Program-made: the position numbers and the translations under genes | Shown: piece by piece, positions 1 to 64,000 of the stretch | Layout: the number at the start of each line of letters is the position of its first letter | Position numbering within the stretch: position 1 is the first letter of the stretch | NCBI GenBank assembly: GCA_013426185.1 | Contig: CP058602.1 | Location: forward strand, 138,231 to 202,230 | DNA length: 64,000 bases | Source: Candidatus Woesebacteria bacterium | Lineage (GTDB): Bacteria; Patescibacteriota; Microgenomatia; UBA8517 | Reading direction: 5' to 3' | Notes under the pieces: model-generated | Seen by the model: the letters and a program-made list of their open reading frames with translations, nothing else | The model's database searches: none | Told to the model about the DNA's origin: nothing

Positions 1-843
1 TTATCAAGAAAATCTTCAGGTCAGGCTGTGCTCCTTGTCATTTTGGGGATGGCAGTAGTCTTAACAATTGTTCTTTCTGTTGTCTCAAGAAGTGTAACTG
101 ATGTTTCGGTAACTAACGTTGAAGAAGGTTCTTCGAAGGCATTTTCAGCAGCTGAGGCGGGCATAGAAAGACTTTTAATTGGAGATGCTTCTTTCATATC
201 TAATCTTGACCTAGGCAATAATGCCTCTATTCAATCAGCTCAATCACTGGTTTTGGGAGAAGGAGAAACCTCTTTTGATTTTCCTGATACCTATAATTCT
301 GGCGATTTGGCTACTGTCTGGTTTGTTTCACACGATGACACCAATATTCAAAAGTTGAGCTGCACTGGCAAGCCTTGTTTTAATGGCACTAGTTTTTCTA
401 TTCACTGGAACGGCGATGTAGCCGTTGAGGTTTCTGTCTATTATGATACTAATGGAAGTTCTGGAGTAATTGCGTCAACTCCCAATTTTAGCGGTGTAAA
501 AGTAAAGCGCTTTGCTTTTGACCCTAATGCTACTAGGAGGAATAATAATAAGTTTAGTGCTACAATAGCATCTTCACAACAAGGCTACTCTTATTCCAGT
601 GGTGATATAAGTTTATCTGGCTTGACTAGGCCTCTTTTTGCTCGTGTTAAGTTTCTTTATGGGTCAGCTTCTGGTTTTAGGGTAACTACTGTTGGAGGTG
701 CTCTGCCTTCACAAGGGAGATTGTTGGTCTCAAAGGGTGCGGCAAGTAATGCTACAAGACAGATAGAAGTGCGTGATTATTATCGTGCTCCCATTGAGGT
801 CTTCGAGGCTGGAATTTTCAGCCAAGGTGATCTTACTAAATAA
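1..843 (+). CDS. Pilin-like / PilX-like pseudopilin, 5'-truncated at the window edge. The reading frame is open from nt 1; the ORF track starts it at GTG 28.
   Basis: N-terminal hydrophobic helix after a G (SSGQAVLLVILGMAVVLTIV) followed by a Ser/Thr/Gly-rich extracellular region. It sits immediately upstream of pilM-pilN-pilO. Confidence 0.4.
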   Translation, partial: LSRKSSGQAVLLVILGMAVVLTIVLSVVSRSVTDVSVTNVEEGSSKAFSAAEAGIERLLIGDASFISNLDLGNNASIQSAQSLVLGEGETSFDFPDTYNSGDLATVWFVSHDDTNIQKLSCTGKPCFNGTSFSIHWNGDVAVEVSVYYDTNGSSGVIASTPNFSGVKVKRFAFDPNATRRNNNKFSATIASSQQGYSYSSGDISLSGLTRPLFARVKFLYGSASGFRVTTVGGALPSQGRLLVSKGAASNATRQIEVRDYYRAPIEVFEAGIFSQGDLTK

Positions 844-854
844 ATTAACTTAAA

Positions 855-1877
855 ATGAGTGTTGGCATTGATATTGGTTCCAAATCTATTAAAGTAGTTG
901 AGCTTGAGAAAAAAAATAATAGCTGGTCTTTAAAAGGATCTGGCATTGTTGGCTATTCGGGAATACTGGTTGAAAATGCTAAGGAGGAAAAGGATCTCAT
1001 TCCTCTGGCGGAGATTATCAAAAAGCTCTTTAATGAAGCTAAAATCTCAAGGCGTGAGGTTTTTCTTTCCCTGCCTGAGCGTTTTGCTTTTGTTAAGGTT
1101 ATTACCTTTCCGCTTTTGACTAATCAAGAAATAGATGCGGCTTTAAAGTGGGAGGCTGACCAATATGTCCCCATTCCTCTTGAAGAAGCGATAATGCAAT
1201 ATCAGATAATTTTAAGAGACGAGAAATCTAACCCGCCTCAAGTAAAAGTGCTTTTGGTAGCAACTCGTCGTTCCTTGGTTGAGAAATATGTTCTCTTAGC
1301 TCAACTAGCAGGCCTTCAGGTTTTAGCTGTAGAAAATGAACTTTTATCACTATCACGAGTATTGGTTACGCAGGAAGATTTGTCTACGATTGTCAATTTT
1401 GGGGCGCTATCAACTGATATTGGAATTAGTAAGTCGGGAAAATTATGGTTTTCGCGTTCTATTCCGACAGGAGGCGATGCACTAACAAGAGCTATAGTTC
1501 AAGGATTAAGAATCGAACCAGCTCAAGCTGAAGAATATAAAAAGGCTTATGGTTTATCCTCCACTTTGCTTGAGGGAAAGGTAAGGTTAGCAATGGAGCC
1601 TGTGATGCAGTCTTTGGTGGGTGAAATAAAGAAGGCTGTTCAGTATTTTGTTTCTGAGAATCCCCAATTCGGTAAACCTAAACAGTTGATTGTCTCGGGA
1701 GGATTAACAAGTCTGCTGGATTTGATAGCCTATCTTACTAAAGAGTTTGATATGGAGATTTTGGTGGCTAATCCATTTTTGCAAATTCAGATTCCAGCAG
1801 AGTCTCAAAAAGTAATAGTTGATTATGCGCCCTTTTATAGCGTAGCTGTTGGTTTGGCTTTAAGAGAGAATATATAA
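855..1877 (+). CDS. pilM: Type IV pilus assembly ATPase-like protein PilM (actin-like fold)
   Basis: N-terminus MSVGIDIGSKSIKVVELEK is typical of PilM. The size (340 aa) and its position ahead of pilN/pilO fit. Confidence 0.8.
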   Translation: MSVGIDIGSKSIKVVELEKKNNSWSLKGSGIVGYSGILVENAKEEKDLIPLAEIIKKLFNEAKISRREVFLSLPERFAFVKVITFPLLTNQEIDAALKWEADQYVPIPLEEAIMQYQIILRDEKSNPPQVKVLLVATRRSLVEKYVLLAQLAGLQVLAVENELLSLSRVLVTQEDLSTIVNFGALSTDIGISKSGKLWFSRSIPTGGDALTRAIVQGLRIEPAQAEEYKKAYGLSSTLLEGKVRLAMEPVMQSLVGEIKKAVQYFVSENPQFGKPKQLIVSGGLTSLLDLIAYLTKEFDMEILVANPFLQIQIPAESQKVIVDYAPFYSVAVGLALRENI

Positions 1878-1879
1878 AA

Positions 1880-2401
1880 ATGGCAGAAATAAATCTATAT
1901 CCTGAAAAACAGAGACAAAGTATAAGTTGGTATAAATTTTCTCAATCTTTTAAAACAATAAATTTTGTTATTACCGTTATCTTTTTTGTGACAGCATTGA
2001 TTATAGTTGCTTTTATTATTTTGAATCAAAATGCTATTAATCAGGCTAAGGCTGAAGAAGATGATTATAGAAGTAGGTTAAAAGCTCTTTCTGGTGTTGA
2101 GTACCAATATATGTTTATTAAAGATAGAGCGGCAAAAGCTGATGAGATTTTAAAAGCAAGAAAGGTGGTTAAGAATCTAGAGGATATAAATTCGATTATG
2201 CAAAAAGTGGGCGATGTTAATTTGACAGAAGTTCAACTTGAAAAGAACAAGCTCTCAATCACCGCTACTGTGCCAGCTTTTTCCAGTCTTAAAACTTTTA
2301 TCTCAGAAATTAAATCTCTTGAATCCTACCAAAAAGTAATGATTGATTCCTTGAGTTTTAGTCCGGATAAAGGATATAGTCTGCAAATAAATTTCCAATA
2401 G
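1880..2401 (+). CDS. pilN: Type IV pilus assembly protein PilN
   Basis: Begins AEINLYPEK (matching the PilN INLLP motif) and has a single N-terminal TM helix. It directly follows pilM. Confidence 0.6.
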   Translation: MAEINLYPEKQRQSISWYKFSQSFKTINFVITVIFFVTALIIVAFIILNQNAINQAKAEEDDYRSRLKALSGVEYQYMFIKDRAAKADEILKARKVVKNLEDINSIMQKVGDVNLTEVQLEKNKLSITATVPAFSSLKTFISEIKSLESYQKVMIDSLSFSPDKGYSLQINFQ

Positions 2402-2404
2402 CTT

Positions 2405-3121
2405 ATGTTAACAGTCAAAAAAAATGATTTAGGAGCAAATTTGTCGAATTTAAGGGCGAATTCTTCTTTTGTTCCGTCTTTATACTTTTTGACAATAATA
2501 GTTCTCTTGGGTATTGTTCTTAAAGTGGGTATTTCTAAAATTAACGAGCAGAAAAGAACCTTAGCCGATATTAAAAGCAGAATATCTATCTTGGCGGATA
2601 AAGAAAAGACTCTTTCTCAAGCTAAAAATGACATGATAGGAATTTTCTATAATCCAGCAAGCATTGCTTTACCTACCGAAAATCCGGCTCTAGTTTCTTT
2701 TTCTGAAGCAAGGTCTCTTTTGAATTTATATCTTTTACCTATTGATGAATACAGTATTAATGTGGGTGGCGATGTTCAAGATCAGACAGTAGTGGGAACT
2801 ACGCAATTACAGTTTACTATCTTTGGAAAAATGGATCAGGTCTTAGCATTTCTCAAAGATCTAGAAAAAAATTCTCCTTTGACAGTAGTTAACAAGTTGA
2901 GTTTTTCAAACCAGAAAGATCTCTTAAATGTTGAGATTAGTATTAATTCATTCTTTAGTCCTTTTGTGGCTAGTAAAACTGCAGTTGATCTTCCTCTCCA
3001 AAAAATTACTGAGTCGGAAAAAAGCGTTTTGATGGATTTGGGAAATTTGAAGCAACCTACTTTTTCTAACCCTTCCCCCAATGGTCCTTTCAATAGAGAG
3101 AATCCTTTTTCGAGCCTTTAG
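2405..3121 (+). CDS. pilO: Type IV pilus assembly protein PilO-like
   Basis: Single TM helix followed by a coiled-coil region. It sits in the pilM-pilN-pilO order. Confidence 0.45.
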   Translation: MLTVKKNDLGANLSNLRANSSFVPSLYFLTIIVLLGIVLKVGISKINEQKRTLADIKSRISILADKEKTLSQAKNDMIGIFYNPASIALPTENPALVSFSEARSLLNLYLLPIDEYSINVGGDVQDQTVVGTTQLQFTIFGKMDQVLAFLKDLEKNSPLTVVNKLSFSNQKDLLNVEISINSFFSPFVASKTAVDLPLQKITESEKSVLMDLGNLKQPTFSNPSPNGPFNRENPFSSL

Positions 3122-3382
3122 TTAATTTTCTTGATTTTCAGAAACAACTTTAAGTATAATTCTCTTTTTCATTAAAGTTGCTTTTATCTTTAAAATTTGA
3201 GAAATAGATTTTATTACTTTTCCTCCCTTCCCAATCAAAATTCCAGCATCTTCAGAATTCGGCTTAATATAAAATGTGATAAGTCCATCTTCTGTTTCTT
3301 CTTTACTTATGGTCACGTCTTTACCAGGGATGATTGAAGAGATTATAAACTTGAGTAGTTCTTCCATATTATTACTTTCCAA
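3122..3382 (-). CDS. KH-domain RNA-binding protein (YlqC/UPF0109 family)
   Basis: Contains an IGKGGKVIKSI GXXG KH motif. It lies downstream of rpsP, as in the conserved rpsP-KH operon. Confidence 0.6.
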   Translation of the reverse strand: MESNNMEELLKFIISSIIPGKDVTISKEETEDGLITFYIKPNSEDAGILIGKGGKVIKSISQILKIKATLMKKRIILKVVSENQEN

Positions 3383-3593
3383 GCAGGTTTTTTACTGACT
3401 GATTAAGAACAGCTCCTTTTTTAAGCCAGTCTTCAAGTTTTTCTTGGTTAATTTTGAATTCTTTCTTGACCGGATTCCAAAAACCCAAAACCTCCCTTGG
3501 TTCCCCTTCTCTTTTTTTAGATTCGTCAATAGCAACAATACGATAAAATGGCTTGTTTCTTTTCCCCAACCTTGATAGCCTAATTTTGATCAT
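3372..3593 (-). CDS. rpsP: 30S ribosomal protein S16
   Basis: N-terminus MIKIRLSRLGKRNKPFYRIVA is the S16 signature. Confidence 0.85.
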   Translation of the reverse strand: MIKIRLSRLGKRNKPFYRIVAIDESKKREGEPREVLGFWNPVKKEFKINQEKLEDWLKKGAVLNQSVKNLLGK

Positions 3594-3624
3594 AGATACT
3601 TATTCTAACTTATTTAGCTTGAGA

Positions 3625-4305
3625 TTACAATAGTTTTAGTGCTTCTTGAGCTGCTTTCTGTTCAGCTTCGGATTTGCTTTTTCCTGATCCTTCGGCTATA
3701 TATTTGCCGTTAACTGCTACTCTTACTACAAATGTTTTTTGATGATCGGGACCTGATTCTTTGACTACATTGTATTTTGGCGCTGGCAGTCCTTTTGATT
3801 GGACTTTTTCCTGAAGCCTGCTTTTAGCGTCTTTCAACGGCTGCCTGATCATGTCCTGGGTCTTGGAAAGTATATTTGTTTTGATAAATTCTTCAGCTTT
3901 TTCTAGGCCTTGGTCAATAAACAAAGCTCCTATAATTGCTTCAACGGTGTCTGCCAAAAGCGAAGGATTTTCCCTGCCCCCTGTTTCTTCTTCTCCTTTT
4001 GATAAAAAAAGTTCTTTTCCAAGACCAAGATCTCTTGCTGTCTGGGAAAGGCTTACGGTATTGACCAAATTGGCGCGGAGAGAGGTAAGAAAACCTTCTT
4101 TTTTATTTGGGAATTGAAGAAAAAGTTCTTTTGAAACTATAAATTCTAAAATTGCGTCTCCTAAAAATTCCAATCTTTCGTTGTTATCTCTTATTCCAGG
4201 ATGTTCGTTAACCCAGGAGCGGTGAGTAAGGGCCTCTTCAATAATTTTGGGGTTGTTGAAGCTTCTTTTTAAATTTTGAAAATCTTGGGAATTATTCATT
4301 GTCAA
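3625..4305 (-). CDS. rnc: Ribonuclease III
   Basis: ERLEFLGDAILEF RNase III signature, plus a C-terminal dsRBD (GSGKSKSEAEQKAAQEAL). Confidence 0.85.
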   Translation of the reverse strand: MTMNNSQDFQNLKRSFNNPKIIEEALTHRSWVNEHPGIRDNNERLEFLGDAILEFIVSKELFLQFPNKKEGFLTSLRANLVNTVSLSQTARDLGLGKELFLSKGEEETGGRENPSLLADTVEAIIGALFIDQGLEKAEEFIKTNILSKTQDMIRQPLKDAKSRLQEKVQSKGLPAPKYNVVKESGPDHQKTFVVRVAVNGKYIAEGSGKSKSEAEQKAAQEALKLL

Positions 4306-4591
4306 CTAAATATTCTATCAATTCTCCAACAGTTTCCACCTCTTCATTAAAGATGTTTTCATCAATATTAAAGTCTTTTTCATTCATAAGTTGGATAAAA
4401 TCTGCTATTTCAGCAGGTCCCATATGCAAGTCTTCGATGAAAGAATCTTCAGCTTGGATATCCGTATAATCAGTTCCCAGAACCTGAGAAAGCAAAACAC
4501 GGATTATGTCAAAATATTTTTTATTCTTTTTTTCGTCTCTCATTTTATTTTTCTTTGTTTGATTTTTGGTAAATAAAACCCAAGACTCCAT
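4292..4591 (-). CDS. Acyl-carrier-protein-like small acidic protein. The true start is probably an internal Met.
   Basis: An EDSFIEDL segment resembles the ACP phosphopantetheine-attachment motif (DSL). The protein is acidic and helical, about 75 to 99 aa. Confidence 0.45.
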   Translation of the reverse strand: MESWVLFTKNQTKKNKMRDEKKNKKYFDIIRVLLSQVLGTDYTDIQAEDSFIEDLHMGPAEIADFIQLMNEKDFNIDENIFNEEVETVGELIEYLVDNE

Positions 4592-4907
4592 TTACAAAGG
4601 AAGCTGAGTTTTCGCTACCAAATTCTTTGGCCAGTTCTACCGCTTCGTCAATGATAACTTTTGGCGGAGCATCTTCTGTAAGCATCTCGTAGACCGCTAG
4701 TCTTAAGATTGCCAAATCGATTTTATTTAGCTTGTCAATTGGCCAAAGTGGTGCACTTTCGCTAATCAATTTATCAATTTCTTCTCTTTTGTCAAGAATA
4801 TCTTTTACAGATTTATTAAAATTTGGCTGGTGAGCAAATTCTTCAGCAAAAAGAAGCTTTACTATTTCTCTTCTTTTTTGGTGCCTTGGATCACGGTAGG
4901 ATTTCAT
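4545..4907 (-). CDS. nusB: Transcription antitermination factor NusB
   Basis: Size and sequence resemble NusB (RHQKRREIVKLLF... LAILRLAVYEM). Confidence 0.7.
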   Translation of the reverse strand: MKSYRDPRHQKRREIVKLLFAEEFAHQPNFNKSVKDILDKREEIDKLISESAPLWPIDKLNKIDLAILRLAVYEMLTEDAPPKVIIDEAVELAKEFGSENSASFVNGVLGFIYQKSNKEK

Positions 4908-5134
4908 TCCTAGCTATACATCTGACAATTTTCGCAAAGCTTGTGTGGCAGTTTGAGCTTTTTGCAATTAGGGCAAACGACCAAGTTAGGCAAAAGAATC
5001 TTGTTTGATGAACTATTTAATCTTTTGCCGCTTCGGCTTCTTGTATGTTTTCTTTTAGGTAAAGGTGTCATACAGGGTATTTTATCCCTTTTAGTGCTTC
5101 TAATGCAACTGGCAAATGAGGCAGAGGTGTCAAG

Positions 5135-5508
5135 AATAGGTAAAAGGCAAGAGGTAAAAAAGGTAAAAGGTAAAAGAGTTCGGCTATCGAATATCAGACG
5201 TCAGATATCAGACATCGGACGTTGGCTGTCAGATGTCGGACATCAGCCATCAGCTGTCGGATGTCGGAATTTAGTTGGAGCTAGCCGAAGCCGGACGAAA
5301 GATTGTATTTAGTATTTTGTATTATGTATTATGCAGGAGAATGCATTGTCCCCATAATACATAATTCATAATACTAAATTCAGTGTTCATAATCTGTTTC
5401 TAATTTGTAAAATTGGAAAATTGTAATTTGTTTAGAATTTAGGATTTAGAAATTAGAATTTAGTTCTTGTGATTTGTATATTGCAATTTGGATTTTGTAG
5501 TTTGTAAT
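5135..5508. repeat. Mosaic intergenic repeat copy R1 (modules A-B-C-E), in the same orientation as R5 and R6
   Basis: Contains (GGTAAAAG)n, the iteron-like block ATCAGACATCGGAC...CAGCTGTCGGATGTCGGA, the core GATTGTATTTAGTATTTTGTATTATGTATTATGCAGGA and an AT-rich TTTAGAA/TTTGTAA heptamer array. Confidence 0.8.
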
Positions 5509-7518
5509 TTACACTATTCCTTCTTCTATTTCTTCAATTATCTTTTTATACTTTTTTCTATTTTTAAAGATATCCTCGGCAACTTCTCTTGCTTTTTTGA
5601 TTATCTCAAAATCAGACCAGCTGCCGGCTCTAAGCTCAGGAAAACCGTGTTGCCTTATTCCCCATACTTCTCCTGGGCCTCTTAATTTTAAGTCAATCTC
5701 TGCTAATTTAAATCCGGACGACTCTTTTCTCAATGCTTCTAAGCGTCTGTAGACCCTTTGGGAAGGGTTTTCACTAAAAAGTAAACAGTATCCTTTCTTT
5801 TCACCTCTTCCCACCCTACCCCTTAGTTGGTGAAGTTGGGCAAGACCAAATCTCTCAGCAGCTTCAATAATCATGATATTTGCGCTTGGAATATCAATTC
5901 CTACTTCAACAACAGGGGTTGATACCAAAATATTAATTTTGCCCTCTTTGTAACTTTTAATTATTTCGTCTTTTTCTTTGTTTTTTAATCTGCCGTGAAG
6001 AAGACCTACTTTAAAATTTTTAAATATTTTTTTAAGTTTCAAAAATTCTGATTCGGCAGCCTTTATTTGCTGCATTGATTCTTTTTCTGACTCTTCAATA
6101 AGAGGACAGATAATAAAAACCTGGTCTTTGTCTTTTTCTATTTTTTCTTTTATCCAGTTGTAAGCACCTGCTCTTTTTTCCTCGGGGACTATCCAGGTAA
6201 CAACGTCTCTTTTTCCTTTGGGCATCTCTTCAAGTAAAGAAAGATCTAAATTGCCGTAGGCGGTTAAGGCTATCGTTCTTGGAATAGGGGTAGCTGTCAT
6301 TGTTAAAATATGTGGCTGATATTTTTCTTTTTTTGTTTTTTCTACAAGTTTTGCTCTTTGTTTAACTCCAAATTTGTGCTGCTCATCAATTACGACAAGA
6401 GCGACATTTTCAAAATCTACACTTTTATGAATTAAAGAATGTGTTCCAATAATAACGTCTGCATTTTCTGGGTCAATTTTTTCAGAAGCGGTAGCAAGAC
6501 CTATTTTCATTCCTGTTTTTTCAAAAATTTCTTTGAAAGTTTTGTAATGTTGTTTGGCTAGAATTTCTGTTGGGGTCATCAAAACGGCTTTCTTTTGGTT
6601 TTTAAAAGCAACAAAAGAAGCAAAGGCGGCAACTACTGTTTTTCCACTACCAACATCTCCTTCAAGGAGTCTATTCATTGGATAATTTCTTTTGAGGTCG
6701 CTTGCTATTTCTTTGATGCTTCTTTCCTGGCTGGGGGTAAGATTGAAAGCAAGCAAGGATTTAAATAAGTTGTAAGTTTCCCCATCGCTTTTTAGAGGGT
6801 ATGAAAAGTTATTTTTTTGCCAGTTGATCTTTTTTGCAAGACTTGTGATTTGAAGTCTAAGGAACTCTTCAAAAGCCAGTCTTTCTCTTCCTAACCTTGC
6901 TTCTTCTTCGTTTTTTGGAAAGTGGACAAAGTGATAGGCTTTGCCAATTTTAGGATAACCAAGTTTTTTTAAAGTAGAGCTTGGAAATTTTTCTTCTATT
7001 TGGTCTTGATAAATTTCAAGAGCTAGTTTAATTTTGCTTCTGAACCATTTTGAACTCAAGCCTTTGGTTGAGCTATAAAGCGGAACTAATCTTCCTGTAT
7101 GAATTTTGCCTTTAATTTGGCTCTTTTCGTATTCGGGAGAAATAAGAGTTTTTTTACCTCTAAAAAGGCTGACTTTTCCGGCAAAGGAATACTTTTGGTT
7201 TTTCTTGATGTTTTGGACAAGAAAAGGTTGATTAAACCAGACGATGTTTATTCTACCCGTATTGTCCTCAATTAGTGCATTTTGCATAGTGAGACCTCTT
7301 CTTGTGTAAATATTTTTGATTTCTAAAACTTTGCCTGAAATGGTTACAATTTCATCTATATTGGCTTTTGCAATTTCAACTTGCTTGGTGAAGTCAAGAT
7401 AGCGGTAAGGAATGTAGGAAATAAGGTCAGATATTGTTTTGATGCCTATTTTTTCAAGTAATAAGGCATAATGATAACCTATTGAAGGCAGTTTGGTTAC
7501 AGAATCTTCTAAATCCAT
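5509..7518 (-). CDS. recG: ATP-dependent DNA helicase RecG
   Basis: Contains DEQHKFGV (DEAH box) and a GSGKT Walker A. N-terminal wedge region and C-terminal helicase domain; 669 aa. Confidence 0.85.
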   Translation of the reverse strand: MDLEDSVTKLPSIGYHYALLLEKIGIKTISDLISYIPYRYLDFTKQVEIAKANIDEIVTISGKVLEIKNIYTRRGLTMQNALIEDNTGRINIVWFNQPFLVQNIKKNQKYSFAGKVSLFRGKKTLISPEYEKSQIKGKIHTGRLVPLYSSTKGLSSKWFRSKIKLALEIYQDQIEEKFPSSTLKKLGYPKIGKAYHFVHFPKNEEEARLGRERLAFEEFLRLQITSLAKKINWQKNNFSYPLKSDGETYNLFKSLLAFNLTPSQERSIKEIASDLKRNYPMNRLLEGDVGSGKTVVAAFASFVAFKNQKKAVLMTPTEILAKQHYKTFKEIFEKTGMKIGLATASEKIDPENADVIIGTHSLIHKSVDFENVALVVIDEQHKFGVKQRAKLVEKTKKEKYQPHILTMTATPIPRTIALTAYGNLDLSLLEEMPKGKRDVVTWIVPEEKRAGAYNWIKEKIEKDKDQVFIICPLIEESEKESMQQIKAAESEFLKLKKIFKNFKVGLLHGRLKNKEKDEIIKSYKEGKINILVSTPVVEVGIDIPSANIMIIEAAERFGLAQLHQLRGRVGRGEKKGYCLLFSENPSQRVYRRLEALRKESSGFKLAEIDLKLRGPGEVWGIRQHGFPELRAGSWSDFEIIKKAREVAEDIFKNRKKYKKIIEEIEEGIV

Positions 7519-7635
7519 TCTTTAAAATTTTAAGCCATAAACCAAAAGCGGTAGTATGGAAGAAAGAATGAGACCAAGAGTGGTGATAATAACTAGAATT
7601 ATAATGAGTTTGCGTCTTTTGTTTTTGCCCATAAT

Positions 7636-8778
7636 CTAGTTGACTGTGGCGAAAATTTTCTTGCCTATTTTTATTTTGTCTCCTGCCTTTATCTTTGCCA
7701 AATAATTTTTAACTGTTTTTCCATTGACATCAACTGAACCACTACTTATGAGTCTTTTAGCTTCTGATTTGCTACCAAGAAGCGGAAAAATGGTCTCAAG
7801 TAAATTTTCGTTTAGCTTTATCTTAAGATCGTATGTCGGATTTTTTAGCTGAAAGTCTTTTTCAAATTTTTCTTGAGCTTGCCTTGCTTTTTCTTCGCCG
7901 TAGATTATTTTTACTACTTCAAAAGCTAGTCTTTTCTTCTGATTCAGGGGATCATTCTTAATTTCTCTTTCTAATTTAGCAAGTTCTAATTCGGTAAAAA
8001 GCTCAAACGCAGTCATTAGCATTTGGTCAGGAAAAGCCATTACTCCTCCAAATATTTTTTCAGGGGGTTCATCAAGGAAAATAGCATTGCCTTCCGTCTT
8101 TCCAACTTTTTTACCTTCTTTATCTTCAAGAAGTTTTATGGTGAGGACGTATTTTTCTCTGCCAGTTAAAGCTTTCACTAGCTGGCGCCCGGCCATCATG
8201 TTAAACAATTGGTCAGAGCCTCCTATTTCAAGATCAACCCCTAATTTTACGCTGTCAATTGCCTGGGCGACAGGATAAAGAAACTCATGAAGGTAAATTG
8301 GGTTTTCTCTCTTGATTCTTTCCTGAAACATATCCCGTTCTATCATTTGTTGAACTGTAAAATTGCTTGTAATTTCGATCAAGTCAGAGAAAGTTATTTT
8401 TTCATTCCATTCGGAGTTATATTTGATTTCAGCTTTGTTTTCTCCTTTGAAATCTATGATCTGACTAATGGTCTTAAGCCAACCTTTTAGATTCTCTTCG
8501 ATTTCCTTCTTACTAAGCTGTTTTCGTGCTGATATTTTGCCTGTAGGATCACCAATTCTGCCTGTAAAATCGCCAATTAGAAAGATTACCTTATGCCCTA
8601 ATCTTTGGAATTGTTTTAGTTTTATGGTTCCAGCTAAGTGTCCAAGGTGGAGTGATTTGGCAGTAGGGTCAAAACCTTGATAGAGAGTTATTTTTCTTTC
8701 ACTCATTAACTTCTCTAGACCCTCTTTTGAAGGTAAGACTTCTTCTACTCCTCTTTCGAGTACTTCTTTTATTTCCAT
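7636..8778 (-). CDS. tyrS: Tyrosyl-tRNA synthetase
   Basis: HLGH class I HIGH motif, a KVGKT KMSKS-like motif, and a C-terminal S4 domain (KRLISSGSVDVNGKTV). Confidence 0.75.
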   Translation of the reverse strand: MEIKEVLERGVEEVLPSKEGLEKLMSERKITLYQGFDPTAKSLHLGHLAGTIKLKQFQRLGHKVIFLIGDFTGRIGDPTGKISARKQLSKKEIEENLKGWLKTISQIIDFKGENKAEIKYNSEWNEKITFSDLIEITSNFTVQQMIERDMFQERIKRENPIYLHEFLYPVAQAIDSVKLGVDLEIGGSDQLFNMMAGRQLVKALTGREKYVLTIKLLEDKEGKKVGKTEGNAIFLDEPPEKIFGGVMAFPDQMLMTAFELFTELELAKLEREIKNDPLNQKKRLAFEVVKIIYGEEKARQAQEKFEKDFQLKNPTYDLKIKLNENLLETIFPLLGSKSEAKRLISSGSVDVNGKTVKNYLAKIKAGDKIKIGKKIFATVN

Positions 8779-8814
8779 TAATTTATTTTAACTCAAATTA
8801 TCAGGAGAGTAAAT

Positions 8815-9255
8815 GAGACTAGAACAAAGAACAAAGGGGAAAATCACAAATTCCAAATCACAAGATCCAAATACTAAATTCTAATATCTAAATTCTAAGC
8901 CCTGAACCAGAATAAATTCGATTCAGGGCAAGCAAATTCCAAATCACAAATTCCAAATTACAAAAAAAAATTCCAACTTTTAACTTTTAACTATTTTTTA
9001 ATTTTGCTTCCTACTTACTACATTCTACTTTCTACTTTCCTTTCCTGCATAATACATAATACAAAATACTAGATACAATCTTCCGACCAGCTCCGACTAA
9101 ATTCCGATAGCCGACAGCTGATGGCTGATGTCCGACATCCGATAGCCGACATCCGATATCAGACAGCCGATATCTCTGGCGTCTGCTCCTTTCTACTTAC
9201 TACGTTCTACTTTCTACTTGAGTTTCTTTTAACTTTAAACTTACTCCCGTCTTGT
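8815..9255. repeat. Mosaic intergenic repeat copy R2 (reverse orientation relative to R1), with an embedded hairpin GCCCTGAACCAGAATAAATTCGATTCAGGGC at 8899-8939
   Basis: Reverse complements of the R1 modules are present, plus two direct copies of CTACTTACTAC(A/G)TTCTACTTTCTAC flanking the core. The copy sits between the divergent tyrS and PBP starts. Confidence 0.8.
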
Positions 9256-9271
9256 ATGGTAAAATATTTTA

Positions 9272-11875
9272 ATGGCAAATTGGAAGAGGGTTTTAAAGAG
9301 AAAAAAGCTTTCAAGATATATGTCAGTTGCTCCGAAGAGACTTGAGAAGAGTCAGAAGGTTCTTTTTTTTGCTAAGATTAGTTTTTTGTCTCTTTTGACT
9401 TTGTTTATTATTTTTATTGTTTCTATTCCTCTTTTTGCCTTTAATCTTCCCTCCCCTGATAAAGTTGTCCGCCGTGAGGGCTTTTCTACCAAAATTTTAG
9501 ATCGTAACGGTGAAGTTTTGTATGATATTTACGAAAATCAAAGGAGAACGCCAGTTTCTTTGAATGATATCCCTCTTTATTTGCGTCAGGCAACTGTTGC
9601 GGTTGAAGATAAGAATTTTTACAAGCATCAGGGCTTTGATGTAACAGGGTATCTGCGGGCTATTTTTAACATTGTTGTTCGTCACAAGTTGCAAGGTGGT
9701 TCTACTTTAACTCAACAGCTTGTCAAAAACACTCTCTTGACATCAGAAAGAACTCTTTTTCGCAAGATTAGGGAGTTTATTTTGGCAATTCAGATAGAGA
9801 GGAAATACACCAAGGATGAAATTTTGCAGATGTATTTAAATGAAGCCCCCTACGGCGGTACTGCTTGGGGAGTTGAGGCCGCATCCGAGCTTTACTTTGG
9901 CAAGAGCGTTAAAGATTTGAACCTAATAGAATCAGCTATTTTAGCCGGTCTTCCTCAACGTCCCTCAGTTTATTCGCCTTATTCTTCGACCCCCAAAGCT
10001 TATGTTGATAGAACGAAATCTGTTTTGCGCAGGATGAGAGAAGATGGTTATATCACAAAAGAGCAGGAAGACGAAGCTGTTAAGCAGCTTGAGAATGTTC
10101 AATTTAAGCCTAAAGAAACAGGTTTTAAGGCGCCGCATTTTGTCCAATATGTTCAAAAGGTTTTGGAAGAAAAATATAGCGAGGATGTAGTCACAAGAGG
10201 AGGGCTGAAGGTCACAACCACTCTTGATTTGAAGCTTCAGGAAAAAGCTCAGGATATTGTTAAAGAAGAAATTGCTAAGGTTGAAAAGTTAAATATCACC
10301 AATGGTGCTGCTGTTGTTTTAGATCCTGAAACAGGTGAAATTTTGGCAATGGTTGGTTCTAAGAATTTTTCAGACCCCAATTATGATGGCCAAGTAAATG
10401 TTACATTGTCTTTGCGTCAACCAGGTTCTGCCATAAAGCCAATAACTTATGCTGCTGCTTTCAAAAAGGGTTATACCCCTTCTACTCTTTTGATGGACGT
10501 TCCAACCGAGTTTGGAACAGGCCAAGGTGGAAAGCCTTATAAACCGGTCAATTATGATGGAAAATATCGAGGGCCGGTTCAGGTGAGATATGCTTTGGGG
10601 AATTCTCTCAATATTCCAGCAGTTAAGATGCTAGCTTTGGTAGGAATAGAAAACACTCTTCGGCTTGCTTATGACCTTGGCATTAATTCACTTGAGCCAA
10701 CGCGCGATACTTTAAGCAAAGTTGGACTTTCTTTAACTCTAGGTGGTGGCGAAGTCAGGCTTTTGGAGTTAACAAATGCTTACTGTGCTTTTGCCAATCA
10801 GGGATATCGAGTTGATCCTGTAGCTATTTTGAAAGTAGAAGATCTAAATGGTAAGGTTTTGGAGGAAGTTAAGCCCAAAAAGTCAAAGTCTGTCATCTCG
10901 CCTCAGGTGGCATATCTTATTGCCAACATTCTTTCTGATAATGATGCAAGGAAAGATGTTTTTGGTCCAAATTCTCTTTTGAATATTCCAGGAAGAACTG
11001 TAATGGTTAAAACTGGGACAACCAATGATAAAAGAGATAACTGGGCGATTGGTGGGAACACTCAAGTAATGGTTGGTGTTTGGGTTGGCAATAATGATAA
11101 TTCAGAAATGAAGCAAGTTGCATCAGGTGTTTCGGGTGCTTCTCCTATCTGGCGTCGAATTTTGCTTGAGGCGCTTTCTGGTAAACCCAATATTGGTTTT
11201 GAAAGACCAGATGGTATTGAAACTGTTGATGTTGATATTGTTTCAGGGTATCGCTCTCATGATGGTTTTCCTTCAAGGCCTGAGATTTTTATTAAGGGCA
11301 CGGAACCTGGTGATGATCCTGTTCATGTTAAGCTCAAGGTCTGCAAAAATGATGGGAAGATAGCAACACCAGCCGATATTGCAAGTGGTAATTATGAAGA
11401 GAAAGAATATTTTATCTTTAAGGAAGAGGACCCAACTTCAGGTGGTGGTCCTAATAAATGGCAAGAAGGAATTTTAAATTGGCTTTCAACTCAAAGTGAT
11501 CCTCGTTACCATCCACCAACGGAATATTGTGGAGCAACTAATCCCCTAAGTATCGATTTTGATACTCCTCGCGATAAAGATTCCAATATTTCTTCCAACT
11601 TTGAGGTGAGGTTAAAAGCTGATTCTACTTCTGATATTAAAGAAGTGTCTCTTTATATTGATGGTAGCCTTTTTCGCACTTTTACCAAGCCGCCTTATGC
11701 CGCGAATTTAAGTCTTGATAAGGGTGTTCATAGGCTTAAGGCAAGAGCAAAAGATCAAGATGGACATCAGTCAGAAAGAGAAATTACTATTGGAGTAGGG
11801 GTAGCTTGGGATTATGTCTCTCCCACTCCCCCACCAACCCTAATTGTTTCCCCATCACCCACACTTTCGCCTTGA
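9272..11875 (+). CDS. Class A penicillin-binding protein (glycosyltransferase GT51 plus transpeptidase) with a C-terminal Ig-like extension and a Pro-rich tail
   Basis: GT51 motif ATVAVEDKNFYKHQGFD; SxxK as GSAIKP; KTGTT motif. N-terminal TM anchor. Confidence 0.8.
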   Translation: MANWKRVLKRKKLSRYMSVAPKRLEKSQKVLFFAKISFLSLLTLFIIFIVSIPLFAFNLPSPDKVVRREGFSTKILDRNGEVLYDIYENQRRTPVSLNDIPLYLRQATVAVEDKNFYKHQGFDVTGYLRAIFNIVVRHKLQGGSTLTQQLVKNTLLTSERTLFRKIREFILAIQIERKYTKDEILQMYLNEAPYGGTAWGVEAASELYFGKSVKDLNLIESAILAGLPQRPSVYSPYSSTPKAYVDRTKSVLRRMREDGYITKEQEDEAVKQLENVQFKPKETGFKAPHFVQYVQKVLEEKYSEDVVTRGGLKVTTTLDLKLQEKAQDIVKEEIAKVEKLNITNGAAVVLDPETGEILAMVGSKNFSDPNYDGQVNVTLSLRQPGSAIKPITYAAAFKKGYTPSTLLMDVPTEFGTGQGGKPYKPVNYDGKYRGPVQVRYALGNSLNIPAVKMLALVGIENTLRLAYDLGINSLEPTRDTLSKVGLSLTLGGGEVRLLELTNAYCAFANQGYRVDPVAILKVEDLNGKVLEEVKPKKSKSVISPQVAYLIANILSDNDARKDVFGPNSLLNIPGRTVMVKTGTTNDKRDNWAIGGNTQVMVGVWVGNNDNSEMKQVASGVSGASPIWRRILLEALSGKPNIGFERPDGIETVDVDIVSGYRSHDGFPSRPEIFIKGTEPGDDPVHVKLKVCKNDGKIATPADIASGNYEEKEYFIFKEEDPTSGGGPNKWQEGILNWLSTQSDPRYHPPTEYCGATNPLSIDFDTPRDKDSNISSNFEVRLKADSTSDIKEVSLYIDGSLFRTFTKPPYAANLSLDKGVHRLKARAKDQDGHQSEREITIGVGVAWDYVSPTPPPTLIVSPSPTLSP

Positions 11876-11931
11876 AAATTTTTATTTGACAGATCAGTTA
11901 TAATATAGTTTAAAGCCTGCTTGTTTATTAG

Positions 11932-12294
11932 ATGACAAGAGAAATAACAAGGCATTCAAGTTGTGAGGATGAGCAAGAAGCGAGAGCTTTTGTTGGTCCT
12001 TATTGGAGTGAGTGGAAACACACTCTTCTTGATTATCTGAGTATTGAGGAATTTCCTGATGAATTGACAGAAAATACGCTTCATGAATGGTGGTGTTTGA
12101 GGATGAGGTTTATTCGTGGCATTATTGACAAGAATGAGTTTGATGAGGCGAGAGAGGAATTGTTTCCTGAAGGTGGAGAAATTACCAAACTTCTTGATGA
12201 AGATCCGAATGGTGTTTTAGCTCGTGGTATTCGTTATATAACTAAAAGAATATCAGATAAAAGTGATGGGGATATGAAAATCAGACAAAATTGA
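11932..12294 (+). CDS. Hypothetical protein (acidic, Trp-rich orphan)
   Basis: Clean 120-aa ORF with no recognisable motif. Its codon and residue composition differ from neighbouring genes. Confidence 0.3.
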   Translation: MTREITRHSSCEDEQEARAFVGPYWSEWKHTLLDYLSIEEFPDELTENTLHEWWCLRMRFIRGIIDKNEFDEAREELFPEGGEITKLLDEDPNGVLARGIRYITKRISDKSDGDMKIRQN

Positions 12295-12333
12295 GTGAGT
12301 TACTCCTACTTTTTTTGGATTAGTCTCTTTTTT

Positions 12334-14283
12334 TCACTTAACCGATCCCGCGTATTTTTTCTTAATTTCCTCGAGTATTTTTTCCCGCAGACTTGCAATT
12401 TCGGCGTCGTTTAGTGTTTTTTTGTTGCTTTGATAGGTGATTCTGAAGGTAAATGCATCTTGATAAATATCTTTTAGCTCTACATTTCTTATTAAATCGC
12501 TTGTTTTTCTGATTGATTCAATGACTTCACCAATTTTAGTTTTAGGAGGAAAAACGAAGGTTAGATCTTCAATCTGGGGTGGATAACTACTTACAGGAAC
12601 AAAAGTTTTAATCTTTGAACTATTTTTTAAAGCCTCAAGGTCAAGCTCAAATGCCCAGAGGATTTCTTTAACGGCGAAATTTTCTCTTACTTGTGGATTT
12701 ATTTCTCCAAAATAGCCGATATTTGACTCTTTTACTTTTATTGTCCCACTTTTTGCTGGATGAAAGATTGGTTCTTCTACTTCAAAGATAATTTTATAAT
12801 TTTCTATTCCCAGTCTTTCCAAGACTAAATCGATCGCCCCTTTAAACTCTCTAAATTCTACCCCCTTCCCTATAGCTGAAACTTTGTATTTTTCTTCAGG
12901 AAAAACTTTATCTATCTCAAAAAGTTTTACGGCTTTATCGGTATTTAATTTAGCGGCAAGAATAAGGCTTGGAATAAGAGATGACCTTAAATATTGATAA
13001 TCTAAACTAACGGGATTTTTAATTTTTATGTGTTTTTCAGGATCAGAAAGAGAATCTTTAATTATTTTTTCTGAGATAAGAGAGTAATTCATAGTTTCGC
13101 TGTAGCCTGATGCGATCATTATTTCTCTTAGTCTTTTTTCGATTTTGTTGTCTTTGAAGTAAGCTATTTTTTCTTCTTTTACTTTTCCTTCAGGTAGAGT
13201 TAAGGGAAAGTTATTGTAGCCGTAAATTCTGGCGACTTCTTCTATTAAATCCTCCTCGATTTTAAGATCGGATCTTTTAGTTGGTATAATGCAGGTTATT
13301 TTTTCGCCTTTAGCTTTAGGGTTTAAATTTAAGCTTGAAAAGATTTTTACCACTTTATCCTTTTTGATTTCTATTCCCAGTACTTCTTTTAATTTCTTTA
13401 GGTTAAGGTCAAGAGAATAAGGTTTGAATTCTTTTTGCTTTAAATCTATTAAATCTGAGGCCACTTCCCCACCGGCTATTTCGAGTATTAAATTGGCTGC
13501 TCTTTTGATGGCTTTAACAGTACCCCCTTTATCAGGGCCTCGTTCATAAATTGCTGAAGCGTCGCTTCTTAATCCTAGAGCAATTGAGGTTCTTCTTATT
13601 AATGCAGGATTGTTGATCGTTGAATGCAGGAGTATATTTTTAGTGTTTGCCTTAATTCCTGAGTTTAACCCCCCCTTAATGCCAGCCAAGTCTATAATTC
13701 TTTCTTTGTCTTTGATGATAATAGCGTCTTTTGGTAGTTTATAGGAAAGTTCATCAACGCTTGTAAATTCTTCCCCGCCTTGAGAAAGCATGACCGTCAT
13801 CTCGTGACCTTTAATTTCGTCATAGTCAAAAGCATGCATTGGCATTCCCATTTCAAACATCACAAAGTTGGTTATGTCAACAACATTGTTGATCGGTCTT
13901 AAGCCAACAGAAAGAATCCTTTTTTGAAGCCACTCTGGGGATGGTTTAATCGCTATTCCTGAGATGATAATTGCACTCCATCTCTCAATTGCCTGAAAAT
14001 TGTTCTTTAATTTTATTTCAAGGGTTTTTTTGGATTTTGCTAACTCTTTTATTTGTGGTTCTTTAACTTTATCGCCTTGGATTGCTGCTATTTCATAAGC
14101 TACACCAAGGATACTCATCCAGTCAGGCCGGTTGGCTGTGACCTCAATGTCTAAGACTTCCTCTCCGTTTATTTTTTCTAGCTTCTCTGATGTCAGGCCT
14201 ATTTCAGTCAAGCGCCACATTAAGTCTTTTAAGGGCAACTTTATTTCGATGTAGTCTTTGAGCCAAGAGACTGGTACTAACAT
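12334..14283 (-). CDS. pheT: Phenylalanyl-tRNA synthetase beta subunit (short form)
   Basis: N-terminus MLVPVSWLKDYIEI, then B3/4 and B5 regions. It is adjacent to pheS. Confidence 0.8.
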   Translation of the reverse strand: MLVPVSWLKDYIEIKLPLKDLMWRLTEIGLTSEKLEKINGEEVLDIEVTANRPDWMSILGVAYEIAAIQGDKVKEPQIKELAKSKKTLEIKLKNNFQAIERWSAIIISGIAIKPSPEWLQKRILSVGLRPINNVVDITNFVMFEMGMPMHAFDYDEIKGHEMTVMLSQGGEEFTSVDELSYKLPKDAIIIKDKERIIDLAGIKGGLNSGIKANTKNILLHSTINNPALIRRTSIALGLRSDASAIYERGPDKGGTVKAIKRAANLILEIAGGEVASDLIDLKQKEFKPYSLDLNLKKLKEVLGIEIKKDKVVKIFSSLNLNPKAKGEKITCIIPTKRSDLKIEEDLIEEVARIYGYNNFPLTLPEGKVKEEKIAYFKDNKIEKRLREIMIASGYSETMNYSLISEKIIKDSLSDPEKHIKIKNPVSLDYQYLRSSLIPSLILAAKLNTDKAVKLFEIDKVFPEEKYKVSAIGKGVEFREFKGAIDLVLERLGIENYKIIFEVEEPIFHPAKSGTIKVKESNIGYFGEINPQVRENFAVKEILWAFELDLEALKNSSKIKTFVPVSSYPPQIEDLTFVFPPKTKIGEVIESIRKTSDLIRNVELKDIYQDAFTFRITYQSNKKTLNDAEIASLREKILEEIKKKYAGSVK

Positions 14284-14284
14284 G

Positions 14285-15295
14285 TTAGAATTGGGACAGA
14301 ATTCTTAGGTCAGGTGTTGTTAAAATTCTCAAGTCGTTTATGCTGTAACGCAGGTTGACGATTCTTGAAAGACCAATGGCAAAAGCAAAACCCTGCCATT
14401 TTTTGGGGTCAATTTTGCCTTTTTTTAAAACATTAGGATGTATCATTCCAGCAGGCATTATTTCACTCCAGCCGGTGTTTTTACAGAAAGCACAGCCTTT
14501 GCCATGACAAATGGTGCATTGAAGGTAAGTATCAACTCCCGGTTCCACGAATGGAAAGTTAGTGGTTGCAAATCTTAGTTTTGTTTTTTTACCAAAAAGG
14601 CTTTTCAAGACAAAGCTGATTGTTCCTAAAAGGTCAGTAAAGCGAATGTTTTTGTCAACAGCAAACCCTTCCACTTGCCAGAATTCAAAGCCGTGCGATG
14701 CATCTACCTGCTCAAAGCGAAAGTTTCTTCCCGGAACCAAGACTCTAAAAGGTGGTTTTGTTTTTTCCATTACTCTCACCTGCATTGCTGAGGTTTGGGT
14801 TCTTAGGATTTTTCCGTTTTCAAAGTAAAAAGTCATTTGGGTATCTCTTGCCGGGTGATCTTTAGGTATATTTAGCGCCTCAAAATTGTAATAATCAGAT
14901 TCAATTTCAGGTCCTTCTGCAACCTGGTAGCCCAGATATTTGAAGATATCTTTTACTTCTTCCAAGACTTCTTTCAACGGATGTTTATGCCCCATTTCAG
15001 GTTTTGTGCCGGGTAAAGTTAAGTCAAACCATTCCCTTTTCTCAGTTAAGCTCTTGATAAGATTTTGTTTTTTGTCGTTAAGCAGTTCTTCTATATTTTT
15101 CTTGGTTTCATTAATCAAAAGGCCTGTCTGGGATCTTTTTTCAGGAGGCAAATCTTTGATTTTTTTGATTAGATTGGTTAATTTTCCGTTCCTGCCAAGG
15201 TAAGCAATGCGAATTTCTTCAAGCTCGTCTATGCTTTTTGCCGTGTTTATTTGTGCAAAAGCCTCGTTTTTTAGGTTTATTATGTCTTCGTTCAT
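14285..15295 (-). CDS. pheS: Phenylalanyl-tRNA synthetase alpha subunit
   Basis: Class II aaRS motifs (FRFEQVDASHGFEF, FPFVEPG). It is the pheS half of the pheST pair. Confidence 0.85.
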   Translation of the reverse strand: MNEDIINLKNEAFAQINTAKSIDELEEIRIAYLGRNGKLTNLIKKIKDLPPEKRSQTGLLINETKKNIEELLNDKKQNLIKSLTEKREWFDLTLPGTKPEMGHKHPLKEVLEEVKDIFKYLGYQVAEGPEIESDYYNFEALNIPKDHPARDTQMTFYFENGKILRTQTSAMQVRVMEKTKPPFRVLVPGRNFRFEQVDASHGFEFWQVEGFAVDKNIRFTDLLGTISFVLKSLFGKKTKLRFATTNFPFVEPGVDTYLQCTICHGKGCAFCKNTGWSEIMPAGMIHPNVLKKGKIDPKKWQGFAFAIGLSRIVNLRYSINDLRILTTPDLRILSQF

Positions 15296-15391
15296 AAATA
15301 AAAAACCTCCGATTTTGGCGGAGGTAATTAAGACACTTTACCCCAGCCTTACTTTATATTCTAAAGCAAAAGCTGGTGTAAATAAAAGATG

Positions 15392-15730
15392 TCATTTTAG
15401 GCTGGCAACAATTTTTTTGAAAACTTCAGGTGATTTGACAGCAATGTTGCTTAATATTTTTCTGTCGATTTCTATTTTATTGTCTTTCAAGAGTTTTATG
15501 AATCTAGAGTAAGAGAGATTTTCTTTTCGAACTGCAATGTTAAGCCTTATTATCCAGAGGCGCCTTAGGTCTCTCTTTTTGTTTTTTCTGCCAATATAAG
15601 CATACTGGCCTGCATGAAGAACTGCTTCTTTGGCAACCTTTAGCCTTTGACTTCTTGCCTGCTTGAAGCCTTTGGCTTTCTTTAGAATCTTGCGATGTTT
15701 TCTTGATGCTACTGATTTTGCTCTTGCCAT
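15392..15730 (-). CDS. rplT: 50S ribosomal protein L20
   Basis: N-terminus MARAKSVASRKHRKILKKAKGF is the L20 signature. Confidence 0.9.
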   Translation of the reverse strand: MARAKSVASRKHRKILKKAKGFKQARSQRLKVAKEAVLHAGQYAYIGRKNKKRDLRRLWIIRLNIAVRKENLSYSRFIKLLKDNKIEIDRKILSNIAVKSPEVFKKIVASLK

Positions 15731-15736
15731 TTTAGT

Positions 15737-15931
15737 TTATTTGCCAAGTGCTCTTTTTATTTTCTTGGCCCAAGTTTTGTGAGTTTTTACTACACGACTT
15801 AAAGATCTCTTTTTATTGGCTGATTTTTTGGTATTTAAATGGCGTTTAAAGCCCTGCTTTCGCAAAAGCTTGCCCTTTTTAGTAAGCCTGAATCTCTTGG
15901 TAATGATTTTTTTAGTTTTGATTTTCGGCAT
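15737..15931 (-). CDS. rpmI: 50S ribosomal protein L35
   Basis: N-terminus MPKIKTKKIITKRFRLTKKGK is the L35 signature. Confidence 0.85.
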   Translation of the reverse strand: MPKIKTKKIITKRFRLTKKGKLLRKQGFKRHLNTKKSANKKRSLSRVVKTHKTWAKKIKRALGK

Positions 15932-16475
15932 TTTTGTTTTCTCCTTCTTTTTTAACCTTGTTTAAGGGTGAAATCACGCTAGCTAGGTACCTTCCCAAAA
16001 ACTTCGGTTCCATATCTACGTTGATTTCCATTCCTACTTCAGCTATTACTCTTTTGATTATATCGTAGCCAAAGTTTTTGCTACCCATTTGTCTGCCTTT
16101 AAACTTAACCACGATTCTCACCTTGTTGCCGTCTTTTAAAAACTCTCTAATTCGTCCCAATCTGTTTTGAAAATCAGCTTCAGCTATAAAAGGTGAAAAT
16201 CTTATTTCTTTTGTTTCTCCTCCTTTTGCACCTTTTTTTTCTTTTTTAAGGCGTTTCTCTTGCTCGTATTTAAATTTACCGAGCTCGATCATTCTAACAA
16301 CTGGTGGATTGGCTTTAGGTGCAATCTCAACCAAGTCAAGTCCTAGCTCCTGGCACTTTTCAAGAGCCTCTTTTAAAGTCATTATGCCAACTAGTTTTTT
16401 GTTGGCATCAAGAACTCGCACTTTATCTGCTCTTATCTGTTGGTTTATTTTCCAGTTGTCTAAGATGTCTTTCAA
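15912..16475 (-). CDS. infC: Translation initiation factor IF-3
   Basis: INQQIRADKVRVLD ... LDLVEIAPKANPPVVRM IF3 N- and C-domain signatures. It sits in the infC-rpmI-rplT order. Confidence 0.85.
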   Translation of the reverse strand: MKDILDNWKINQQIRADKVRVLDANKKLVGIMTLKEALEKCQELGLDLVEIAPKANPPVVRMIELGKFKYEQEKRLKKEKKGAKGGETKEIRFSPFIAEADFQNRLGRIREFLKDGNKVRIVVKFKGRQMGSKNFGYDIIKRVIAEVGMEINVDMEPKFLGRYLASVISPLNKVKKEGENKNAENQN

Positions 16476-16535
16476 TTTAGCCTTAAAAATTACTGATTCA
16501 TTTTACTAGAAAAAATTTTTTAAATCAATACTAAT

Positions 16536-17345
16536 TTCCGTACACCCCCGGGGTGTACTGAGGCGACACCTCGGTATTATTTTTATTCAATAGCTAGAGC
16601 CTTGATTTTTGCCAGTTTTCTTTGGTAATCAACTTGATTGAAAGTAAATTCCACCATTTTTTCTATTGATGGAAAGAATTTGAGAAGAAATTCTTTGTCG
16701 ATAATCTTTAGATCTCTTGTTCCTAGATAATCAGGAAAAGAGGTCCCTGGATAGGTTTTTAGGTCTTCTGGATTTTTAATCAAAAATGAGGTTAAGGGAT
16801 TAAGATGTATGTAACGAGCTACATGTACAAATTGTTCGTCATTTTCTATTCTCACCGCCTTAAAACCGGATTGGAATAGAGCTCCTGGTCTTTTGTTCCT
16901 TGTATTGTAGAATTTAGCAATACTGTTTTGGAAGTTGCCGATAAAAGATGAGATTCCTTTTTCTTTTATTTCTTTAGCTAAAAAATGGAAATGGTTAGGC
17001 ATTAAAGAAAAGGTAAAAATACTGATTCTTTTAGTATTATTTTCGATTGTATTATCCCAGAATAAGTTTTTATCCTCCGAGCTAAGCCTTGCGTAATGGG
17101 AGTATCTTATATCTAGGTTATCAAAAGCGTAGAATTTTATAGTTTCGATGGCTCTGTCGAGTAGTCTTTTTGATACAAAGATTTTTTCAGAGCCGACTGT
17201 TTTGTTGAATATATGATAAATTTCACCTTTGACGATTGGTTCTTTTCTAAGGGCCATTATATAAAATTTACATTAACAATTACCGAGGTGTCAAGCTAGT
17301 ACACCCCCGGGGTGTGATTGGGGTGTGATTGGGGTGTGATTGCAA
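16536..17345 (-). mobile_element. REP/RAYT-like unit: one HuH transposase gene bracketed by about 37-bp imperfect terminal inverted repeats
   Basis: Left end is GTACACCCCCGGGGTGTACTGAGGCGACACCTCGGTA (16536-16572). Right end is its near reverse complement, TACCGAGGTGTCAAGCTAGTACACCCCCGGGGTGTGA (17281-17317). The unit lies in the thrS-infC intergenic space. Confidence 0.6.
16583..17257 (-). CDS. HuH Y1 transposase, IS200-like / REP-associated tyrosine transposase (RAYT)-like
   Basis: HuH motif in MPNHFHFLAKE and a catalytic Tyr motif ARYIHLNPL (the YIxxNP motif of RAYTs). The gene is flanked by inverted palindromic repeats. Confidence 0.65.
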   Translation of the reverse strand: MALRKEPIVKGEIYHIFNKTVGSEKIFVSKRLLDRAIETIKFYAFDNLDIRYSHYARLSSEDKNLFWDNTIENNTKRISIFTFSLMPNHFHFLAKEIKEKGISSFIGNFQNSIAKFYNTRNKRPGALFQSGFKAVRIENDEQFVHVARYIHLNPLTSFLIKNPEDLKTYPGTSFPDYLGTRDLKIIDKEFLLKFFPSIEKMVEFTFNQVDYQRKLAKIKALAIE

Positions 17346-17349
17346 TTCT

Positions 17350-19089
17350 TTAGAGGTTTTTAGAAATTTTTTCTTGTAAATCTTTAATAAAAGAGTCGAG
17401 GGTAAGTGCACCATAGTCCTTTCCATCTCTACCTCGGACGCTGATTTTTTTCTCTTTTTCTTCCCTATCACCAACTATGGCCATAAAATAGACTTTTTCT
17501 ATCTGAGCATCTCTTATTTTTGCTCCAAGTGTCTCGTTTCTCAAGTCAAGTTCTACTCTTATATTTTCCTCCCTTAATTTTGCAGTAATTTCTTCTGCAT
17601 ATTTTAGATTTCTCTCAGTTATGGGCAGAACTTTTACTTGAATTGGTGTGAGCCATAATGGAAAATTTCCAGCGTAGTTTTCGATTAAAATTGCCATAAA
17701 CCTTTCCATTGAACCAAGAGGGGCTCTATGGATTAAGACAGGCCTTTCAATTTTGCCTTCTTCGTTTACATACTCAAGTTGAAAACGCTCAGGAAGCATA
17801 AAGTCAACCTGAATTGTTCCACATTGCCACTCTCTTCCAAGAGAATCTTTAACAACGACATCAAGCTTTGGGCCATAAAAAGCCGCATCTCCCTCACTTT
17901 TGATAAATTCTAGCCCCTTTTTCTTGACTGCTTTGACGATTTCCTCTTCGGCTTTTTGCCAAATCTTGTCGTTTCCTAGATATTTTTCTTTTTTAGATCT
18001 AAGACCTAACCTTAAGTAATAATTTTTGAGCCCAAAGGTCTCGAGAAGATATGACATGTAGTCAAAAACACCTATAAACTCGTCAATAACTTGACTTTCA
18101 CGGCAGAATATGTGAGCGTCGTCTTGTGTAATATGTCTTACTCTTAGCATTCCTGAAAGCTCGCCCGGCTTTTCGTAGCGGTAGACGGTCGCAATTTCAG
18201 CTATTCTTAAAGGCAGCTCACGATAGCTTCTTTTTTCTGATTTATAAATCATCATATGGAAAGGACAATTCATTGGCTTGACCAAGTATTCGTCTTTATC
18301 AATTTTCATAGGTGAATACATCTTGTCGCGGTATAAATCCCAGTGACCTGATGTTTTCCATAGCTGTTTTTTGCCTATATGAGGAGTATAGACATGTTGA
18401 TAACCTCTTTTTGTCTGTTCTTTTATAATAAAGTTCTCAATTTCTCGTCTTATAATTGCTCCTTTTGGTTTAAGTAAAAGAAGTCCTTGTCCTATTTCTT
18501 CGCTTAGCAAAAATAAATCAAGGTCTTTGCCTATTTTTCTATGGTCTCTTTTTTTCGCTTCCTCAAGGTTTTTGAGAAAAATGTCAAGTTCCTCTTGAGT
18601 TTCAAAAGCAGTTCCGTAAATGCGGGTTAGCATTTTATTTTTTTCATCCCCGTGCCAATAAGCACCCGCAATTGAAAGCAACTTAAAGGCACCAACTTTT
18701 CCAGTTGAGGTGACATGAGGCCCTGCGCAAAGATCTACAAATTCATCCCCTGTTCTATATATTGTTGGTTTTTCTCCTCTTTTTTCTATCTCATCTAACC
18801 ATTCAAGTTTGAAAGGATTATCGGAGAAAATTTTTCTTCCTTCCTCAATAGTAATTTCTTCTCTTGTAAGAGGGAGATTGGCTTTGATAATTTTTTTCAT
18901 CTCAGCTTCAATTTTGGGAAAATCTTTTTCGCTAATCTCTTCCCCATTTGGGTCAAAATCAAAATAGAAACCGTCATCGGTTGCAGGCCCCATTGCCATT
19001 TTTACCTTTGGGAAGAACCTGAGAACAGCTTGGGTTAGAATGTGCTCTGTTGTGTGTCTTATAGCCTTTAGCTTTTCGTTTTTGTCCAT
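17350..19089 (-). CDS. thrS: Threonyl-tRNA synthetase (lacks an N-terminal TGS extension)
   Basis: AIRHTTEHILTQAV editing-domain signature and class II core motifs; 579 aa. Confidence 0.85.
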   Translation of the reverse strand: MDKNEKLKAIRHTTEHILTQAVLRFFPKVKMAMGPATDDGFYFDFDPNGEEISEKDFPKIEAEMKKIIKANLPLTREEITIEEGRKIFSDNPFKLEWLDEIEKRGEKPTIYRTGDEFVDLCAGPHVTSTGKVGAFKLLSIAGAYWHGDEKNKMLTRIYGTAFETQEELDIFLKNLEEAKKRDHRKIGKDLDLFLLSEEIGQGLLLLKPKGAIIRREIENFIIKEQTKRGYQHVYTPHIGKKQLWKTSGHWDLYRDKMYSPMKIDKDEYLVKPMNCPFHMMIYKSEKRSYRELPLRIAEIATVYRYEKPGELSGMLRVRHITQDDAHIFCRESQVIDEFIGVFDYMSYLLETFGLKNYYLRLGLRSKKEKYLGNDKIWQKAEEEIVKAVKKKGLEFIKSEGDAAFYGPKLDVVVKDSLGREWQCGTIQVDFMLPERFQLEYVNEEGKIERPVLIHRAPLGSMERFMAILIENYAGNFPLWLTPIQVKVLPITERNLKYAEEITAKLREENIRVELDLRNETLGAKIRDAQIEKVYFMAIVGDREEKEKKISVRGRDGKDYGALTLDSFIKDLQEKISKNL

Positions 19090-19146
19090 AAGATAAGCTT
19101 ATATTAAAACTTTTGCGAGGAAAAATCTATAAGGAGCGAGTTTTAG

Positions 19147-19220
19147 TGGACCCGAGGGGGATCGAACCCCTGACCTCTTGACTGCCAGCCAAGCGCTCTA
19201 GCCAGCTGAGCTACGGGCCC
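19147..19220 (-). tRNA. tRNA-Ala (GGC)
   Basis: Cloverleaf GGGCCCG/CGGGTCC with the G3:U70 Ala identity pair. Anticodon loop CTGGCAG; T-loop TTCGATC. Confidence 0.85.
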
Positions 19221-19278
19221 TTAGAATTTTATTTTAGCATACTGCATTATTTTAACAAAGTGTTTCTTCTTTAGGCTA

Positions 19279-19335
19279 AATCCCGATCTGGCAAGCTAAA
19301 CCACTTCCGAAGTGGGCTGAGTTGCCATATCGGGA
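19279..19335. repeat. Direct repeat E1: a remnant of the copZ 3' end (…NPDLAS*) plus downstream imperfect palindrome. E2 is its partner.
   Basis: ATCCCGATCTGGCAAGCTAAACCACTTCCGAAGTGGGCTGAGTTGCCATATCGGGAT. Inner palindrome CCACTTCCGAAGTGG; outer arms ATCCCGAT/ATCGGGAT. Confidence 0.7.
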
Positions 19336-19347
19336 TATTTAAGTCCA

Positions 19348-19569
19348 CTACCTTTTCAAGTTAAAAATTATAGAAAGAATAATTGTTAAGATGATGCTTA
19401 TGATTATTGAAGTTGTAATGGGTGCGTAGAAGATAAAATTTTCTTTTTTAATGAATATGTCACCAGGTAATTTCCCAAAATATGGTATTTTGCTAGAAAA
19501 TAGAATAAAAATACCGAAGGCGACTACTATTAGACCTAAAAGGATAATTAATTTACCCAAATCTTGCAT
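19348..19569 (-). CDS. DUF2905 family small membrane protein
   Basis: GKLPGDI motif flanked by two TM helices. It is co-oriented immediately downstream of copA. Confidence 0.5.
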   Translation of the reverse strand: MQDLGKLIILLGLIVVAFGIFILFSSKIPYFGKLPGDIFIKKENFIFYAPITTSIIISIILTIILSIIFNLKR

Positions 19570-19593
19570 ACCTAGATATTATAAATTTTAGCT

Positions 19594-21861
19594 TCAATGG
19601 GAATCAAATTGTATTCGCTCTCTTTTTAATCGCAGTGAATTGCCTACGACAGAAATTGAACTTGCAGCCATCGCAAAGGCGGCCAAAGCAGGGTTAAGAA
19701 GAAGGTGAAAAGAAGGATAAAGGATTCCCATTGCAACAGGAATTAGAGAAACATTATAACCAAATGCCCAAAAGAGATTTTGTTTTATAACAGAAAGAGT
19801 TTTTCGACTTAGATTGTAGGCCGTCAAGATAGATTTAATATCTTTGTTGAGTAAGGTGATTCCTGCTGATTCAATTGCAACATCAGTTCCTGATCCAATC
19901 GCAATTCCGATATCTGCTGTTGCTAAAGAAGGAGCATCATTTACTCCATCTCCGACAAAGGCCACCACTTGTGTTTTTTCTTTTTTCAGCTCTTTTACTT
20001 TGTTTGCTTTTTCTTCCGGCAAAACATCAGCTAGTACATTCTCTATGCCCGATAACTTTGCTATTGCCTTTGCGGTTCTTTCGTTGTCGCCTGTTATCAT
20101 CCAAATCTCAATACCCTCTCTCTTCAAGTTTTGCACAGTTTCTTTTACCCCACCTTTAAGAGTGTCGGAAATTGTAATTATACCCAGAAGATTTTTGCTT
20201 TGGGATAGAAACACCACGGTTTTTCCTTCGTATTCCAACTTTTTGATACTTTCTTCCCATTTATCGAGATTGACCCTATTTATTCCCATTAAAGCTCTAT
20301 TACCCAAAAAATATATCTTTCCTTCTATTTTTCCTTCAATTCCCTTCCCGGCGTGAGAGGTAAAGTTTTTTACTGCGGCAAGTTTTAGTCTATTACTTTT
20401 TGCCTTTTTGAGTATTGCATCAGCAAGCGAATGTTCGGATCCTTTTTCAAGAGAGGCTGCGATTTTAAGTACTTCCTCCTTGCTTATTTTTTGATTCTTG
20501 TTTTCAATGATATCAACTACTTTGGGTCTGCCTTGAGTTAGGGTGCCGGTTTTATCAAAAATAAAAATCTTTGCTTTGCTTAAAATCTCAAGGCTCTGAG
20601 CGTCTTTAATTAAAATGCCTGATTCTGCTCCCTTGCCGACACCTACCATAATAGCGGTTGGTGTGGCAAGACCCATCGCGCAAGGGCAAGCGATGATAAG
20701 AACGGCTATCATGTTACTCAAGGCTAAGTTGAAATTGCCAAAGTCGTACCACACAACAAAGGTTAAAACCGCAAGGACAAGGACAATGGGCACAAAATAT
20801 GAAGACACGATATCTGCAATTCTTTGGATGGGCGCTCTTGTTGCCTGAGCCTCTGAAACAAGTTTTATGATGTTTGAAAGCATTGTTTCTTTACCAACTT
20901 TCTCTGCTTTAAAGATAAAGGTCCCTGTTTTATTGATGGTTCCGCCAATTACTTTGTCTTTTACTTTTTTGTCAACAGGTATTGACTCTCCTGTTATCAT
21001 TGATTCATCAACACTGCTTGCTCCTTCAACAATCTCACCGTCTACAGGGATTTTTTCACCTGGCCTGACGCGGATAAAATCGCCAACTTTTACGTTGTCA
21101 ATTGAAATGTCAAACTCCTTGAAATTACCTCTTTTGATATCTGATATGGTTAGCTTGTCCCCCGTTCTTACAGTTTGCAACACTCTTGCAGTTTTTGCCT
21201 TGAGTCCTAGTAATTTTTTAATAGCATCGGAAGTATGAGCTTTAGCTTTTGCCTCAAGAAGTCGGCCCAACAGGATAAGAGCAATGATAACAGTTGCTGT
21301 GTCAAAGTATAAATGTCCCCCTTTAAAAGTTGAAATTAAAGAATAACCCCAGGCACTAGATGTGCCAATTGCAATTAAGGTATCCATGCTTGCAGTTCTA
21401 TTTTTGAGTCCTGACAATGTAGCCTGATAAAAACTCTTTCCTGCCCAGAACTGTACAGGGGTAGAAAGTAGTAAAAGAGTAAAAGGATTACTCAAAAATT
21501 GAGGAACAAAATTGAACCATTCTGGAAAACTCCCAAGTACTACAAAAATTGATACAACTATGGAGAAAATAGTCTTTATTTTGAGATTTTCAAGCTCCCT
21601 TTTCTTTTCTTCTTCTTTAATCTTGTTGATATCTTTTTCTTCGTCTGTTTTGATTATGGCTTTGTACCCTGCTTCTTCTACAGCGTTTGCTAAATCTTGA
21701 TCTTTAACATTCAGACTGCATTCAACCACTGCCTCCTCGCTTCCGTAGTTCACAGAAGCGGTTTTGACACCTTCTATTTTTTGCAATTTTCTTTCAATCA
21801 GCTTGGCGCAGGAGGCACAGTGCATTCCAATAATTGGGAAAGAAGTCCTTTTTATTTGCAT
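19594..21861 (-). CDS. copA: Copper-translocating P1B-type ATPase
   Basis: N-terminal HMA domain ([14 protein letters not shown]), a CPC metal-binding TM motif ([11 protein letters not shown]), DKTGTLT phosphorylation site and GDGVNDAP. Confidence 0.85.
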
Positions 21862-21960
21862 CTTATTTTCAAATTTTTTCTTTCTCGCTAAAGAAAAACC
21901 ATATTACAAAGATAATAGCAATAGTGCCCAAGAGCGTAACCAATATTTTGTCTGAAGTAA

Positions 21961-22272
21961 TCATCTGGTTGATTTTCTAAAGACTGCTTTTATCTCTTTT
22001 ATTAATTTGTTTTCATCTATCTTTCCCTTTTTGGCAGGATCAATCACACAGCTTTTAATATGATTTTCAAGTATTATCTCGTCTACTTTTTTAAGTGCAG
22101 ATTGTATGGCTTGAGATTGATTAATAACGTCAATGCAATAAGCATCTTCTTCAACCATTTTTATAACTTTTTCAATGTGACCGCGAGTTATTTTTAGACG
22201 GTGAATTATTTTGCTTTTGGTTGGTTCTTTGCTGTAAAGGCGTGTGTTCATACTAAAATTACCTGTTGACAT
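21961..22272 (-). CDS. csoR: CsoR/RcnR-family metal-sensing transcriptional repressor (DUF156)
   Basis: RGHIEKVIKMVEEDAYCIDVINQSQAIQSALKKV...HIKSCV matches the CsoR helix-bundle signature, with conserved Cys/His. It is upstream of copA in the same orientation. Confidence 0.65.
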   Translation of the reverse strand: MSTGNFSMNTRLYSKEPTKSKIIHRLKITRGHIEKVIKMVEEDAYCIDVINQSQAIQSALKKVDEIILENHIKSCVIDPAKKGKIDENKLIKEIKAVFRKSTR

Positions 22273-22295
22273 CCCCTGTATGGGGATGTATAAAT
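22266..22295 (+). promoter_or_regulatory. Divergent promoter with a CsoR-type operator: TTGACA, 17-nt spacer, TATAAA, with the palindrome ACATCCCC-TGTAT-GGGGATGT inside the spacer
   Basis: Read directly. The C4-N5-G4 inverted repeat is the CsoR operator architecture. A minus-strand TTGACA-17-TTTAAT promoter for csoR-copA lies a few bp away. Confidence 0.5.
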
Positions 22296-22351
22296 TAAAC
22301 TACTTAGATTGTTTATTGTCAAGTGCTTTTATCTTTTAATATACTCTAATT

Positions 22352-23347
22352 ATGAACACAGTCTTTCTCGCCTTCTTTACTGGTTTAACTACAGGTGGCG
22401 TTTCTTGTTTTGCTGTCCAGGGTGGCCTTTTAGCAAGTTCAATTGCCAACCAAAAAGAAGGCGAAAGAAGTAAAGCAGTTTTTCTTTTCCTTTTCTCACG
22501 ACTTTTTGCTTACTTTGTTTTAGGAGCTCTTCTTGGATTTTTGGGTTCATCAATTGCCATTTCTCCTAAAGTTCAGGGATTAATGCAAATTTTTGCCGGC
22601 GTTATAATGCTTTTGACCGCTTTTCGTCTTTTTGATTTACATCCTGTTTTCAGGCGTTTTGTTATTACCCCTCCGAAGAGTGTTTTTAAGGTTCTGAGGA
22701 TAAAAAGCCGTGAAGAAGGACTTTTTTCAGCTTTGTTTTTGGGGTTATTAACTGTTTTAATACCTTGCGGTGTCACTCAGGCAATGATGCTTCTTTCGGT
22801 TGCTTCTGGTTCCTGGGTCTATGGTGGTTTGATTCTTTTCTCTTTTATTTTGGGGACCACTCCCTTATTTTTGTTTTTGGGTGGTGTCTCAGGAAAACTT
22901 TTTGAAGTCAAAAGTTTCAGATTCGTTGCTGCTTTTGTTATTTTAATTTTGGGAGTTTTGTCAATTAATACAGGGCAGATGCTTCGCGGTTCGATCCATA
23001 CGCTTCAAAATTATTGGCTAGCTGCAACGGGTCGCCTTGAGCAAAATGGTAGAGGTAAGATTGCGGAGTTTAATAAGAACGGTATTCAAGAAGTTGAAGT
23101 AAAGGTAACAACCTCGGGTTATTATCCCAGCGCTACTTCCCTTAAAGTGGGTGTGCCGGTTCGTCTTAAATTAAACTCTCAAAATGCACAGGGTTGTATC
23201 AGAGCTTTTACCATTCCTGAATATGGTATCTCTCAAGTTTTGCCTGCTAGTGGCGAGACAGTTATTGAATTTACTCCTACTAAAAAGGGTAAGCTCGCTT
23301 TTACCTGCAGTATGGGTATGTATGGTGGTTATTTTGATGTTTTCTAA
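22352..23347 (+). CDS. Polytopic membrane protein (DsbD/CcdA- or TauE-like, with Cys in two TM helices) fused to a C-terminal cupredoxin-like domain; putative copper-handling protein
   Basis: About 8 TM helices with GGVSCFAVQGG and LIPCGVTQAMM. The C-terminal soluble region (VPVRLKLNSQNAQGCIRAFTIPEYGI...FTCSMGMYGGYFDV) resembles a Cys/Met-rich copper-binding beta-sandwich. It is divergent from csoR and upstream of copZ. Confidence 0.4.
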   Translation: MNTVFLAFFTGLTTGGVSCFAVQGGLLASSIANQKEGERSKAVFLFLFSRLFAYFVLGALLGFLGSSIAISPKVQGLMQIFAGVIMLLTAFRLFDLHPVFRRFVITPPKSVFKVLRIKSREEGLFSALFLGLLTVLIPCGVTQAMMLLSVASGSWVYGGLILFSFILGTTPLFLFLGGVSGKLFEVKSFRFVAAFVILILGVLSINTGQMLRGSIHTLQNYWLAATGRLEQNGRGKIAEFNKNGIQEVEVKVTTSGYYPSATSLKVGVPVRLKLNSQNAQGCIRAFTIPEYGISQVLPASGETVIEFTPTKKGKLAFTCSMGMYGGYFDVF

Positions 23348-23350
23348 TTT

Positions 23351-23575
23351 ATGGCAAAAAAGATTTACAAAGTAGAAGGAATGAATTGCGATGCCTGCGC
23401 CAAGATGATTGAGCTTGATTTGGAGGATGAAGGTGTTGTGGCAATGTGCGATTATGCTAAATCTTCTTTAGAAATTGAGATTGAAGACAAGAAAACTGAG
23501 GATAAGGTAAAAGAAGTTCTTAGAAAGGGTGGATACTTGTTGGTAGAGGAGACCAATCCCGATGTGGCAAGCTAA
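23351..23575 (+). CDS. copZ: Heavy-metal-associated (HMA) domain copper chaperone
   Basis: MNCDACAKMIE MxCxxC motif; 74 aa. Confidence 0.75.
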   Translation: MAKKIYKVEGMNCDACAKMIELDLEDEGVVAMCDYAKSSLEIEIEDKKTEDKVKEVLRKGGYLLVEETNPDVAS

Positions 23576-23611
23576 GCTACTTCCGAAGTTGACTGTGTAG
23601 CCAATTGGGAT
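23556..23611. repeat. Direct repeat E2: the genuine copZ 3' end plus the same downstream element, about 80% identical to E1
   Basis: ATCCCGATGTGGCAAGCTAAGCTACTTCCGAAGTTGACTGTGTAGCCAATTGGGAT, in the same orientation as E1. Confidence 0.7.
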
Positions 23612-23638
23612 TTTGATTTTGGAAATTTGAAGAGATTG

Positions 23639-23681
23639 TGGACGGTAAGGGACTCGAACCCCTGACCTTTCGCACGTCATC
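23639..23681 (-). other. Orphan tRNA 3' fragment (T-arm plus acceptor 3' strand ...GGTCAGGGGTTCGAGTCCCTTACCGTCCA)
   Basis: It has a T-stem/T-loop and the acceptor 3' strand ACCGTCC, but no D or anticodon arm. The acceptor is complementary to the 5' fragment at 24029-24051. Confidence 0.5.
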
Positions 23682-23698
23682 CCGATTTTAATTTGGTG

Positions 23699-23772
23699 TG
23701 GATCCAGTAGGACTCGAACCTACGACCTCTTACACGTCAAGTAAGCGCTCTAGCCAGCTGAGCTATGGATCC
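23699..23772 (-). tRNA. tRNA-Val (GAC)
   Basis: Cloverleaf GGATCCA/TGGATCC. Anticodon loop TTGACGT; T-loop TTCGAGT. Confidence 0.85.
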
Positions 23773-24012
23773 ATCATTTATTAACTTTTTGAGGTGTTTA
23801 GGATTTTTATATTTTTTCAGACGCTTTTCAAGCACTATTGCCTCTTTTTTAGTTTCTACACCTATGTTACATATCATTTTCCAAGGAACACCTCTTCTTG
23901 TCCATCTTTGTTTGCCTTTGTTATGGTTCAACAGTCTTTTAACCAAATCCTTAGTATAACCTATATATAATTTGTTTAATTTGATGCTTTCTAAAATATA
24001 GACAAAATACAT
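23737..24012 (-). CDS. GIY-YIG nuclease family small protein. The real C-terminus is probably shorter; the ORF track reads through into tRNA-Val.
   Basis: N-terminus MYFVYILESIKLNKLYIGYTKDLVKRLLNHN contains the GIY..YIG motifs and a catalytic R/N pattern. Confidence 0.55.
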   Translation of the reverse strand: MYFVYILESIKLNKLYIGYTKDLVKRLLNHNKGKQRWTRRGVPWKMICNIGVETKKEAIVLEKRLKKYKNPKHLKKLINDGSIAQLARALT

Positions 24013-24028
24013 TTTATATTAATCGGGA

Positions 24029-24051
24029 CTAACCAACTGAGCTAACCGTCC
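24029..24051 (-). other. Orphan tRNA 5' fragment (acceptor 5' strand plus D-arm start GGACGGTTAGCTCAGTTGGTTAG)
   Basis: Canonical 5' tRNA sequence that stops inside the D-loop. Its acceptor GGACGGT pairs with the ACCGTCC of the 3' fragment at 23639-23681. Confidence 0.5.
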
Positions 24052-24114
24052 CCATTTGATAGCAAAGTGCTTTTGTTTAGGTATTTTAGATTAAATTTGT
24101 ATCAACTTCAATAT

Positions 24115-24714
24115 TTAACCTGCAGATCTTGTTAGGTAATGATCGGCTGAAAGGAGAAAGCTTGAGCCGTGTTTTTTGTATCTGTTCCAGTATTTCATTC
24201 TTGTTCTTTTGCTTGTTGCCTCAAGCCAGATTGAAGCTTTTTCTATTTCAAGTCTTGCAGTTCTTATAATTTTTAGAACCTGTTCAAAGAAAAACAGATG
24301 ATATGTGCCGGGATTTTGTGGCGCTTGTTCCGGTATAGCCTTTATTTCTTCTCTTATATTTTGGGTGGATTTTGATAGAAGTTTTACTTCTTTTATGATT
24401 GCATCAAGCTCGGCTCTTAGCTGTCCTATCTTTTTTTCCACTTCTTTCTTTTCTTCTGTGAACACAGAAAGTTCGTGCCATCGGCTTGTTACTTCTACTC
24501 TTTTGGTTTCTGTTTTTATTCCTGATTTGGATATTTCTATTGATTCCCCGGGTCTAAATTCTTGTTTTTGTGGGTATTCACTTTTGACACCAACAATTTC
24601 TTGAAGGATGCTTAAAGGATCAATATTACTTGCCAAAGAAGACATTAACCCCACCTGTTCATTTAGGTTTTCTATTTGCTTTGCTCTCTGGCTTTTTTTT
24701 GTGGAATTTGCCAT
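24115..24714 (-). CDS. Hypothetical coiled-coil protein
   Basis: 199-aa ORF downstream of trigger factor with a central heptad-rich segment. No recognisable motif. Confidence 0.3.
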   Translation of the reverse strand: MANSTKKSQRAKQIENLNEQVGLMSSLASNIDPLSILQEIVGVKSEYPQKQEFRPGESIEISKSGIKTETKRVEVTSRWHELSVFTEEKKEVEKKIGQLRAELDAIIKEVKLLSKSTQNIREEIKAIPEQAPQNPGTYHLFFFEQVLKIIRTARLEIEKASIWLEATSKRTRMKYWNRYKKHGSSFLLSADHYLTRSAG

Positions 24715-24738
24715 TGGTTTTGGCAGGCTTTTTTAATT

Positions 24739-25632
24739 TTATAACAAAGAAGTCAAAAATTCCAATGCCTTCCTTCTTAAGAGTATGTTTTTGATGGCTT
24801 CTCTTTGCTCTTGACTATTTTCTTGGCCATCTTGACTATTTAACGAAGCTGACATCTTCAAGACTTCATCTAATTCTTTTTTATCTACCTCTAGCTTTTC
24901 ATCAAGAGCTATTTTGTTGAGTATAAGTTCTAAAGCTAGAGATTGTTTTGTTTGGTTTTCGTATTCTTCTCTTAAGCTTTCTGCTGTTTTTCCAGTTGAT
25001 TCAAGATATTTTTCAAGACTTAAGCCCAATTTCTCTATTCTTTCCAAAAGTTGCGAAAGTCTATGATTTACTTCCTCTTCTACCAAAAGAGTTGGGACAT
25101 CTACTTTAATAATTTTCATTAGAGCCTCGATGACTTTTTGCTCTTTTTCCTCTTGTGTTGGTTTTTGGCCGTCTCCCCCCTTTTTATCAGGTGTCCAAAT
25201 TTCGGTGGTCTTTAGTTCTTTTCTAATTTCTTCTTTATAGTTGCCTAACTTGACTTCAGGCATTTCACAGGTAGTTACTCTTACCTGCCAGTTTTCTCCC
25301 TCTTTGGCTGACAGGAGCTCAAATCTTGGATAGATAACAGGTTTAATATTCTCTTCTTGTAGTGCTTCACGTAGAGCTGGCAAGACAATATGAGTTAGAA
25401 TTTCTTCGATTATTTTTTCTGGTTTGACATTTTCTTTTACCTTTGCAATTGGGGCTTTGCCTTTCCTAAAACCTGGTACTTCCAGATTTTGACCCAATTC
25501 TTTTAAGATATGCTCTTCGTTTTGAGCAATAATCTGGGCGGGTATGGTAAAGGTTATTTGGACCGTTTTGTCTTCTGTTCTCGCGACGGTTCTTGTAATT
25601 TTTTCTTCTTTATTTTCTTTCTTTTTAGTCAT
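24739..25632 (-). CDS. tig: Trigger factor (domain-reduced, no PPIase domain)
   Basis: N-domain signature GFRKGKAPIAKV (GFRxGxxP) followed by a long helical chaperone C-domain. At 297 aa it is too short to include an FKBP domain. Confidence 0.6.
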   Translation of the reverse strand: MTKKKENKEEKITRTVARTEDKTVQITFTIPAQIIAQNEEHILKELGQNLEVPGFRKGKAPIAKVKENVKPEKIIEEILTHIVLPALREALQEENIKPVIYPRFELLSAKEGENWQVRVTTCEMPEVKLGNYKEEIRKELKTTEIWTPDKKGGDGQKPTQEEKEQKVIEALMKIIKVDVPTLLVEEEVNHRLSQLLERIEKLGLSLEKYLESTGKTAESLREEYENQTKQSLALELILNKIALDEKLEVDKKELDEVLKMSASLNSQDGQENSQEQREAIKNILLRRKALEFLTSLL

Positions 25633-25669
25633 AGTGGTTATTATATCCTAAATCATTAAAAATGGATAG

Positions 25670-25920
25670 GGGAATAAGCTTTACTTGAAATTTAGAACGC
25701 AAAATTGAAAGTTAAAAGTTAAAACTTTCTAATTAGATTATAGATTATAGAATTTTGATTTATACTTACTACATTCTACATTCTACTTTCTACTTTTATT
25801 TCCTGAATAATATAAAATACTAAATACTAACTTTTGACCAGCTTTGACTAACTCCGCTGCAGTCGGAGACTAACTTCGACTAATATCTGATAGCTGATGT
25901 CTGATATCCGATATCCGAGG
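25670..25920. repeat. Mosaic intergenic repeat copy R3 (R2 orientation; modules E-D-C'-B)
   Basis: Contains TACTTACTACATTCTACATTCTACTTTCTAC, a degenerate core, and ATCTGATAGCTGATGTCTGATATCCGATATCCGA. It lies upstream of tig. Confidence 0.7.
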
Positions 25921-26079
25921 CCCTATCCCTTATGCTGAGTTTTAAAGGTTGAAGGGTTAAATTTGATGCCAAATGAAGATTTGGGACTAAAAGTTTTAGC
26001 CTTGAAAAAATCTGGAGTCCTATATTTTGGCCCTGCTTGATTTGGTCCTTCCTTTTTCTTGATAAAGCTTTTTGTCATA

Positions 26080-26418
26080 TCAATCTTTGGCAAGACGAGA
26101 CAAAAACCAAGAAACAAAAGAAAGAGCTACCGAGGCAATGATGGCAGTTGTAAAGTTGGCAATCTCAAAGCCTGGGACAATAAGGCTTGCAACATAAAGT
26201 AGAGCCACATTGATAAGGAGAGCAAAAATACCAAAAGTGGCAATGGATATGGGTAAAGTGATTATTTGCAATATTGGTCTTATGAAGGTATTAACAATAC
26301 CAATTACAACAGCAGCAACAGTTGCTGCCCAGATATTGTCTAGCTTAAATCCTGGAACAAGATATTCAACAACATAAAGGGCAAAGACATTGATGGCAAG
26401 CCGCATTATTAGTCTCAT
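26080..26418 (-). CDS. DUF360 / phage-holin-4-like (YvlD family) membrane protein
   Basis: Four TM helices. LYVVEYLVPGF ... LINVALLYVASLIVPGF is the characteristic internal repeat of the family. Confidence 0.5.
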   Translation of the reverse strand: MRLIMRLAINVFALYVVEYLVPGFKLDNIWAATVAAVVIGIVNTFIRPILQIITLPISIATFGIFALLINVALLYVASLIVPGFEIANFTTAIIASVALSFVSWFLSRLAKD

Positions 26419-26438
26419 ACTTTAATATAAACTTATTT

Positions 26439-27445
26439 TTAGTCTTTTGTCAAATTTTTAACAAAGAATTCTAAAGTATTCTCTGCCGCATCATCCCATT
26501 TTGGCCTTAAATTATGATTAGCACCGGCGTAAGTCTGATATTCCACTTCTTTACCTAATTTTTTAAGCTTCTGAAACATATCCTTTGACCACTTTTCAGG
26601 AACAACGTCATCACTGGCCCCCTGAATTATGAGAAGAGGTGAATTTATTCTATTGAAGTAGTTGGTTATTGAATATTTATCAACGTCATACAGTTCTTCA
26701 AATTTTGCTAGCTCTTTTCTTATAAATTTGCCTTTATCTTCTGCCTCGTCAGTATAATACAAAATTGAGTATGGAAATGGTTTTGAAACAGGAGCCCAAA
26801 GGACAGTAGGTATATTTTTCTCTGATACTTCAAGAGTATAAAGTGCTATCTGCCCTCCGTTTGAATGTCCCCAGATAAAAATATTTTTCCTTCCCATTTT
26901 TCGATATCCTCGACTGATTTGATTAAAGAAAGTATGGTAGTATAAGTTTGAAAACGGGATTCAAAAATATTTTCTGCTTCCCTGTCGGAATCTGCATACC
27001 CTAAAAAATCAGGAGCGATTGTTATAAAGCCTTTTTCGGCCAAAAAATAGCTCATATTTTTAGAGCCGGTTCCTGTTTTATAAATTTTTGGGTCAACATA
27101 ACCTCTAATCATAATGACCAGAGGAAAAGTTGATTTTCCTTTTGGTATGTTTATTAAACCTGATGTCTTTTTTATCGTCTTTTGGTCAAGGTTTGGGTTA
27201 AATTGAAATTCAAAAATGTAGGAGTCAAAAGTTTCTTTTTCTTCAATTTTTTCTTTTATGATTATTTTTCCTTCAGGTATATTGGTTTTGGCCAAGTTTT
27301 CAATAGAATATCTTTCAAGAGGTCTTTCTATTTCTCCACTTTTATTGATTAAATCAACCTTTTTATCGCTTTTATTTTTGTTTAGAAAATACAAGACGGA
27401 TATAAAAAGAAAGGCTATTGAGGCTATAAATAAAACATTTCTCAT
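26439..27445 (-). pseudogene. Alpha/beta-hydrolase (dienelactone hydrolase / S9-like) split by a +1 frameshift in an A5/T5 homopolymer near 26875-26890
   Basis: Two overlapping minus-strand ORFs (26846-27445 and 26439-26897) join into one hydrolase with a signal peptide, nucleophile elbow GHSNGG and a C-terminal Asp/His region. The frames differ by 1 nt within gaaaaatattttta. Confidence 0.5.
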
Positions 27446-28839
27446 TTGTTTAAATATTGAGCGATAGTAAGAAAAGAAAATATTCCATAGAAAACAAAAG
27501 CGGAAAGAAGAAATAATTTTCGGAGTATACTTGGTCTTAGCGGTTTTTCAAGCAGTGAATTGTTTAGCCAAAGTATAAGTATCGTATATACAAACATTGT
27601 AAAAGCGTTTAAAACAGCTCCTAAAACAAGAAGAGTCAAAGGCTCTGTAATTCCAAACATAAATATAATTATCCCAAGAGTAATCTGTGACCAAAGGAAG
27701 AAGTAATAGAACTTAGGCAAGTTTTCAATCCTGAATCTGTTTTGGTTTAAAAGTATTAAATTCTCACTCATTATTCTTGATGTGGCGTCAATTACTGAAA
27801 ACTGTGTAAAGAAGAGTGTTAAACTGCAAATTCCAAGAAAGATACTACCTATTAGTGGAGCTGTTTTTAAGCCTATGTTTTTAGCTTCGGTTAAGATAAA
27901 GCCTATGCCACTTTCTGTCTCTTGGCCATAAACAGTTAGGTAGGAAAGAAATGAAAGAATTATCATTGTGAAAGCGCCGGTTACTAGGAAGACTAAAGAG
28001 TGCTCTATATTTATAGCTCTCCACCAATTTTTAAACCTTTCCAAATTTTTTTGATTTAAGGTAAAAGAGTAACCCTCAAGGTTTATTCTTTCTGCCTCGC
28101 CCGTCAAGATACTTGTTATTCTTCCTGAATATTTGCCCATTCCATAGCCCTTTTCTTTGACATAAAAGCTTTGAGCCAAATTAAGGTTGCCACCCGCGCC
28201 GGCATAAGCTACAGCTCCCAAAAAAGCTGCTATTGAGATGCCTTGAGGCAAAAACCAGAAATTATCACCTTTGCCCACAAGTCCCTCAAAAAGTGGTGGC
28301 AGATTTTCTTTTTTTGCAATTAGTGTTGTTATCAAAAGAATTAAGGGAATGCTAATACTGATCACTATCTTGAGCAATTTTTCTTGAGTTTTGTATATCA
28401 CAGGTCCTAAAGTAAAAATTAGGCCGATGATAATAAGGAAGATTATCGGAATAGCTTTTGTGTAATTTATTCCCAATAAATTTGAAAATATTTTTGCTGA
28501 TGAAGCGATAATTCCCGGCCACATCCAAGGGATTAGGGTTGAAACTATGAACCAAAAAGGGATTATTTTACCCATCTTTCTTGTAAGACCAACAAAAACA
28601 CTTTCCCCTCTTAAAAGCGTGTATCTTTCTATTTCCATATTGATGAAGAATTGGAAGGTAATGCCCAAGACTGCTGCCCAGATAATGCCCATTCCGTATC
28701 TTGATGCAAGGTATGGCCAGAGAATGATTTCTCCGCTTCCAAGTCCTAGTCCAAGTAAAATAAAACTTGGCCCCAGAAGTTTTTTTAAAGGAAGAGGTTT
28801 GGGTAAATTCTTTTTCTTTAGAGTATTTTTTGCTTCCAC
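27442..28839 (-). CDS. Polytopic transporter, possibly a distant Nramp/APC-superfamily member
   Basis: 10 to 12 TM helices. An N-terminal GPSFILLGLGLGSGEII segment loosely resembles the Nramp TM1 motif GPGFLxxxAYxDPGN. Confidence 0.3.
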   Translation of the reverse strand: MEAKNTLKKKNLPKPLPLKKLLGPSFILLGLGLGSGEIILWPYLASRYGMGIIWAAVLGITFQFFINMEIERYTLLRGESVFVGLTRKMGKIIPFWFIVSTLIPWMWPGIIASSAKIFSNLLGINYTKAIPIIFLIIIGLIFTLGPVIYKTQEKLLKIVISISIPLILLITTLIAKKENLPPLFEGLVGKGDNFWFLPQGISIAAFLGAVAYAGAGGNLNLAQSFYVKEKGYGMGKYSGRITSILTGEAERINLEGYSFTLNQKNLERFKNWWRAINIEHSLVFLVTGAFTMIILSFLSYLTVYGQETESGIGFILTEAKNIGLKTAPLIGSIFLGICSLTLFFTQFSVIDATSRIMSENLILLNQNRFRIENLPKFYYFFLWSQITLGIIIFMFGITEPLTLLVLGAVLNAFTMFVYTILILWLNNSLLEKPLRPSILRKLFLLSAFVFYGIFSFLTIAQYLNK

Positions 28840-28879
28840 TTTATAAAGTTTAATTTATAATAGAATTTAAGGCAAGCTT

Positions 28880-29440
28880 ATGAAAAAAAGAGTTTTTGTG
28901 GGGATCTCGGTTTCCAAATCTCTTTCTTCTTTTATTTACGACTTTATAAAAAGAAATAAGGGTTCTTTGCCATCTGACGCAAGGATAATTAAACCAAGAA
29001 ACTTGCATCTGACGCTAGTTCCACCTTGGTATGAAGAAAATCTTGACAGTTTTCTATTGAATTTTGAGAAGAAACTAAAAAGTATGCAGATTCAACCTTT
29101 TAAAATTCAATTTACAAAAATTTTTCCTGGACCTGTCAAAACAAATCCTCGTCTAATTTGGATAGAAGGAAAGCCAAAGCCTGAACTATTAAACTTGAAG
29201 TCTTTTGTTGAAGGCATTATTGAAAAAAGAGATGTTGAGAAAAGAGAATTTATTCCCCATATAACAATTGCTCGTTTTAAAAGCAAAAATAGCTGTCAGT
29301 TTAAAGAAGAAAAGATAAAATTTGAAGAGACTATAAAGTCATTTTGTATTTTTGAATCTAGACTTTCTCCCAAGGGCGCTGATTATAAAGTGCTAAAAAA
29401 GTTTATTACATCTAGTAGTTATAAAAAGGCCAAGTGCTAA
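28880..29440 (+). CDS. thpR: 2H phosphoesterase / RNA 2',3'-cyclic phosphodiesterase (LigT/ThpR)
   Basis: Two H-x-T-x motifs (HLTLVP and HITIARF) at the canonical spacing. Confidence 0.7.
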   Translation: MKKRVFVGISVSKSLSSFIYDFIKRNKGSLPSDARIIKPRNLHLTLVPPWYEENLDSFLLNFEKKLKSMQIQPFKIQFTKIFPGPVKTNPRLIWIEGKPKPELLNLKSFVEGIIEKRDVEKREFIPHITIARFKSKNSCQFKEEKIKFEETIKSFCIFESRLSPKGADYKVLKKFITSSSYKKAKC

Positions 29441-29500
29441 AACGTATGCTTTTGGAATAGTTTAGATAAAGCAAAGCAACCTAAAAGGATGTGTTTAACC

Positions 29501-30007
29501 TTACTCTTGAAAGTTAATTAGTTCTACTTTGTCGCCTACTTTTATATTGTTTTTATCAGTAAAGCTGGAATTCACTTCAAGAACGTAATCGATGGGCTGG
29601 TTTGATTTGTAAAGAGTTAGCTTGTTGTCGGGTGTTCCTGTTTTTGGGGCTTTGGCGTTTTTATCAATTTTGACTATTTTTGAGTCTCTTATCCAAATAA
29701 TGTCAAGGTCAAATTTCATATCTTTCATCCAAAAAGTAGCCGTTGATCCTTTTGGAAATACAAAAAGCATACCTTTATTCTGGTCAAGAGAATCACGGTT
29801 TGAAAGCCCTTTGGTTCTTTTTTCCGGAGTATCGGCTATCTCTAATTCAATTTCTGTATTATTGATTTTAATCTTTGGCTTTTGTTCTTGTGTTTGGTTT
29901 TTGTTTGTTGGAGTGGTTGTGGCAGATTGGTATTTTTTTGCTAGAAGACCAAGAGAAACAATTATTAATGCGGTGATAGCTATTGGAAAAAGAATATGTT
30001 TTGTCAT
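29501..30007 (-). CDS. DUF192 (COG1430) family secreted protein
   Basis: Signal/TM anchor followed by GLSNRDSL...GMLFVF...FWMKDMKFDLDIIWI, typical of DUF192. Confidence 0.6.
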   Translation of the reverse strand: MTKHILFPIAITALIIVSLGLLAKKYQSATTTPTNKNQTQEQKPKIKINNTEIELEIADTPEKRTKGLSNRDSLDQNKGMLFVFPKGSTATFWMKDMKFDLDIIWIRDSKIVKIDKNAKAPKTGTPDNKLTLYKSNQPIDYVLEVNSSFTDKNNIKVGDKVELINFQE

Positions 30008-30141
30008 AGGCCCGACTTTATTAGGAAATAGGCTAATAGTAATGTTATAAAAAATACTATTATGGGGATTAGAGCAAGATATATATCTTCTCTAATTTTT
30101 TCATTTTTTATGATCTGAATAACTTGTTTTTGCATTTTTAG

Positions 30142-30223
30142 TGCCCCGAAGAGGATTTGAACCTCTACGCCTTGCGGCACACGCTCCTAAAGCGTGCCTG
30201 TCTACCAATTCCAGCATCGGGGC
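30142..30223 (-). tRNA. tRNA-Leu (TAG), type II with long variable arm
   Basis: Acceptor GCCCCGA/TCGGGGC; anticodon loop TTTAGGA; variable arm TGCCGCAAGGCGT; T-loop TTCAAAT. Confidence 0.85.
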
Positions 30224-30256
30224 ATAATTTTATTTTACCACTTTATAAAGGATATT

Positions 30257-30766
30257 TTAATCGATGTCAAAAGCCAGTCCCGAAGGATCTATCTGGTTAA
30301 CAAAATAGATTACTTTACTAGCCCAAGTTGGGCTTGGAGGAGCATATCTTTTAGCAATACTGGTTATTTTCCTTGCACCTCTTTTAACATATTTATTGTT
30401 TAAAGTATCAGACACTATCTCAATAGAATTATCCCAAGAATTAAAACTATAGTTGCCATTAGCCCAACCATAAGCGTTGTAAGAATTATAAGGAATTCTT
30501 TTACCAAAGCTTGATTCAACGCCGGTTATTGCCGGAATCAGTCTCCAGTCTAGGTTATTTTTATCCGATTCTTGGATTATTTTTTCTGTGTAATTGGTAA
30601 GAGGAGACTGCTTTTTATCTAAGAAAGATTTTAAGATTAATTTTCTGGTATCTGTTTTGGTGTCTTCCCCTTTTTTCATCTGAGCGGAATTTTCGGCCAC
30701 GTAAGCCTGAACCGGTCTTGGAGCGGTTATAAATAAGAAAAGGACTAAATAAATAATTTTTCTCAT
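30257..30766 (-). CDS. Secreted lytic-transglycosylase/lysozyme-like protein (paralog of the 31789-32442 gene)
   Basis: Signal peptide. Shared block ESDKNNLDWRLIPAITGVESSFGK (an E-S catalytic-Glu-like motif) followed by an aromatic-rich segment. Confidence 0.45.
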   Translation of the reverse strand: MRKIIYLVLFLFITAPRPVQAYVAENSAQMKKGEDTKTDTRKLILKSFLDKKQSPLTNYTEKIIQESDKNNLDWRLIPAITGVESSFGKRIPYNSYNAYGWANGNYSFNSWDNSIEIVSDTLNNKYVKRGARKITSIAKRYAPPSPTWASKVIYFVNQIDPSGLAFDID

Positions 30767-30780
30767 ATTTTCTTTCCAAC

Positions 30781-30813
30781 TAAAAAAGGACTCTTGTATA
30801 AAGAGTCCTTTTT
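30781..30813 (-). terminator. Intrinsic terminator on the minus strand: hairpin AGGACTCTT-TATACA-AGAGTCCT followed by T7. It lies 14 nt upstream of the start codon of the 30257-30766 gene.
   Basis: Read directly: 9-bp (mostly G/C) stem, 6-nt loop and a U-tract on the transcribed strand. Confidence 0.7.
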
Positions 30814-30896
30814 AGGGAGCTCCCGTTAAGGAAGCTCCGGGGAAATTCCGACGCCAAGATCCTGGTAAACCAGGTTAGCCTCAGAATCTAGTTTGT

Positions 30897-30926
30897 ACTA
30901 TAGCATATTACTACAGGATTGTCAAG
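30897..30926 (-). promoter_or_regulatory. Consensus sigma70 promoter on the minus strand: TTGACA, 17 nt, TATAGT
   Basis: Reverse complement of 30897-30926 is TTGACAATCCTGTAGTAATATGCTATAGT. It drives a roughly 110-nt leader that ends in the terminator above. Confidence 0.6.
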
Positions 30927-31007
30927 TTTTTTGTCAATAGTCCTTTAGTTAATTAAGAGCCGGCATTTTGGGGATAGACCTTTAAGTAATCTATGGTCTT
31001 TAGACTT

Positions 31008-31775
31008 CTAGATTTTCTGTTCAATTTTTCTTGCAAGAATAAAGATGGAAGGACCAAAGTTTATTTTTTCAAGAATATTCTGAAACTTCTTTTCAAGCGA
31101 AAGTAAAAGATCTGGTGGAAGGAGATGTTTCAAGAAACTGTTCCTAAAATTTGATACCGAGCGTCTTTCTATAATCTCAAAACCATTATCTTTTAACATT
31201 TTATTGATATCGTCAGGATGATAGTTTATGAAAGGAATAGTCTTCTTCTTGATATTTTTGGGACATCTTACATCTCTTGGAAAGATATCAAGAGGAAAAG
31301 TAAAATTTCCTTTCAAAATTTCAGACATAGTAGCTTTGAAATGTCTTTTATTAGCATGTTCTATTATCAAGTAGCCTCTTTTTTTTAGAATTTTGGCTAT
31401 AATTTTGATTGCTTTATCAGGATCTTCTATGTGGTGAATAACTCGAACCATGATTGCTGCGTCGAAAGAAGCTCCTCTAAAATGTCTTCCCAAATTTTCG
31501 ATTTTAGATTGAACGAATTCAATATTTTTACTTTTGCCAAAATTTTTCCTCGCGATTTTTAAAAGTCTTGCTGAGGGATCACAGAGGACTATTTTCTTAA
31601 CTCGATATGAGTACTCAGGTGTTAATCTCCCGTAACCGGCACCAATATCAATTAATGATTTAATCTTTGGAATTTTGGCAAACATTTCCCTTAAGGCAAT
31701 TATTTCTGCATTGTGTTCATATTCTCTATCCTGCCAGTAGGAAGGATAGTCGTAATAATCGTAGTGCGCTGGCAT
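31008..31775 (-). CDS. Class I SAM-dependent methyltransferase
   Basis: Motif I LIDIGAGYGRLT and motif II/III spacing. 255 aa. Confidence 0.6.
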   Translation of the reverse strand: MPAHYDYYDYPSYWQDREYEHNAEIIALREMFAKIPKIKSLIDIGAGYGRLTPEYSYRVKKIVLCDPSARLLKIARKNFGKSKNIEFVQSKIENLGRHFRGASFDAAIMVRVIHHIEDPDKAIKIIAKILKKRGYLIIEHANKRHFKATMSEILKGNFTFPLDIFPRDVRCPKNIKKKTIPFINYHPDDINKMLKDNGFEIIERRSVSNFRNSFLKHLLPPDLLLSLEKKFQNILEKINFGPSIFILARKIEQKI

Positions 31776-31788
31776 AGTTCAGAAGCAG

Positions 31789-32442
31789 TTAGTAAAGAGG
31801 CAAGGTCATGTCCTCCATAAATTTGTTAACCCCAAAAGCCCAACTGCCATTAGAGCGTGGGGTGTATTTTTTCATAATCTCTTCTATAGTATTATAGCCC
31901 TTCTCTATGTAATTTTTTCTTAATCCTATTGCAATAACGCGAATCGCCTGCTCATATGAATCAAATTTAAGAGTTCCTTCGGTATGTATCCCCCACCCCC
32001 AACAGTTGTAGCTATTTTCAGGTATAACTTTGCAAAGATTGGATTCTTGTTGGGCAATAGCCACCAAGAGCCTCCAATCTAGGTTGTTTTTGTCTGATTC
32101 GGCGACAATAAGTTGAGCATAAGGTTCGAGTGGGGATTTATAGAATCTGAGGTAATTTTTAATTATTTCTACTCTTGCATCAGCAGTAGAGATATCACTT
32201 GTTATTTCAGGTTCCGAGGTTGTGCTAGCTGCCAGAACTTCGGGCTTAAAAAGATGATTTTGAGGCAAGACAGCCTGTATTTTGTTAGCTTTTTCTTTTC
32301 CAGTATTTTCGAAGGAATAGAGTGCAAAAACAGAGGTAATAATAACAAGAGGAGTTGCAAGTAGGAAGAAAAATATAAGAACTATTTGTTTCCACAACCC
32401 CAGATTATTTTCTAGTTTTTCAAGAGATATCATAAAAATCAA
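31789..32442 (-). CDS. Secreted lytic-transglycosylase/lysozyme-like protein (paralog of the 30257-30766 gene)
   Basis: N-terminal TM/signal. AESDKNNLDWRLLVAIAQQESNL is an SLT-type catalytic Glu-Ser motif in the block shared with the paralog. Confidence 0.5.
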   Translation of the reverse strand: MIFMISLEKLENNLGLWKQIVLIFFFLLATPLVIITSVFALYSFENTGKEKANKIQAVLPQNHLFKPEVLAASTTSEPEITSDISTADARVEIIKNYLRFYKSPLEPYAQLIVAESDKNNLDWRLLVAIAQQESNLCKVIPENSYNCWGWGIHTEGTLKFDSYEQAIRVIAIGLRKNYIEKGYNTIEEIMKKYTPRSNGSWAFGVNKFMEDMTLPLY

Positions 32443-32489
32443 AAATTTGCCGCCTCTTTCTAAAGGATGCCATATAAGAGCTTTAATGT

Positions 32490-32633
32490 CAACCCCGCCA
32501 AACTTCAGCTATTGGATGTCAGCTATCAGCCGTCAGCTGTCGGAGTTGTTTGCTATCTTAATTCATAAATCTTAAATCCTAAATCAAAATTCTATAATCT
32601 AATTTTTGACTTTTGAGTCTTGTGTTAATCTTG
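32490..32633. repeat. Mosaic intergenic repeat copy R4 (partial: modules B and E), abutting tRNA-Lys
   Basis: Contains CAGCTATTGGATGTCAGCTATCAGCCGTCAGCTGTCGGAG followed by AAATCTTAAATCCTAAATCAAAATTCTATAATCTAATTTTTGACTTTTGAG. Confidence 0.65.
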
Positions 32634-32707
32634 TGAGCCTGGGAGGACTCGAACCTCCAACCGTTACCTTAAGAGGGTACTGCTCTGCCAATTGAGCTAC
32701 AGGCCCT
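32634..32707 (-). tRNA. tRNA-Lys (CTT)
   Basis: Acceptor GGGCCTG/CAGGCTC (one G:U); anticodon loop CTCTTAA; T-loop TTCGAGT. The anticodon stem has one mismatch. Confidence 0.75.
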
Positions 32708-32713
32708 AGATGT

Positions 32714-32785
32714 GTCCCCGGAGAGAATCGAACTCTCATCCCACCCTTAGAAGGGGCGTGCTCTATCCGTTGAGCTACGGGGACA
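32714..32785 (-). tRNA. tRNA-Arg (TCT)
   Basis: Acceptor GTCCCCG/CGGGGAC; anticodon loop CTTCTAA; T-loop TTCGATT. Confidence 0.8.
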
Positions 32786-32874
32786 AACTTTGTGTAATTA
32801 TAACAATTTTGGGAATCTATTGCATCTATCTTAAGATCTTGACTTTTTGAATAAATAATTCATTATAAGATTGA

Positions 32875-33040
32875 TTTTGATAGGTAAAAGGTAAAAGGCA
32901 AGAGAATTTAAGTTCGAATTGACTGAAGTTGTTCAAAATTTTTCGAAGTTAATTTAAGTTATTAGCCAAATCAGGTTGCGGATCCAGTAAATCGTATATT
33001 GACTATATGTATTATGCAGAAAGGCATTAGAAAATAGTAG
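32875..33040. repeat. Mosaic intergenic repeat copy R5 (partial: module A and core C), on the other side of the tRNA-Lys/tRNA-Arg pair
   Basis: Contains GGTAAAAGGTAAAAGGCAAGAG ... TATATGTATTATGCAGAAAGGC. Confidence 0.6.
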
Positions 33041-33045
33041 GCAGA

Positions 33046-34086
33046 GTGAAAGATAAAACTAAAAACAGCAACGGATACGAGCTGCCAAAAACGGTAGCTA
33101 TCCTTTACAGTGAAGTTAAAAGAAAATATTTTCCGACAAAACAGCAATATCTAACGGAAAAAGATGCTAGAAAAGACGCTCTTTTGGTAGCTAAATATTT
33201 GAAGAAACTGGGAGTTAAAGTTTTTCTTTATCCTGGTAGTGCTTCTGTTTTTGAGAAATTAAGAGTTAAGAGACCTGAAGTTGTTATAAATTTGGTTGAT
33301 TCGGTTAAAGGGGTGGAAAGTCTGTCAGCTTCAGTTCCTGGGGCTTTGGAACTTTTAGATCTGGCTTATACAGGAGCTACCATTTTAGGCAAATCTCTTG
33401 ATACCAATAAATTTTTGGTTAAGAAACTTCTCCAGCAAGCTGGGGTTCCTGTTCCCCATTATCAATTGGTTGACTCAGTTAGTTACAACCTTGACCCCAC
33501 TTTGCGCTTTCCTTTGATTTCCAAATTGAATGAGATACATGGAGGAGTTGAAATTAATCAGGATAGTGTTTCTGAGGATCCAAAGCATCTAAGCCAGCGT
33601 ATAAAATATCTTATCAAGACTTATAAGCAGCCAGTTTTGATTGAGGAGTTTATTGTTGGTCGCGAGATTACGGCTATTTTGCTTGAAGGCTTGAATAAAA
33701 AAGTCTATTTAGCTGAAAAAATCTTCAAGAAGAAGAATCAGAAGTATATTTTTTCTACTTTTGAGGACCAATGGCTGAAACATGGCGAGGAAAGTTTTAG
33801 TTATACAAAATATCATGACCCTCTTTTGAGAGAATATGTTAAAAAAGCTTTTGATGTTGTCCAGATGTACGATTACGGCAAGTTTGATATCAGAATGGAT
33901 CAATCAGGAAGATATTTCTTTATTGATGCCAATTGTAATCCCGCTTTCGGTCCCAAAGAAGCGGAAGTGGCTCTTGCCTCAATACTTGATATCTATGGCG
34001 TTTCTTTTCTTGAGATCTTAAAAAGACTTCTTCTTAATACAGTCCGTGATTTTCAGGGTAAGGAAAGACTCCCCGTTCCTTTCTAA
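33046..34086 (+). CDS. ATP-grasp ligase, D-alanine--D-alanine ligase-like
   Basis: N-terminal Rossmann-like pre-ATP-grasp (VAILYSE...), a central ATP-grasp region (EEFIVGREITAILLEG) and C-terminal FIDANCNP. Confidence 0.5.
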   Translation: MKDKTKNSNGYELPKTVAILYSEVKRKYFPTKQQYLTEKDARKDALLVAKYLKKLGVKVFLYPGSASVFEKLRVKRPEVVINLVDSVKGVESLSASVPGALELLDLAYTGATILGKSLDTNKFLVKKLLQQAGVPVPHYQLVDSVSYNLDPTLRFPLISKLNEIHGGVEINQDSVSEDPKHLSQRIKYLIKTYKQPVLIEEFIVGREITAILLEGLNKKVYLAEKIFKKKNQKYIFSTFEDQWLKHGEESFSYTKYHDPLLREYVKKAFDVVQMYDYGKFDIRMDQSGRYFFIDANCNPAFGPKEAEVALASILDIYGVSFLEILKRLLLNTVRDFQGKERLPVPF

Positions 34087-34176
34087 TACTAGACTTTTTT
34101 GCTAAAATATAGGTGCTATTTGCTAGAGGTGTTCAGATTAATGCTTTTTGTTCTTTGTAAAGTGCAGGTCAAGTAA

Positions 34177-34261
34177 GCAGGTGTGGCGGAATTGGCAGAC
34201 GCGTACGGTTCAGGGCCGTATGAACTTTTAGTTCATAGAGGTTCAAGTCCTCTCACCTGCA
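34177..34261 (+). tRNA. tRNA-Leu (CAG), type II
   Basis: Acceptor GCAGGTG/CACCTGC; anticodon loop TTCAGGG; long variable arm TGAACTTTAGTTCAT. Confidence 0.85.
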
Positions 34262-34282
34262 CATTAATATACTTTGTTTTAT

Positions 34283-34364
34283 GCGCGGGTGGTGAAATTG
34301 GTATACACGCAGTCTTGAGGAGGCTGTGCCTTCGGGCGTGCAGGTTCAAGTCCTGTCCCGCGCA
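34283..34364 (+). tRNA. tRNA-Leu (GAG), type II
   Basis: Acceptor GCGCGGG/CCCGCGC; anticodon loop TTGAGGA; variable arm TGCCTTCGGGCGTGC. Confidence 0.85.
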
Positions 34365-34371
34365 CTTTTTT

Positions 34372-34445
34372 GGGCTTGTAGCTCAGTTGGTTAGAGCGTA
34401 CGGCTTACATCCGTAAGGTCTCAGGTTCGAGTCCTGACAAGCCCA
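34372..34445 (+). tRNA. tRNA-Val (TAC)
   Basis: Acceptor GGGCTTG/CAAGCCC; anticodon loop CTTACAT; T-loop TTCGAGT. Confidence 0.85.
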
Positions 34446-34481
34446 CAAGTCTAAAGATTAAGATTAATTGCTAGCTATTTA

Positions 34482-34634
34482 TGGCACTTGAAGAAAAGTA
34501 TCAAAAAGCGTCTATTGATTATTGGTTGGCTTTGATTTCAAGAAAATTTTACAATACTCTTTCAGCTTATCTGGAGTTTTTTATGATTAAGATAATAATA
34601 GGTATATTTGTTGCTTTCTTTGTGTTTTTATCTT
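34482..34634 (+). CDS. Possible 50-aa hydrophobic micro-protein (not in the ORF track; speculative)
   Basis: ATG at 34482 runs to TAA at 34632-34634. The C-terminal half is a TM helix. No other support. Confidence 0.15.
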
Positions 34635-34706
34635 AAAAAGATTTATTGGCAGTTGATTTTTTGTTATAATATAACTTGCTAAGTATTTTAAGGCATAAAT
34701 CTGAGA

Positions 34707-34779
34707 GCCGAGATAGCCAAGGTGGTCACGGCGGGCGCCTGAAGAGCGTCAGATGTGTGTTCGACTCACACTCTCGGCA
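34707..34779 (+). tRNA. tRNA-Phe (GAA)
   Basis: Acceptor GCCGAGA/TCTCGGC; anticodon loop CTGAAGA; T-arm GTGTG-TTCGACT-CACAC. The D-arm is slightly atypical. Confidence 0.75.
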
Positions 34780-34798
34780 CAGATAAATTTAGTTGAGT

Positions 34799-34870
34799 GC
34801 GGGAGTAGTACAGTGGTAGTACGCTTCCTTGCCAAGGAAGAGGTCGCGGGTTCAAGTCCCGTCTCCCGCT
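34799..34870 (+). tRNA. tRNA-Gly (GCC)
   Basis: Acceptor GCGGGAG/CTCCCGC; anticodon loop TTGCCAA; T-loop TTCAAGT. Confidence 0.85.
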
Positions 34871-34943
34871 CACAAGTCAAATTCGGTTCGTGAGATTGAC
34901 GAAGTCGAGTCAGACTTACCCTTGTGGGTAAATTAGATCTTTC

Positions 34944-35456
34944 TTATTTAACAAAATATCTTTGTTGATTTTTGGGCCCCTTTCTTATCATTGGCCTTTG
35001 ATTACCTTTTTCAAACTCTTGGTAAAATCTTTTCATTGGTCCTTTTTTCGACCAAATTTCATTGATTCCACTTTTGTCGATTACCCAAGCTGAAAATATA
35101 ATTGAGAGAATAAAAATTAAAATTATTACAAGAAAGTTCTTTCGATAGGAGAAATCATATCTTTTAAGAAGTAATACTCCAAGACAAACCATCAATATAG
35201 CAAGAAAAGGAAGCCACCAGGGGAAAATTTGTATTGCCATCTCTATTCTTCCAAATCCAGGTCCATTTTTTCTAATTAGGAAGAAAATAAAATTTGTCAA
35301 AAACATTGCGCTTATACTTGATCCTATTAGCCCAATAGTGGCAAAAAGAGAACCTGCAACAAAGTACCATTTTGGCCTCATTTTTATTTGCCCCTTTTTT
35401 ATCATGGTAACAACTTTTTTTTCAAGATTTTTTTTGTTTTTTATTTTTTTTGACAT
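34944..35456 (-). CDS. Membrane protein, putative anti-sigma factor partner of the upstream ECF sigma
   Basis: Its start overlaps the sigma gene stop by 16 nt. Lys-rich cytoplasmic N-terminus followed by 4 TM helices. Confidence 0.3.
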   Translation of the reverse strand: MSKKIKNKKNLEKKVVTMIKKGQIKMRPKWYFVAGSLFATIGLIGSSISAMFLTNFIFFLIRKNGPGFGRIEMAIQIFPWWLPFLAILMVCLGVLLLKRYDFSYRKNFLVIILIFILSIIFSAWVIDKSGINEIWSKKGPMKRFYQEFEKGNQRPMIRKGPKNQQRYFVK

Positions 35457-35983
35457 ATTTTTTTCATTAAGATTTTAGCACGTCTTATTCTGGTGCCGAT
35501 TGTTGCGACAGGAACCCTTAAAATATCACTTATCTCCTCATAGGATTTTTCTTCAAGATAGTAAAGGGTTATAACTTCTCTATAGTCAACAGGCATCTGT
35601 TTTAGGCAACGGTGAGTTTTTAGTCTCAATTCCTTTTTAATTAGTCCTTCCTCTATATCTATGCCACTGTCAAAATCTAAATTATTTTCAAGCGATATTT
35701 GTTTCTTGTCTTTTTTGATCATATTTATAGTTTCGTTGTGAGCTATGCGATAAATCCAGCTTGAAAATTTTTTGCTTCTATTAAAACCCCTAAGATTAAT
35801 ATAAGCTTTGATAAAGGTTTCCTGTAAAATATCTTCGGTTTTATTATCATCCTGAATCAGGTTAAAAATGTATCTTCTTAATTTATCCTGATAACGTCTA
35901 ATTATTTCAGTGTATATTTCTTTGTTTTTTTCACAGACAAGTCTAACAACTTCTTCATCTTTTAGATTTTTATAAATTTCCAT
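35441..35983 (-). CDS. ECF-subfamily RNA polymerase sigma-70 factor
   Basis: Region 2 (FIKAYINLRGFNRSKKFSSWIYRIAHNETINMIKK) and region 4 HTH (SYEEISDILRVPVATIGTRIRRAKILMKK). Confidence 0.75.
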   Translation of the reverse strand: MEIYKNLKDEEVVRLVCEKNKEIYTEIIRRYQDKLRRYIFNLIQDDNKTEDILQETFIKAYINLRGFNRSKKFSSWIYRIAHNETINMIKKDKKQISLENNLDFDSGIDIEEGLIKKELRLKTHRCLKQMPVDYREVITLYYLEEKSYEEISDILRVPVATIGTRIRRAKILMKKICQKK

Positions 35984-36061
35984 ATCATAATTCTAACAAT
36001 GTATTTGCAAATACCCAATCCCCGACTGGTTAGTCGGGGAATTGGTCTATGGGTTTTGAAA

Positions 36062-36442
36062 TTATTTGTTCCAACCTCTAGCAAAACCCATTTTTATTCC
36101 CGAGCCGTTTTGAAGGCCAAGTCCTAATTCTTGACGAATTTTATTGGCTTCTTCAGTTTTGCCTTCAAGCATAAGCTTGTGCATTTCAGCAAATCGGCTA
36201 AAGTTTTGCTCATTTATTACCTGAGTAGCTCTTCCCCTTCCTTGCATAAGGTTTTTCCAAGCATTGTAATCTTTGTTTTCAAAAGCCTTGGTCATAGCCT
36301 CATGCCTTTCAGGAGAGTAATTAGGACCTTTTACGTTGGGGTCTCCCCTGTAAGCTAAGGTTTTTTGAGCAGTTGTAAAAAATAAGCCTGCTCCCAAAAC
36401 TAAAGCTAGAATTGCTAATATTTTTTTATTCATTTTTCTCAC
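36062..36442 (-). CDS. Small secreted protein of unknown function
   Basis: Signal peptide (MNKKILAILALVLGAGLFFTTAQKTLA), then a 100-aa soluble domain. Confidence 0.3.
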   Translation of the reverse strand: MRKMNKKILAILALVLGAGLFFTTAQKTLAYRGDPNVKGPNYSPERHEAMTKAFENKDYNAWKNLMQGRGRATQVINEQNFSRFAEMHKLMLEGKTEEANKIRQELGLGLQNGSGIKMGFARGWNK

Positions 36443-36506
36443 CCCCTTTCTACTTCTAATACAAATAAGTCTTCATTTTTATTTCAACCAAATTAATTGC
36501 CGTTTT

Positions 36507-37937
36507 TTGCTAGAATTACTTGTATATTCTTATATCAACTTTATATTTGGAAAAATGTTTAATCTCTTGAACAAAGCGAAAATTTTGTTTATTGTTGTTT
36601 TTCTTTTTCTTTTGACTTCCAGTAATTCTTATGCTGTTAATAACAAATTTGGAATTCATATCTTGGAGCCTTCTGATATTGATAAGGCAGCTTCTTTAGT
36701 TAACTCCTCAGGTGGTGATTGGGGTTATGTGACAGTGGTCATAAGGGATGATGATCTTGATTTCGCCAAGTGGCAGAATTTTATGGATCAATGTCGGGAA
36801 AAACACCTTGTCCCTTTAGTTCGAATTGCTACTCATCAGGAAAAGGAAAACTGGGCAAAACCAGTTCCTGCTGATAGTTTAAAGTGGGCCGAATTTTTAA
36901 ATAACCTTAACTGGCCGGTAAAAGACAGGTATGTAATTATCTTTAATGAGCCAAATCAAGCTAGAGAATGGGGTGGTGAGATTAAACCTGATGAATACGC
37001 GCAGGTTTTAAGTGCATTTGCTGATGAATTCAAAAAGAAAAACCCCGATTTTAAAATATTAAATGCTGGTTTTGATCTTTCAGCCAGTAACACCAGGTCA
37101 ACAATGGATGTTTTTCGCTTTTGGCAGAAAATGGAAAAAGAAGTGCCTGGAATCTTTAATAAATTAGATGCTTGGGCTTCTCATTCATACCCTCTTCAAG
37201 AGAAAAAATTTACAAGTTCTGGGAGATTCTCTATCCGCGGCTACGAATGGGAGCTTGCTATTCTTAAGAAAAATTTTGGATTAAAACACGATTTGCCTGT
37301 TTTTATAACAGAAACAGGTTTTAAAGGTTCTCAATTTTCTGAGCAAATAAAATTGGCCTTTGAGAATTTTTGGTTAAAAGATGGTCGTGTAATTGCTGTT
37401 ACCCCATTTGTTCTAAATTATCCCTATCCTCCTTTTTCTGAGTTCTCGTGGCTTGATAAAGATGGCAATCCTTACTCTCAATATGAATTAATTAGAAATG
37501 TTCCCAAAATAAGTTGGTGGCCAAAGCAGGAGGAAAAATATATTTTAGAAGAACCCATACTCCCTCCTTTTATGTTAACAGAAAGTAGTTTTAAAGGGAA
37601 AATTCCAGTTAAAAATGTTGGCCAGTCTATTTTGGGAGAAAGAGAGAAATTTGTTTTGAACCCAAGAGGAATAGATAACGGGATTGAGGTCACACAAGCA
37701 ATTCTTTCTGGTTTACTGAAACCTGAAGAAGAAGGTTTTCTAGATTTTGAAATTAAGACCTCTACTTATTCTGGAGAATTTTCCCTTGGTTGGGATAAAA
37801 CTAGTAATTTTAAAGTTAAAGTTTTTGCTTCGTCTTTAGTTAAAAAGGTTGAACTTTCAATCTGGGAGAAGATTATTTTGAAGTTAAAGTATTATCTTCG
37901 CGGTTCTTTTAACTTTGCAAAAAGGGTTTTTAAATAA
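36507..37937 (+). CDS. Secreted glycoside hydrolase, clan GH-A (GH5-like TIM barrel) with a C-terminal beta-rich domain
   Basis: Signal peptide. VIIFNEPN is the NEP acid/base motif of GH5-type enzymes. A downstream ITETGF-like nucleophile region (FITETGF) is present. Confidence 0.5.
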   Translation: MLELLVYSYINFIFGKMFNLLNKAKILFIVVFLFLLTSSNSYAVNNKFGIHILEPSDIDKAASLVNSSGGDWGYVTVVIRDDDLDFAKWQNFMDQCREKHLVPLVRIATHQEKENWAKPVPADSLKWAEFLNNLNWPVKDRYVIIFNEPNQAREWGGEIKPDEYAQVLSAFADEFKKKNPDFKILNAGFDLSASNTRSTMDVFRFWQKMEKEVPGIFNKLDAWASHSYPLQEKKFTSSGRFSIRGYEWELAILKKNFGLKHDLPVFITETGFKGSQFSEQIKLAFENFWLKDGRVIAVTPFVLNYPYPPFSEFSWLDKDGNPYSQYELIRNVPKISWWPKQEEKYILEEPILPPFMLTESSFKGKIPVKNVGQSILGEREKFVLNPRGIDNGIEVTQAILSGLLKPEEEGFLDFEIKTSTYSGEFSLGWDKTSNFKVKVFASSLVKKVELSIWEKIILKLKYYLRGSFNFAKRVFK

Positions 37938-39018
37938 ATCTGATCTGCATTCCCTCTTCTACTTTTGTCTCAAGTGAAACTTTTTGTCCCGGAAATTTTG
38001 CACCATTTCCCCAAATAATTGCGGCAGTTATATTTTTGGCAAATTCTTCGCTTATTTTGTAAGCTACATCAAGAAGTGAGATTCCTCTTTTTACCACCAT
38101 AGGATTATCGTTTGAAGGTTTTGCGTCTGATTTTACAAGGTAAATATTAATAAGCTCAAGTTTTTCCCATATTTTCTCAAGTAATCTTTCAAGCCCCATT
38201 TTCTCTTTAGCGCTTATCAAAATAGGATTTTCTTCACTTCCCTCTTGTTTCTCATAGCTCATATTTTGCATAAGATCTGCTTTATTGGTAACAAAGATAG
38301 CAGGTAAATAGACTCTATTTCGCGAGAGGCTGTCAATTAAATCCTCCACTTTTATTTTTTGTTTAATTTTAACTTCAGCGTTTTTGATACCCATTTCCTG
38401 AATAATACTTTTGATGGTTTCTTTGTCTAGATCTTGCCTAATATTTGAGAAGATCTTTATTCCGCCATCTAATTTCTTTTCTATTTTAATTTCAGGTTTT
38501 TCTTTATTGATTCTTATCCCGTTTTTTTCAAGAACTTTGGCTATTCTTGAAAAAGCATCAAATTTACTCGGTTCTGTAATAATAAGTAGAAGATTGCAAC
38601 CGCGAATAACAGAAAGAACTTCTTTTCCTCTTCCCTTTCCTTCTTCCGCGCCTTCAATTAGCCCAGGAACATCCAAAATCTGGATTCTAGCGTTTTTATA
38701 TTCCATCATTCCGGGAATAACAGAAACAGTGGTGAAAGCATAAGGGGCGATCTTTGAATTGGCGTTAGTTAACTGGTTAATTAAGGTTGATTTTCCAACC
38801 GAAGGAGGACCCACTAAAACTATAGTAGCATCACCTTGTTTTTTGACAGCGTAACCCGCTCCACCTCCTGATTTTCTGCTTTCAACTTCAAGCATCTTGT
38901 CTTTGAGCCTAGCTATTCTTGCTCTTAAAAGACCTATGTGGTGCTCGGTGCCTTTATGATAAGGGGTTTCTCTGATTTCTTTTTCTATTGCCTCTATTTG
39001 TTCGCTTAAATCAGCCAT
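37930..39018 (-). CDS. DRG-family (developmentally regulated GTP-binding protein / Rbg1-like, COG1163) GTPase with a C-terminal TGS domain
   Basis: DRG-specific N-terminal helix YHKGTEHHIGLLRARIARLKDK; G1 GPPSVGKST; G3 DVPGLIEGA; C-terminal TGS-like domain. Confidence 0.65.
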   Translation of the reverse strand: MADLSEQIEAIEKEIRETPYHKGTEHHIGLLRARIARLKDKMLEVESRKSGGGAGYAVKKQGDATIVLVGPPSVGKSTLINQLTNANSKIAPYAFTTVSVIPGMMEYKNARIQILDVPGLIEGAEEGKGRGKEVLSVIRGCNLLLIITEPSKFDAFSRIAKVLEKNGIRINKEKPEIKIEKKLDGGIKIFSNIRQDLDKETIKSIIQEMGIKNAEVKIKQKIKVEDLIDSLSRNRVYLPAIFVTNKADLMQNMSYEKQEGSEENPILISAKEKMGLERLLEKIWEKLELINIYLVKSDAKPSNDNPMVVKRGISLLDVAYKISEEFAKNITAAIIWGNGAKFPGQKVSLETKVEEGMQIRFI

Positions 39019-39063
39019 TTAAGGTATAATTATAAGCTAATAAGGGTTTAATTTAAAACTCAA

Positions 39064-39135
39064 GCGTCCATAGCTCAACGGATAGAGCATCTGTCTTCGG
39101 AACAGAGGATGGGGGTTCGATTCCCTCTGGACGCA
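39064..39135 (+). tRNA. tRNA-Arg (TCG)
   Basis: Acceptor GCGTCCA/TGGACGC; anticodon loop CTTCGGA; T-loop TTCGATT. Confidence 0.8.
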
Positions 39136-39203
39136 CTTTTATTTTTTTGTCTATCTTCTTCTTGACAACCCTTCTTTCTTGTTTTAATTTAGCAAAAGAA
39201 TAA

Positions 39204-40910
39204 ATGAAGTTTATTATTGTTTCAGGTGGAGTTTTGTCAGGATTGGGGAAAGGAGTTACTTCAGCCTCAATAGGGCTTCTTCTCAAAGCTTCAGGATATA
39301 AAGTTACCATTATGAAGTGCGATATGTACTTAAATATTGATGCCGGGACAATGAATCCTATTGAGCATGGTGAAGTTTTTGTAACTCACGATGGATTGGA
39401 AACAGACCAGGATTTGGGGCATTATGAACGCTTTTTAGATGAGACGCTCTTAAGAGAAAATTATCTGACTAGCGGCCAAGTTTATAAATTAGTTTTAGAT
39501 AAGGAGCGAGCCCTTTTTTATGATGGAGCTTGTGTCCAACCTTATCATCACATTCCACCCGAAATAATGAAACGCTTTTTTGAGGCAGGGAAAAAGCATA
39601 ATGCTGATATTGTGATCGTTGAGCTTGGCGGAACGGTGGGAGAATACGAAGGGCTTTTGTTTTTCGAGGCCTCTCGTAGGCTTAGATTAAAATATCCAAA
39701 AGATGTTTGTTTTGTCCATGTTGGCTATCTTCCTGCTCCTCCATCAATTGGTGAGCTAAAGTCAAAGCCGATCCAGCAATCAATCTCTCAGTTGCATTCC
39801 CTTGGTATCCAACCTGATTTTGTAGTTTGCCGAGCAGAAAAGGATGTTGATTTAAAAAGGAAAGAGAAAATTGCTCTTTCATCAGGTGTACCTTTGGAGA
39901 ATATAATTTCCAATCCTGATATTAAAAATATATATGAGATTCCACTTTTATTTCATAAGCAAAAATTAGACAAAAAGATTGTCAAACAATTGGGATTAAA
40001 GAGAAAAACTATAGCGTCTCAAATTCTCAGAAATTGGAAAAATGTAGTTACCAAGAAGGCTAAAAAAGAAGTAGAAATAGGTATAGTTGGAAAATATCAG
40101 AAAACTGGAGATTATCTTTTGTCTGACTCTTATGTTTGCGTTGTTGAATCTTTAAAGCATGCGGGGTTTAAATTAGGACTTAAGCCTAATATAAAGTGGA
40201 TTGATTCTTCATCTTTGGAAAAAATGGATAAAGAAGAGTTTGCAAGGAGTTTATCTTCGCTTGATGGAATGATAGTTCCTCAAGGTTGGGGTTCTCGCGG
40301 AGTTGAGGGCAAAATAAAAGCGGCTTCTTTTGCAAGAGAAAAGAAGCTCCCCTATTTAGGCCTTTGTTTTGGGATGCAAATGGCTGTTATTGAATTTGCT
40401 AGAAATGTCTTAAATTTTAAGGATGCAAATAGTGAGGAGGTAAATCCTAACACTCCTTATCCTGTGATACACATTATGCCCAATCAAAAAAAATATCTTG
40501 CTGAAAAGCAATATGGCGGGACAATTAGGCTTGGAGCTTGGCATTGTTTGATAAACTCAAGGACTAAACTTGAAGAATCTTATCAAAAATATGGCAGTGA
40601 TAGGAAAAGTCCTTGGTTTTACCCCAATCCTTTGCAGAAAAAACTTAGTATGATAAGTAACAATAGACTTTTGATCTATGAGAGACACCGTCATCGTTAT
40701 GAGTTTAATTTGAATTATAGAAAGAAGTTTGAGAAAGCAGGTCTTGTTGTTTCGGGTATCTCGCCTGATGGTAAATTGGTTGAGGCAATAGAAATCAAGG
40801 ACCATCCATTTTTTGTAGGGGTTCAGTTTCATCCTGAGTATTTGAGCCGGCCTTTATATCCTCATCCCCTTTTTGTTTCTTTTCTTGAAGCAGCAAGTAG
40901 GAAAGATTGA
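39204..40910 (+). CDS. pyrG: CTP synthase
   Basis: N-terminus MKFIIVSGGVLSGLGKG; glutamine amidotransferase C-domain with GLCFGMQ catalytic Cys and a HPE motif. Confidence 0.9.
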   Translation: MKFIIVSGGVLSGLGKGVTSASIGLLLKASGYKVTIMKCDMYLNIDAGTMNPIEHGEVFVTHDGLETDQDLGHYERFLDETLLRENYLTSGQVYKLVLDKERALFYDGACVQPYHHIPPEIMKRFFEAGKKHNADIVIVELGGTVGEYEGLLFFEASRRLRLKYPKDVCFVHVGYLPAPPSIGELKSKPIQQSISQLHSLGIQPDFVVCRAEKDVDLKRKEKIALSSGVPLENIISNPDIKNIYEIPLLFHKQKLDKKIVKQLGLKRKTIASQILRNWKNVVTKKAKKEVEIGIVGKYQKTGDYLLSDSYVCVVESLKHAGFKLGLKPNIKWIDSSSLEKMDKEEFARSLSSLDGMIVPQGWGSRGVEGKIKAASFAREKKLPYLGLCFGMQMAVIEFARNVLNFKDANSEEVNPNTPYPVIHIMPNQKKYLAEKQYGGTIRLGAWHCLINSRTKLEESYQKYGSDRKSPWFYPNPLQKKLSMISNNRLLIYERHRHRYEFNLNYRKKFEKAGLVVSGISPDGKLVEAIEIKDHPFFVGVQFHPEYLSRPLYPHPLFVSFLEAASRKD

Positions 40911-40944
40911 GTATAATAAATATTCTTTGGTATAATTAGACCAA

Positions 40945-41015
40945 GCGGGCATAGTTGAAAGGCTCAACAACTCCCTTCCAAGGAGTAGATCGGAGTTCGA
41001 TTCTCCGTGCCCGCT
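40945..41015 (+). tRNA. tRNA-Gly (TCC)
   Basis: Acceptor GCGGGCA/TGCCCGC; anticodon loop CTTCCAA; T-loop TTCGATT. Confidence 0.8.
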
Positions 41016-41449
41016 CATAAGTCAAATCCAGCGAAGGCAAAATTTTACATATTGGGATCTACTTTCTTGTGTACCCTTTTCCTCCCATACTTCTACTTCT
41101 TCTTTCGCAAGGATCTCCATAAAATTGCCAGAGGAGTGCTAAAGCAAAATCTCCACCTTGAAAACCTTGAAGCCTAATTGTTCCGTATCTTTTTAGGGTT
41201 TTTCGTAAGTTGGAAATTCTACTCGTTCTTTACCAAATCATGCCTAATCATATATAGGCCTGATGAAGGATTCCTTTAAATTTGAAGACCAATTTAAACA
41301 TTTGTTTCTAGGTAATCAGAAAGATTAGGCCATTTTTGCTTACCAGGGAAAAGCTTGTGAATTTCATTGATAGTAACTGGTTGCAGTTCTCTTTCACTTT
41401 GCCCTTCCCCAAACATAAAAATATTATAACAGTACAATGTATCTCTAAA

Positions 41450-41650
41450 CTATTTTGATAGTTTTAATTCTTTTATATCAACTGCTACTGATTTGCCGCA
41501 TTTTGTACAGATAGCACTTACAAGAACTCCATTTTGATTTATTTCAGTTACTTTCCCTCTTGAACCAGCTGCTGGATACAGATGCTCTAGGATTGGCACA
41601 ATGTCTCCTATCTTAAATTCTTTTGTTCTCTTAAGATTTCTTTCTGTCAC
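41450..41650 (-). CDS. Hypothetical 66-aa protein
   Basis: ORF only. CTKCGK plus an upstream hydrophobic beta-like segment. No recognisable family. Confidence 0.2.
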   Translation of the reverse strand: MTERNLKRTKEFKIGDIVPILEHLYPAAGSRGKVTEINQNGVLVSAICTKCGKSVAVDIKELKLSK

Positions 41651-41694
41651 AAGATGAACTGGAAGTGCAGGCTTTATTCTTTACAAACTTTATG

Positions 41695-41768
41695 TCGGGG
41701 TGGACGGACTCGAACCGTCGACCTCACGCTCCCAAAGCGCGCACTCTAGCCAACTGAGCTACACCCCG
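41695..41768 (-). tRNA. tRNA-Pro (TGG)
   Basis: Acceptor CGGGGTG/CACCCCG; anticodon loop TTTGGGA; T-loop TTCGAGT. Confidence 0.85.
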
Positions 41769-41861
41769 TTCTTCAGAGAAGAACTACTTTCTCCAGAGAA
41801 GAACTACTCTCTCCAGAGGAGAATGATTTTCTCCAAGAGATAATTTCTCTCCTCAGCGATT

Positions 41862-42125
41862 TTATTTTAATTGATTTTGGTATTTTAATATCAATCTTCG
41901 AAACTTATAACCAAACCCTGATTTCAAAAACTTTTCTCTTTTCTCAGCGCACAGCTTACAACAGAACCTTTCGTCATATATCAACTTCCAAGGTATATAA
42001 GCTTTTGTATATCGAGATAGCCCTTTGTTGTGTTCTTTTATCCTTACCTCGAGATCCTTAATCGTCAACCCGACATATGTTTTGCCCTTTTTTCTCAAGC
42101 TCTCGAGTATGTAAACACTATACAT
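41862..42125 (-). CDS. GIY-YIG nuclease family small protein (second copy)
   Basis: N-terminus MYSVYILESLRKKGKTYVGLTIKDLEVRIKEHN contains the GIY..YVG motifs. Confidence 0.55.
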   Translation of the reverse strand: MYSVYILESLRKKGKTYVGLTIKDLEVRIKEHNKGLSRYTKAYIPWKLIYDERFCCKLCAEKREKFLKSGFGYKFRRLILKYQNQLK

Positions 42126-42172
42126 TCGACAATTTCAATTCTTGCCTAGCAGAAAATTCTGCTCTGCAGAAG

Positions 42173-42256
42173 TGCCGAGAGAGGGACTCGAACCCTCACG
42201 GTCCTTCGGACCACAGGATTTTAAGTCCTGCGTGTATACCATTCCACCATCTCGGC
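42173..42256 (-). tRNA. tRNA-Leu (TAA), type II
   Basis: Acceptor GCCGAGA/TCTCGGC; anticodon loop CTTAAAA; variable arm TGGTCCGAAGGACCGTG; T-loop TTCGAGT. Confidence 0.85.
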
Positions 42257-42349
42257 CTGAAATCTAACTTATTTTAAAACAGCTTTATTCCTGCTTCGCA
42301 GGAAAGGATTTGTCGCTTCGCTCTTGCTCACTTTCACTTACGTTCGCAC

Positions 42350-42449
42350 AAGTCCTGCGTGTATACCATTCCACCATCTCGGCCTGAAATCTAACTTATT
42401 TTAAAACAGCTTTATTCCTGCTTCGCAGGAAAGGATTTGTCGCTTCGCT
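42350..42449 (-). repeat. Tandem direct duplication (about 100 bp, near-identical) of the tRNA-Leu(TAA) 5' 34 nt plus 66 bp of upstream sequence. The original is at 42223-42322.
   Basis: Two copies of CAAGTCCTGCGTGTATACCATTCCACCATCTCGGCCTGAAATCTAACTTATTTTAAAACAGCTTTATTCCTGCTTCGCAGGAAAGGATTTGTCGCTTCGCT separated by 27 bp. Confidence 0.8.
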
Positions 42450-42571
42450 TATATTTACTTTAATTACTTTTACCTAATTTGGCACTCAACTTTTTCAACA
42501 CAACTTTTTCCAAACAACTAGCACAACTATTTTATCAAAATATGATTACAACTGCCAACTTTTGGAGAAAT

Positions 42572-43246
42572 CTACTTCTTAGTTTTTCCTACTATGATTT
42601 TAATATCGTAAGCGGAATTTGTCTCAAGGTTTTCCTTTTTAAGACTATAGCTTGCAAGACTTTGACTTATTTTTTCATAAACAGAATCAGGCAGACCTTC
42701 TTTCAAGAAAACTGAAGTGTCTTGATAATTATATGAATCAGCGTTGCCAGTTTCTGTCTTCTCAAATCCTGCTTTTTTGAGCAATTCTTCCACCTTTCCC
42801 GCTTCACCTTTAATGCCTGAGCCGTTGAGTATTAAGACCTTGAGATCAGAAAGTTTAACTTCTTCAGGTTGAGGAGTCGGGGTTTCTTTTAGTTCAGGTG
42901 AGAGTTGTGGTGTCTCTTTAGTTGTCCCAAGAGATATTTTTTCAACTTTGAGCTTGTAATAAAAAATTCCCCCTATTAAACCAGCCCCCAAGGTTAAGCC
43001 TAAGAGGAAAACTAAAAATAAAACCCAAAATGGAGTTTTTTGCTGATAGGTTTTTTCTTTAACTTCCTGCTTGGGAGAATTTTGATCCGGTTTGGCCTCG
43101 CTTGTTGTTGAATTTTCTTCAAGATTTTTCTCTTCGGATGATTTTTGCTCTTCTTCCTTAACAACCTCGACTTTAATCTTCTTTTCAACTTTGGCAGGAT
43201 CTTCCATAACTATTTCATTGTGCAACAAATAGGGTGCAAATGTCAA
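42572..43246 (-). CDS. LytR_C (cell-envelope-related transcriptional attenuator C-terminal) domain protein with one TM helix
   Basis: LKVLILNGSGIKGEAGKVEELLKKAGF matches the LytR_C core. A low-complexity Pro/Glu linker lies after the TM. Confidence 0.5.
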   Translation of the reverse strand: MTFAPYLLHNEIVMEDPAKVEKKIKVEVVKEEEQKSSEEKNLEENSTTSEAKPDQNSPKQEVKEKTYQQKTPFWVLFLVFLLGLTLGAGLIGGIFYYKLKVEKISLGTTKETPQLSPELKETPTPQPEEVKLSDLKVLILNGSGIKGEAGKVEELLKKAGFEKTETGNADSYNYQDTSVFLKEGLPDSVYEKISQSLASYSLKKENLETNSAYDIKIIVGKTKK

Positions 43247-43289
43247 CAGTTGGATTTAGTTTTCCCTATTTGCTAAAATTAAACTACTT

Positions 43290-43366
43290 GGTGGCTGTAG
43301 CTCAACGGTTAGAGCACTTGCCTGTGGAGCAAGGGGTTGGCGGTTCAAATCCGCTCAGCCACCCCA
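43290..43366 (+). tRNA. tRNA-His (GTG) with an encoded G-1 and an encoded 3' CCA
   Basis: G-1 plus GTGGCTG/CAGCCAC; anticodon loop CTGTGGA; discriminator C followed by CCA. Confidence 0.8.
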
Positions 43367-43707
43367 GTATTCCTTTTTAACAATTTCTTATCATTAGTAT
43401 TGAAGATAATCTTCTTCCAATCAGGAAAAGTGAATCCCTGCAGTATGCTTCCTGTAAGAAGCCCCTTAAAGATAGGTGAAGTAAAGAAGCCATTGTTACT
43501 ATAAAAAGAGAAAACTAGAAGTAAAGACATATAGATCCAATGGTGAAGATGAACTATCTTCCCTCTGACATAAATTTTTAAATTAGGCAAAAGTTGGATG
43601 AATTTTATTTTAACAACAGGAAGCTTGCGATATATTTTAGAACTTGGGTGTGATGATTTTTTAGCTACCTCGTAGCCTAGAAAAAGAGAAACAAGAAATT
43701 CAATCAT
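43345..43707 (-). CDS. Hypothetical membrane protein. The C-terminal end overlaps tRNA-His and is probably shorter than called.
   Basis: ORF with 2 to 3 hydrophobic helices. No motif. Confidence 0.2.
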   Translation of the reverse strand: MIEFLVSLFLGYEVAKKSSHPSSKIYRKLPVVKIKFIQLLPNLKIYVRGKIVHLHHWIYMSLLLVFSFYSNNGFFTSPIFKGLLTGSILQGFTFPDWKKIIFNTNDKKLLKRNTGVAERI

Positions 43708-43742
43708 TTTTAAATATTAGCAAAATCAATCTAAGAAATGAA

Positions 43743-45074
43743 TTATCTTTTTCTTGATATGGTATAGATATCGGGATGATATAAAAAGGCAGCTGGAGCG
43801 TCTTCAAGCAAAAATCTTTGGAAATCAAGATAAATTTTCCTTCTTTCCTCAAGATCTAATTTACTTCTTCCCTCTTCAAGAAGGGCATCTATCCTAGGAT
43901 TTTTATATTTTGAATAATTAATTGCTGTTTGAGTAGCATGCCAAATTGAATATTGATCAGGATCAACTGGAGATTCAAAAATAACAAGCAGAGCTTGATA
44001 ATCATCAGGTATTATAGGCAAAGCCTGCACTTGAGCTTTAATACCTATTGCTTGCCACATCTTGACTATTTCTTCAGCTACAGCAAGCATGGCTGGTGTT
44101 GTCGTAAGCTTTATTTCCATTCCTTCTTTGCTTTGTTCTGGCAAAGATTTAATCAGATTTTTAGCTTTTTCTGGATCGTAGTCATAAGGTTTAACAAGAA
44201 GATTATAAGCCCAAGATTCGGGATAAATAGGCGAGATAGCTTTATTTGGACTAAGTCTATTTCTATCAATCGCGTAATACAAGGCTTGCCTTATTGTCTT
44301 TTCTGAAAGATACTTGTCGGTTGTATTAAAAAATATTGTGACTATATCTCTCGTATTAACTTTTTTCTCTATATTTAGAAAACCCCATTTATCAAGGGGG
44401 CTAGGATCAAAGATATTCTCCAAGATGTCCACTTGCCCAAGTTTGAAAGCTAATTTGAGCCTGTCTTCTGTCGGATAAAATTTATAAGTTTTTTGATTTT
44501 TATTTTTATCAGCTAAGACTATTTCCTCTACATAATTTCCTGAAAGAGAGACTTTCTTGACTTTCCACTCACCAAGACCCAAAAGCCCCTTTTTAAATAT
44601 TGGCTTTGATACAACACCAGGAAAAGGAGAAAAAGGGTTTTTTAGTTTGAATATGATTGTCTTTTCATCAGGTTTCTCTATCTCAACATCTGAAAAATTG
44701 TAAGAAATGTCACTTGACTTGATTTTACTTCCGTCTTGCCAAGTAAAGTTATCATCAATATGGAATATCCAAGTTTTGCCTTTATCTGGAGTTTCCCAAG
44801 ACTTGGCAAGCATAGGTTCAAAAGAACCATCAGGCCCTACTTTAGTCAGACCAAAACTAATTAAAGAAAGAACTTCTCCTGGCAGAGAATCTAGTCTATA
44901 TTTACCAACAAGACCTATCCTTTGATTTTCTTTAGCGGTAAAAAATGGTAGAAGAACAAATTTTAAAGCCAAAAAGAAGCAAAAACCTAACAAGATTCCA
45001 ATTAAAATGAGGGCTTTAAAGCGCGAGATGAAAGCTTGAATCAACTTTAGCGAATACCTTAAAGAGAAAGACAT
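43743..45074 (-). CDS. ABC transporter substrate-binding protein, family 5 (oligopeptide/nickel type)
   Basis: N-terminal TM anchor. Length and two-lobe pattern with the LYHPDIYTISRK C-terminal region are typical of SBP_bac_5. Confidence 0.5.
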   Translation of the reverse strand: MSFSLRYSLKLIQAFISRFKALILIGILLGFCFFLALKFVLLPFFTAKENQRIGLVGKYRLDSLPGEVLSLISFGLTKVGPDGSFEPMLAKSWETPDKGKTWIFHIDDNFTWQDGSKIKSSDISYNFSDVEIEKPDEKTIIFKLKNPFSPFPGVVSKPIFKKGLLGLGEWKVKKVSLSGNYVEEIVLADKNKNQKTYKFYPTEDRLKLAFKLGQVDILENIFDPSPLDKWGFLNIEKKVNTRDIVTIFFNTTDKYLSEKTIRQALYYAIDRNRLSPNKAISPIYPESWAYNLLVKPYDYDPEKAKNLIKSLPEQSKEGMEIKLTTTPAMLAVAEEIVKMWQAIGIKAQVQALPIIPDDYQALLVIFESPVDPDQYSIWHATQTAINYSKYKNPRIDALLEEGRSKLDLEERRKIYLDFQRFLLEDAPAAFLYHPDIYTISRKR

Positions 45075-45080
45075 AAATGT

Positions 45081-45314
45081 CTAAATTAAAATTCGCAGGA
45101 TTGAGGCTAATAGAAAAAGCCCGGAAAATAAAAAGGTTGACTTAAAGATTAGCTTTTCTATTCCTCTTCTCTTAAAAGAGATAGATCCACTTTGACCAAA
45201 GCTTCTCCCAAGTCCTGTTCCTTTTGTTTGAATGGTTACAAGAAAAATTACAACTAAGGCTGTGACAATTTGAGTAATTAAAAGAAAATCTTTCATTGTC
45301 TTATTATACCTCAA
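45081..45314 (-). CDS. secG: Preprotein translocase subunit SecG
   Basis: Two TM helices flanking a Gly-rich loop (QTKGTGLGRSFGQSGSISFKRRGIEK). Confidence 0.55.
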   Translation of the reverse strand: MRYNKTMKDFLLITQIVTALVVIFLVTIQTKGTGLGRSFGQSGSISFKRRGIEKLIFKSTFLFSGLFLLASILRILI

Positions 45315-45323
45315 AATCTTTTG

Positions 45324-45728
45324 CTATTTGAAGATCCAATTTAGGATTGAGGTCAAAATGGAAAGAGTAAAAGAAAAAAGGATGATAGCCAAAAATCCTC
45401 CTACCTCGATTCTGGGAATAGAAAACCAGATATTCTCATAACCAGGAAAGAAAAATCGCTCGATTTTAAATTGATTAACAACAAGAGTAACAAGATATAA
45501 GGCAACTGCTGATGAAAGCCAACGGAAAAGGCCAAAAGTAATGAGATTAAGAGGTAAAATCAAGAGGTTTACGATTGGTCTAACTAGGTATGCGGCAACT
45601 CCCAAGGCAAAAGACGCGATAAGAAATGTTTTTATTCCTTCCCCAAAGAAAAGGCCTGAAACAAACTGATTGACAATATATAAAGCCAGAACCTCAATAG
45701 CAAAGATTTTAATTATCTTCTTTATCAT
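45324..45728 (-). CDS. DUF360 / phage-holin-4-like (YvlD family) membrane protein, paralog of the 26080-26418 gene
   Basis: Same 4-TM architecture, with the LYIVNQFVSGLFF ... LYLVTLVVNQF internal repeat. Confidence 0.5.
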   Translation of the reverse strand: MIKKIIKIFAIEVLALYIVNQFVSGLFFGEGIKTFLIASFALGVAAYLVRPIVNLLILPLNLITFGLFRWLSSAVALYLVTLVVNQFKIERFFFPGYENIWFSIPRIEVGGFLAIILFSFTLSILTSILNWIFK

Positions 45729-45761
45729 CTAACTAAGTATAGGTTGAAACTTGCAAAAAAG

Positions 45762-47102
45762 TCAAAGCTTAAGCGTGGAAAGGAATAACTTATGATGATA
45801 TCTTTGAGCGAAACGATGTGATTCATCCCTAATTCTGACAATCAGATTACCAAACTTTTCATTTTTTATTCGATGTTTTAGGTAGGTTGTTTGATTATTC
45901 TCTAAAATCGGCACAACTAATTCCTCAAATCTTTTGGCAATCCCAATTAGCGGAATTTTATATCTTTTTAAAATTGGATAAACTGCTGAAACTTGAGGTT
46001 TGCCGCCATCAACTATAATCAAATCAGGTTTACCCCAATCTTTTAAGTGTTTTAATCTACGATTTATCACCTCAATTAAAGATTCTCTATCGTTATTGAT
46101 ACTTCTTTTTAATCTGAACTGCTTGTAATCTCTTGAGCTTTTATTTCCATCTATAAAAACCACCATCGAGGCTGCGGCATAGGCCCCTGAAGTGTGAGAA
46201 ACATCATAGCACTCGATGCGTCTAAGTTTTTTAATCCTAAAAAACTTGCTTAGGAAATTAATGAAAGATTCTATTTCCTCTTCTCTTTGATCTTCAATTA
46301 AGTTTGGATTCTCAAGATATTCATCAGGATTTCTTATTGGCGAGGTTAGGTATTTAAAAGTTTCAAGTTTATTTTTAGCTTCCAAAGCTTTTTCAAATTC
46401 TTGCTTCTGAGCGAGGTTTTTTATTTCACTTGTTAACTCTTTTTCTACTTTTTTAATATTTCCACTCAAAAAATATTTAACTTTTCTAATGTTTCTTAAA
46501 TAATCTTTTTTAAGCTCTTTTCTTTTTGACTCTTCTTTAGTATTCTCTATCAAGTTGGGACAAGGATTGCAAAGGCCAATTTGGCTATAAATACAAGGCT
46601 TTTTCCCCAATTTGTGATCTGAAAATGGAATGAATCTTCTTATGTTTCTAAGTAGATTTCGAGCTATCCTTGTTGAGAGGAATGGTCCGTAAAATTTATC
46701 AACATTTTTGCCTTTAATCTCACTTTTTCTTCCCAAAATAAGAAGAGGGTATTTTTCCTTTGTTATTATTATGTAAAGAGGGCTTTTGTCGTCCTTTTGG
46801 ATAACGTTATACTTAGGCTGATATTTTTTTATCAAATTTGCCTCCAAAATCAAAGCTTCAATTTCGCTTTCGGTCTTAATAAAGCTTAAAAACTTTGCTT
46901 CTTTTACCATCTCTTTTGTTTTTCTTATCAAGATACCCGAAAAGTAACTTGAAAGCCTGTTTTTAAGATTTTTGGCTTTGCCTACATAAAGTGGTCTTTT
47001 ATCTTGTGCAAGGAAAAGATAAACACCTGGGAGTGTTGGAATTTCTAGAAATAATTCTTTCTTAGGGGTAGTATGAAGCTCAAGAACAACTTTTTTGTTC
47101 AT
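45762..47102 (-). CDS. uvrC: Excinuclease ABC subunit C (short form, no C-terminal HhH)
   Basis: N-terminal GIY-YIG (PGVYLF...YVGKAKNLKNRLSSYF), a Cys-rich UvrB-interaction region and an RNase-H-like endonuclease domain (CYDVSHTSG). Confidence 0.7.
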   Translation of the reverse strand: MNKKVVLELHTTPKKELFLEIPTLPGVYLFLAQDKRPLYVGKAKNLKNRLSSYFSGILIRKTKEMVKEAKFLSFIKTESEIEALILEANLIKKYQPKYNVIQKDDKSPLYIIITKEKYPLLILGRKSEIKGKNVDKFYGPFLSTRIARNLLRNIRRFIPFSDHKLGKKPCIYSQIGLCNPCPNLIENTKEESKRKELKKDYLRNIRKVKYFLSGNIKKVEKELTSEIKNLAQKQEFEKALEAKNKLETFKYLTSPIRNPDEYLENPNLIEDQREEEIESFINFLSKFFRIKKLRRIECYDVSHTSGAYAAASMVVFIDGNKSSRDYKQFRLKRSINNDRESLIEVINRRLKHLKDWGKPDLIIVDGGKPQVSAVYPILKRYKIPLIGIAKRFEELVVPILENNQTTYLKHRIKNEKFGNLIVRIRDESHRFAQRYHHKLFLSTLKL

Positions 47103-49033
47103 ATGTTACTCTCGTCTTTTCTGTGATTAAAAAAATTACTCAATGCCAATTTTAGCTTCAAACGATTAAAGCTGAATATTATAAAAGAGACTAAAATTAT
47201 GGCTAAAATAAAAATAATCAATATATTTGATAGTAGAACCTGATCTTTTACCCCTTTAATTTCCTTTGTTGTATTAACAAATTGTACTGAAATTTTAGCA
47301 GGAGTTTTTTGCGCTAAAAAAGAAAAAGGGATATCAAGATAGAACTCATAAGAATTAAAAGGTAAAAGAGTTGTAATTTTTTCTTCTTTTACCAGTTTGT
47401 TGTCAAAATAAACAAGAGCTTTTTGATCGTATAAGGCTGATTGTCCGCTATTGGTAATAATAAATTTAGCTTGATAAAAAGTAAGAGGTATTTTTGTTAT
47501 AAGTTGAATATCAGCTGATAACTTATTGTTTATTAAATCAGGCTTTCCCCCGAGAGTTACAAAGACATCTTTTGTGGGTTCAGAACCCAACTTATAAGAA
47601 CCTGCGCTTGGAGGATAGGTTGAATTTTCGCCATGAATCACGAAAGCAAAGTGTCTCAAGTCCTGTTTTTCAAAGAAATCAGCTCCGCGACTAGTTTTTT
47701 GCCAAGTTGGATCAACCGGTATCCAAATCTTTTGTCTTTCGTCCCAGTATTCAGGCCAAGAGTGAAGAACATCACTAACCAAAGAAAGCGGCATCAATTT
47801 AGGATCATCACTGTAAGCAAATCCGTTTATTTCTCTTGCAGGTATTCCCTTTGCTCTTAGGATAGCAATGAAAAGATCAGTAAATTCCATACAAATTGCA
47901 GAATTTGGGTTTTCAAGAACTTTTTTTGCCCCCAATCTTTGGACATTAGGTTTTGCTCTTTCATAATCGTAGTTGAGAGTGTTGACGACATAGTTATAGA
48001 CATCTTTTACGCTTCTTAGATTCTGAGCTAAATTTTTTATTTGTGGGTCGTCTGATTCCCAATAAGGTTGAGGAAGAGTGTTTTTGTACAAGGACTCTTC
48101 ACTTACAAAATTAATGCGTTGAAAAGATGGAAAGACTTGAGCATAACCTGTGGCTTTTATGTTCAGATTCTCGCGGGCAGAAAGATAATATTCGGCCAAC
48201 CAATTACCATCGTTATCAACAACTATACTTTTGGGTCTTGGATCAATATCTTCATAGAAAACTCGCTGAAAAGAGGTGTCAGGAGGAAGAGCTATTTTGG
48301 TTTTAGCTTCTTTGTTTAGAGGGTTCTCAAGATGATAATTGAGAGTAAAGGAAAAAACTTGAAAATTGCCAAATCCCAAAGTTACTCCAGTTTTTTCAAG
48401 TAGAGTCTCTTTATCAAATTCAAGGCCAATTTTGTCGTCTTTTTTGAATTTTGATTTTGCTTCAGGAGACGCGTAAGCAAGGTTACCAAAGTTTATAGGA
48501 ACAAGAACTTTAAGTTGATAGGAATTAAATTTCTCAATATCTCCCTGACGAGGCAAATAAATTTCCCAAACTTCTCCTATTTTCTGAGCAAAATTTGTTA
48601 TTTCGTAGCTTACGGTGAAGAGTCTCGTAGCTCCTTTACCAACCCTTGCATCTGGAAAATCAATTCTTAGCGTGGTCTTATTGTCCTTTTGTTCTTTATT
48701 AACAGTAAGGCTATTTCCTTCGCTTTCTGCTTTGACATTTTCAGGTTTAAAACCAATAAGATCAATAGCGTAACTTTGTGCATAAACTTCAGGCACTTCA
48801 TTTTTTAAAGTAATGTCTTGCCTGACAAAAGCCTTTCCCTCTTGATTGATATCGTAAGTAATAGAAGAATCTAAGCTAAAAGAAGATTGAGACCACGCTT
48901 GTTTTGTGAAACTAAAAAATAAGATAAGTAATATAAAAGGAGTTAAAAAAGCACGTTGTCTCCATTTAATTCTTGCCTGACGATTAATACCCAAGAGTTT
49001 TGAAAAGAGGAAAAAAAATCTTTTTTTCATCAC
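47099..49033 (-). CDS. Transglutaminase-like (Cys-His-Asp) domain protein, membrane-anchored at both ends
   Basis: N-terminal TM/signal; core CMEFTDLF ... HSWPEYWD ... DPTW (TGase Cys/His/Asp); C-terminal TM helix. Confidence 0.55.
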   Translation of the reverse strand: MMKKRFFFLFSKLLGINRQARIKWRQRAFLTPFILLILFFSFTKQAWSQSSFSLDSSITYDINQEGKAFVRQDITLKNEVPEVYAQSYAIDLIGFKPENVKAESEGNSLTVNKEQKDNKTTLRIDFPDARVGKGATRLFTVSYEITNFAQKIGEVWEIYLPRQGDIEKFNSYQLKVLVPINFGNLAYASPEAKSKFKKDDKIGLEFDKETLLEKTGVTLGFGNFQVFSFTLNYHLENPLNKEAKTKIALPPDTSFQRVFYEDIDPRPKSIVVDNDGNWLAEYYLSARENLNIKATGYAQVFPSFQRINFVSEESLYKNTLPQPYWESDDPQIKNLAQNLRSVKDVYNYVVNTLNYDYERAKPNVQRLGAKKVLENPNSAICMEFTDLFIAILRAKGIPAREINGFAYSDDPKLMPLSLVSDVLHSWPEYWDERQKIWIPVDPTWQKTSRGADFFEKQDLRHFAFVIHGENSTYPPSAGSYKLGSEPTKDVFVTLGGKPDLINNKLSADIQLITKIPLTFYQAKFIITNSGQSALYDQKALVYFDNKLVKEEKITTLLPFNSYEFYLDIPFSFLAQKTPAKISVQFVNTTKEIKGVKDQVLLSNILIIFILAIILVSFIIFSFNRLKLKLALSNFFNHRKDESNI

Positions 49034-49046
49034 TAATTAGTATATC

Positions 49047-51947
49047 CTAAAGATATCTTGCAGTATATGAATTTTTGCTCTTTTTTACTTCATCAACATT
49101 ACCTGAAGCTATAACATAACCACCCTTTTCGCCGCCTTCAGGACCAAGATCAATAATAAAATCAGCATTTTTGATAACATCAATATTGTGCTCTATCATA
49201 AAAACGCTATTTCCTCTTTCAACCAAAAGCTTTAAAACTCTAAGAAGTTTCTCTACATCAGCAAAATGAAGGCCCGTCGTTGGTTCATCTAAAATATAAA
49301 CAGTGCTTCCCGTTGCTTTTTTTGAAAGTTCCGCAGCTAATTTGACTCTTTGCGCTTCCCCTCCCGATAAAGTTGTGGCTGGCTGACCAAGCTTAATATA
49401 GCCTAAACCCACCTCTTTTAAGGTTTCAAGTTTGTGAATTATCTGGCTGTAGGAATGAAAATGTTCTAAAGCTTCATCAACTGACATATCAAGAACCTCA
49501 GCAATATTTTTGCCTCTAAAATTAATTTCCAAAGTGGAGCTGTTGTAACGTTTACCGTGACAAACATCGCAGGTAATCCAAATATCACTCATAAACTGCA
49601 TTTCTATCTTTATTTGACCTTGACCTTCACAAACTTCGCATCTTCCGCCTTTAACATTAAAGGAAAACCGACCTTTTTTAAAACCCATTGCTTTGGCTTC
49701 ACGAGTGTTGGCAAAAACATCTCTTATCAAATCAAAAACTTTGGTATAAGTCGCCGGATTACTACGTGGGGTTCTGCCTATTGGAGATTGGTCTATCAAG
49801 ATAACCTTATCTACTTTACCTGTGATTTGAATATCTTTAAGATTTAGATCTTTGTCTAAATAACCTGAATTAAGATAACTATTTAAAGCAGGATAAAGAG
49901 TATCAACCAAGAGAGTTGATTTTCCGCTTCCTGAAACGCCGGTTATTACTACCATCTTACCCAAGGGAAAATTGACATTAATATTTTTTAGATTGTAACG
50001 CGAAGCTCCTATCAATTTAATCTCGCCTTTTGGTGCAAGATCGTGAGACTTTGGTAAACTGATTGTCTTTTTGTTAGCAAGGTAAAGCCCAGTTTGCGAT
50101 TTTGTACTTTTTCTTAAATCACTGGGTGTGCCTTCAAAAACTACTTCTCCACCTTTTTCTCCCGCCTCAGGCCCAAAATCAACAACCCAATCAGCGCTTT
50201 CAATCATTTCTCTATCATGTTCTACAACAATAACGGTATTATCCAAATCTCTTAGTTTTTTAAGAGTAGCTATTAACTTTTGATTGTCTCTTGGGTGAAG
50301 ACCAATTGTAGGTTCATCTAAGACATAAAGGACGCCGGTTAGTCCAGAGCCAATTTGCGAAGCAAGTCTTATCCTTTGCGCCTCACCCCCTGAAAGAGAT
50401 GACGAACTTCGCGAAAGTGATAAATACTCAATACCAACCGAATTCAAAAAGCTAAGGCGTTGGTCTATTTCTTTAATAATGAGTTGAGAGATAGCCTGTT
50501 CCCTTTGGGAAATTATGCTTGGCAACTTTCTAATCCATTCAAGAAGCGAGGTTATAGAAAGTGCCGAGACTTCAGCAATTGATTTTTCGTCAATAGTTAT
50601 TGACAATGCTTCCTTTTTAAGTCTTGTACCATTACAAGTTTTACAGATTTCTTCTTTCATATATTTTCCTATTTCTTGTTTAACATATTCGGAACTTGTC
50701 TCCTGATATTTTTCCTCAAGATCAGAAATTAAGCCTTTAAACTTCTCTAAAATACTTGTTTTATTGCCCCAGCGATTAAGGCCATAAACTTGATATAATT
50801 TATCTCCTGTCCCATAAAGAAGAATATCAATCTTTTCTTTGGAATATGTTTTTATTGGTTGTCTTGGGTCAATTCCGTTTTCCTCACATACCTTAAGGAT
50901 TATTCTTGAATACCAAGTATCTTTTTCAAAAAGACGAGAAAAAGGTAAAATTCCACCCTCGGTTATGGAAAGATCAAAAGCAAAAATTTTTTGAGGATCT
51001 ATTTTTAGAACTTTTCCTAAGCCGGAGCAGTCAGGACAAGCACCAAAAGGAGAGTTAAAAGAGAAAGTTCTTGGCTCAATTTCAGGAATTTGGATATTGT
51101 CAACAGGACAGGCAAAAAGCTCCGAAAAAAGATGATCTCTAAATTCCTTTGGCATTTTTGACATTTCAAAATCAGAATCTAAAATTTCAGACAAAATAAC
51201 ACCCCCTTCAGATAGATTTAAGGCTTGGGAAAGAGAGTCAACTAGTCTTGTTTTAAAACTGTTTAAAAATATTTTATCTCTGAAATCTTTTTCGCTTAAG
51301 CTGAATTTATCAACTACTGCCTCAATAGAATGTTTATTGGTTTTAATCAAAAAAAGCTCTTCATCAAGGGATTTGATAACACCGTCTATTCTTGCTTCTC
51401 TATAGCCTTTTGCCTTGATATTACTAAAAAGAGAAGTAAATTCGCCTTTTCTTTCTCTCACAAGAGGTGAAAGAACTAAAAATCTCATTATTTTTTTTTC
51501 TTTGAGCTTCTCTTGAATTAATTTCATAACACTTCCTGTAATTTCATCAATACTCTGGTGAGAAATTTCTCTTCCACAGACAGGACAATGGGGATGTCCA
51601 ATTCTAGCAAAAAGAAGGCGCAAGTAATCATATATCTCAGTAATTGTTCCCACTGTTGAGCGAGGATTATGGGAAGTGGTTTTTTGATCAATTGAGATAG
51701 CAGGAGATAAGCCTTCAATAAAATCCACATCAGGTTTATCCATTACTCCCAAGAATTGGCGAGCATAAGTTGAAAGAGATTCAACATATCTCCTTTGGCC
51801 TTCAGCATAAATAGTGTCAAAAGCAAGCGATGTCTTACCACTACCTGAAACTCCCGTAAAAACTACCAGTTTGTTTTTGGGAATATCAAGATTAACATTT
51901 TTAAGATTATGCTGTCTTGCACCTCTGATTTTGATAAAATTTTGCAT
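49047..51947 (-). CDS. uvrA: Excinuclease ABC subunit A
   Basis: Two ABC ATPase modules ([22 protein letters not shown]) with LSGGEAQR signatures and zinc-finger Cys clusters. Confidence 0.9.
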
Positions 51948-51952
51948 AGTGT

Positions 51953-53983
51953 TTAACTTGCCGCCTCAAGCTCTTTAATTTTATCCCTGATTTTAATTGC
52001 TAGTTCAAAATCAAGATTAACTGCCGCTAAATTCATCTCTCGTTTTAATTTATTAATTAATTTTTTTCTGTCAAGAGGTGTTAAACTTTCAACATCAAAA
52101 TTTTCAAGGTTACCAAAGACTGATTCTTTTTGGGTCAATTGTTCAATAAACCCGAGTTCTTCCTTTTCAATCACCCTTTTGCGGATGGGTTTAACTATAT
52201 TTTGCGGCACAATTCCATATTTTTTATTGACCTTGAGTTGACATTCCCTTCTTCTTTTTACTTCATCTAAAGCGCCTTTTATTGAATCGGTAATCGTGTC
52301 GGCGTATAAAATTACTCTGCCTTCAATATGCCTTGCAGCTCTACCCATTGTTTGAATTAATGTCGTTTTTGAACGCAAAAAGCCTTCTTTATCAGCATCA
52401 AGAATGGCAACAAGCGAGACCTCCGGTAAATCAAGTCCTTCTCTTAAAAGATTGACTCCAATTAAAACATCGTAATCTCCTCTTCTTAAACTGTCTAAAA
52501 TATCGGATCTTTCAAGAGTTTTAATTTCAGAATGCAAATAGTGGACTTTTAATCCCTGTTCTTTAAGGTAAGAGGCTAAATCTTCAGCCATAGTTTTAGT
52601 TAGGGTTGTAACTAAAGTTCGCTGCTTTTTATTTATCTGCTTTTTGATTTCTGAAATTACATCAGCAACTTGATTTTTGGTTGGTTTAATTTCAACTTCT
52701 GGATCAGGAATTCCAGTCGGGCGAGCTAAAAGCTCCACTACTTTACCTTGGGAAAACCTAATTTCCCAATCATCAGGAGTAGCCGAGGTGGCAAGAAAAC
52801 TAGGAACCTTGCTTAAAAATTCGTCAAACTTCAAAGGCCGATTATCAAGAGCAGAAGGAAGCCTAAAGCCATAGTCAATTAAAGTCTGTTTGCGCGCGCG
52901 ATCACCATTAAACATTCCTCTTATTTGAGGAAATGTAATATGAGATTCATCTACAATAACAAGCCAATCTTTGCCGTATGAATTCTGGAAATAGTCAAGA
53001 AGAGAAAAAGGAGGTTCTCCCTTTTTCCTGCCGTCAAAATAGCGTGAGTAATTCTCAATTCCCTTAACATATCCAAACTCACGAATCATCTCTAAATCAT
53101 AAGTTACCTTTTGTTTAATTCTTTGTGCCGAGATTAAATCATTCTTCTTCTCAAAAAATCTAACTCTCTCTTCCATATCTTTTTTAATCTCATCAATTAT
53201 TTGATCTTCATTTCTATCAGCCAAAAAATGCTTAGCAGGAAAAATGGTGACATTCCCTTCCTCTTGCCCTTCTTTTTCTCCTGTCAGTGGATCAAAGTAA
53301 AAAATAGCTTCAACTATCCCTCTATCTATAACTATTCGAAGAGCCCTGTCTTGATAAGCGGGAAAGACATCAATAGAATCGCCACGCAGACGAAACATAG
53401 CCCTTTTGAACTCGAATTCTCCTCTTTCGTATTGAAGGTCAACCAATTTCTCTGTTATCTCCTTTAAGTTAATTTTGTCCCCCCTTTTTAATTGGATAGC
53501 AAATTTGCCATAATTTTTAGGAGAACCTAAATTATAAATGCAGGAAACCGAAGCAACTACAACAACATCACGACGACTTAAAAGATTGCTGGTTGTTTCA
53601 AGTCTTAATTTATCAATTAATTCATTGATAGCAGAATCTTTTTCGATATAGGTATCAGTTGAAGGAATATAGGCTTCTGGTTGATAATAGTCATAATAGG
53701 AAATAAAAAAAGAGACTGCATTATTGGGGAAAAACTCTCTTATCTCCTGATAAAGCTGTCCTGCAAGGGTTTTATTATGAGAGATTATCAAAGTTGGAAT
53801 TTGCAATTTCTCAATTAAGTTTGCCATAACAAAAGTCTTGCCAGAGCCTGTTACACCCAAAAGGACCTGGTAATGATTGCCTGACTTAAAACCACTAACC
53901 AGTTCTTCAACAGCTCTCCTTTGCTCTACTGTTGGTTTGTAAGGTAAATTTAAATTAAATATTTTCATTTTGGCTATTGACAA
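51953..53983 (-). CDS. uvrB: Excinuclease ABC subunit B
   Basis: [12 protein letters not shown] Walker A, a DESH box, helicase C-terminal motifs and a C-terminal UVR domain. Confidence 0.9.
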
Positions 53984-54014
53984 ATTCGGTTTATTTTTGG
54001 TAATAATTACTATT

Positions 54015-54632
54015 ATGACACCTGTTCTTTACAAGAGGCAAGCTATTATACTAGATTTTTTGAAGCAATACATCCAAAAGTATGGCATTGCCCCAAATTT
54101 GAAACAAATAGCTGAAGCTACTAATCTTAGAGCTATATCAACTGTTCACGAACATCTTTGTAATTTGGAAAAGCTAGGATTTATCAAAAGAAGCAATAGA
54201 GGTAAAGAGATAGAGATACTTAATGAAAATATTACTTTTTCACCCAAGGGGATAGAAGTTCCCATTTTGGGTTTTGTTGCTGCAGGTCTACCAATTGAAC
54301 CATACACTGACCCTAATGCTCAGATTGGTATTCCGCCCTCTTTTGCTAAAAGCAATAAAAGAGTTTTTGTCCTTCAGGTACGTGGTGAATCAATGATTGA
54401 AGAACAAATAAGAGACGGGGATTACGTGGTTTGCGAACAAACAGAGACAGCTAAAAATGGCGATATCGTTATAGCCCTTCTTGATAATGGAACAGCAACC
54501 CTAAAGAAGTTTTTTAAGGAGGCTACAAGAATTAGGCTAGAACCTGCTAATGCCAAGATGGAACCTATTTTTGTCAAAAATGTCAGAGTGCAAGGCAAAG
54601 TAATCGGTTTAATCAGAAAATATGTTAACTAG
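54015..54632 (+). CDS. lexA: LexA repressor. The ORF track begins it at 53970; Met at 54015 is the more likely start.
   Basis: N-terminal wHTH (LKQIAEATNLRAISTVHEHLCNLEKLG); VAAGLPIEP cleavage region; S24 peptidase Ser (RGESM) and Lys (LKKF). Confidence 0.75.
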   Translation: MTPVLYKRQAIILDFLKQYIQKYGIAPNLKQIAEATNLRAISTVHEHLCNLEKLGFIKRSNRGKEIEILNENITFSPKGIEVPILGFVAAGLPIEPYTDPNAQIGIPPSFAKSNKRVFVLQVRGESMIEEQIRDGDYVVCEQTETAKNGDIVIALLDNGTATLKKFFKEATRIRLEPANAKMEPIFVKNVRVQGKVIGLIRKYVN

Positions 54633-56319
54633 ATAAGCTTGTCAGAAGGTTTCTCCCCATCATTTGTGAAGGAATTGGTAATTCAAGAAGAGAAAGAACT
54701 GTAGGGGCAACATCAGCTAAAATTCCAGAAATCAGAGTTTGCGATTTTCCTATAAAATTTCTTGAAATAGCAATAAAAGGAACTGGAGAGCTGTCGTGTT
54801 CCGTCTCAATTTGCCCCGTTGCAGGATTAATCATAACTTCAACGTTGCCATGATCGGCAGTTATCAAAAGATATCCTCCAAAAGCAAGTATAAAATTGGC
54901 AATCTTACCCACACATTGGTCTACTACTTCGCAAGCCTTAACGGCAGCGCCAATATTGCCAGTGTGCCCCACCATATCGGGATTGGCAAAATTAACAAGA
55001 ACAAATTGGTAAACATCTTGCTTCAAGGCAGAAATTAGTTTGTCTGTTAATTCATAAACAGACATCTCCGGCTTAAGATCATAAGTTGGCACATTTGGCG
55101 AAGGAACAATTATCCTTTCTTCCCCAGGAAATGGATTTTCTCTTTGACCATTGAAATAAAAGGTTACAAACCTCTCTTTTTCTGATTCACTCATTCTTAA
55201 TTGTCTTAGGGAATTTTCAGCAATTACTCTTCCTAAAGGCATTTCTACTATCTCGGGTGGAAAAAGTGCGTGAGCACCACTTTCTGAAAGAGATTTACTA
55301 TATTCTGTCATAGTACAGAAAAATAAATTATTAAGTTTGACTTTCCTTTCAAACACTTTCTGATAAAAAGCAACCTTACCAATTAAATGCATCTTTTTAT
55401 ATCTTTCAAGATATGGATCAAAATCCAAGGCCAAGCTAGTATTGCTGAAATCATCAACAATAAAAGCCGATGTTAATTGTCTAGGCCTATCTATTCTGAA
55501 ATTAAAGAAAATGACAACATCATTATCAGATATCAAAGACACGGGTTTGCCCTCTTGATTTGTTATCAATGCAGGTTCTATAAATTCATCTGTCTTGCCT
55601 TCAGAATATGAAAATTGAATAGCTTCTTCCGGGGTCTTAACCAGATTTCCCTTTCCTTCAGTCAATGCTTCGTACGCTTTCTGAGTTCTATCCCAACGAC
55701 GATCTCGGTCCATAGCCCAGTATCTACCCATTAAAGAGGCAATAACTCCCACCCCTTCTCTTTCAATCACTTTCCTTAGCGAGTTTATGTATGAAATAGA
55801 AGCTGTGGGAGGTGAATCTCTACCATCGGTAATAATATGCAAAAACAGCCGATCAAACTTATTTTGACTAAAAAACTTAATCAAGGCATACAGATGTTCA
55901 GCACTTGAATGAACACCACCTGCTCCAAGAAGTCCTAAAAGATGAATCTTAGAATTAAATTTAATAGCATGATCTAAAGCTTGTTTTAAAACTGGGTTTT
56001 CAAGAAAAGAACCATCAGCAATTGCCATGTTTATTCTTTCCAAGTCTTGGTAAACAATTCTTCCAGCCCCTAAATTTAAATGGCCTGTTTCGGTATTGCC
56101 GACTTCGCCTCGAGGTAAGCCAACAGCATCACCAGAAGCCAAAAGCTGTGTGTGAGGAAAAGAGGCCCAAAACTGATTCATATTGGGAGTTTCTGCCAAA
56201 CTAATAGCATTTCCAGGACCAGGAGGAGCCAATCCCCATCCGTCAAGAACCAAGAGAACTACTAGCTTTTTATCCTCAAGAGGCATTTTGTTTAAGATAA
56301 GCGGAAATTTCCGATTCAA
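54625..56319 (-). CDS. gpmI: 2,3-bisphosphoglycerate-independent phosphoglycerate mutase
   Basis: iPGM signatures: LVLDGWG, the catalytic Ser region, and ADHGN with metal-binding His/Asp. Confidence 0.85.
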   Translation of the reverse strand: MNRKFPLILNKMPLEDKKLVVLLVLDGWGLAPPGPGNAISLAETPNMNQFWASFPHTQLLASGDAVGLPRGEVGNTETGHLNLGAGRIVYQDLERINMAIADGSFLENPVLKQALDHAIKFNSKIHLLGLLGAGGVHSSAEHLYALIKFFSQNKFDRLFLHIITDGRDSPPTASISYINSLRKVIEREGVGVIASLMGRYWAMDRDRRWDRTQKAYEALTEGKGNLVKTPEEAIQFSYSEGKTDEFIEPALITNQEGKPVSLISDNDVVIFFNFRIDRPRQLTSAFIVDDFSNTSLALDFDPYLERYKKMHLIGKVAFYQKVFERKVKLNNLFFCTMTEYSKSLSESGAHALFPPEIVEMPLGRVIAENSLRQLRMSESEKERFVTFYFNGQRENPFPGEERIIVPSPNVPTYDLKPEMSVYELTDKLISALKQDVYQFVLVNFANPDMVGHTGNIGAAVKACEVVDQCVGKIANFILAFGGYLLITADHGNVEVMINPATGQIETEHDSSPVPFIAISRNFIGKSQTLISGILADVAPTVLSLLELPIPSQMMGRNLLTSLSS

Positions 56320-57559
56320 TTGTTAATAATCTATTATATTTGGCCACCCGCTCTCCTCTTGCCGGAGCTCCAAACTTAACATAATCAGCTCCTACACCAA
56401 CAGCAAAGTCGGCAATAAACCAGTCATTGGTTTCACCTGAACGATGAGAAACAACTATTTTAAGACCATTTTCTCTTGCCAGTTTTATAACTTTTAAGGT
56501 CTCGCTAATTGTACCAACTTGGTTAGGTTTGACCAAAACTGCAGTGCAAGCTTTTTCTGTAATTGCTTTTTGCACTTTTTCAGGGTTTGTCACCAAAAGA
56601 TCATCACCAACAATAATTGTTTCAGAGGCAAGCATCTCAGTTATTTTTTTCCAACCTTCCCAGTCATCTTCTTCTAAAGGGTCTTCCAAAATAGCCAAGT
56701 GATATTGATCATTCAAGACTTTGTAGTATTCAAGCATCGCAGGTTTATCAAGAGGCGAAGTTTTATCTTTTATCTGATAACTACCATTTTTGTAAAAGAC
56801 AGAGGCAGCGGCATCAAGCCCTAGAAAGACATCTCTCCCCAACCCATATCTTGTTTGTTTTATGCTTTCAACCAAAAGCTCAAGAGCATCCATATTGGTA
56901 AAAAGATTAGGAGCAAATCCTCCTTCATCTCCAACTGAGTGGATTGCTCCTTTTTGCCGCAATTTGTTACCCGCCACCATATAGATTTCAGCAGCCATTC
57001 TTAATCCTTCAGAATAAGATTTAAAAGAAACGGGAACAATATGAAACTCCTGAAAATCAAGGTTACTTGCTCCATGCAAACCACCGTTAACAATATTGAA
57101 AATCGGAGTAGGGATTTTGGTATAAACAGTTATGCCCATTTTTTTCATCAGAGAAAGAACCCAACTGTAAAGAGTAAGATTATTGGCAATAGCTCCTAAT
57201 CTCAAAGCCAGTCCTGAAACAGCCAAAATGGCATTTGCTCCTAGTTTTGATTTATTTGGTGTTCCATCAAGATTAATTAGAATATTGTCTATTTCTTCTT
57301 GATTTGAAGGATCTTTTCCCAAGACCGCCTGTGCTAAGACGGTGTTAACATTATTTACTGCTTTTAAAACTCCCTTACCATAAAATCTGTCTTCATCCTG
57401 ATCTCTTAGTTCGATTGCCTCATGGCTTCCAGTTGAAGCTCCTGCTGGAACAGAAAAAACAGCTATCTGGCCGCTATCAAGTTGGCCAGCCACTTCAATT
57501 GTAGGCATGCCTCTTGAATCCAAAATTTCTCTTGCCCAAATTTGCTTTATAGTAGCCAT
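56276..57559 (-). CDS. eno: Enolase
   Basis: SGASTGSHEA; metal/substrate motifs DDLLVTNP and VKPNQVGTISE; SHRSGET. Confidence 0.9.
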   Translation of the reverse strand: MATIKQIWAREILDSRGMPTIEVAGQLDSGQIAVFSVPAGASTGSHEAIELRDQDEDRFYGKGVLKAVNNVNTVLAQAVLGKDPSNQEEIDNILINLDGTPNKSKLGANAILAVSGLALRLGAIANNLTLYSWVLSLMKKMGITVYTKIPTPIFNIVNGGLHGASNLDFQEFHIVPVSFKSYSEGLRMAAEIYMVAGNKLRQKGAIHSVGDEGGFAPNLFTNMDALELLVESIKQTRYGLGRDVFLGLDAAASVFYKNGSYQIKDKTSPLDKPAMLEYYKVLNDQYHLAILEDPLEEDDWEGWKKITEMLASETIIVGDDLLVTNPEKVQKAITEKACTAVLVKPNQVGTISETLKVIKLARENGLKIVVSHRSGETNDWFIADFAVGVGADYVKFGAPARGERVAKYNRLLTIESEISAYLKQNAS

Positions 57560-57570
57560 AAAAACAAAAA

Positions 57571-59877
57571 TTAAACTTCTTTCTTAGAAAGTTCCTTTTC
57601 TGCTTGATAAATATTCTCGCGAGTACGAGCTATTGCATCTGGATTAACAGAGATACTGGTTATTCCCCACTTAACTAGGTTAAAAGCATAATCATCATAA
57701 ATAGATGGCGCCTGCCCACAAATTGATGTAGTGACTCCATGCTTATTACAAGTTTTTATTGTTTTTCTTATTGCCCAAAGAACAGCAGGCGACCTTTCAT
57801 CAAAGGCAGAGGCTACTTCGGCATTATCGCGGTCGGTTCCGGTCAAAAGCATGGTTAAATCATTAGAACCTATAGAAACTCCGTCGATTCCTACCTTAAT
57901 AAAATCTTCAAGTTGAATTACGTTGACAGGCAGTTCCACCATCATCCAAAACTTAAAGCTAGAAAAATCAAATAACCCTTCCGAGGCAACTATCTTCCTG
58001 ACTTTTGCAAGCTCTAAAGGAGAACGTACAAAAGGAATCATAATCCTTAAGTTATTGTAGCTCGAGAGTACTTTTTTGAGAGCCTTTAACTCCAATGTGA
58101 ACACTTCCTGATTTAGAATATAACGCAAAGCACCTCTAAAACCAAGAAGCGGATTTGCCTCTTGGGGCTCCCAGTGAGCCCCGCCTTCAAGCACACGGTA
58201 CTCATTAGTTTTGAAATCGGTAGTTCGGTAAACAACTGGTCTTGGATAAAATGATTTACAAAAAGTCTCAACACCTTTAGCCAAATCATCTATATATTTG
58301 ATTTGCTTCTTATTCTTAATAGCCTCTTTAGGATGAATCTTCATGTTGGCCATCATAAATTCAGCCCTTAAAAGTCCAACCCCATCAACATCAAGTTTTG
58401 CCACCTTCTTTGCCATCTCAGGCTCAGCTAAGTTTACATAAAGCTTGGTTGCTGTCTTTCGGGGACGATAAACTTCTTTAAGACTTTCTTTCTTCAATTG
58501 TTTATTCTTAGTACCCTTGTAAATTACACCATTCTCACCATCTACAGTAACTACTAATCCTTCTTTCAATATTTTTGTTGCGTTTTTAGTACCAACTACG
58601 CAAGGGACACCCAACTCCCGAGAGACTATGGCAGCATGAGAAGTCATACCGCCTTCATCGGTAATGATTGCTGATGCCTTTTTCATTGCTGGCACAAAAT
58701 CAGGCGAGGTCATTGTTGATACCAAAACATCACCCTCCTTTACTTTACTAATTTCCTTAGCGCTTTTAACCAGCTTAACTTCCCCACTACCTACACCAGG
58801 ACTTGCTGGTTTGCCTGAAAGGAGAACGGGCAAATCTGAAAATTCACCATCTTTCTGGGAAAACTTGGCTTCGGAACCTAAAGTAGTGATTGGTCTTGTT
58901 TGAACAATATAAAGGTTATTTTTCTCCTTAGCCCACTCTATATCTTGAGGAAAGAAATAGTGCTCCTGTAGTTTTTGAGCAATTTTTGCCAAGAATTTAA
59001 TCTCAGAATCATTTAACTTTGGCGAGTTTCGCTTATTTTTTGGCACACTAAATTCTTTAGTTTCCTTTCCTCTTCTAACAAGTTCTCTATCCTGCTCTGA
59101 AATTTCTTTTGAAAGAATATCAAAAGTGTCTTTTTGAACCACATAACGGTCTGGAATAACTGAACCTTGAACTATCATCTCACCCAATCCCCAAACAGCC
59201 TCAATAACAATCCTGTCCTTTTCTTTAGTTACAGGATCTACTGTAAAAATTACTCCCGAAGCCTCAGATTGCACCATCTTTTGGACAATCACAGCAATTT
59301 TAACTTTCTCATGAGGAATTTTGTTTTGAACCCGGTAGAAAATAGATCTAGCAGTAAAAAGCGAGGCCCAACATTCTTTTAATGCCTGAAGCAAATTATT
59401 CTCTCCTTGCACGTTTAAAATTGTTGCCTGTTGGCCGGCAAAAGAAGTGGAAGGCATATCTTCGGCTGTAGCTGATGACCTTACTGCAACTAAAGCTTTC
59501 TTAAGTATTCCTGAAAGCTTTGCATAACCTCTGACTACTTCGCGAATAACCTCTTGAGGTATATCAGAACCTAATATCATTTTTTGTATCGTGGCTGAAG
59601 CTTCTTGAAGCTGGGCTGGATCTGAAACATCAAGTGATGACAAAAGCGAATAGATTTTACTCTCAAGATTATTCTCTTTCAGAAAAAGATCATAAGAATT
59701 AGCAGTTATAGCAAAACCGGGTGGCACAGGCATCCCTATTTTTGTCATCTCCCCCAAGTTTGCTCCCTTGCCTCCAACCAAATTTACATCGCTTTTGTCC
59801 AAATCCTTGAAGTAGATAACCAACTTTTGGGCAGTCATAACAATAGTCATTATAAAGAGACAAAAGATTAGTATCAA
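57571..59877 (-). CDS. PEP-utilizing dikinase (phosphoenolpyruvate synthase or pyruvate,phosphate dikinase family)
   Basis: N-terminal ATP-grasp nucleotide domain (GGKGANLGEM), phospho-His swivel domain (GGMTSHAAIVSRELGVPCVVG) and a C-terminal PEP-utilizing TIM barrel. Confidence 0.75.
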   Translation of the reverse strand: MILIFCLFIMTIVMTAQKLVIYFKDLDKSDVNLVGGKGANLGEMTKIGMPVPPGFAITANSYDLFLKENNLESKIYSLLSSLDVSDPAQLQEASATIQKMILGSDIPQEVIREVVRGYAKLSGILKKALVAVRSSATAEDMPSTSFAGQQATILNVQGENNLLQALKECWASLFTARSIFYRVQNKIPHEKVKIAVIVQKMVQSEASGVIFTVDPVTKEKDRIVIEAVWGLGEMIVQGSVIPDRYVVQKDTFDILSKEISEQDRELVRRGKETKEFSVPKNKRNSPKLNDSEIKFLAKIAQKLQEHYFFPQDIEWAKEKNNLYIVQTRPITTLGSEAKFSQKDGEFSDLPVLLSGKPASPGVGSGEVKLVKSAKEISKVKEGDVLVSTMTSPDFVPAMKKASAIITDEGGMTSHAAIVSRELGVPCVVGTKNATKILKEGLVVTVDGENGVIYKGTKNKQLKKESLKEVYRPRKTATKLYVNLAEPEMAKKVAKLDVDGVGLLRAEFMMANMKIHPKEAIKNKKQIKYIDDLAKGVETFCKSFYPRPVVYRTTDFKTNEYRVLEGGAHWEPQEANPLLGFRGALRYILNQEVFTLELKALKKVLSSYNNLRIMIPFVRSPLELAKVRKIVASEGLFDFSSFKFWMMVELPVNVIQLEDFIKVGIDGVSIGSNDLTMLLTGTDRDNAEVASAFDERSPAVLWAIRKTIKTCNKHGVTTSICGQAPSIYDDYAFNLVKWGITSISVNPDAIARTRENIYQAEKELSKKEV

Positions 59878-60258
59878 GTGTCAAGTATCAAGTATAGGTA
59901 AAAGGCTAGAGGTAAAAGGTAAAAGAAACACAAGTAGAAAGTAGAACGTAGTAAGTAGAAAGCAAAAGATTGTATCTAGTATTTTGTATTATGTATTATG
60001 CAGGAAATACAAGTAGGAAGTAGAATGTAGTAAGTAGAAAGCAAAATTCTATAATCTATAATCCAAAATCTATAATCTAATCATAAAGTTTTGACTTTTG
60101 AGTTTTAAGTTTTAATTTAATTTGTGATTTGAAGAATTGGATAATTGTAGAATTGTTTAGAATTTAGAATTTGTGATTTGGAATTTTATTCTCTAATCTC
60201 TAATTTGTATTCTGTAATCTAATTTTTGACTTTTGAGTTTTAATTTTTGAGTTATTAA
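59878..60258. repeat. Mosaic intergenic repeat copy R6 (most complete: A-D'-C-D'-E, with duplicated E sub-blocks)
   Basis: Contains GGTAAAAGGCTAGAGGTAAAAGGTAAAAG; GTAGAAAGTAGAACGTAGTAAGTAGAAAG on both sides of GATTGTATCTAGTATTTTGTATTATGTATTATGCAGGA; and two copies of TTTTGACTTTTGAGTTTTAA. Confidence 0.8.
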
Positions 60259-60260
60259 TA

Positions 60261-61331
60261 CTAATCCTGCAATCTACTTTTGAAGTAATCTACCCAAGGA
60301 ATGCTCGCAGGATCCTCTTGATAAAGAAAAGCCAGATAATAAGCAACAAAATAAGAAAGGATGATCAACTCAAAAACTTGCAGCAAGCGGTTTTTTCCCA
60401 AAGCCTCATAAGTAATCACAGGATAACCATTTTTAATAATTACTTCTTTGGTAACAGGATATCTTTTACTTACCTCTGGTGTAAAAAGCTTTGATTCAAC
60501 TATCAAAAATTTAACCAATTCTCGCAAGCGCATTGGGTTTTTCAAGCCTTCCAAAAGATGATGATTCAATTCTGGGATATCAAAAAGAACAGAAAAAGTC
60601 TTGGCTGTTTCATTCAATTGATTTTTGAAAGCATGGCAAGAACCAATCAAATGCTCACTTGTAACGATAACTGGCAAGTAACCTCTTAAATCTTTAGCAA
60701 TCTTTTTGGCTAAATTACTTGCTTCGGGGTTTTCTCTTTTGTAGTCAGAGATCAAAGACTCAATAAAAGAAACTACTTCCTTAATTTCGGAATTTGTTAA
60801 ATTGATATACTCGCATTTTCCAAGAAGAGTAAGAATTGCAGTTACAGAGTAACCCAAAGCCAAACGAGGCTGAGAAGAAGGATTATTTTCGGGATTAAAA
60901 ATATAAGCTGGAACACCTTCCTTATGAGCAAATTCTTCAAGCTTGCCGCCAGTTGTAATTACAAAAATCCTGGCCCCTTTTTTAAGAGCTTCATACGCAT
61001 CTCTTAAAGTTTCCTGTGTAGTACCAGAATAGGAGGACAAAATAACCAAAGAGTTCTGATTGACATAGTTTGGAATATAAAATTCAGTAAAGACCTCAAT
61101 AGGTACTCTCACTCTTTGAGGAATCAAAGAATCAACAACACGTCCTCCAAGAGCTGATCCACCCATTCCTGCAACAACAATATTTGAAGCTTGATAATAC
61201 TCCTTAGGAATATCAAGCTTACCAACTTCATTGTAGGCTTGCTCTATTTGTTCGCCAAAAAGAGTTATTGATTCATAAACTCTCTTTTTATCAAAAGCCA
61301 AAAGATCTTCAATTTTATCTAAGTTATTCAT
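60261..61331 (-). CDS. Bifunctional phosphoglucose/phosphomannose isomerase (archaeal-type SIS-domain PGI/PMI)
   Basis: Tandem SIS domains (VVAGMGGSALGG; VILSSYSGTTQET). 356 aa. Confidence 0.55.
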   Translation of the reverse strand: MNNLDKIEDLLAFDKKRVYESITLFGEQIEQAYNEVGKLDIPKEYYQASNIVVAGMGGSALGGRVVDSLIPQRVRVPIEVFTEFYIPNYVNQNSLVILSSYSGTTQETLRDAYEALKKGARIFVITTGGKLEEFAHKEGVPAYIFNPENNPSSQPRLALGYSVTAILTLLGKCEYINLTNSEIKEVVSFIESLISDYKRENPEASNLAKKIAKDLRGYLPVIVTSEHLIGSCHAFKNQLNETAKTFSVLFDIPELNHHLLEGLKNPMRLRELVKFLIVESKLFTPEVSKRYPVTKEVIIKNGYPVITYEALGKNRLLQVFELIILSYFVAYYLAFLYQEDPASIPWVDYFKSRLQD

Positions 61332-62673
61332 TTTGCTTAATAATTACATCTTTGACTAGATTAATTCCCTCAAGAAGCAAACTACGAGCTTTTGATTTTG
61401 AGGTTGATTCAGCAAAGACTCTAAATTCAGGAGCGTTTTGTGAGCTCCTAAATAAAATCCAAGTCTCATCATCAAGCCAAATCTTAAGCCCATCTGTTTT
61501 ATCTACTCTTATACCCTTGAATTTATTCCTTGCCTCATCAACTATCTTTTCTTTAAGCTCCCACTTATATTCAACCTTGTCGCGAGCCAAAAAATATTGG
61601 GGAAGTTCCGAGATCAAGGCTGAAAGAGATTTTTTTGATTCAGCAAGAATATTTAACACCTCAATAGTAGATCTGCCGCCATCGCGGCTATGCATTTCTG
61701 AAAAAATTCCACCTCCATTGGCTTCAAACCCAAAGTTGCTATCTGTTTCTTTCATTTTAGAAACAACATAAGGAGAACCCACTTTAGTCCGATAAACTTT
61801 CTTGCAAACTTTCTCAACCACCTGGGAAGTGTTAATCGGTGTAACCACCGAATCCTTGGCAATTCTACTGGCAATTAGAGCTCCAGTATAATCACCCGGG
61901 ATAAAATTGCTCTTCTCATCTATAAAAACACATCTGTCCCCATCAGAGTCATAACCAATGCCAAAATCAGCTTTAGTTTCTTTTACTTTCTCCTGCAAAT
62001 CAAGAAAATCACCTTCAACTTCGGTGTCACGAGAGAGAAAATTCTCCTGAATTGACGTGTTTAACTCCACAACATCAAGACCCAAGTATTTCAAAACATA
62101 AGGAGCAACATCAGATTGAGCACCATTGCCAGCATCAACTACCACTTTCCATTTGGGATAAGGCCTTTTTGCTTTCCCTATAAGATAGTTTACATACTCT
62201 TCTTTTGCCCTTTCTTCATAAATAACCAATTTCAAGTCTATATCTTGATAAGGTTCCCTTTCCTTAAGCGAAAAATAGATTTCTTCTATCTCGCTCTCAT
62301 GTTCTTTTAAAATTTCTTCTTCAAAAGCAAAAAACTTAACCCCATTAAGATGGGGTTTTATATGGCTACCTGAAACCATTATGCTACCAGCATAGTCAGA
62401 AGACGCTTTTAAAATATAGTTTAACGAAGGAATTGGGACAACACCCTGGTCAGCAACTTCCCTTTTTTCAAAAATAAGGCCTGAAATAATAGCTTTTTTA
62501 ATCCTAGGACTTGATTCACGAGGATCCATTCCTATTGCCACCAAACCCTTTTTCTTATGATTATCCAGAAACTTGGCAAAAGTACGGCCCAAATCAAAGG
62601 AGAATTGATTTGTAAAGAGGCTTTCAGCATCACCCCTGATACCACTTGTTCCAAAAAGAGACATTTTTTCCAC
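61324..62673 (-). CDS. Phosphoglucomutase/phosphomannomutase (alpha-D-phosphohexomutase family)
   Basis: N-terminus MSLFGTSGIRGDAE, an active-site Ser loop (VSGSHIKPHLNG), and GYDSDGDR metal-binding loop. Confidence 0.75.
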   Translation of the reverse strand: MEKMSLFGTSGIRGDAESLFTNQFSFDLGRTFAKFLDNHKKKGLVAIGMDPRESSPRIKKAIISGLIFEKREVADQGVVPIPSLNYILKASSDYAGSIMVSGSHIKPHLNGVKFFAFEEEILKEHESEIEEIYFSLKEREPYQDIDLKLVIYEERAKEEYVNYLIGKAKRPYPKWKVVVDAGNGAQSDVAPYVLKYLGLDVVELNTSIQENFLSRDTEVEGDFLDLQEKVKETKADFGIGYDSDGDRCVFIDEKSNFIPGDYTGALIASRIAKDSVVTPINTSQVVEKVCKKVYRTKVGSPYVVSKMKETDSNFGFEANGGGIFSEMHSRDGGRSTIEVLNILAESKKSLSALISELPQYFLARDKVEYKWELKEKIVDEARNKFKGIRVDKTDGLKIWLDDETWILFRSSQNAPEFRVFAESTSKSKARSLLLEGINLVKDVIIKQNE

Positions 62674-62676
62674 AAC

Positions 62677-63351
62677 TCATTTTAAATGCTTAACTAGTAA
62701 AAGGTCAAGATAATAAACAAGACCAAGAGAGGATCTTTTGGCCTCAATATCCAAAAGAGCCAATTCTTCAATAAGCTGCCTTAGATTATCTTGAGTAAAT
62801 CTAGAAGCTTGCCTTTCCAATTTTTCAACCTGCCAAGAAGGATATGGTAGAGTTGAAGGATCAGTTTTTACCCAATACAAATCTTTTAGCCGAGAAGAGA
62901 CTAAATGAAAGATAAGTTCTTCCGGTTCCCTTTCAAGCATCTGGTGAAACAGCAAAATAGCGTTTTTACTATTTGAAGGATAAAGACTATCTAGAAATTG
63001 AAAAACTATTTTGGGATAATCAAAATTTTCAATTTTCTTTATTTTAGGAAAATTTTTTAAAATTGAAGAAGGAATATTTCCTCCTTGAGAACAAATGACC
63101 AAAACGCCGTCAATTTTTGCCACTTTCTCTTTAAGATACTTCAAGTCAGATTTAGAAATTGATTTATAATCTTCAACTATAAACAAATTACCCCTATCAT
63201 AAAGACCCGACAGTAAAATCTTATCCAAAACTCTTTCCTCTTTTTCTATTCTGATAATAGACCAATTTCTCTTTTTGGCCTCATTAACAAATTTAGACAA
63301 TCTCTCTTTTAATGCTAAATTATTTTCTCCCTGAAGAATAATTATTTCCAT
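62677..63351 (-). CDS. Putative DNA polymerase III delta subunit (HolA)-like, short
   Basis: Weak. The helical clamp-loader-accessory pattern lacks a Walker motif. Its position before a replication-repair-like block is compatible. The assignment is tentative. Confidence 0.25.
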   Translation of the reverse strand: MEIIILQGENNLALKERLSKFVNEAKKRNWSIIRIEKEERVLDKILLSGLYDRGNLFIVEDYKSISKSDLKYLKEKVAKIDGVLVICSQGGNIPSSILKNFPKIKKIENFDYPKIVFQFLDSLYPSNSKNAILLFHQMLEREPEELIFHLVSSRLKDLYWVKTDPSTLPYPSWQVEKLERQASRFTQDNLRQLIEELALLDIEAKRSSLGLVYYLDLLLVKHLK

Positions 63352-63751
63352 CCTGCCTATGATACCTCAGTTTTAAAGTCTTGACTAGATCTTGGAATTT
63401 ACGTTTTCCACGACGATAATGAGGAACTAAAGAACCAGAAAAGTTTCTGGGAATGTGAGCAATTTCGTGCAAAAGAACATCATCTTTCTCTCGATCTTTA
63501 AGTCGATCGTACCTTTCTGATATAACCTCTATAACATAATGAGGTTTAATATTCAAAACTTTCTGCCATAAACTAGGCAACCCCCAAATTCGGGCAATAG
63601 CTCTTGACTTTGATCCCTTTGACCTTAAGCAAAAAACAGATTCAAGATCAAGCCATGAAAAGCCTCCCTCTTTCTTTAAAATAGCTATTCTTTCTTTTAT
63701 GTCAGGAGCATCTTCCCAAAAAATCCTACTTCCTGTATTTTTTCTTCTCAC
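63320..63751 (-). CDS. SprT-like / DUF45-like zinc metallopeptidase (HExxH)
   Basis: HEIAHI HExxH motif in a basic 143-aa protein. Confidence 0.35.
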   Translation of the reverse strand: MRRKNTGSRIFWEDAPDIKERIAILKKEGGFSWLDLESVFCLRSKGSKSRAIARIWGLPSLWQKVLNIKPHYVIEVISERYDRLKDREKDDVLLHEIAHIPRNFSGSLVPHYRRGKRKFQDLVKTLKLRYHRQDGNNYSSGRK

Positions 63752-63774
63752 TAAAACAAGGCAGGGTAAAAAAA

Positions 63775-63975
63775 CTAAAGCTTAAAAATTTCTGCTCCTT
63801 CTTTAACTGGTTGATCAACCTTTAAACCTATCGTATCACCTTTTTTTGCTGAATCAATCTTATTATGCTCCACCTGTATTGATTCAACCGTTTGTTCAAA
63901 CATGTCTTCTCCACCTCTAGTAAATTTTATCCTATCACCAACTGCAAGGTCAGCCATTAATTCAACCACTGCCAC
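63775..63975 (-). CDS. Hypothetical 66-aa beta-barrel-like protein
   Basis: ORF only. GDRIKF...GDTIGLKV pattern resembles small translation-factor-type beta-barrel domains. Confidence 0.2.
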   Translation of the reverse strand: MAVVELMADLAVGDRIKFTRGGEDMFEQTVESIQVEHNKIDSAKKGDTIGLKVDQPVKEGAEIFKL

Positions 63976-64000
63976 ACCTATCTTGTCATAATAATGGGTA

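Follow-up and report, generated by a model that had tools for sequence, protein, structure and literature searches.

Within the 64-kb stretch of DNA analysed here (the window), a minus-strand ORF encoding a protein of 224 aa was found between thrS and infC, and the gene order on this strand is thrS, the ORF, infC, rpmI, rplT, pheS and pheT (Table 1). The encoded protein, hereafter the Y1 protein, carries the motifs PNHFHFLA and RYIHLNP, in agreement with a preliminary description of the locus that had reported HuH and tyrosine motifs in this reading frame. The HuH pair is formed by H89 and H91 within PNHFHFL, the catalytic tyrosine is Y149 within RYIHLNP, an FQ dipeptide occupies residues 128-129, and the C-terminal tail (residues 155-224) is predicted to be helical. 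The gap between thrS and infC measures 874 nt in the window, whereas the relatives L039 and L040 have a gap of about 25-30 nt and a third, L042, one of about 100 nt, which bears out the earlier view that the unit occupies a normally short spacer. No second copy of the Y1 gene was found in the window by tblastn of the protein.

Table 1. Features of the Y1 unit, its neighbours and the orphan sites, by position in the window (a dot marks features given without a strand)
Feature	Position	Strand	Evidence
infC, neighbour downstream of the Y1 gene	15912-16475	-	Pfam IF3_N, IF3_C
Promoter-like site of infC, just outside the unit (TTGATT, 17-nt spacer, TAAAAT)	16500-16528	-	Motif scan
Right-end palindrome GTACACCCCCGGGGTGTAC, gene-downstream, infC side	16540-16558	.	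Covariance model, DNA fold
Right-end linker and inverted arm-repeat copy (ACACCTCGGTA, 16566-16576)	16559-16576	+	Repeat search, family right-end consensus
Predicted Y1 HuH nuclease gene	16583-17257	-	ORF, Pfam Y1_Tnp, AlphaFold model, Foldseek, invariant residues, dN/dS
Promoter-like site in the left end: TTGACA (17294-17289), 18-nt spacer, TAAATT (17270-17265)	17265-17294	-	Motif scan
Left-end linker CTAGCTTG and arm repeat A2 ACACCTCGGTA (17281-17291)	17281-17298	-	Family alignment, covariation
Left-end palindrome GTACACCCCCGGGGTGTGA, i.e. GTACACCCCCGGGGTGT(GA), gene-upstream, thrS side	17299-17317	.	Covariance model, covariation
Three tandem 11-nt units GGGGTGTGATT (outer palindrome arm plus 4 nt)	17309-17342	.	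Repeat search, strain comparison
thrS, neighbour upstream of the Y1 gene	17350-19089	-	Pfam tRNA_SAD, tRNA-synt_2b, HGTP_anticodon
Second-type orphan, complete and palindromic (arm repeat', linker, CCACTTCGGAAGTGG, linker, arm repeat)	19277-19339	.	Covariance model, DNA fold
Degenerate orphan, left-end-like, second type, adjoining tRNA-Val(GAC)	23553-23602	-	Covariance model (22 bits, E 0.0018)

The gene is bracketed by inverted repeats, as had been described: the arms at 16542-16576 and 17281-17315 are 35 nt long and 83% complementary, and they align locally with a score of 44, shuffled flanks reaching 23 at most. The 19-bp palindrome noted earlier in each repeat was also recovered at both ends. 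On the thrS side it is the outermost feature of the unit, and the covariance model gave a left-end match at 17277-17326 (minus strand, 49.7 bits, E 1e-10). The infC-side palindrome has a stem of 9 bp with one central base and a DNA fold of -10.1 to -10.4 kcal/mol (z about -3), and the covariance-model match there (16531-16580, plus strand) scored 23.6 bits. The left-end arm repeat A2 is a copy of the palindrome's 5' arm, and its right-end counterpart ends 6 nt from the Y1 stop codon. When the 64 kb were searched for the 17-mer GTACACCCCCGGGGTGT with up to 3 mismatches allowed, only the two ends were found and 0 of 100 shuffles gave a match; the further palindrome copies envisaged in the preliminary description are thus absent from the window. 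The distance from the thrS stop codon to the first of the three 11-nt units GGGGTGTGATT is 7 nt; this triplication is absent from the earlier account. The copy number of this unit varies by strain, with one copy in L081 and L082 (97% identical protein) and three in the window, L083 and L084.

The two ends have a GC content of 55% and 43%, and that of the Y1 gene is 32.9% versus 36.0% for the window. The hairpins are therefore GC-rich, as stated before, but they were rejected as a mark of foreign DNA because the GC content of the gene is ordinary and GC-rich palindromes are a structural feature family-wide. An Rfam scan of 15500-19600 returned only a tRNA-Ala above threshold, with no match that would make the hairpins a known RNA element or a thrS or infC leader. 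Intrinsic terminators were likewise considered and rejected, since on the operon strand neither hairpin is followed by a T-run. The promoter-like site within the left end is the best such match in 15800-19500 (10/12), and the ATG at 17257 lies only 7 nt past its -10 box, which implies a leaderless mRNA. The promoter-like site of infC has a counterpart, TTGATT-17-TAGAAT, at the same position in L085.

The Y1 protein matched Pfam Y1_Tnp (PF01797) with 32 bits against a cutoff of 23, and this was the sole Pfam family matched by 30 of 30 family members. The only NCBIfam family matched was REP_Tyr_transpos (NF047646), with 52.5 bits and an equivalog cutoff of 80 that was not reached. Given that a single-sequence phmmer search against the PDB matched nothing and that a profile search gave marginal matches only, to ISDra2 TnpA and 4er8 (E 0.03-0.13), structure comparison was needed. 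The AlphaFold model of the 224-aa protein has a pLDDT of 91.9, and Foldseek placed 4er8, the E. coli TnpA-REP with a REP hairpin, first among PDB structures (E 8.5e-9, TM 0.70 on the target), followed by ISDra2 and IS608 TnpA (E about 2e-5). The best 28 PDB matches were all Y1 transposases or TnpA-REP. Both the Pfam match and the predicted fold thus agree with the earlier assignment to the RAYT/IS200 superfamily of Y1 enzymes.

Residues H89, H91, Y149, N153 and P154 are invariant among 121 homologues, and both hallmarks of the Y1 fold, the metal-binding HuH pair and one catalytic tyrosine on a subsequent helix, are intact in the protein of the window. The tyrosine motif, Y149-I-H-L-N153-P154, contains the Y---NP signature that distinguishes class 2 TnpA_Y1 from class 1/IS200, which has Y---Q (PMC6006769), and by Pfam and the predicted fold the Y1 protein is a class-2 Y1 HuH nuclease. 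Its motif set, NHFH / FQ / YIHLNP / (W)SS, corresponds to the entry for subclass 2.1 in the published table (PMC6006769), and this motif comparison suggests membership of that subclass. In the region of the SS motif the family consensus is YPWSSF and the protein of the window has YPGTSF. A C-terminal HTH-like domain (Bac_DnaA_C, HTH_23 or HTH_28) was not detected by Pfam in 30 members, and when four tails were searched on their own no relevant match appeared at E <= 10; the tail is predicted to be helical, so a very remote HTH relationship is possible.

Further searches showed that the Y1 protein belongs to a large family. We collected 827 homologues, nearly all 223-226 aa in length, and more than 553 loci were found among GTDB species-representative genomes; clustering at 50% identity (E <= 1e-30) gave about 1,080 clusters. 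The hosts with informative names are Microgenomates (Daviesbacteria, Gottesmanbacteria, Levybacteria, Shapirobacteria, Curtissbacteria, Woesebacteria and Beckwithbacteria). The preliminary description had called such a gene noteworthy in a CPR-like genome; a gene of the RAYT superfamily is indeed present in CPR, but with this many Microgenomates loci it is not a rarity. Intact ORFs were found for 79 of 81 members, and paralogues inside one genome are 43-75% identical. Family members were not found in viral contigs (IMG/VR), and by this search the family is not phage-borne. Searches of plasmids with tblastn yielded partial matches at just 24-33% identity, so a close cultivated relative is absent there. 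Existing annotations of family members read 'transposase' or 'hypothetical' only, and in the literature on RAYT/REP-associated transposases of CPR/Patescibacteria we found no publication describing the family, one preprint mentioning a KEGG term only. This large family of CPR Microgenomates, related to the RAYT/TIRYT 'domesticated transposases', is apparently undescribed.

The ends share one anatomy across the family: from the outside in, a GC-rich palindrome of 5-9 bp, then a linker (about 9 nt) and lastly the short arm repeat, with two inverted copies framing each gene. This tripartite architecture is present in nearly all of 80 loci, and the inverted repeats exceeded those of shuffled flanks in most of the 74 loci scored. 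In the stems of 59 loci, 80% of cells are paired, with 83 double-change cells against 41.6 after shuffling; between A2 and the palindrome arm, 78.7% are pairable, with 35 double-change cells against 12.6, and in either comparison none of 500 shuffles was as high. This covariation fits hairpin pairing and identity of arm and arm repeat equally, and therefore does not tell which of the structures is adopted in vivo. Within a locus the ends match, and between loci they have diverged: the own right end repeats the left-end palindrome in 47 of 60 loci, compared with 7.7% across loci. Additional copies of the outer arm were observed in 7 of 64 loci versus 0.65% of control windows. The GT[AG]G tag that marks REPs, sought at the 5' foot of the hairpin, was found at one of 64 ends on the top strand and one of 64 on the bottom strand, and the motif GGGGWSAS at none of 64 left ends with both strands examined.

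The distances between ends and ORF are also conserved. In 40 of 75 loci the left-end anchor is placed at -35/-36 relative to the ATG, and the inner edge of the right end lies a median of 6.5 nt past the stop codon. TTGAC occurs at -38 to -33 from the ATG in 52 of the 75 loci, 47 of which also have a -10-like hexamer, and an SD-like motif was seen in just 2. By these motifs, the left end in this family holds a -35 box at a fixed spacing of about 35 nt ahead of the ATG, and a leaderless mRNA is implied.

Sites of this kind were also detected apart from Y1 genes. The complete orphan unit of the window gave covariance-model matches on both strands (34.5 and 29.2 bits), has a DNA fold of -18.8 kcal/mol (z -6.05) and has no Y1 gene nearby. 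By covariance model and 17-mer scan, the window holds zero orphans of the resident gene's own palindrome type. Related, gene-proximal loci contain about 12 orphan units in 590 kb, together with a mini element lacking the gene (L028), a truncated relic (L074:942) and a partial copy (L031). Among the matches listed in a metagenome scan with ACACCCCNGGGGTGTAC, about half of which are GC-rich noise and none of which comes from the window's species, the palindrome turns up beside further genes of the family, in orphan form and in arrays. The idea that orphan left ends act as portable promoters was rejected, an ORF of at least 50 aa following only 2 of 11 (one of them TrmD-like, in L008).

The thrS-Y1-infC arrangement is shared by five loci (L081-L085), among them strains whose Y1 protein is 97% identical and a lineage in which ThrRS identity is down to 87%. 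In the family, flanking synteny is kept in six orthologous pairs with 62-95% identity. The residence between thrS and infC therefore predates the split of the lineages at 87% ThrRS identity. The dS of the Y1 gene is 0.20, compared with 0.14-0.21 for its neighbours, and its dN/dS is 0.057 (omega values 0.057 and 0.071), showing that the gene is under strong purifying selection. The shared locus, the neighbour-like dS, the low dN/dS and the ordinary gene GC contradict a fresh insertion as well as the horizontal origin previously proposed. Single or low copy number, vertical inheritance and housekeeping-like selection, all found here, are among the properties by which a RAYT is recognised.

Given these results, we propose, with a probability of roughly 0.7, that the locus is a resident 'TIRtron/REPtron-like' unit, consisting of a single-copy, vertically inherited gene for a class-2 Y1 HuH nuclease and its cognate hairpin sites. 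By analogy with E. coli TnpA-REP and IS608 TnpA, the palindromes would fold as hairpins in single-stranded DNA, such as the lagging-strand template, and the enzyme would bind its own hairpin and the adjacent bases and cut nearby using Tyr149 and an HuH-bound metal, with rejoining possible. Over the long term, this activity would spread or delete sites, giving rise to orphans, mini-elements and tandem arm duplications, and the gene itself may occasionally have been moved or duplicated. With the arm repeat lying across the -35 box, binding would probably repress the unit's own leaderless promoter as well. The unit in the window would then be an old passenger of the operon, which need not rely on read-through since infC keeps its own promoter-like site just downstream.

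The Y1_Tnp match, the presence of IS608 and ISDra2 TnpA among the structure matches and the hairpins at both ends might equally be expected of an active autonomous insertion sequence of the IS200/IS605 type that entered the thrS-infC spacer recently, and perhaps horizontally, by 'peel and paste'. The genomic context does differ in most distant relatives, some pairs with 73-80% identity lack flanking synteny, and truncated relics exist. However, the tyrosine motif is Y---NP where TnpA_IS200 has Y---Q, true inverted repeats form the ends, where the hairpin lies outermost and not subterminally on one and the same strand, tnpB is absent, and the paralogues are divergent and intact rather than near-identical. 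Together with the conserved position, the dS and omega of about 0.06, the ordinary GC content and the absence from viral contigs, these points make it the least probable of the readings considered; for the thrS-infC locus it is largely refuted, and the earlier label of IS200-like TnpA does not fit. It is also unlikely that we are dealing with a canonical REP/RAYT (REPIN-RAYT) system, as first suggested, in which a single-copy RAYT maintains tens to hundreds of dispersed REPs or REPINs. The sub-cutoff NCBIfam score, the near absence of GT[AG]G, the sparse orphans of the window and related loci, a palindrome with linker, arm repeat and built-in promoter that is unlike a REP or REPIN, and genomes of about 0.8 Mb whose short intergenic spacers leave scant space for hundreds of copies all argue against it. 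These outweigh a predicted fold nearest to TnpA-REP, REP_Tyr_transpos as the sole NCBIfam match, the inverted cognate palindromes flanking a single-copy, vertically inherited gene under purifying selection, the own palindrome type of each paralogue, and the orphans, the complete units with long hairpins and the arrayed similar palindromes of some metagenome contigs.

We consider it very unlikely that the Y1 gene is an immobile ordinary gene whose palindromes are transcription signals only, the upstream hairpin being an operator or an insulator against thrS read-through and the downstream one a terminator or mRNA stabiliser, with the substrate of the enzyme elsewhere. The right end retains an inverted linker and arm repeat where a promoter is not needed, T-runs are missing after the hairpins of the window, and complete orphans and a gene-less mini element lie away from any gene. 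Moreover, Y1 enzymes are nucleases that bind hairpins, and matching within loci with divergence between them is the pattern of RAYT-style co-evolution of enzyme and site. What such a reading would account for are the fixed end-to-ORF distances, the promoter embedded in the left end, the housekeeping-like selection with long-term synteny, and the small number of orphans.

The nearest known kinds are the TIRtron/TIRYT (subclass 2.1) and the REPtron/RAYT. The TIRYT or 'TIRtron' (Di Nocera et al. 2013, PMC3733652) is the same as TnpA_Y1 subclass 2.1 (Quentin et al. 2018, PMC6006769) and RAYT Group 1 (Bertels et al. 2017, PMC5581495). Members of subclass 2.1 have a median length of 238 aa, the motifs NH[YF]H, FQ and Y[IV]HLNP, and a proximal-tail SS motif (PMC6006769). 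The Microgenomates proteins resemble TIRYTs in these motifs, with the SS after the Tyr helix, in length (about 224-238 aa), in one or two divergent copies per genome (43-75% identity here versus a published mean of 49%), in the absence of GTAG REPs, and in long terminal inverted repeats whose spacing from the ORF is constant and of which some are self-complementary and make up small repeat families. They differ from them in lacking GGGGWSAS, the majority TIR motif type of Di Nocera et al. (PMC3733652), in having no detectable Bac_DnaA_C-, HTH_23- or HTH_28-like C-terminal domain, in the tripartite ends whose arm repeat co-varies and which carry a putative leaderless promoter, and in their hosts, the CPR Microgenomates being outside the sampling of the TIRYT studies.

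With RAYT/TnpA-REP (E. coli YafM, PDB 4er8, and the Pseudomonas RAYTs) the family shares the best structure match, Y---NP, inverted cognate palindromes, a single vertically inherited copy under purifying selection, an own palindrome per paralogue and dispersed orphans. Unlike RAYTs, it has a 5' GT[AG]G at almost no end, an equivalog score below the cutoff, very few orphans in the DNA covered instead of tens to hundreds, an extra helical tail of 70 aa, and a palindrome joined to a linker and arm repeat. The likeness to TnpA of IS200/IS605 (IS608, ISDra2, IS200) lies in the HuH/Tyr core fold, PF01797 and end hairpins, whereas the signature, the length (224 versus about 130-150 aa), the inverted-repeat ends, the missing tnpB, the lack of near-identical multicopies and the long-fixed position set the family apart.

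We further entertain, as a tentative and rather doubtful extension, that the Microgenomates family is a distinct host-retained system of Y1 nuclease and hairpin with a self-contained cassette, a DNA-structure switch and a benefit to the host. The cassette would comprise the palindrome, the linker with the -35 box and the arm repeat, and the 3' arm of the palindrome would have two alternative pairing partners, the palindrome's 5' arm and the arm repeat overlapping the promoter. The enzyme might read or set this switch, which would couple autoregulated leaderless expression to the processing of the site, and cutting of the hairpins could yield the tandem duplications of the arm that vary by strain, as well as the miniature and orphan units.

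'Domesticated' Y1 enzymes of the RAYT type occur widely, and their study has centred on Proteobacteria with hundreds of REPs. The family described here is a very large and tightly conserved clade in highly reduced CPR genomes, which retain almost nothing dispensable, and within about 0.8 kb the gene, its promoter and both cognate sites are packed into a single compact and stereotyped cassette. For annotation, genes of this family should not be labelled active IS transposases, and the 'insertion' between thrS and infC is an old, stable feature of the lineage and should not be taken as evidence of recent horizontal transfer. The recognition site covaries naturally over hundreds of lineages, and pairs of enzyme and site can be read from sequence, making this a clean system for asking how a Y1 enzyme reads a hairpin and why such enzymes persist. 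If the distinct-system reading is true, persistence at an omega of about 0.06 in genomes of less than 1 Mb would point to a host benefit, for example replication-linked processing of hairpins, and not to parasitism.

Re-inspection of the thrS-infC region bore out the sequence observations of the preliminary description, namely the motifs of the Y1 ORF, the inverted repeats and the palindromes present at both ends of the unit. When the 64 kb were searched for the 17-mer palindrome core with up to 3 mismatches allowed, no site other than the two unit ends was found, and shuffles of the window gave zero matches. The inverted repeat reaches inward past the palindromes, covering 35 nt with 83% complementarity (alignment score 44, versus at most 23 in shuffled flanks). 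The unit ends are GC-rich. No such enrichment is seen in the Y1 gene, whose GC content is 32.9% against 36.0% for the window.

Features of the Y1 unit, its surroundings and related loci (L numbers denote contigs carrying family relatives)
Feature	Position	Strand	Remarks
infC	15912-16475	minus	downstream neighbour of the Y1 ORF; then rpmI, rplT, pheS, pheT
Promoter-like TTGATT-17-TAAAAT	16500-16528	minus	outside the right end, preceding infC
infC-side palindrome GTACACCCCCGGGGTGTAC	16540-16558		one of two brackets around the Y1 ORF
Y1 ORF	16583-17257	minus	224 aa; PNHFHFLA and RYIHLNP
thrS-side palindrome GTACACCCCCGGGGTGTGA	17299-17317		other bracket around the Y1 ORF
11-nt unit GGGGTGTGATT	17309-17342		thrS-side outer arm + 4 nt; three tandem copies
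thrS	17350-19089	minus	upstream neighbour of the Y1 ORF
Complete orphan unit, second type	19277-19339		…TCCCGATATGGCAA-CTCAGC-CCACTTCGGAAGTGG-TTTAGCTTG-CCAGATCGGGA…; DNA fold -18.8 kcal/mol, z -6; between a small ORF and tRNA-Ala/thrS, no Y1 gene nearby
Degenerate orphan left-end-like unit, second type	23553-23602		just past tRNA-Val(GAC)
tRNA 3'-half-like fragment (GGTTCGAGTCC…CCACA)	23636-23772 zone		between tRNA-Val(GAC) and the degenerate unit
GIY-YIG-like ORF	23737-24012	minus	91 aa; overlaps tRNA
Gene-less mini element	L028:2856-2945		~80 bp; left end including promoter joined directly to right-end palindrome
Promoter-less left end	L085:1380-1435		lacks ~16 nt including the TTGACA/-10 promoter; thrS frame ends inside the palindrome
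Partial second Y1 gene	L031:3577-3876		head-to-head with the intact one; looks a decayed relic
Duplicated left end	L074:942-1010		with first codons only; looks a decayed relic
Orphan unit	L008:3165-3216		stops 2 nt short of a TrmD-like gene's start codon

The Y1 protein is annotated as "hypothetical" (QLG69394.1, on the 818,817-bp contig of Candidatus Woesebacteria MAG CH104c). It exceeded the Pfam cutoff for Y1_Tnp (32 versus 23 bits), as the preliminary description had anticipated, and Y1_Tnp was the sole Pfam family match in 30 of 30 relatives. The REP-associated tyrosine transposase model was the sole NCBIfam match, yet at 52.5 against a cutoff of 80, the protein falls short of the canonical RAYT profile. 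PDB sequence searches were marginal at best. An AlphaFold model built on 121 homologues was confident (pLDDT 91.9), and its top structural match was E. coli TnpA-REP with the REP hairpin (4er8, E 8.5e-9, TM 0.70 by target), followed by the IS200/IS605 transposases of ISDra2 and IS608. Residues H89, H91, Y149, N153 and P154 are invariant, and the Y---NP motif places the protein in TnpA_Y1 class 2 (RAYT-like) and not in class 1 (IS200, Y---Q). Its length and the motifs NHFH, FQ, YIHLNP and (W)SS agree with the subclass 2.1 row of Quentin et al. 2018 (PMC6006769), who equate this subclass with the "TIRYT" genes (Di Nocera et al. 2013, PMC3733652) and with Bertels' Group 1 (PMC5581495).

The family comprises 827 homologues, nearly all of 223-226 aa, and more than 553 loci in GTDB species-representative genomes, where all hosts with informative names are Microgenomates. 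An exhaustive profile search returned 1,080 clusters (50% identity, E <= 1e-30). The closest homologues on plasmids of cultivated bacteria were just 24-33% identical, and no family member was found in the viral contigs searched.

The gene is a long-standing resident between thrS and infC. The thrS-Y1-infC order is shared by three groups of contigs: L083 and L084, from other samples, whose Y1 protein is identical; L081 and L082, from a strain whose Y1 protein is 97% identical; and L085, in which ThrRS and IF3 are 87% and the Y1 protein 74% identical. For the window and L081, dS of the Y1 gene is 0.20, equal to that of its neighbours infC, pheS and thrS (0.14-0.21); omega is 0.057 in this comparison and 0.071 against L085. 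Six other orthologous pairs (62-95% identity) retain synteny in their flanking genes, which are often more diverged than the Y1 protein. The ORF is intact in 79 of 81 family members, and two copies within the same genome share only 43-75% identity and have palindromes of their own. The shared gene order, the dS equal to that of the neighbours and the synteny contradict a recent or horizontal arrival at this locus, and the earlier picture of a fresh, foreign REP/RAYT insertion into a core operon does not survive.

In the longer term the genes relocate, since most relatives lie in other contexts and some Y1 pairs of 73-80% identity share no neighbours. In the comparison of thrS-infC spacing proposed earlier, the two genes adjoin in L039, L040 and L042, with a gap of about 25-100 nt. 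L039 and L040 carry the Y1 gene on the opposite strand at a distance of 1-2 kb from thrS-infC; it immediately precedes tRNA-Val(GAC), and tRNA-Leu(TAG) follows later. The same tRNAs occur in the same neighbourhood of the window (19146-30223), with orphan units near. This tRNA neighbourhood may be a recurrent home for Y1 cassettes.

Comparison of both flanks of all 80 related loci, with 59 left ends aligned, revealed one common architecture. From the outside inward, the left end (upstream of the gene) consists of the outer arm in 0-3 additional tandem copies, a palindrome (stem 5-9 bp, loop 1-5 nt), a linker of consensus TAGCTTGA, an arm repeat (consensus CACCTnnGG) that repeats the palindrome 5' arm, and then ~17 nt, a -10-like hexamer, ~7 nt and ATG. 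The right end is an inverted copy starting a median of 6.5 nt past the stop codon, again with the palindrome outermost. The palindrome sequence varies among loci with pairing retained: 80% of cells are paired (slid controls, 32-53%), and 83 cells show double changes versus 41.6 in shuffles, a number reached in 0 of 500. The arm repeat co-varies likewise, being pairable with the palindrome 3' arm in 78.7% and showing 35 double changes versus 12.6 (0 of 500 shuffles). In 47 of 60 loci a gene's left and right ends match each other, whereas a left end matches another gene's right end in 7.7% of comparisons. Rfam gave no family match over the region except the neighbouring tRNA.

Within the left end lies the best promoter-like site of the region, the linker TTGACA followed after 18 nt by TAAATT, which ends 7 nt before the Y1 ATG. 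Across the family, 52 of 75 loci have TTGAC between -38 and -33 relative to the ATG (at -35/-36 in 40), 47 of these 52 carry TANNNT at -16 to -4, and a Shine-Dalgarno-like motif is present in just 2 of 75. Given this fixed spacing and the near absence of Shine-Dalgarno motifs, the genes very likely give rise to leaderless mRNAs, transcribed from a promoter within the left end. The Y1 gene of L085 begins only 25 nt after thrS, and is thus probably co-transcribed with it. The promoter-like site preceding infC is conserved in this distant relative (about 2150-2185), and in this lineage transcription of infC-rpmI-rplT may be independent of thrS. No T-run follows either hairpin on the operon strand.

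Low-density orphan sites also exist. Gene-less units occur away from Y1 genes in about 10-12 related loci; the mini element of L028 lies 1 kb upstream of a full gene with the same ends, and in L042 the right end is displaced by 1 kb. Several of the ends and orphans take the form of a complete palindromic unit of ~55 nt (arm repeat', linker, palindrome, linker, arm repeat). Two orphans of a second sequence type lie in the window. The complete one is similar to the left ends seen at L063/L075-type genes, suggesting a second paralogue that either resides elsewhere in the genome or has been lost. Among the orphans seen, that of L008 is the sole case that might serve as the upstream region of another gene. 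The copy number of the 11-nt unit differs between strains, with three in the window, L083 and L084 and one in L081/L082, as in a variable-number tandem repeat. At least 7 of 64 family loci have additional outer-arm copies, versus 0.65% of control windows. A metagenome scan for the palindrome was noisy; among the matches listed, the palindrome stood next to further family genes, formed orphans carrying the family linker, or recurred in arrays. On low-GC metagenome contigs, several TACACCCC.GGGGTGTA-type palindromes form arrays with a spacing of ~20 nt, and the 31-nt perfect palindrome CCCCACGTACACCCCCGGGGTGTACGTGGGG occurs at four places on three contigs (two on one) of one sediment metagenome; the contigs showing these features are L127, L153, L156, L191, L088, L093, L112 and L146. 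From these arrays and repeats, REP-like proliferation seems to occur in some organisms.

Taken together, the locus encodes a class-2 Y1 HuH nuclease with intact catalytic motifs under strong purifying selection, in a family-wide cassette of matched, co-varying hairpin sites with a built-in promoter. TnpA-REP and IS608 TnpA recognize hairpins on single-stranded DNA and perform tyrosine-mediated cleavage and rejoining. By analogy, the Y1 enzyme would bind its own end hairpins, and probably the adjoining linker and arm repeat as well, and cut nearby; such cutting could occasionally create or remove unit copies, duplicate the outer arm or relocate the gene. An enzyme bound across the arm repeat and the -35 box would autoregulate the promoter. 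Three other explanations are less well supported. Purifying selection, synteny, intact ORFs and divergent paralogues are the signature of class-2 "domesticated" Y1 genes, and not of an insertion sequence such as an active IS200-type element. That the palindromes are purely regulatory is likewise less favored; the linker and arm repeat persist at the right end, where TAGACA usually replaces TTGACA, so the arm repeat is more than a promoter element. As for a canonical high-copy REP/RAYT system, the unit most resembles the TIRtron/TIRYT and REPtron/RAYT arrangements, and the protein belongs to the superfamily and to class 2 and carries the subclass 2.1 motifs. It differs from RAYT/REP in its sub-cutoff NCBIfam score and in the REP tag GT[AG]G, found in just 1 of 64 family ends, and from TIRYT in that GGGGWSAS, common in TIRYT repeats, occurs in 0 of 64 ends and no HTH or other Pfam domain was detected in the 70-residue helical tail. 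As to repeat abundance, the 64 kb show this palindrome at the two unit ends, together with the two orphans of the second type.

A literature search found no publication on these Y1 genes in CPR. The unit is not a categorically new system; it represents a clade specific to CPR, with a tripartite site and a leaderless cassette of its own, for which we found no description, and its family-level regularities are real, extensive and experimentally tractable.

Follow-up and report, generated by a model that had tools for sequence, protein, structure and literature searches.

What do the two direct repeats record that bracket a copper-homeostasis gene block in a Woesebacteria-like genome? The window, i.e., the whole stretch of DNA that was analyzed, comprises 64 kb. 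The original prediction regarded the repeats, together with nearby tRNA genes and tRNA fragments, as the footprint of an acquired island. Our analysis points to another answer: the two repeats, E1 and E2, are most likely independently acquired REP/REPIN-like palindromes of about 57 nt, the partner enzyme of which is a RAYT-type Y1 (HUH) transposase.

Genes of the copper block

The copper block consists of two divergent operons, csoR-(31-aa ORF)-copA-DUF2905 and DsbD_2/cupredoxin fusion-copZ, with the following features:

19348..19569, - strand: DUF2905 small membrane protein (PF11146, E = 3e-21), last gene of the csoR-copA operon
19594..21861, - strand: CopA-type P1B copper ATPase (Pfam HMA, E1-E2_ATPase and Hydrolase (HAD))
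21869..21964, - strand: 31-aa hydrophobic ORF, candidate small membrane peptide, from its translation
21961..22272, - strand: CsoR-family copper-sensing repressor (PF02583, Trns_repr_metal, E = 1e-23)
22269..22289, no strand assigned: candidate CsoR operator ACATCCCCTGTATGGGGATGT, read from the sequence
22352..23347, + strand: DsbD_2/cupredoxin fusion, 331 aa (PF13386 and PF13473, Cupredoxin_1)
23351..23575, + strand: CopZ-like HMA metallochaperone (Pfam HMA, weak, 25.8 bits)

The predicted gene list (DUF2905, copA, csoR, DsbD/cupredoxin membrane protein, copZ) was recovered by Pfam, with CopZ as a weak match, and the proposed profile search of the 331-aa protein found both domains. The ATG of the 31-aa ORF overlaps the csoR stop codon (ATGA). 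The candidate operator lies in the divergent promoter region between TTGACA and TATAAA hexamers and resembles known GC-run palindromic CsoR operators; presumably, both divergent operons are under CsoR control.

The 331-aa fusion combines a DsbD_2-type transmembrane domain with a CupA-like Cu(I)-binding cupredoxin domain that carries a C...CSMGM motif and matched the CupA structures 2MRY/4F2E with E = 4e-13. It has more than 4000 homologues, and the best 120 listed all share the architecture. The closest known protein is CupA, or the CopA N-terminal cupredoxin Cu(I) chaperone, of Streptococcus pneumoniae (PDB 2MRY, 4F2E, 4F2F; PMC5646241). As in CupA, Cys...Cys-x-Met-x-Met is retained in the C-terminal domain of the fusion, and the neighboring genes encode a copper ATPase and a copper repressor. 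Where CupA has a single anchor helix, the fusion has a six-helix DsbD_2-type membrane domain; in addition, the regulator is CsoR instead of CopY, and a separate HMA CopZ is also encoded. The suspected deviation of the block in GC content and codon usage was not observed, as both were normal. A search for an integrase or recombinase in the block by gene calls and Pfam yielded none.

Sequence and fold of the two repeats

19279..19336, no strand assigned: E1, intact REP/REPIN-like palindrome, 57-58 nt
23555..23611, no strand assigned: E2, older, decayed copy of E1's element

The repeats are real. In the same orientation, E1 and E2 are 86% identical over 49 nt without gaps and about 85% identical when all 57-58 nt are aligned, which requires one indel. 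A 31-base degenerate pattern fitting both had exactly 2 sites, and 0/100 shuffles matched it. E1 has the layout ATCCCGAT-C-TGGCAA-GCTAAA-CCACTTCCGAAGTGG-GCTGAG-TTGCCA-T-ATCGGGAT and forms a perfect nested hairpin (20/20 Watson-Crick pairs, -30.8 kcal/mol, z = -5.6). It is separated by 11 nt from the DUF2905 stop, and the tRNA-Ala promoter lies downstream of it. In E2, 17 Watson-Crick pairs and one G-U pair were found, and the fold is -20 kcal/mol on the + strand and poor on the - strand. The palindrome described for both copies is thus perfect in E1 and only loosely true for E2, because E2 has decayed. A comparison of E with tRNA revealed no similarity.

As predicted, E1 reads ...NPDLAS-stop in frame, and the left arm of E2 encodes the last six copZ codons (NPDVAS) and the TAA stop. 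However, the view that E2 is the genuine 3' end of copZ had to be reversed. CopZ of E-less relatives has 68-70 aa and lacks the PDxAS tail; judged by this difference, the six C-terminal residues and the stop codon of CopZ come from E2. A 202-aa ORF in L105 also terminates ...VAS* within an E copy.

The locus in relatives and the order of events

19146..19220, - strand: tRNA-Ala(GGC), ancestral backbone

In relatives with ThrRS identities of 52-68%, the order is TF-DUF5660-tRNA-Val(GAC)-[tRNA-Ala(GGC)]-...-ThrRS-IF3-L35-L20-PheST, and copper genes are absent within 10 kb of that locus. In L027, the two tRNA genes are separated by just 13 nt. The proposed presence/absence comparison therefore found the locus without copper genes, and the empty and filled sites showed that the copper block is an insertion in the ancestral tRNA-Val(GAC)/tRNA-Ala(GGC) junction. 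To this extent the notion of an acquired island held, but E1/E2 and the tRNA fragments do not represent its footprint.

The copper block occupies the same position in L086, L087, L083, L084, L092, and L095. L086 contains an orthologous E2 at the same copZ junction, which is not followed by a T-tract. L087 has the order tRNA-Ala-DUF2905-copA-csoR-fusion-copZ without E at either border, and the spacer orthologous to the E1 site lacks E1; its contig ends 60 nt past copZ, and the absence of E could in principle reflect precise excision. The identities of the fusion and of CopZ group the window organism with L086, with L087 as outgroup. Based on these alleles, the order of events was shown to be the copper block, then E2, and later E1. 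In other Woesebacteria, the csoR...copA / fusion-copZ module occurs in different chromosomal contexts without E.

These results bear on the possibility that a 4.3-kb copper cassette arrived as a circular intermediate whose E recombined, in a site-specific or E-mediated manner, with an E already present in the tRNA-Val/tRNA-Ala spacer, which would make E1 and E2 attL/attR-like direct repeats. The insertion at a tRNA-tRNA junction and the direct orientation of E1 and E2 agree with this, and E-mediated cargo gain does exist for the family, because between nusG and rplK a 2.6-kb insert is bracketed by two direct E copies in L105, whereas the L109 allele has a single E. However, the outgroup L087 has the same synteny without a border repeat, an outcome that the original prediction had itself listed as refuting, and the block lacks a recombinase. 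In addition, E1 is 91% identical to copies from other genomes versus 85% to E2, so that by this measure E1 and E2 do not form a closest pair, and their decay is very unequal. A hybrid-E "empty" allele was found in 0/23 metagenome matches. This origin of the repeats is thus very improbable.

E is a dispersed family of extragenic palindromes

Within the window, E has only 2 copies, and the evidence for dispersal comes from metagenome contigs. An exact-pattern scan yielded 23 stretches (25 matches), 21 of which were true copies. Their flanks represent at least 6 unrelated contexts, and individual contigs carry up to 3-4 copies in addition to half copies. All copies are extragenic or overlap an ORF by no more than its final ~20 nt. 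Across 14 distinct copies, 95% of the cells pair, compared to 25-45% with slid partners. Two compensatory pairs were found among these copies, but the covariation was reached by 68/500 shuffles and is not significant alone.

Alternatively, E1 and E2 could be related intrinsic terminators or mRNA-stabilizing 3' hairpins of the two divergent copper operons, the similarity of which stems from function and not from mobility. Each marks the end of an operon's last gene, a T-rich tract (TTTTGATTTTGG) directly follows E2 on the + strand, the substitutions in E2 (and the one in L085) yield G-U pairs on the copZ-sense strand but not on the other, and the inner hairpin of E1 was detected as terminator-like on the - strand. 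Such a function would not account for the occurrence of the same sequence, including loops and spacers, beside unrelated genes in unrelated genomes, where E faces the 5' and the 3' ends of genes equally often. Moreover, E half copies flank transposase genes, E2 of L086 lacks the T-tract, and L087 has neither hairpin. As the primary explanation, a terminator function is even less probable than a recombination footprint; a secondary, co-opted terminator role is possible and compatible with REP-like elements.

A RAYT-like transposase is associated with E

16540..17315, - strand: RAYT-like Y1/HUH transposase locus (gene 16583-17257, 224 aa)

This gene lies ~2 kb from the copper block and is missing in the strains L083 and L084. 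Its product matches PF01797, and the top NCBIfam match is REP_Tyr_transpos (NF047646, E = 4.7e-14), with a score of 52.5 bits, below the equivalog cut-off of 80 bits. HxH (H89, H91) and Y149 in YIHLNP are invariant across 24 homologues. Profile matches to solved TnpA/TnpA-REP structures were marginal (E = 0.015 and 0.17). Its flanks, TACCGAGGTGTC-spacer-GTACACCCCCGGGGTGTAC (16540-16576 and 17281-17315), are inverted and have the arm/spacer design of E (arm-CAAGCTA-hairpin), but a different hairpin. The local alignment of these flanks with E had a score of 12 (shuffles 5.8 +/- 1.1; 3/2000 reached 12).

The link to E is seen in L091 and L105, where inverted E half-elements immediately adjoin a Y1_Tnp gene on both sides, with the arm gene-proximal and the hairpin outermost, as in the RAYT/REP layout. 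Both proteins are 43-44% identical to the window RAYT, which is thus a homologue of transposases flanked by E halves, with variant hairpins of its own. A RAYT with E-type flanks was sought in the window and the L083/L084 flanks, and none was found.

The transposase raises the possibility that E1 and E2 are the functional left and right ends of a composite, RAYT/IS200-IS605-like transposable unit with the copper block as cargo. IS200/IS605 ends are direct subterminal hairpins like E1/E2, the Y1 gene is just 2 kb away, and L105 exemplifies an E-cargo-E arrangement. However, no transposase resides inside the block, pairing is lost in both stems of E2, the hairpins of the resident RAYT differ from E, the block has stayed at one locus in the six relatives listed above, and the module of other Woesebacteria lacks E. 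Of all explanations considered, this is the least probable.

The tRNA fragments stem from a separate cassette insertion

The predicted tRNA genes and fragments were found, tRNA-Ala on the left and the following features on the right:

23639..23679, - strand: 3' piece of the original tRNA-Val(GAC), anticodon to acceptor end
23680..24028, - strand: 349-nt cassette with a GIY-YIG ORF and a complete, different tRNA-Val(GAC)
23698..23772, - strand: tRNA-Val(GAC), complete, within the cassette
24029..24051, - strand: 5' piece of the original tRNA-Val(GAC), acceptor to D-loop

The acceptor halves of the two pieces are complementary to each other. The cassette ends in 8-nt inverted TCCCGATT/AATCGGGA and replaced 10 nt of the resident tRNA, and its GIY-YIG ORF (24012-23737) extends into the tRNA-Val gene. 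It is present in L084, L092, and L095, but not in the near-identical strain L083, which has an intact original tRNA-Val(GAC) gene. As read from these alleles, the "orphan" fragments represent the resident tRNA-Val(GAC), which a recent GIY-YIG/tRNA-Val cassette has cut into two halves. This split is independent of the E events and of the copper block insertion.

Integrative islands that target tRNA genes have att sites derived from the tRNA 3' end and a tyrosine integrase. The locus shares with them cargo between tRNA genes, direct repeats at its bounds, and partial tRNA copies nearby. It differs in that the copper block lacks an integrase, the repeats do not derive from a tRNA, both tRNA pieces are halves of a single gene split by the 349-nt cassette, and a relative carries the block without repeats. 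The right-flank cassette, but not E, can be compared with free-standing GIY-YIG homing endonucleases beside tRNA genes, e.g., SegB of phage T4 (PMC13096335, PMC10448857). Common features are a small ORF beside tRNA genes and a site that is occupied in some close strains but not in others. Unlike SegB-type genes, the cassette brings a whole replacement tRNA-Val and leaves both resident halves in place, it resides in a cellular CPR genome, and its ORF is only a catalytic domain of ~80 aa.

Comparison with REP/RAYT systems and proposed model

REP/REPIN elements with a RAYT (TnpA-REP) have been described in E. coli and Pseudomonas fluorescens (Nunvar 2010; Bertels & Rainey 2011, PMC3116915; Bertels 2017, PMC5581495). 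Like these, E is a short imperfect palindrome with many copies in intergenic DNA, a Y1/HUH transposase gene lies between inverted copies of the same palindrome, and conservation is higher among intact than among decaying copies. The differences are the Patescibacteria/Woesebacteria-like host, the C-terminal extension of the 224-aa RAYT and its score under the equivalog cut-off, and the low density of E in the window. A REPIN consists of two separate REPs with a long spacer, whereas E is one 57-nt hairpin (arm-spacer-hairpin-spacer-arm). RAYTs have been described as fixed in the same extragenic space (10.1101/2021.07.10.451892), in contrast to the window RAYT gene, which is present or absent between near-identical strains. 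With IS200/IS605 (IS608, ISDra2), the system shares the HUH/Y1 family, a marginal profile match to ISDra2 TnpA, and direct ends, the subterminal LE/RE hairpins being recognized there as single-stranded DNA. Unlike in IS200/IS605, E copies are solitary, and the RAYT flanks are inverted.

In the proposed model, the copper module resided in the tRNA-Val/tRNA-Ala spacer before any E arrived. E2 then entered the 3' end of copZ in an ancestor shared by the window organism and L086, where it replaced the native CopZ C-terminus and stop codon, and later decayed in the window lineage. E1, the hairpin of which is still perfect, was the later arrival and landed between DUF2905 and the promoter of tRNA-Ala. 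By analogy to IS200/IS605 TnpA and E. coli TnpA-REP, a RAYT would bind the inner hairpin CCACTTCCGAAGTGG in single-stranded DNA and would cut and rejoin within or beside the conserved arms (TCCCGAT-N-TGGCAA), whereby E would be copied or moved to new extragenic sites. Both the catalysis by a RAYT and the choice of the RAYT that would act on E in the window genome are inferred. At their operon ends, E1 and E2 may have taken on a function as 3' hairpins or terminators.

Taken together, the E family, its dispersal, and its association with a RAYT were shown, and they constitute a system of the REP/RAYT type in Patescibacteria, the organism of this window being an ultra-small, Woesebacteria-like member of the CPR.

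The copper block is an old insertion between two tRNA genes

The host of the window is a Woesebacteria-like member of the Patescibacteria. Its ThrRS has its best matches in Patescibacteria/Woesebacteria MAGs (60-68% identity), and a DUF5660 gene is present. The region from 19.1 to 24.1 kb contains the following features, in forward-strand order:

minus strand: ThrRS
minus strand: tRNA-Ala(GGC)
19279-19336: E1, the left palindromic repeat
minus strand: DUF2905
minus strand: copA
21869-21964, minus strand: 31-aa hydrophobic ORF
minus strand: csoR
22269-22289: palindrome ACATCCCCTGTATGGGGATGT in the divergent promoter region between csoR and the fusion gene
plus strand: 331-aa protein with DsbD_2 and Cupredoxin_1 domains (the fusion)
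plus strand: copZ, the end of which overlaps E2
23555-23611: E2, the right palindromic repeat
23679-23639, minus strand: tRNA 3' piece
minus strand: tRNA-Val(GAC)
minus strand: GIY-YIG ORF
24051-24029, minus strand: tRNA 5' piece
minus strand: DUF5660
minus strand: trigger factor (TF)

The fusion of a DsbD_2 membrane domain with a cupredoxin domain, which had been predicted from the sequence, was recovered by the domain searches. The cupredoxin domain resembles the pneumococcal Cu(I) chaperone CupA (E-value = 4e-13), and the genes of the block thus form a consistent set for copper efflux and chaperoning. Other Woesebacteria have this divergent core (csoR...copA opposite fusion-copZ) at other chromosomal positions, as part of a larger module. 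In L111-L114 the module lies in different neighbourhoods and has the order csoR-DUF1573-ORF-rhodanese-DUF5676-cupredoxin-copA(-DUF2905) opposite fusion-copZ; the window module is a reduced form of this type. Between csoR and copA lies the 31-aa ORF, which the ORF tool did not report with the thresholds applied. The overlap of its start codon with the stop codon of csoR (ATGA) suggests translational coupling of the two. The palindrome ACATCCCCTGTATGGGGATGT is a candidate CsoR operator, flanked by the -35 and -10 hexamers in the promoter of fusion-copZ. Similar half-sites (ACAyCCCC/GGGGrTGT) occur in a hairpin GTACACCCCCGGGGTGTAC at 16540-16558 that flanks a transposase gene described below, and this likeness is probably a coincidence.

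For the comparison of the genomic backbone, 80 loci with a ThrRS homologue were collected from species-level genomes, and the genes and tRNAs of the window were mapped onto them. The conserved order is TF-DUF5660-tRNA-Val(GAC)-(tRNA-Ala(GGC))-...-ThrRS-IF3-L35-L20-PheS-PheT. No copper genes were found within 10 kb in loci L003-L039, several of which have conserved TF-DUF5660-tRNA-Val-(tRNA-Ala)-ThrRS synteny. The two tRNA genes are only 13 nt apart in L027, and the interval is occupied by other cargo in L020 (small ORFs) and in L004 (a 321-aa ORF and BipA). Therefore, the tRNA-Val/tRNA-Ala junction is a variable spot, which is occupied by the copper block in the window. In L020, a complete Woesebacteria genome, the cargo consists of two small ORFs (6684-7413) that look like putative remnants of a homing-endonuclease-type gene. 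The copper block is present at the same locus in L086 and L087, with fusion identities to the window of 72% and 69%, respectively. The block is thus an insertion, but an old one, as it is common to lineages down to 69% protein identity.

The block has one property of a tRNA-associated integrative island, i.e. its absence from the same site in related genomes, but it differs from such islands in three other respects. An integrase would be expected inside, whereas no integrase or recombinase was found in 19279-23611, the only ORFs being DUF2905, copA, the 31-aa ORF, csoR, the fusion gene, and copZ. The repeats would be expected to be tRNA-derived and linked to the island, whereas E, the family to which E1 and E2 belong, has no similarity to tRNA and occurs at many unrelated loci. 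A deviant composition would also be expected, but neither GC content (0.37-0.39 in the block versus 0.34-0.37 in the flanks) nor codon usage (residual z of -0.14 for copA and +1.9 for the fusion gene) revealed a foreign signature. The original prediction of an acquired island is supported with regard to an insertion at a deep phylogenetic level; a bias in composition, which had been named as a check, was not found, and the reading of the repeats and tRNA debris as the footprint of the insertion is not supported.

E1 and E2 are separate insertions and not the footprint of the block

The direct repeats around the copper cluster and between the tRNA genes are real. E1 and E2 are direct copies with 86% identity over 49 ungapped nucleotides and about 85% over the full length, and shuffled sequences gave no match to the pattern. 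In E1 the nested hairpin is perfect, all 20 of its 20 pairs being Watson-Crick pairs (-30.8 kcal/mol, z = -5.6). In E2 some pairs have been lost from each of the two stems, and its fold is moderate on the plus strand and poor on the minus strand.

The repeats had been interpreted as the scar of the integration of the block, with E2 as the genuine 3' end of copZ. The comparison with the two lineages that share the block contradicts both assumptions. Pairwise identities among the window, L086, and L087 (fusion 72.2, 69.1, and 66.7%; CopZ 77.4, 69.4, and 67.7%) place L087 as the outgroup to the window and L086. L087 has the order tRNA-Ala-DUF2905-copA-csoR-fusion-copZ and thus carries the block, but E is present neither in the orthologous tRNA-Ala/DUF2905 spacer nor after copZ. 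In L086, E2 is found at exactly the same copZ junction as in the window. The CopZ proteins of relatives without E comprise 68-70 aa and end with ...SGYKLSPKI, ...SIVAEN, or ...ITPQDKR, whereas E-bearing CopZ proteins end with ...(N/D)PD(V/M)AS-stop, encoded by the left arm and the spacer of E. The shared junction and the different tails indicate that E2 was inserted into the end of copZ when the block was already in place, overwriting the tail of CopZ. The 'NPDLAS-stop' of E1 is merely what E encodes in that frame.

The identities between copies are also not compatible with a single event. E1 shares 91% identity with copies from other genomes, compared to 85% with E2. E2 of L086 matches the consensus type at 91%, but E2 of the window, its positional orthologue, at only 76%. 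Hence, E1 and E2 represent distinct members of the family and differ in age. Copying of E1 from E2, with which it shares a few spacer bases, was rejected because the identity matrix places E1 nearer to the foreign copies. Taken together, the repeats and the tRNA debris are the result of three unrelated events: the old insertion of the block, two REP-like insertions of different age, and the recent insertion of a homing-type cassette.

E is a dispersed family of extragenic palindromes

An exact-pattern scan of JGI metagenomes yielded 23 stretches; two of them (L104 and L106) were chance matches, GC-rich and without a hairpin, and were left out of the E set. The consensus is TCCCGAT-N-TGGCAA-GCTAGA-CCACTTCCGAAGTGG-ATTGAG-TTGCCA-N-ATCGGGA. 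Copies occur in at least six unrelated flanking contexts, and several can be present on one contig (three on one 35-kb contig, four in 5.4 kb of L105); the window contains only two in 64 kb. Truncated half copies consist of one arm and the inner hairpin. The 15 copies examined all lie outside genes, apart from overlaps of only about 20 nt with the end of an ORF, and they face 5' ends of genes as often as 3' ends. In 14 distinct copies 95% of the proposed pairs are formed, compared to 25-45% in slid controls, including two compensatory pairs. Covariation alone was not significant across the 14 copies, as expected for near-identical repeats.

Database searches did not reveal a known family. Against Rfam, only tRNAs were detected, both in 18900-24300 at a permissive E-value and in the whole window at the gathering threshold, and E was not covered by any family. 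No E-like sequence was detected in the 80 ThrRS-neighbourhood loci of related species with blastn-short and nhmmer, and look-ups for proteins identical to those of the window led only to the same organism (L001, L002). Integron attC sites are characterized by R''/L''...L'/R' core sites (RYYYAAC...GTTRRRY) and an IntI integrase. By inspection, E has no core sites at its ends, IntI is lacking, and the 'cassette' would comprise five genes on both strands, and thus attC was rejected.

The window also contains intergenic zones of short tandem arrays of heptamers (GGTAAAA, ATCAGAC/GTCGGAC, TAGAATT, CTACTTT, and others) at about 5120-5490, 8840-9240, 25700-25930, 32500-32630, and 59885-60250. These zones match each other in long direct and inverted alignments, e.g., 8993-9082 and 59966-60055 with 91% identity. 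Similar CCGATGG heptamers lie upstream of some E copies on metagenome contigs.

A secondary role of E1 and E2 as 3' hairpins or terminators is plausible, because both lie at operon ends, E2 is followed on the plus strand by a T-tract (TTTTGATTTTGG), and the sole transitions in the E2-type copies lead to G-U pairs on the copZ-sense strand. The terminator scan made no call at E2; it called the inner hairpin of E1 terminator-like on the minus strand, with a weak tail (TTTAGCTTGC). E2 of L086 is not followed by a T-tract.

E is associated with a RAYT-type transposase

L091 and L105 each encode a PF01797 protein of 222 aa between inverted half-elements of E, which lie 5-50 nt from the gene, with the arm proximal to the gene and the hairpin outward. 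REP-associated tyrosine transposases (RAYTs) are defined by such an arrangement of a Y1 gene between inverted palindrome copies (PMC3116915, PMC5581495). The two proteins are 81% identical to one another, and either is 43-44% identical to a protein encoded in the window (16583-17257, minus strand). This single RAYT-like gene of the window lies 2 kb from E1, and the inverted sequences on its two sides, TACCGAGGTGTC-spacer-GTACACCCCCGGGGTGTAC, follow the design of E in arm and CAAGCTA spacer, but have another hairpin. The similarity of these flanks to E is above that of shuffled sequences (3 of 2000 reached the score).

The only NCBIfam match of the window protein was REP_Tyr_transpos (NF047646; 52.5 bits, E-value = 4.7e-14), below the equivalog cut-off of 80, and the protein is thus a divergent relative of the curated RAYTs and not an equivalog. 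The HUH motif (H89-x-H91 in LMPNHFHFL) and Y149 (RYIHLNP) are invariant across 24 homologues. A phmmer search of the PDB gave no match, and a profile search against solved structures was marginal: the HUH region could be aligned with TnpA of ISDra2, and TnpA-REP of E. coli (4ER8) was matched at an E-value of 0.17. The 224-aa family comprises more than 800 homologues in Microgenomates, most of which are on short contigs, and homologues with a named source (Daviesbacteria) are labelled only 'transposase' or 'putative transposase'. In the literature library that was searched, no account of REP/RAYT-type systems in Patescibacteria was found.

In summary, the repeats form a REP/RAYT-type system in a CPR bacterium. 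Like REPs and REPINs, E is a short imperfect palindrome in extragenic DNA, a Y1 (PF01797) gene lies between inverted palindromes (E in L091 and L105, the variant hairpin in the window), and the transposase has the HUH motif and the catalytic tyrosine; the window protein differs in scoring below the NF047646 cut-off. The palindromic structure of E, its dispersal, its association with a Y1 transposase, and empty and filled orthologous sites were observed. By analogy to the biochemistry of IS200/IS605 and TnpA-REP, the enzyme would recognize the inner hairpin of E on single-stranded DNA, cleave in or next to the conserved arms, and copy E to new extragenic sites.

Presence and absence of RAYT genes and cargo between E copies

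L002 and L108 carry the RAYT gene of the window, whereas the near-identical strains L083 and L084 lack it and have a single degenerate hairpin (GTACACCTTGGGGATGTGATT; L083 4880-5030) in the IF3-ThrRS spacer instead. Three tandem GGGGTGTGATT units lie at about 17309-17341 in the window, within the RAYT region (16540-17345). A second polymorphic site is the nusG-rplK junction, which contains a single E in L109 (2090-2330), but two direct copies separated by 2.6 kb in L105 (600-3340). The insert has four ORFs, encoding 293 aa, 78 aa, the RAYT with its half-E flanks, and 202 aa, the last of which ends with ...KVAS-stop inside the right-hand E and thus, like CopZ, has its terminus within an E copy. 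Cargo between two direct copies does therefore occur in the E family.

According to a further reading, which we regard as very improbable, the E palindromes could serve as portable ends for recombination or transposition, with which a RAYT-type enzyme would acquire, lose, or move multi-gene cargo between two direct copies. E1-copper block-E2 would then be potentially mobilisable in the way of the L105 insert, and the GIY-YIG/tRNA-Val cassette might share the end chemistry or the target. The alleles of L105 and L109 are the reason to retain a small probability for gain or loss of intervening DNA mediated by E. For the copper block, the evidence from L087 and the difference in age between E1 and E2 speak against it.

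The tRNA fragments result from a separate GIY-YIG cassette

The tRNA pieces on the right had been taken as integration debris of the block. Their acceptor halves are complementary, and they are the halves of a single tRNA-Val(GAC), the intact gene of which is found in strain L083 (11287-11361). A 349-nt insert (23680-24028) replaces 10 nt of the resident gene and leaves both old halves in place. It contains an ORF of about 80 aa with a GIY-YIG domain (PF01541, E-value = 8.5e-17) and a complete, different tRNA-Val(GAC). The site is filled in the window, L084, L092, and L095, but empty in the near-identical L083. The split gene is not an intron-containing tRNA gene, because 10 nt of the D-stem and the anticodon stem are missing and splicing could not restore the tRNA. 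The 8-nt inverted ends of the cassette, TCCCGATT and AATCGGGA (23680-23687, 24021-24028), equal the terminal motif of E1 and E2, TCCCGAT(T); beyond 8 nt there is no similarity between cassette ends and E termini. ATCCCGAT occurs six times in the window, compared to 0.88 expected.

The cassette looks like a homing-type nuclease unit with putative cleavage activity that brings its own replacement tRNA. It shares the catalytic domain, the presence or absence at the same site in close strains, and the adjacency to tRNA genes with free-standing GIY-YIG homing endonucleases, and the location of a GIY-YIG nuclease gene by tRNA genes with SegB of phage T4. All small GIY-YIG homologues examined (L115-L118, L014, and L027) lie within about 150 nt of genes for tRNA-Lys, Asp, Ser, Val, or Ala.

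Several related arrangements were observed. A second GIY-YIG ORF of the window (87 aa, 41862-42125) lies directly downstream of tRNA-Leu(TAA). Upstream of this tRNA is a truncated 5' duplicate of it, cut in the anticodon loop, and the duplication includes the upstream region (112-nt repeat, 42223-42334 and 42350-42461). In L116, the GIY-YIG ORF is located between two tRNA-Ser genes and overlaps both. In L014 (Shapirobacteria, 9130-9660), GIY-YIG and tRNA-Val(GAC) lie between two direct copies of another hairpin of about 40 nt (CCTGCCCGC...GCAGGCGGG), the second of which interrupts the D-loop of a degenerate tRNA-like sequence.

Implications

The results call for caution in annotation, as direct repeats and tRNA debris around a resistance cluster mimicked an integration scar. 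The cassette of GIY-YIG ORF and tRNA is a compact example of an apparently homing-type element by which, in a minimal genome, an essential tRNA gene has been disrupted and substituted, and an E element has given a copper chaperone a new C-terminus and a new stop codon. The range of REP/RAYT systems is extended to a 224-aa family in Patescibacteria (Microgenomates), annotated only as 'transposase'. The gain or loss of the RAYT gene at the strain level and the allele with cargo between two E copies are at odds with the notion of RAYTs as immobile genes with purely vertical inheritance.

Follow-up and report, generated by a model that had tools for sequence, protein, structure and literature searches.

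A nuclease cassette with its own tRNA-Val(GAC) splits the native tRNA-Val(GAC) gene of a CPR bacterium

The window, by which we mean the whole stretch of 64,000 nucleotides that was analysed, belongs to a Candidatus Woesebacteria strain and contains a native tRNA-Val(GAC) gene broken in two by a cassette that carries a GIY-YIG ORF and an intact tRNA-Val(GAC) (Table 1). The two tRNA fragments, the inverted motifs at the junctions, the ORF and the intact tRNA had been described in a sequence-only reading of this DNA, and all of them lie where that reading placed them; the exact complementarity that it noted between the 7-nt acceptor strands of the fragments (GGACGGT and ACCGTCC) was confirmed. 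The 5' remnant comprises the acceptor 5' strand, the D-stem 5' strand, the D-loop and the first base of the D-stem 3' strand, while the 3' remnant comprises the anticodon loop from U33 with its GAC, the anticodon-stem 3' strand, the variable loop, the T-arm, the acceptor 3' strand and A73. ARAGORN calls neither half, and their identity follows instead from the match, at 64 of 64 nt, to an uninterrupted tRNA-Val(GAC) gene that occupies this locus in a sister strain (L092) and in a more distant relative that serves as outgroup (L091). Chance is far too weak to explain this split-tRNA pattern. Alignment of the filled and empty alleles shows that just 10 nt are missing from the native gene, made up of most of the D-stem 3' strand, nt 26, the anticodon-stem 5' strand and nt 32. 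The proposal that both fragments derive from one tRNA gene is thus borne out, with the native tRNA-Val(GAC) of L092 and L091 as the parent, but the whole anticodon arm has not been lost, as the sequence-only reading had supposed. With GAC still present in the anticodon loop of the 3' fragment, the broken gene and the intact tRNA inside it are one and the same isoacceptor.

Table 1. Features of the split tRNA-Val(GAC) locus and of the neighbouring copper block, in window coordinates.
Feature	Position	Strand	Remarks
E1 hairpin	19280..19336		ATCCCGAT ... ATCGGGAT; 60 nt from tRNA-Ala(GGC); 7-mer termini as in the cassette
E2 hairpin	23555..23612		ATCCCGAT ... ATTGGGAT; 27 nt past the 3' remnant; overlaps a CopZ-like ORF at its last codons
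3' remnant of native tRNA-Val(GAC)	23639..23679	-	nt 33-73, TGACGTGCGAAAGGTCAGGGGTTCGAGTCCCTTACCGTCCA; same as in L092 and L091
Inserted cassette	23680..24028	-	349 nt in place of 10 nt, AGCGTTCGCT; from alignment of filled and empty alleles
Right terminal inverted repeat ATCGGGA	23680..23686	-	Pairs with the left arm in the predicted fold
Cassette-borne tRNA-Val(GAC)	23698..23772	-	Intact; ARAGORN; Rfam tRNA, 68.7 bits
GIY-YIG ORF	23737..24012	-	Pfam PF01541, 61.7 bits, E 8.5e-17, profile positions 1-76 of 78
Left terminal inverted repeat TCCCGAT	24022..24028	-	Pairs with the right arm when the fold of the entire unit is predicted
5' remnant of native tRNA-Val(GAC)	24029..24051	-	nt 1-23, GGACGGTTAGCTCAGTTGGTTAG; same as L092 1742-1764 and L091
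Promoter-like site	24083..24111	-	TTGAAG, 17 nt, TAAAAT; consensus scan only; about 32 nt upstream of the native tRNA-Val 5' end

The GIY-YIG ORF has no stop codon of its own. It consists of 80 own codons (24012..23773) followed by 11 codons read from the cassette tRNA, and the TGA at which it ends falls in the anticodon loop of that tRNA; the protein is a catalytic domain only, of about 80 aa, without a DNA-binding domain. The cassette tRNA is identical to the native tRNA-Val(GAC) at 52 of 74 positions and differs at the other 22, and in the anticodon-stem strand that was deleted from the native gene four of the five bases differ. In the JGI metagenome collection, a scan for an exact 41-mer located the cassette tRNA on five contigs of the same species and in the ORF-less copy L097, always inside the cassette, and found no lineage that has it as a native gene. 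The terminal motifs TCCCGAT and ATCGGGA form a 9-bp helix in the predicted fold, so that the insert is bounded by complementary arms able to close a helix. When the region from 24053 to 23636 is folded as a whole, the acceptor strands pair, the inverted repeats pair and the remnant T-arm is kept. The promoter-like site upstream, which is conserved in the empty allele of L092, would drive the remnant, the ORF and the cassette tRNA as a single transcript.

The sister strain carries an empty allele with the same site and flanks and an uninterrupted GGACGGTTAGCTCAGTTGGTTAG-AGCGTTCGCT-TGACG...ACCGTCCA, and it is 100% identical to the window across about 1 kb of the tig gene; the gene of L091 is likewise uninterrupted and identical. 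The comparison of relatives that the sequence-only reading had called for thus gives an insertion polymorphism at a conserved site, filled in the window and empty in L092 and L091, with cassette ends that are base-precise in the alignment. The cassette was seen in at least 10 independent assemblies. The empty allele came from sample SRR29635775, and filled ones from SRR35774032, SRR6186653 and Ga0272448. When strains are ranked by the identity of the neighbouring DUF5660 gene, its distribution is patchy, with the cassette present at 100, 99, 91 and 78% and absent at 94 and 62%. No target-site duplication exists in the window, where there is a 10-nt deletion instead; in the diverged copy L086, both junctions bear the 10-nt direct repeat TCGGGATGAC.

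The GIY-YIG ORF is under purifying selection (dN/dS 0.11 with dS about 1.9, window against L086). The cassette tRNA of L086 is identical to that of the window at 75 of 75 positions, even though just 72% of the ORF nucleotides match, while in that copy the 3' remnant is decayed, with T-stem mismatches that break the T-arm. L097 has kept the remnants and the cassette tRNA and lost the ORF, and its 3' remnant is interrupted by a 33-nt insertion in the T-arm. The acceptor complementarity of the remnants is retained in both of these copies, and so is the tRNA-Val junction. In another copy, L087, the right arm of the inverted repeat is mutated to ATCGAGA. Identity profiles in 100-nt steps against L089, L087 and L092 show a mosaic throughout the 7 kb, from which no co-conversion tract around the cassette stands out.

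A copper block sits between tRNA-Val and tRNA-Ala, and the sharing of a motif between the cassette junctions and the hairpins E1 and E2 of this block, pointed out in the sequence-only reading, is real. Both arms are present in E1 (dG -30.8 kcal/mol, z -6.2); in E2 the second one is degenerate. The motif TCCCGAT occurs nine times against 3.7 expected, five of the nine within 19281-24028, and matches to E1 and E2 in a blastn-short search against all fetched loci are confined to the two ends of the copper block. E2 is also present, in truncated form, in the empty allele of L092 and is therefore independent of the cassette. The copper block is absent from L091, and in L092 it adjoins the intact tRNA-Val; as the empty allele has the copper island too, the island was not involved in the insertion.

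The closest solved structure to the GIY-YIG protein is UPF0213 protein BH0048 (1zg2_A, E 1.1e-5, residues 2-70); a further match is 1ywl_A (E 0.023), and SLX1 is among the nearest structures. The single-domain build of some 80-100 aa and the sequence similarity place it among the UPF0213 / YhbQ-like proteins. A PHROGs search with the ORF gave no match, and in NCBIfam the group I intron endonuclease model TIGR01453 scored 25.5 bits, below its cutoff of 56. Neither a Seg or I-TevI relationship nor a separate DNA-binding domain was found by PHROGs, TIGR01453 or the nearest structures. For homing, which calls for recognition of a specific tRNA gene, it is a difficulty that the protein lacks a DNA-binding domain and is closest to UPF0213/Slx1-like rather than to Seg/I-TevI proteins.

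The family of the ORF was surveyed at 80 loci of distant relatives from GTDB species representatives, in which the closest match to the ORF is 45% identical. Structured-RNA genes (tRNA, tmRNA, rRNA or RNase P RNA) contain or adjoin the relatives at 51 of 80 loci, across many bacterial phyla: a tRNA, nearly always on the same strand, is found no more than 600 nt from the ORF in 35 loci, the ORF stands just 3' of tmRNA in nine, and it is inside rRNA genes in three and inside RNase P RNA genes in another three. Partial tRNA copies of at least 15 nt accompany 22 of 39 nearby tRNAs, compared with none of 8 distant ones, and L013 has tandem repeats of the ORF plus part of a tRNA. The ORF clades track the target RNA, not the host phylum, and each ORF lineage occurs at one kind of target without being scattered within a genome. 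The window itself holds a second GIY-YIG ORF, between tRNA-Leu and tRNA-Pro; these two tRNAs are just 9 nt apart in L102, so that this ORF too shows presence/absence polymorphism.

The type of hairpin or terminal repeat follows the nuclease clade. Strict TCCCG..CGGGA hairpins are enriched 12-fold near the ORFs (0.284 against 0.024 per kb) and cluster in a single ORF clade (8 of its 12 loci, 5 of the other 68, p 1.7e-5), and the stem of the left repeat recurs in hairpins at the tRNA remnants of relatives. In the rRNA/RNase P clade, repeats of the form CCCCGCAC... enclose the ORF, with the same core in different host RNAs; the relatives in 16S, 23S and RNase P RNA genes have arms of 13-18 bp and an ORF enclosed by the closing helix. 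Breakpoints and hairpins fall in D, anticodon and T loops, and there are many loci whose hairpin does not contain the ORF. In eight relatives scanned with Rfam, the junction hairpins matched no family. The tRNA remnants of most relatives are 100% identical to the adjacent intact tRNA, so that a cleavage-resistant rescue copy is not evident in most of them.

We consider it probable that a selfish, homing-type cassette invaded the native tRNA-Val(GAC) gene, bringing a nuclease together with a rescue copy of its target. This is in keeping with the sequence-only reading, which had suspected an insertion into one tRNA gene by a homing-endonuclease-like GIY-YIG cassette, and it is upheld by the pair of filled and empty alleles and by the link of the family to structured-RNA genes. 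By removing 10 nt, the insertion inactivated the native tRNA-Val(GAC), and the decoding function would now come from the heterologous tRNA-Val(GAC) of the cassette; judged from 64 kb of its genome, a host could then not lose the cassette unless a donor of the intact gene were available. The native tRNA promoter would transcribe the unit, the nuclease would break tRNA-Val alleles that lack the cassette, and the break would be repaired from a cassette-bearing copy with the conserved tRNA ends as homology arms, whereby the nuclease and the rescue tRNA would be copied into the target in what amounts to a natural 'home-and-rescue' arrangement. It is proposed accordingly that the nuclease cuts the native tRNA gene, that the repair runs by homology and that the cassette tRNA resists cutting, and the inverted repeats presumably have a role as well. 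Hairpins and terminal repeats that track the nuclease clade are foreign to classical homing and may point to a different mechanism.

Some features of the locus could also be read as those of a micro-transposon directed by hairpins or terminal inverted repeats, in which a structure-specific (Slx1-like) nuclease would recognise its own repeats, cut the ends of the element and insert it at the loops of DNA hairpins extruded by structured-RNA genes, with no homing through the cutting of an empty allele. The 7-bp terminal inverted repeats and the solo hairpins E1 and E2 with the same termini fit such an element, as do the clade-specific enrichment of TCCCG..CGGGA hairpins near the ORFs, the other cognate repeats of other clades, such as that of the rRNA/RNase P clade, the position of breakpoints and hairpins in tRNA loops, and the nearness of SLX1 in structure. 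Set against this are the deletion of 10 nt in place of a target-site duplication in the window, the restriction of each ORF lineage to one kind of target, the many loci with the ORF outside the hairpin, and the junction shared by the diverged copies L086 and L097, which is what homing predicts; moreover, we know of no GIY-YIG transposase established in bacteria. On balance we regard the transposon as unlikely. We think it improbable that the cassette is a passive allele, spread by ordinary homologous recombination or transformation, with a GIY-YIG protein that has a host function or none and a foreign tRNA-Val that is neutral or useful, for instance by escaping a tRNA-targeting toxin. The high mosaicism of the locus between strains does imply frequent recombination, and UPF0213-type proteins exist as ordinary chromosomal genes, for example E. 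coli yhbQ. Phage tRNAs, too, can counter tRNA-cleaving defences (PMC13096335). A passive allele, however, leaves unexplained why 51 of 80 loci in unrelated phyla are in or beside structured-RNA genes, why partial tRNA copies occur there and why ORF clades track the target RNA, and, in its linkage with the cassette, the ORF is kept by purifying selection.

That the interrupted gene might still yield a functional tRNA, with the halves rejoined as RNA by splicing or held together as a split tRNA by the acceptor stem and the TCCCGAT/ATCGGGA helix, is very improbable. The predicted fold would suit it, and so would the acceptor complementarity retained in L086 and L097, but the 10 absent nt deprive the D and anticodon stems of one strand each, the T-arm is decayed in L086 and interrupted in L097, and an intact isoacceptor is supplied within the insert. 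Likewise, the complementary arms resemble those of an IVS-like insertion, but the host RNA is incomplete. An Rfam search of 22500-25500 with E up to 10 returned only the intact tRNA and noise, with no group I or II intron or other family. A group I/II intron in the tRNA gene was rejected, as that search detected no ribozyme core and the exons cannot rebuild a complete tRNA, and the long-intron tRNA considered in the sequence-only reading is excluded by the same missing nucleotides and the lack of a detected intron ribozyme. An archaeal-type split or BHB-intron tRNA was rejected because positions 24-32 are missing from the halves and the remnants decay in L086 and L097; a tri-split tRNA with the missing 10 nt elsewhere was dropped, since the empty allele shows a simple replacement. 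There remains the other suggestion of the sequence-only reading, a decayed att site of an integrative element next to the copper island; on this view the copper-resistance block would be an island brought in by an integrase, and the fragments what is left of its attachment site. Integration at tRNA genes is classic, and this block lies between two of them and is missing in L091, but the reading is refuted by L092, in which the copper block stands beside an intact tRNA-Val. No integrase is found among the neighbouring ORFs, and the fragments are non-overlapping parts of one gene, with no direct repeat of the tRNA 3' end as in a duplicated att site, which leaves this origin scarcely credible.

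Homing endonuclease genes usually spare their host by residing in self-splicing introns, in inteins or between genes. The homing-type cassette proposed here is an apparent third solution, in which the target is destroyed and a sequence-diverged working copy is brought along, making the host dependent on the element. More tentatively, and with some doubt, the locus could belong to a so far undescribed, cross-phylum class of units of about 300 nt, each combining a GIY-YIG nuclease of a single UPF0213/Slx1-like domain with a cognate hairpin or terminal inverted repeat, that colonise tRNA, tmRNA, 16S/23S rRNA and RNase P RNA genes. In large RNAs they would sit, tolerated, at hairpin tips, whereas tRNAs would be killed and a replacement carried or duplicated, as in a natural 'home-and-rescue' drive; the target would be found through DNA structure or the cognate repeat and not by a DNA-binding domain. 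Neither a GIY-YIG cassette inside a chromosomal tRNA gene nor the TCCCG..CGGGA hairpins are described in the full-text literature searched, where absence is not proof. The cassette suggests what part of the bacterial GIY-YIG proteins in the uncharacterised UPF0213-type family may do biologically. With its relatives it adds tRNA, tmRNA and RNase P RNA genes to the rRNA genes in which GIY-YIG insertions of CPR bacteria are known, and it accounts for one source of the partial tRNA genes that confuse annotation. The locus offers a bacterial example of a mobile element physically splitting a tRNA gene, and with 349 nt and natural filled and empty alleles it is small enough for direct synthesis and test.

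In its logic the cassette resembles the synthetic cleave-and-rescue and home-and-rescue drives, which direct a nuclease against an essential gene and supply a sequence-diverged rescue copy; those are engineered, RNA-guided and work in sexual eukaryotes, and the likeness is drawn from anatomy alone. UPF0213/YhbQ/Slx1-like proteins (1zg2, 1ywl; SLX1) are the best match in sequence and have the same size and a single domain, but none is described in a cassette that invades tRNA genes. Slx1 is a eukaryotic structure-specific nuclease, and to our knowledge no biological role has been assigned to UPF0213/YhbQ-type proteins in bacteria. In archaea, where disruption by mobile elements extends to split and intron-containing tRNA genes, a tRNA gene is broken by a 1.8-kb recombinase element, the products being functional through splicing (PMC3293823). 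There, as here, a mobile insertion breaks a tRNA gene, leaves a 5' fragment and is heterogeneous within a natural population; our case differs in its bacterial host, in the 349-nt nuclease cassette as insert, in halves from which no tRNA can be rebuilt and in a cargo tRNA that would supply the function.

The GIY-YIG-encoding insertions in rRNA genes of CPR bacteria, which are neither group I nor group II introns and lie mostly at the tops or bases of stem-loops (PMC11270868), share with the cassette the host group and the nuclease superfamily, and the relatives in 16S and 23S rRNA genes in our survey match their layout, with the ORF within the closing helix. An rRNA insertion of this type is tolerable at a hairpin tip, whereas the cassette inactivates its host tRNA and would replace it; the word tRNA does not occur in the text of that study, which judged the GIY-YIG proteins to be outside homing (PMC11270868). 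With the Seg-type free-standing homing endonucleases the cassette has in common a GIY-YIG domain and presence/absence polymorphism, but not a DNA-binding domain or a relationship to Seg. Nevertheless, the nearest described relative in behaviour is, on our best reading, SegB of phages T4 and T6, a free-standing GIY-YIG homing endonuclease encoded in their tRNA gene cluster, which cuts inside tRNA genes so that its own gene and neighbouring tRNA genes are inherited and recipient tRNA markers are lost, and which also generates tandem tRNA+segB repeats by way of a microhomology that the 5' end of the tRNA shares with the 3' end of the ORF (PMC2330249; PMC13096335). Both have a GIY-YIG gene among or next to tRNA genes, and the tandem repeats of SegB recall the ORF-tRNA overlap in the cassette and the tandem units in L013. 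The phage protein SegB has a DNA-binding part and is encoded between genes, whereas the cassette ORF is an 80-aa catalytic domain on the chromosome of a CPR bacterium; unlike SegB, the cassette lies inside its target tRNA gene, destroys it, carries a heterologous replacement of the same isoacceptor and is bounded by inverted repeats.

The sequence-only reading had described two tRNA halves, a GIY-YIG ORF and an intact tRNA-Val, and this account is accurate, all elements being found on the minus strand. The ORF encodes a full GIY-YIG catalytic domain (PF01541, 61.7 bits) and lacks a stop codon of its own; it enters the cassette tRNA by 36 nt and ends at a TGA corresponding to U33-G34-A35. The halves do come from one broken gene, as had been claimed; the loss had been put at the 3' half of the D-stem plus the anticodon arm, whereas only about 10 nt are gone, and the parent, missed before, is also a tRNA-Val(GAC).

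Features of the split tRNA-Val locus and of the second GIY-YIG locus
Feature	Position	Strand	Remarks
Promoter-like site	24111..24083	minus	
5' remnant, tRNA positions 1-23	24051..24029	minus	GGACGGT-TA-GCTC-AGTTGGTTA-G
Left arm TCCCGAT	24028..24022	minus	followed by 9 nt, then the ORF start
GIY-YIG ORF	start at 24012	minus	
Complete cassette tRNA-Val(GAC)	23772..23698	minus	ARAGORN; Rfam 68.7 bits
Right arm ATCGGGA	23686..23680	minus	11 nt past the cassette tRNA
3' remnant, tRNA positions 33-73	23679..23639	minus	anticodon GAC; TGACGT-GCGAA-AGGTC-AGGGG-TTCGAGT-CCCTT-ACCGTCC-A
Second small GIY-YIG ORF, 87 aa	42125..41862	minus	tblastn E 1e-10 to the first ORF
tRNA-Leu(TAA)	42172-42256	minus	one flank of the second ORF
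tRNA-Pro(TGG)	41694-41768	minus	other flank of the second ORF
Duplicated tRNA-Leu nt 1-34	42350-42383	minus	leader 42384-42420, filler 42323-42349; break in anticodon loop

The neighbouring DUF5660 protein assigns the window to Candidatus Woesebacteria bacterium CH104c. A comparison with relatives had been recommended, and two of them carry the unbroken gene. A sister-strain contig from another sample (L092) matches the window at 100% identity over about 1 kb of the trigger-factor gene; at the same position and between the same flanks it has the uninterrupted tRNA gene GGACGGTTAGCTCAGTTGGTTAG AGCGTTCGCT TGACGTGCGAAAGGTCAGGGGTTCGAGTCCCTTACCGTCCA, and an identical tRNA is found in a more distant relative (L091; neighbouring DUF5660 gene 62% identical, copper block absent). 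In the alignment the 10 nt AGCGTTCGCT are exchanged in the window for a 349-nt insert (24028..23680) with the ends TCCCGAT and ATCGGGA. Since these 10 nt occur nowhere within the filled allele and the outgroup gene is intact, the empty allele is ancestral and the window carries an insertion. Recurrence of the filled allele in at least 10 independent assemblies (Logan, ENA, JGI) rules out an assembly artefact. When strains are ranked by identity of the neighbouring gene the cassette is patchily distributed, being present at 100, 99, 91 and 78% and absent at 94 and 62%.

An 808-nt contig of a more diverged lineage (L086) shows the architecture and junction positions of the window. Its ORF has 72% nucleotide identity to that of the window, and the dN/dS of 0.11 (dS ~1.9) indicates that the predicted protein is under purifying selection; its cassette tRNA is identical at 75/75 positions, and its 3' remnant has a broken T-stem (AGGGA/CGCTT) and an altered T-loop. 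Another diverged contig with L086-like upstream sequence (L097) keeps the cassette tRNA with one substitution and a shortened 5' remnant, has a 33-nt insertion in the T-loop of the 3' remnant, and has lost the ORF, which is the degeneration stage expected for a selfish nuclease gene. Because the cassette tRNA is invariant or nearly so while the remnants decay, the cargo copy is predicted to be the working tRNA-Val(GAC) of filled strains, and the halves would be debris. Cassette and native tRNAs differ at 22/74 positions, some of the changes in the acceptor, anticodon and T stems compensating each other; when the JGI metagenome collection was searched with an exact 41-mer, the cassette tRNA turned up only inside this cassette. 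Downstream of the ORF-less cassette in L097 (~790-870) lie a tRNA-Ala 5' fragment (nt 1-35), 13 nt and a full tRNA-Ala(GGC); here a further tRNA has been replaced, and no nuclease gene is close by.

The ORF has relatives well beyond this lineage. Scanning it against GTDB species representatives gave 80 loci at 35-50% identity, mainly in CPR and Bacteroidota and also in Verrucomicrobiota, Planctomycetota, Cloacimonadota and Proteobacteria, and a structured-RNA gene is at or beside the ORF in 51 of them. A tRNA lies no more than 600 nt away in 35/80 loci, nearly always sharing the strand of the ORF and in many cases touching or overlapping the ORF end; the ORF is just downstream of a tmRNA gene in nine, within an rRNA gene in three (23S in L045 and L063, 16S in L024) and within an RNase P RNA gene, at the P3 position, in three (L017, L057 and L060). 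Partial tRNA copies of at least 15 nt outside tRNA genes accompany 22/39 ORF-near tRNAs vs 0/8 farther ones (Fisher p 0.0045), and the commonest layout is that of the window: a 5' tRNA part, the ORF, an intact tRNA and sometimes then a 3' part. In locus L013 a unit of tRNA-Asp nt 1-39, hairpin and ORF is repeated twice in tandem ahead of the intact tRNA. ORF clades track the target RNA and not the host phylum in a rough neighbour-joining tree of these short proteins without support values, a pattern that is suggestive only; in the same rough tree one tmRNA clade covers Planctomycetota, Bacteroidota and Cloacimonadota.

At the tmRNA-linked loci (L016, L018, L021, L025, L030, L033, L065, L070 and L082, from several phyla) the ORF lies 150-350 nt downstream, and several of these ORFs group together in the tree. 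The RNase P units (L017 3974-4281, L057 2973-3277, L060 3969-4273; ~305 nt), from CPR/Saccharibacteria genomes, are enclosed by 14-18-bp inverted repeats (CCCCGCAC...) directly before the conserved AGGAAAGTCCG (P4) motif, and Rfam RNaseP_bact_a matches of 54-77 bits begin at their 3' arm; no published account of GIY-YIG unit insertions in RNase P RNA genes was found. The rRNA units (L024 3955-4264, L045 3972-4269, L063 3963-4275), from non-CPR hosts (Planctomycetota, Cloacimonadota), are of the same kind and sit at hairpin tips of 16S (helix 6 region) or 23S, with the ORF lying in a loop that a 13-18-bp helix closes.

GC-rich hairpins are found at or near the breaks of the relatives' disrupted tRNA copies, in D, anticodon or T loops. 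A recurring stem, T-CCCG(A)...(T)CGGG-A, is that of the window's terminal repeats and of the E1/E2 hairpins; its strict form is 12-fold enriched near ORFs (0.284 vs 0.024 per kb) and is concentrated in the clade of the window ORF (8/12 loci vs 5/68, p 1.7e-5). The Gln/Ala ORF clade is accompanied by CCCGCCCG... hairpins, and in the rRNA/RNase P clade the ORF is enclosed by 13-18-bp CCC(C)GCAC... inverted repeats with the same core across different host RNAs. Repeat type thus goes with nuclease clade, which suggests that the two may form a cognate pair. The left junction of L086 (101-120) contains a complete hairpin, TCCCGA-TTCG-TCGGGA, followed by TGAC, where the window has the left arm only, and a 10-nt direct repeat, TCGGGATGAC, is present at both of its cassette junctions (101-120 and 459-468). 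Elsewhere in the window, the minus-strand ORFs 35441-35983 and 36062-36442 have between them a perfect GC hairpin, CCCCGACTGGTTAGTCGGGG (36021-36038), with its palindrome extended by the flanks; this is probably a terminator, though its stem resembles the hairpin family.

The second GIY-YIG ORF has been inserted between two tRNA genes, a free-standing layout like that of phage SegB; these tRNA-Leu and tRNA-Pro genes are only 9 nt apart in a relative (L102, AP024680.1). Upstream of the intact tRNA-Leu is a tandem duplication of its leader and nt 1-34 plus a 27-nt filler, which is polymorphic: the window and contig L100 have it, whereas L099, a contig of the same species, does not. Short tandem repeats of ctcttggagaaa / ctctggagagagtagttctt-like units fill the space from the second ORF to tRNA-Pro (41770-41870, -).

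Homing-endonuclease-like invasion of the tRNA gene, one of the origins offered by the sequence-only reading, is the best-supported account given the filled/empty allele pair, and we consider it probable, with considerable room for doubt, that the cassette is a homing-type selfish element with a rescue copy of its own target. The nuclease would cleave the native tRNA-Val gene, the break would be repaired from a filled donor with the tRNA ends as arms, and the cargo tRNA would resist cutting. A structure- or repeat-directed micro-transposon, the main rival, accounts for the repeats and for the breakpoints in loops but leaves the absent target duplication and the one-target-per-lineage pattern unexplained, and we regard it as unlikely; passive spread of the cassette allele is more doubtful still. 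An RNA-level reading and the att-site reading together hold only a sliver of probability. In the predicted fold of the unit as a whole, the acceptor strands pair with each other and so do the inverted repeats; despite this pairing the halves cannot form a tRNA, since the D-stem and the anticodon stem each lack a strand. The other origin that had been offered, a decayed att site of an integrative element next to the copper island, fails, since L092 keeps the island with an intact tRNA; that tRNA is adjoined by the copper-resistance block and a truncated E2 copy, so neither belongs to the insertion event.

The copper block (19594-23575; CopA, CsoR-like, DsbD-cupredoxin and CopZ-like) is located between tRNA-Val and tRNA-Ala and is a variable island without an integrase: L091 has a 359-aa ORF in its place, and L092 and comparison locus L001 have an extra ~3.4 kb mid-block (rhodanese, cupredoxin and DUF1573-like genes). 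It is flanked by E1 (19280-19336) and E2 (23555-23612), two hairpins of 57 nt that are related (86% identity over 49 nt), each adjoin a tRNA gene and share the cassette termini TCCCGAT/ATCGGGA; the CopZ-like ORF takes its final codons from E2. Among all fetched loci E1 and E2 occur only at their two window positions, and both may be relics, without an ORF, of the cassette's element family.

Parts of this picture have precedents. A published study of CPR rRNA genes already describes GIY-YIG ORFs in their non-intron insertions; it left tRNA genes out of consideration and doubted homing (PMC11270868), and the link between phage SegB and tRNA genes is already well described. Full-text literature searches found no description of a chromosomal cassette within a tRNA gene with heterologous same-isoacceptor replacement, of the recurrent tRNA remnant/hairpin architecture, or of GIY-YIG units hosted by RNase P RNA or tmRNA. 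On a broader reading, which is possible but less likely than not, UPF0213-type nuclease units bounded by hairpins would form a class of their own that colonises structured-RNA genes. The free-standing GIY-YIG endonuclease SegB, which recognises the conserved T-loop motif, cleaves tRNA genes internally and drives its own inheritance and that of neighbouring tRNA genes to nearly 100%, with loss of the recipient's markers (PMC2330249); tandem repeats of tRNA plus segB arise where the 3' end of the ORF shares microhomology with the tRNA 5' end (PMC13096335). Unlike SegB, the cassette nuclease consists of the catalytic domain only, it is closest to UPF0213 and SLX1 and not to the Seg enzymes, and the clade-specific repeats of its family have no role in classical homing, all of which count against a simple SegB-like picture.
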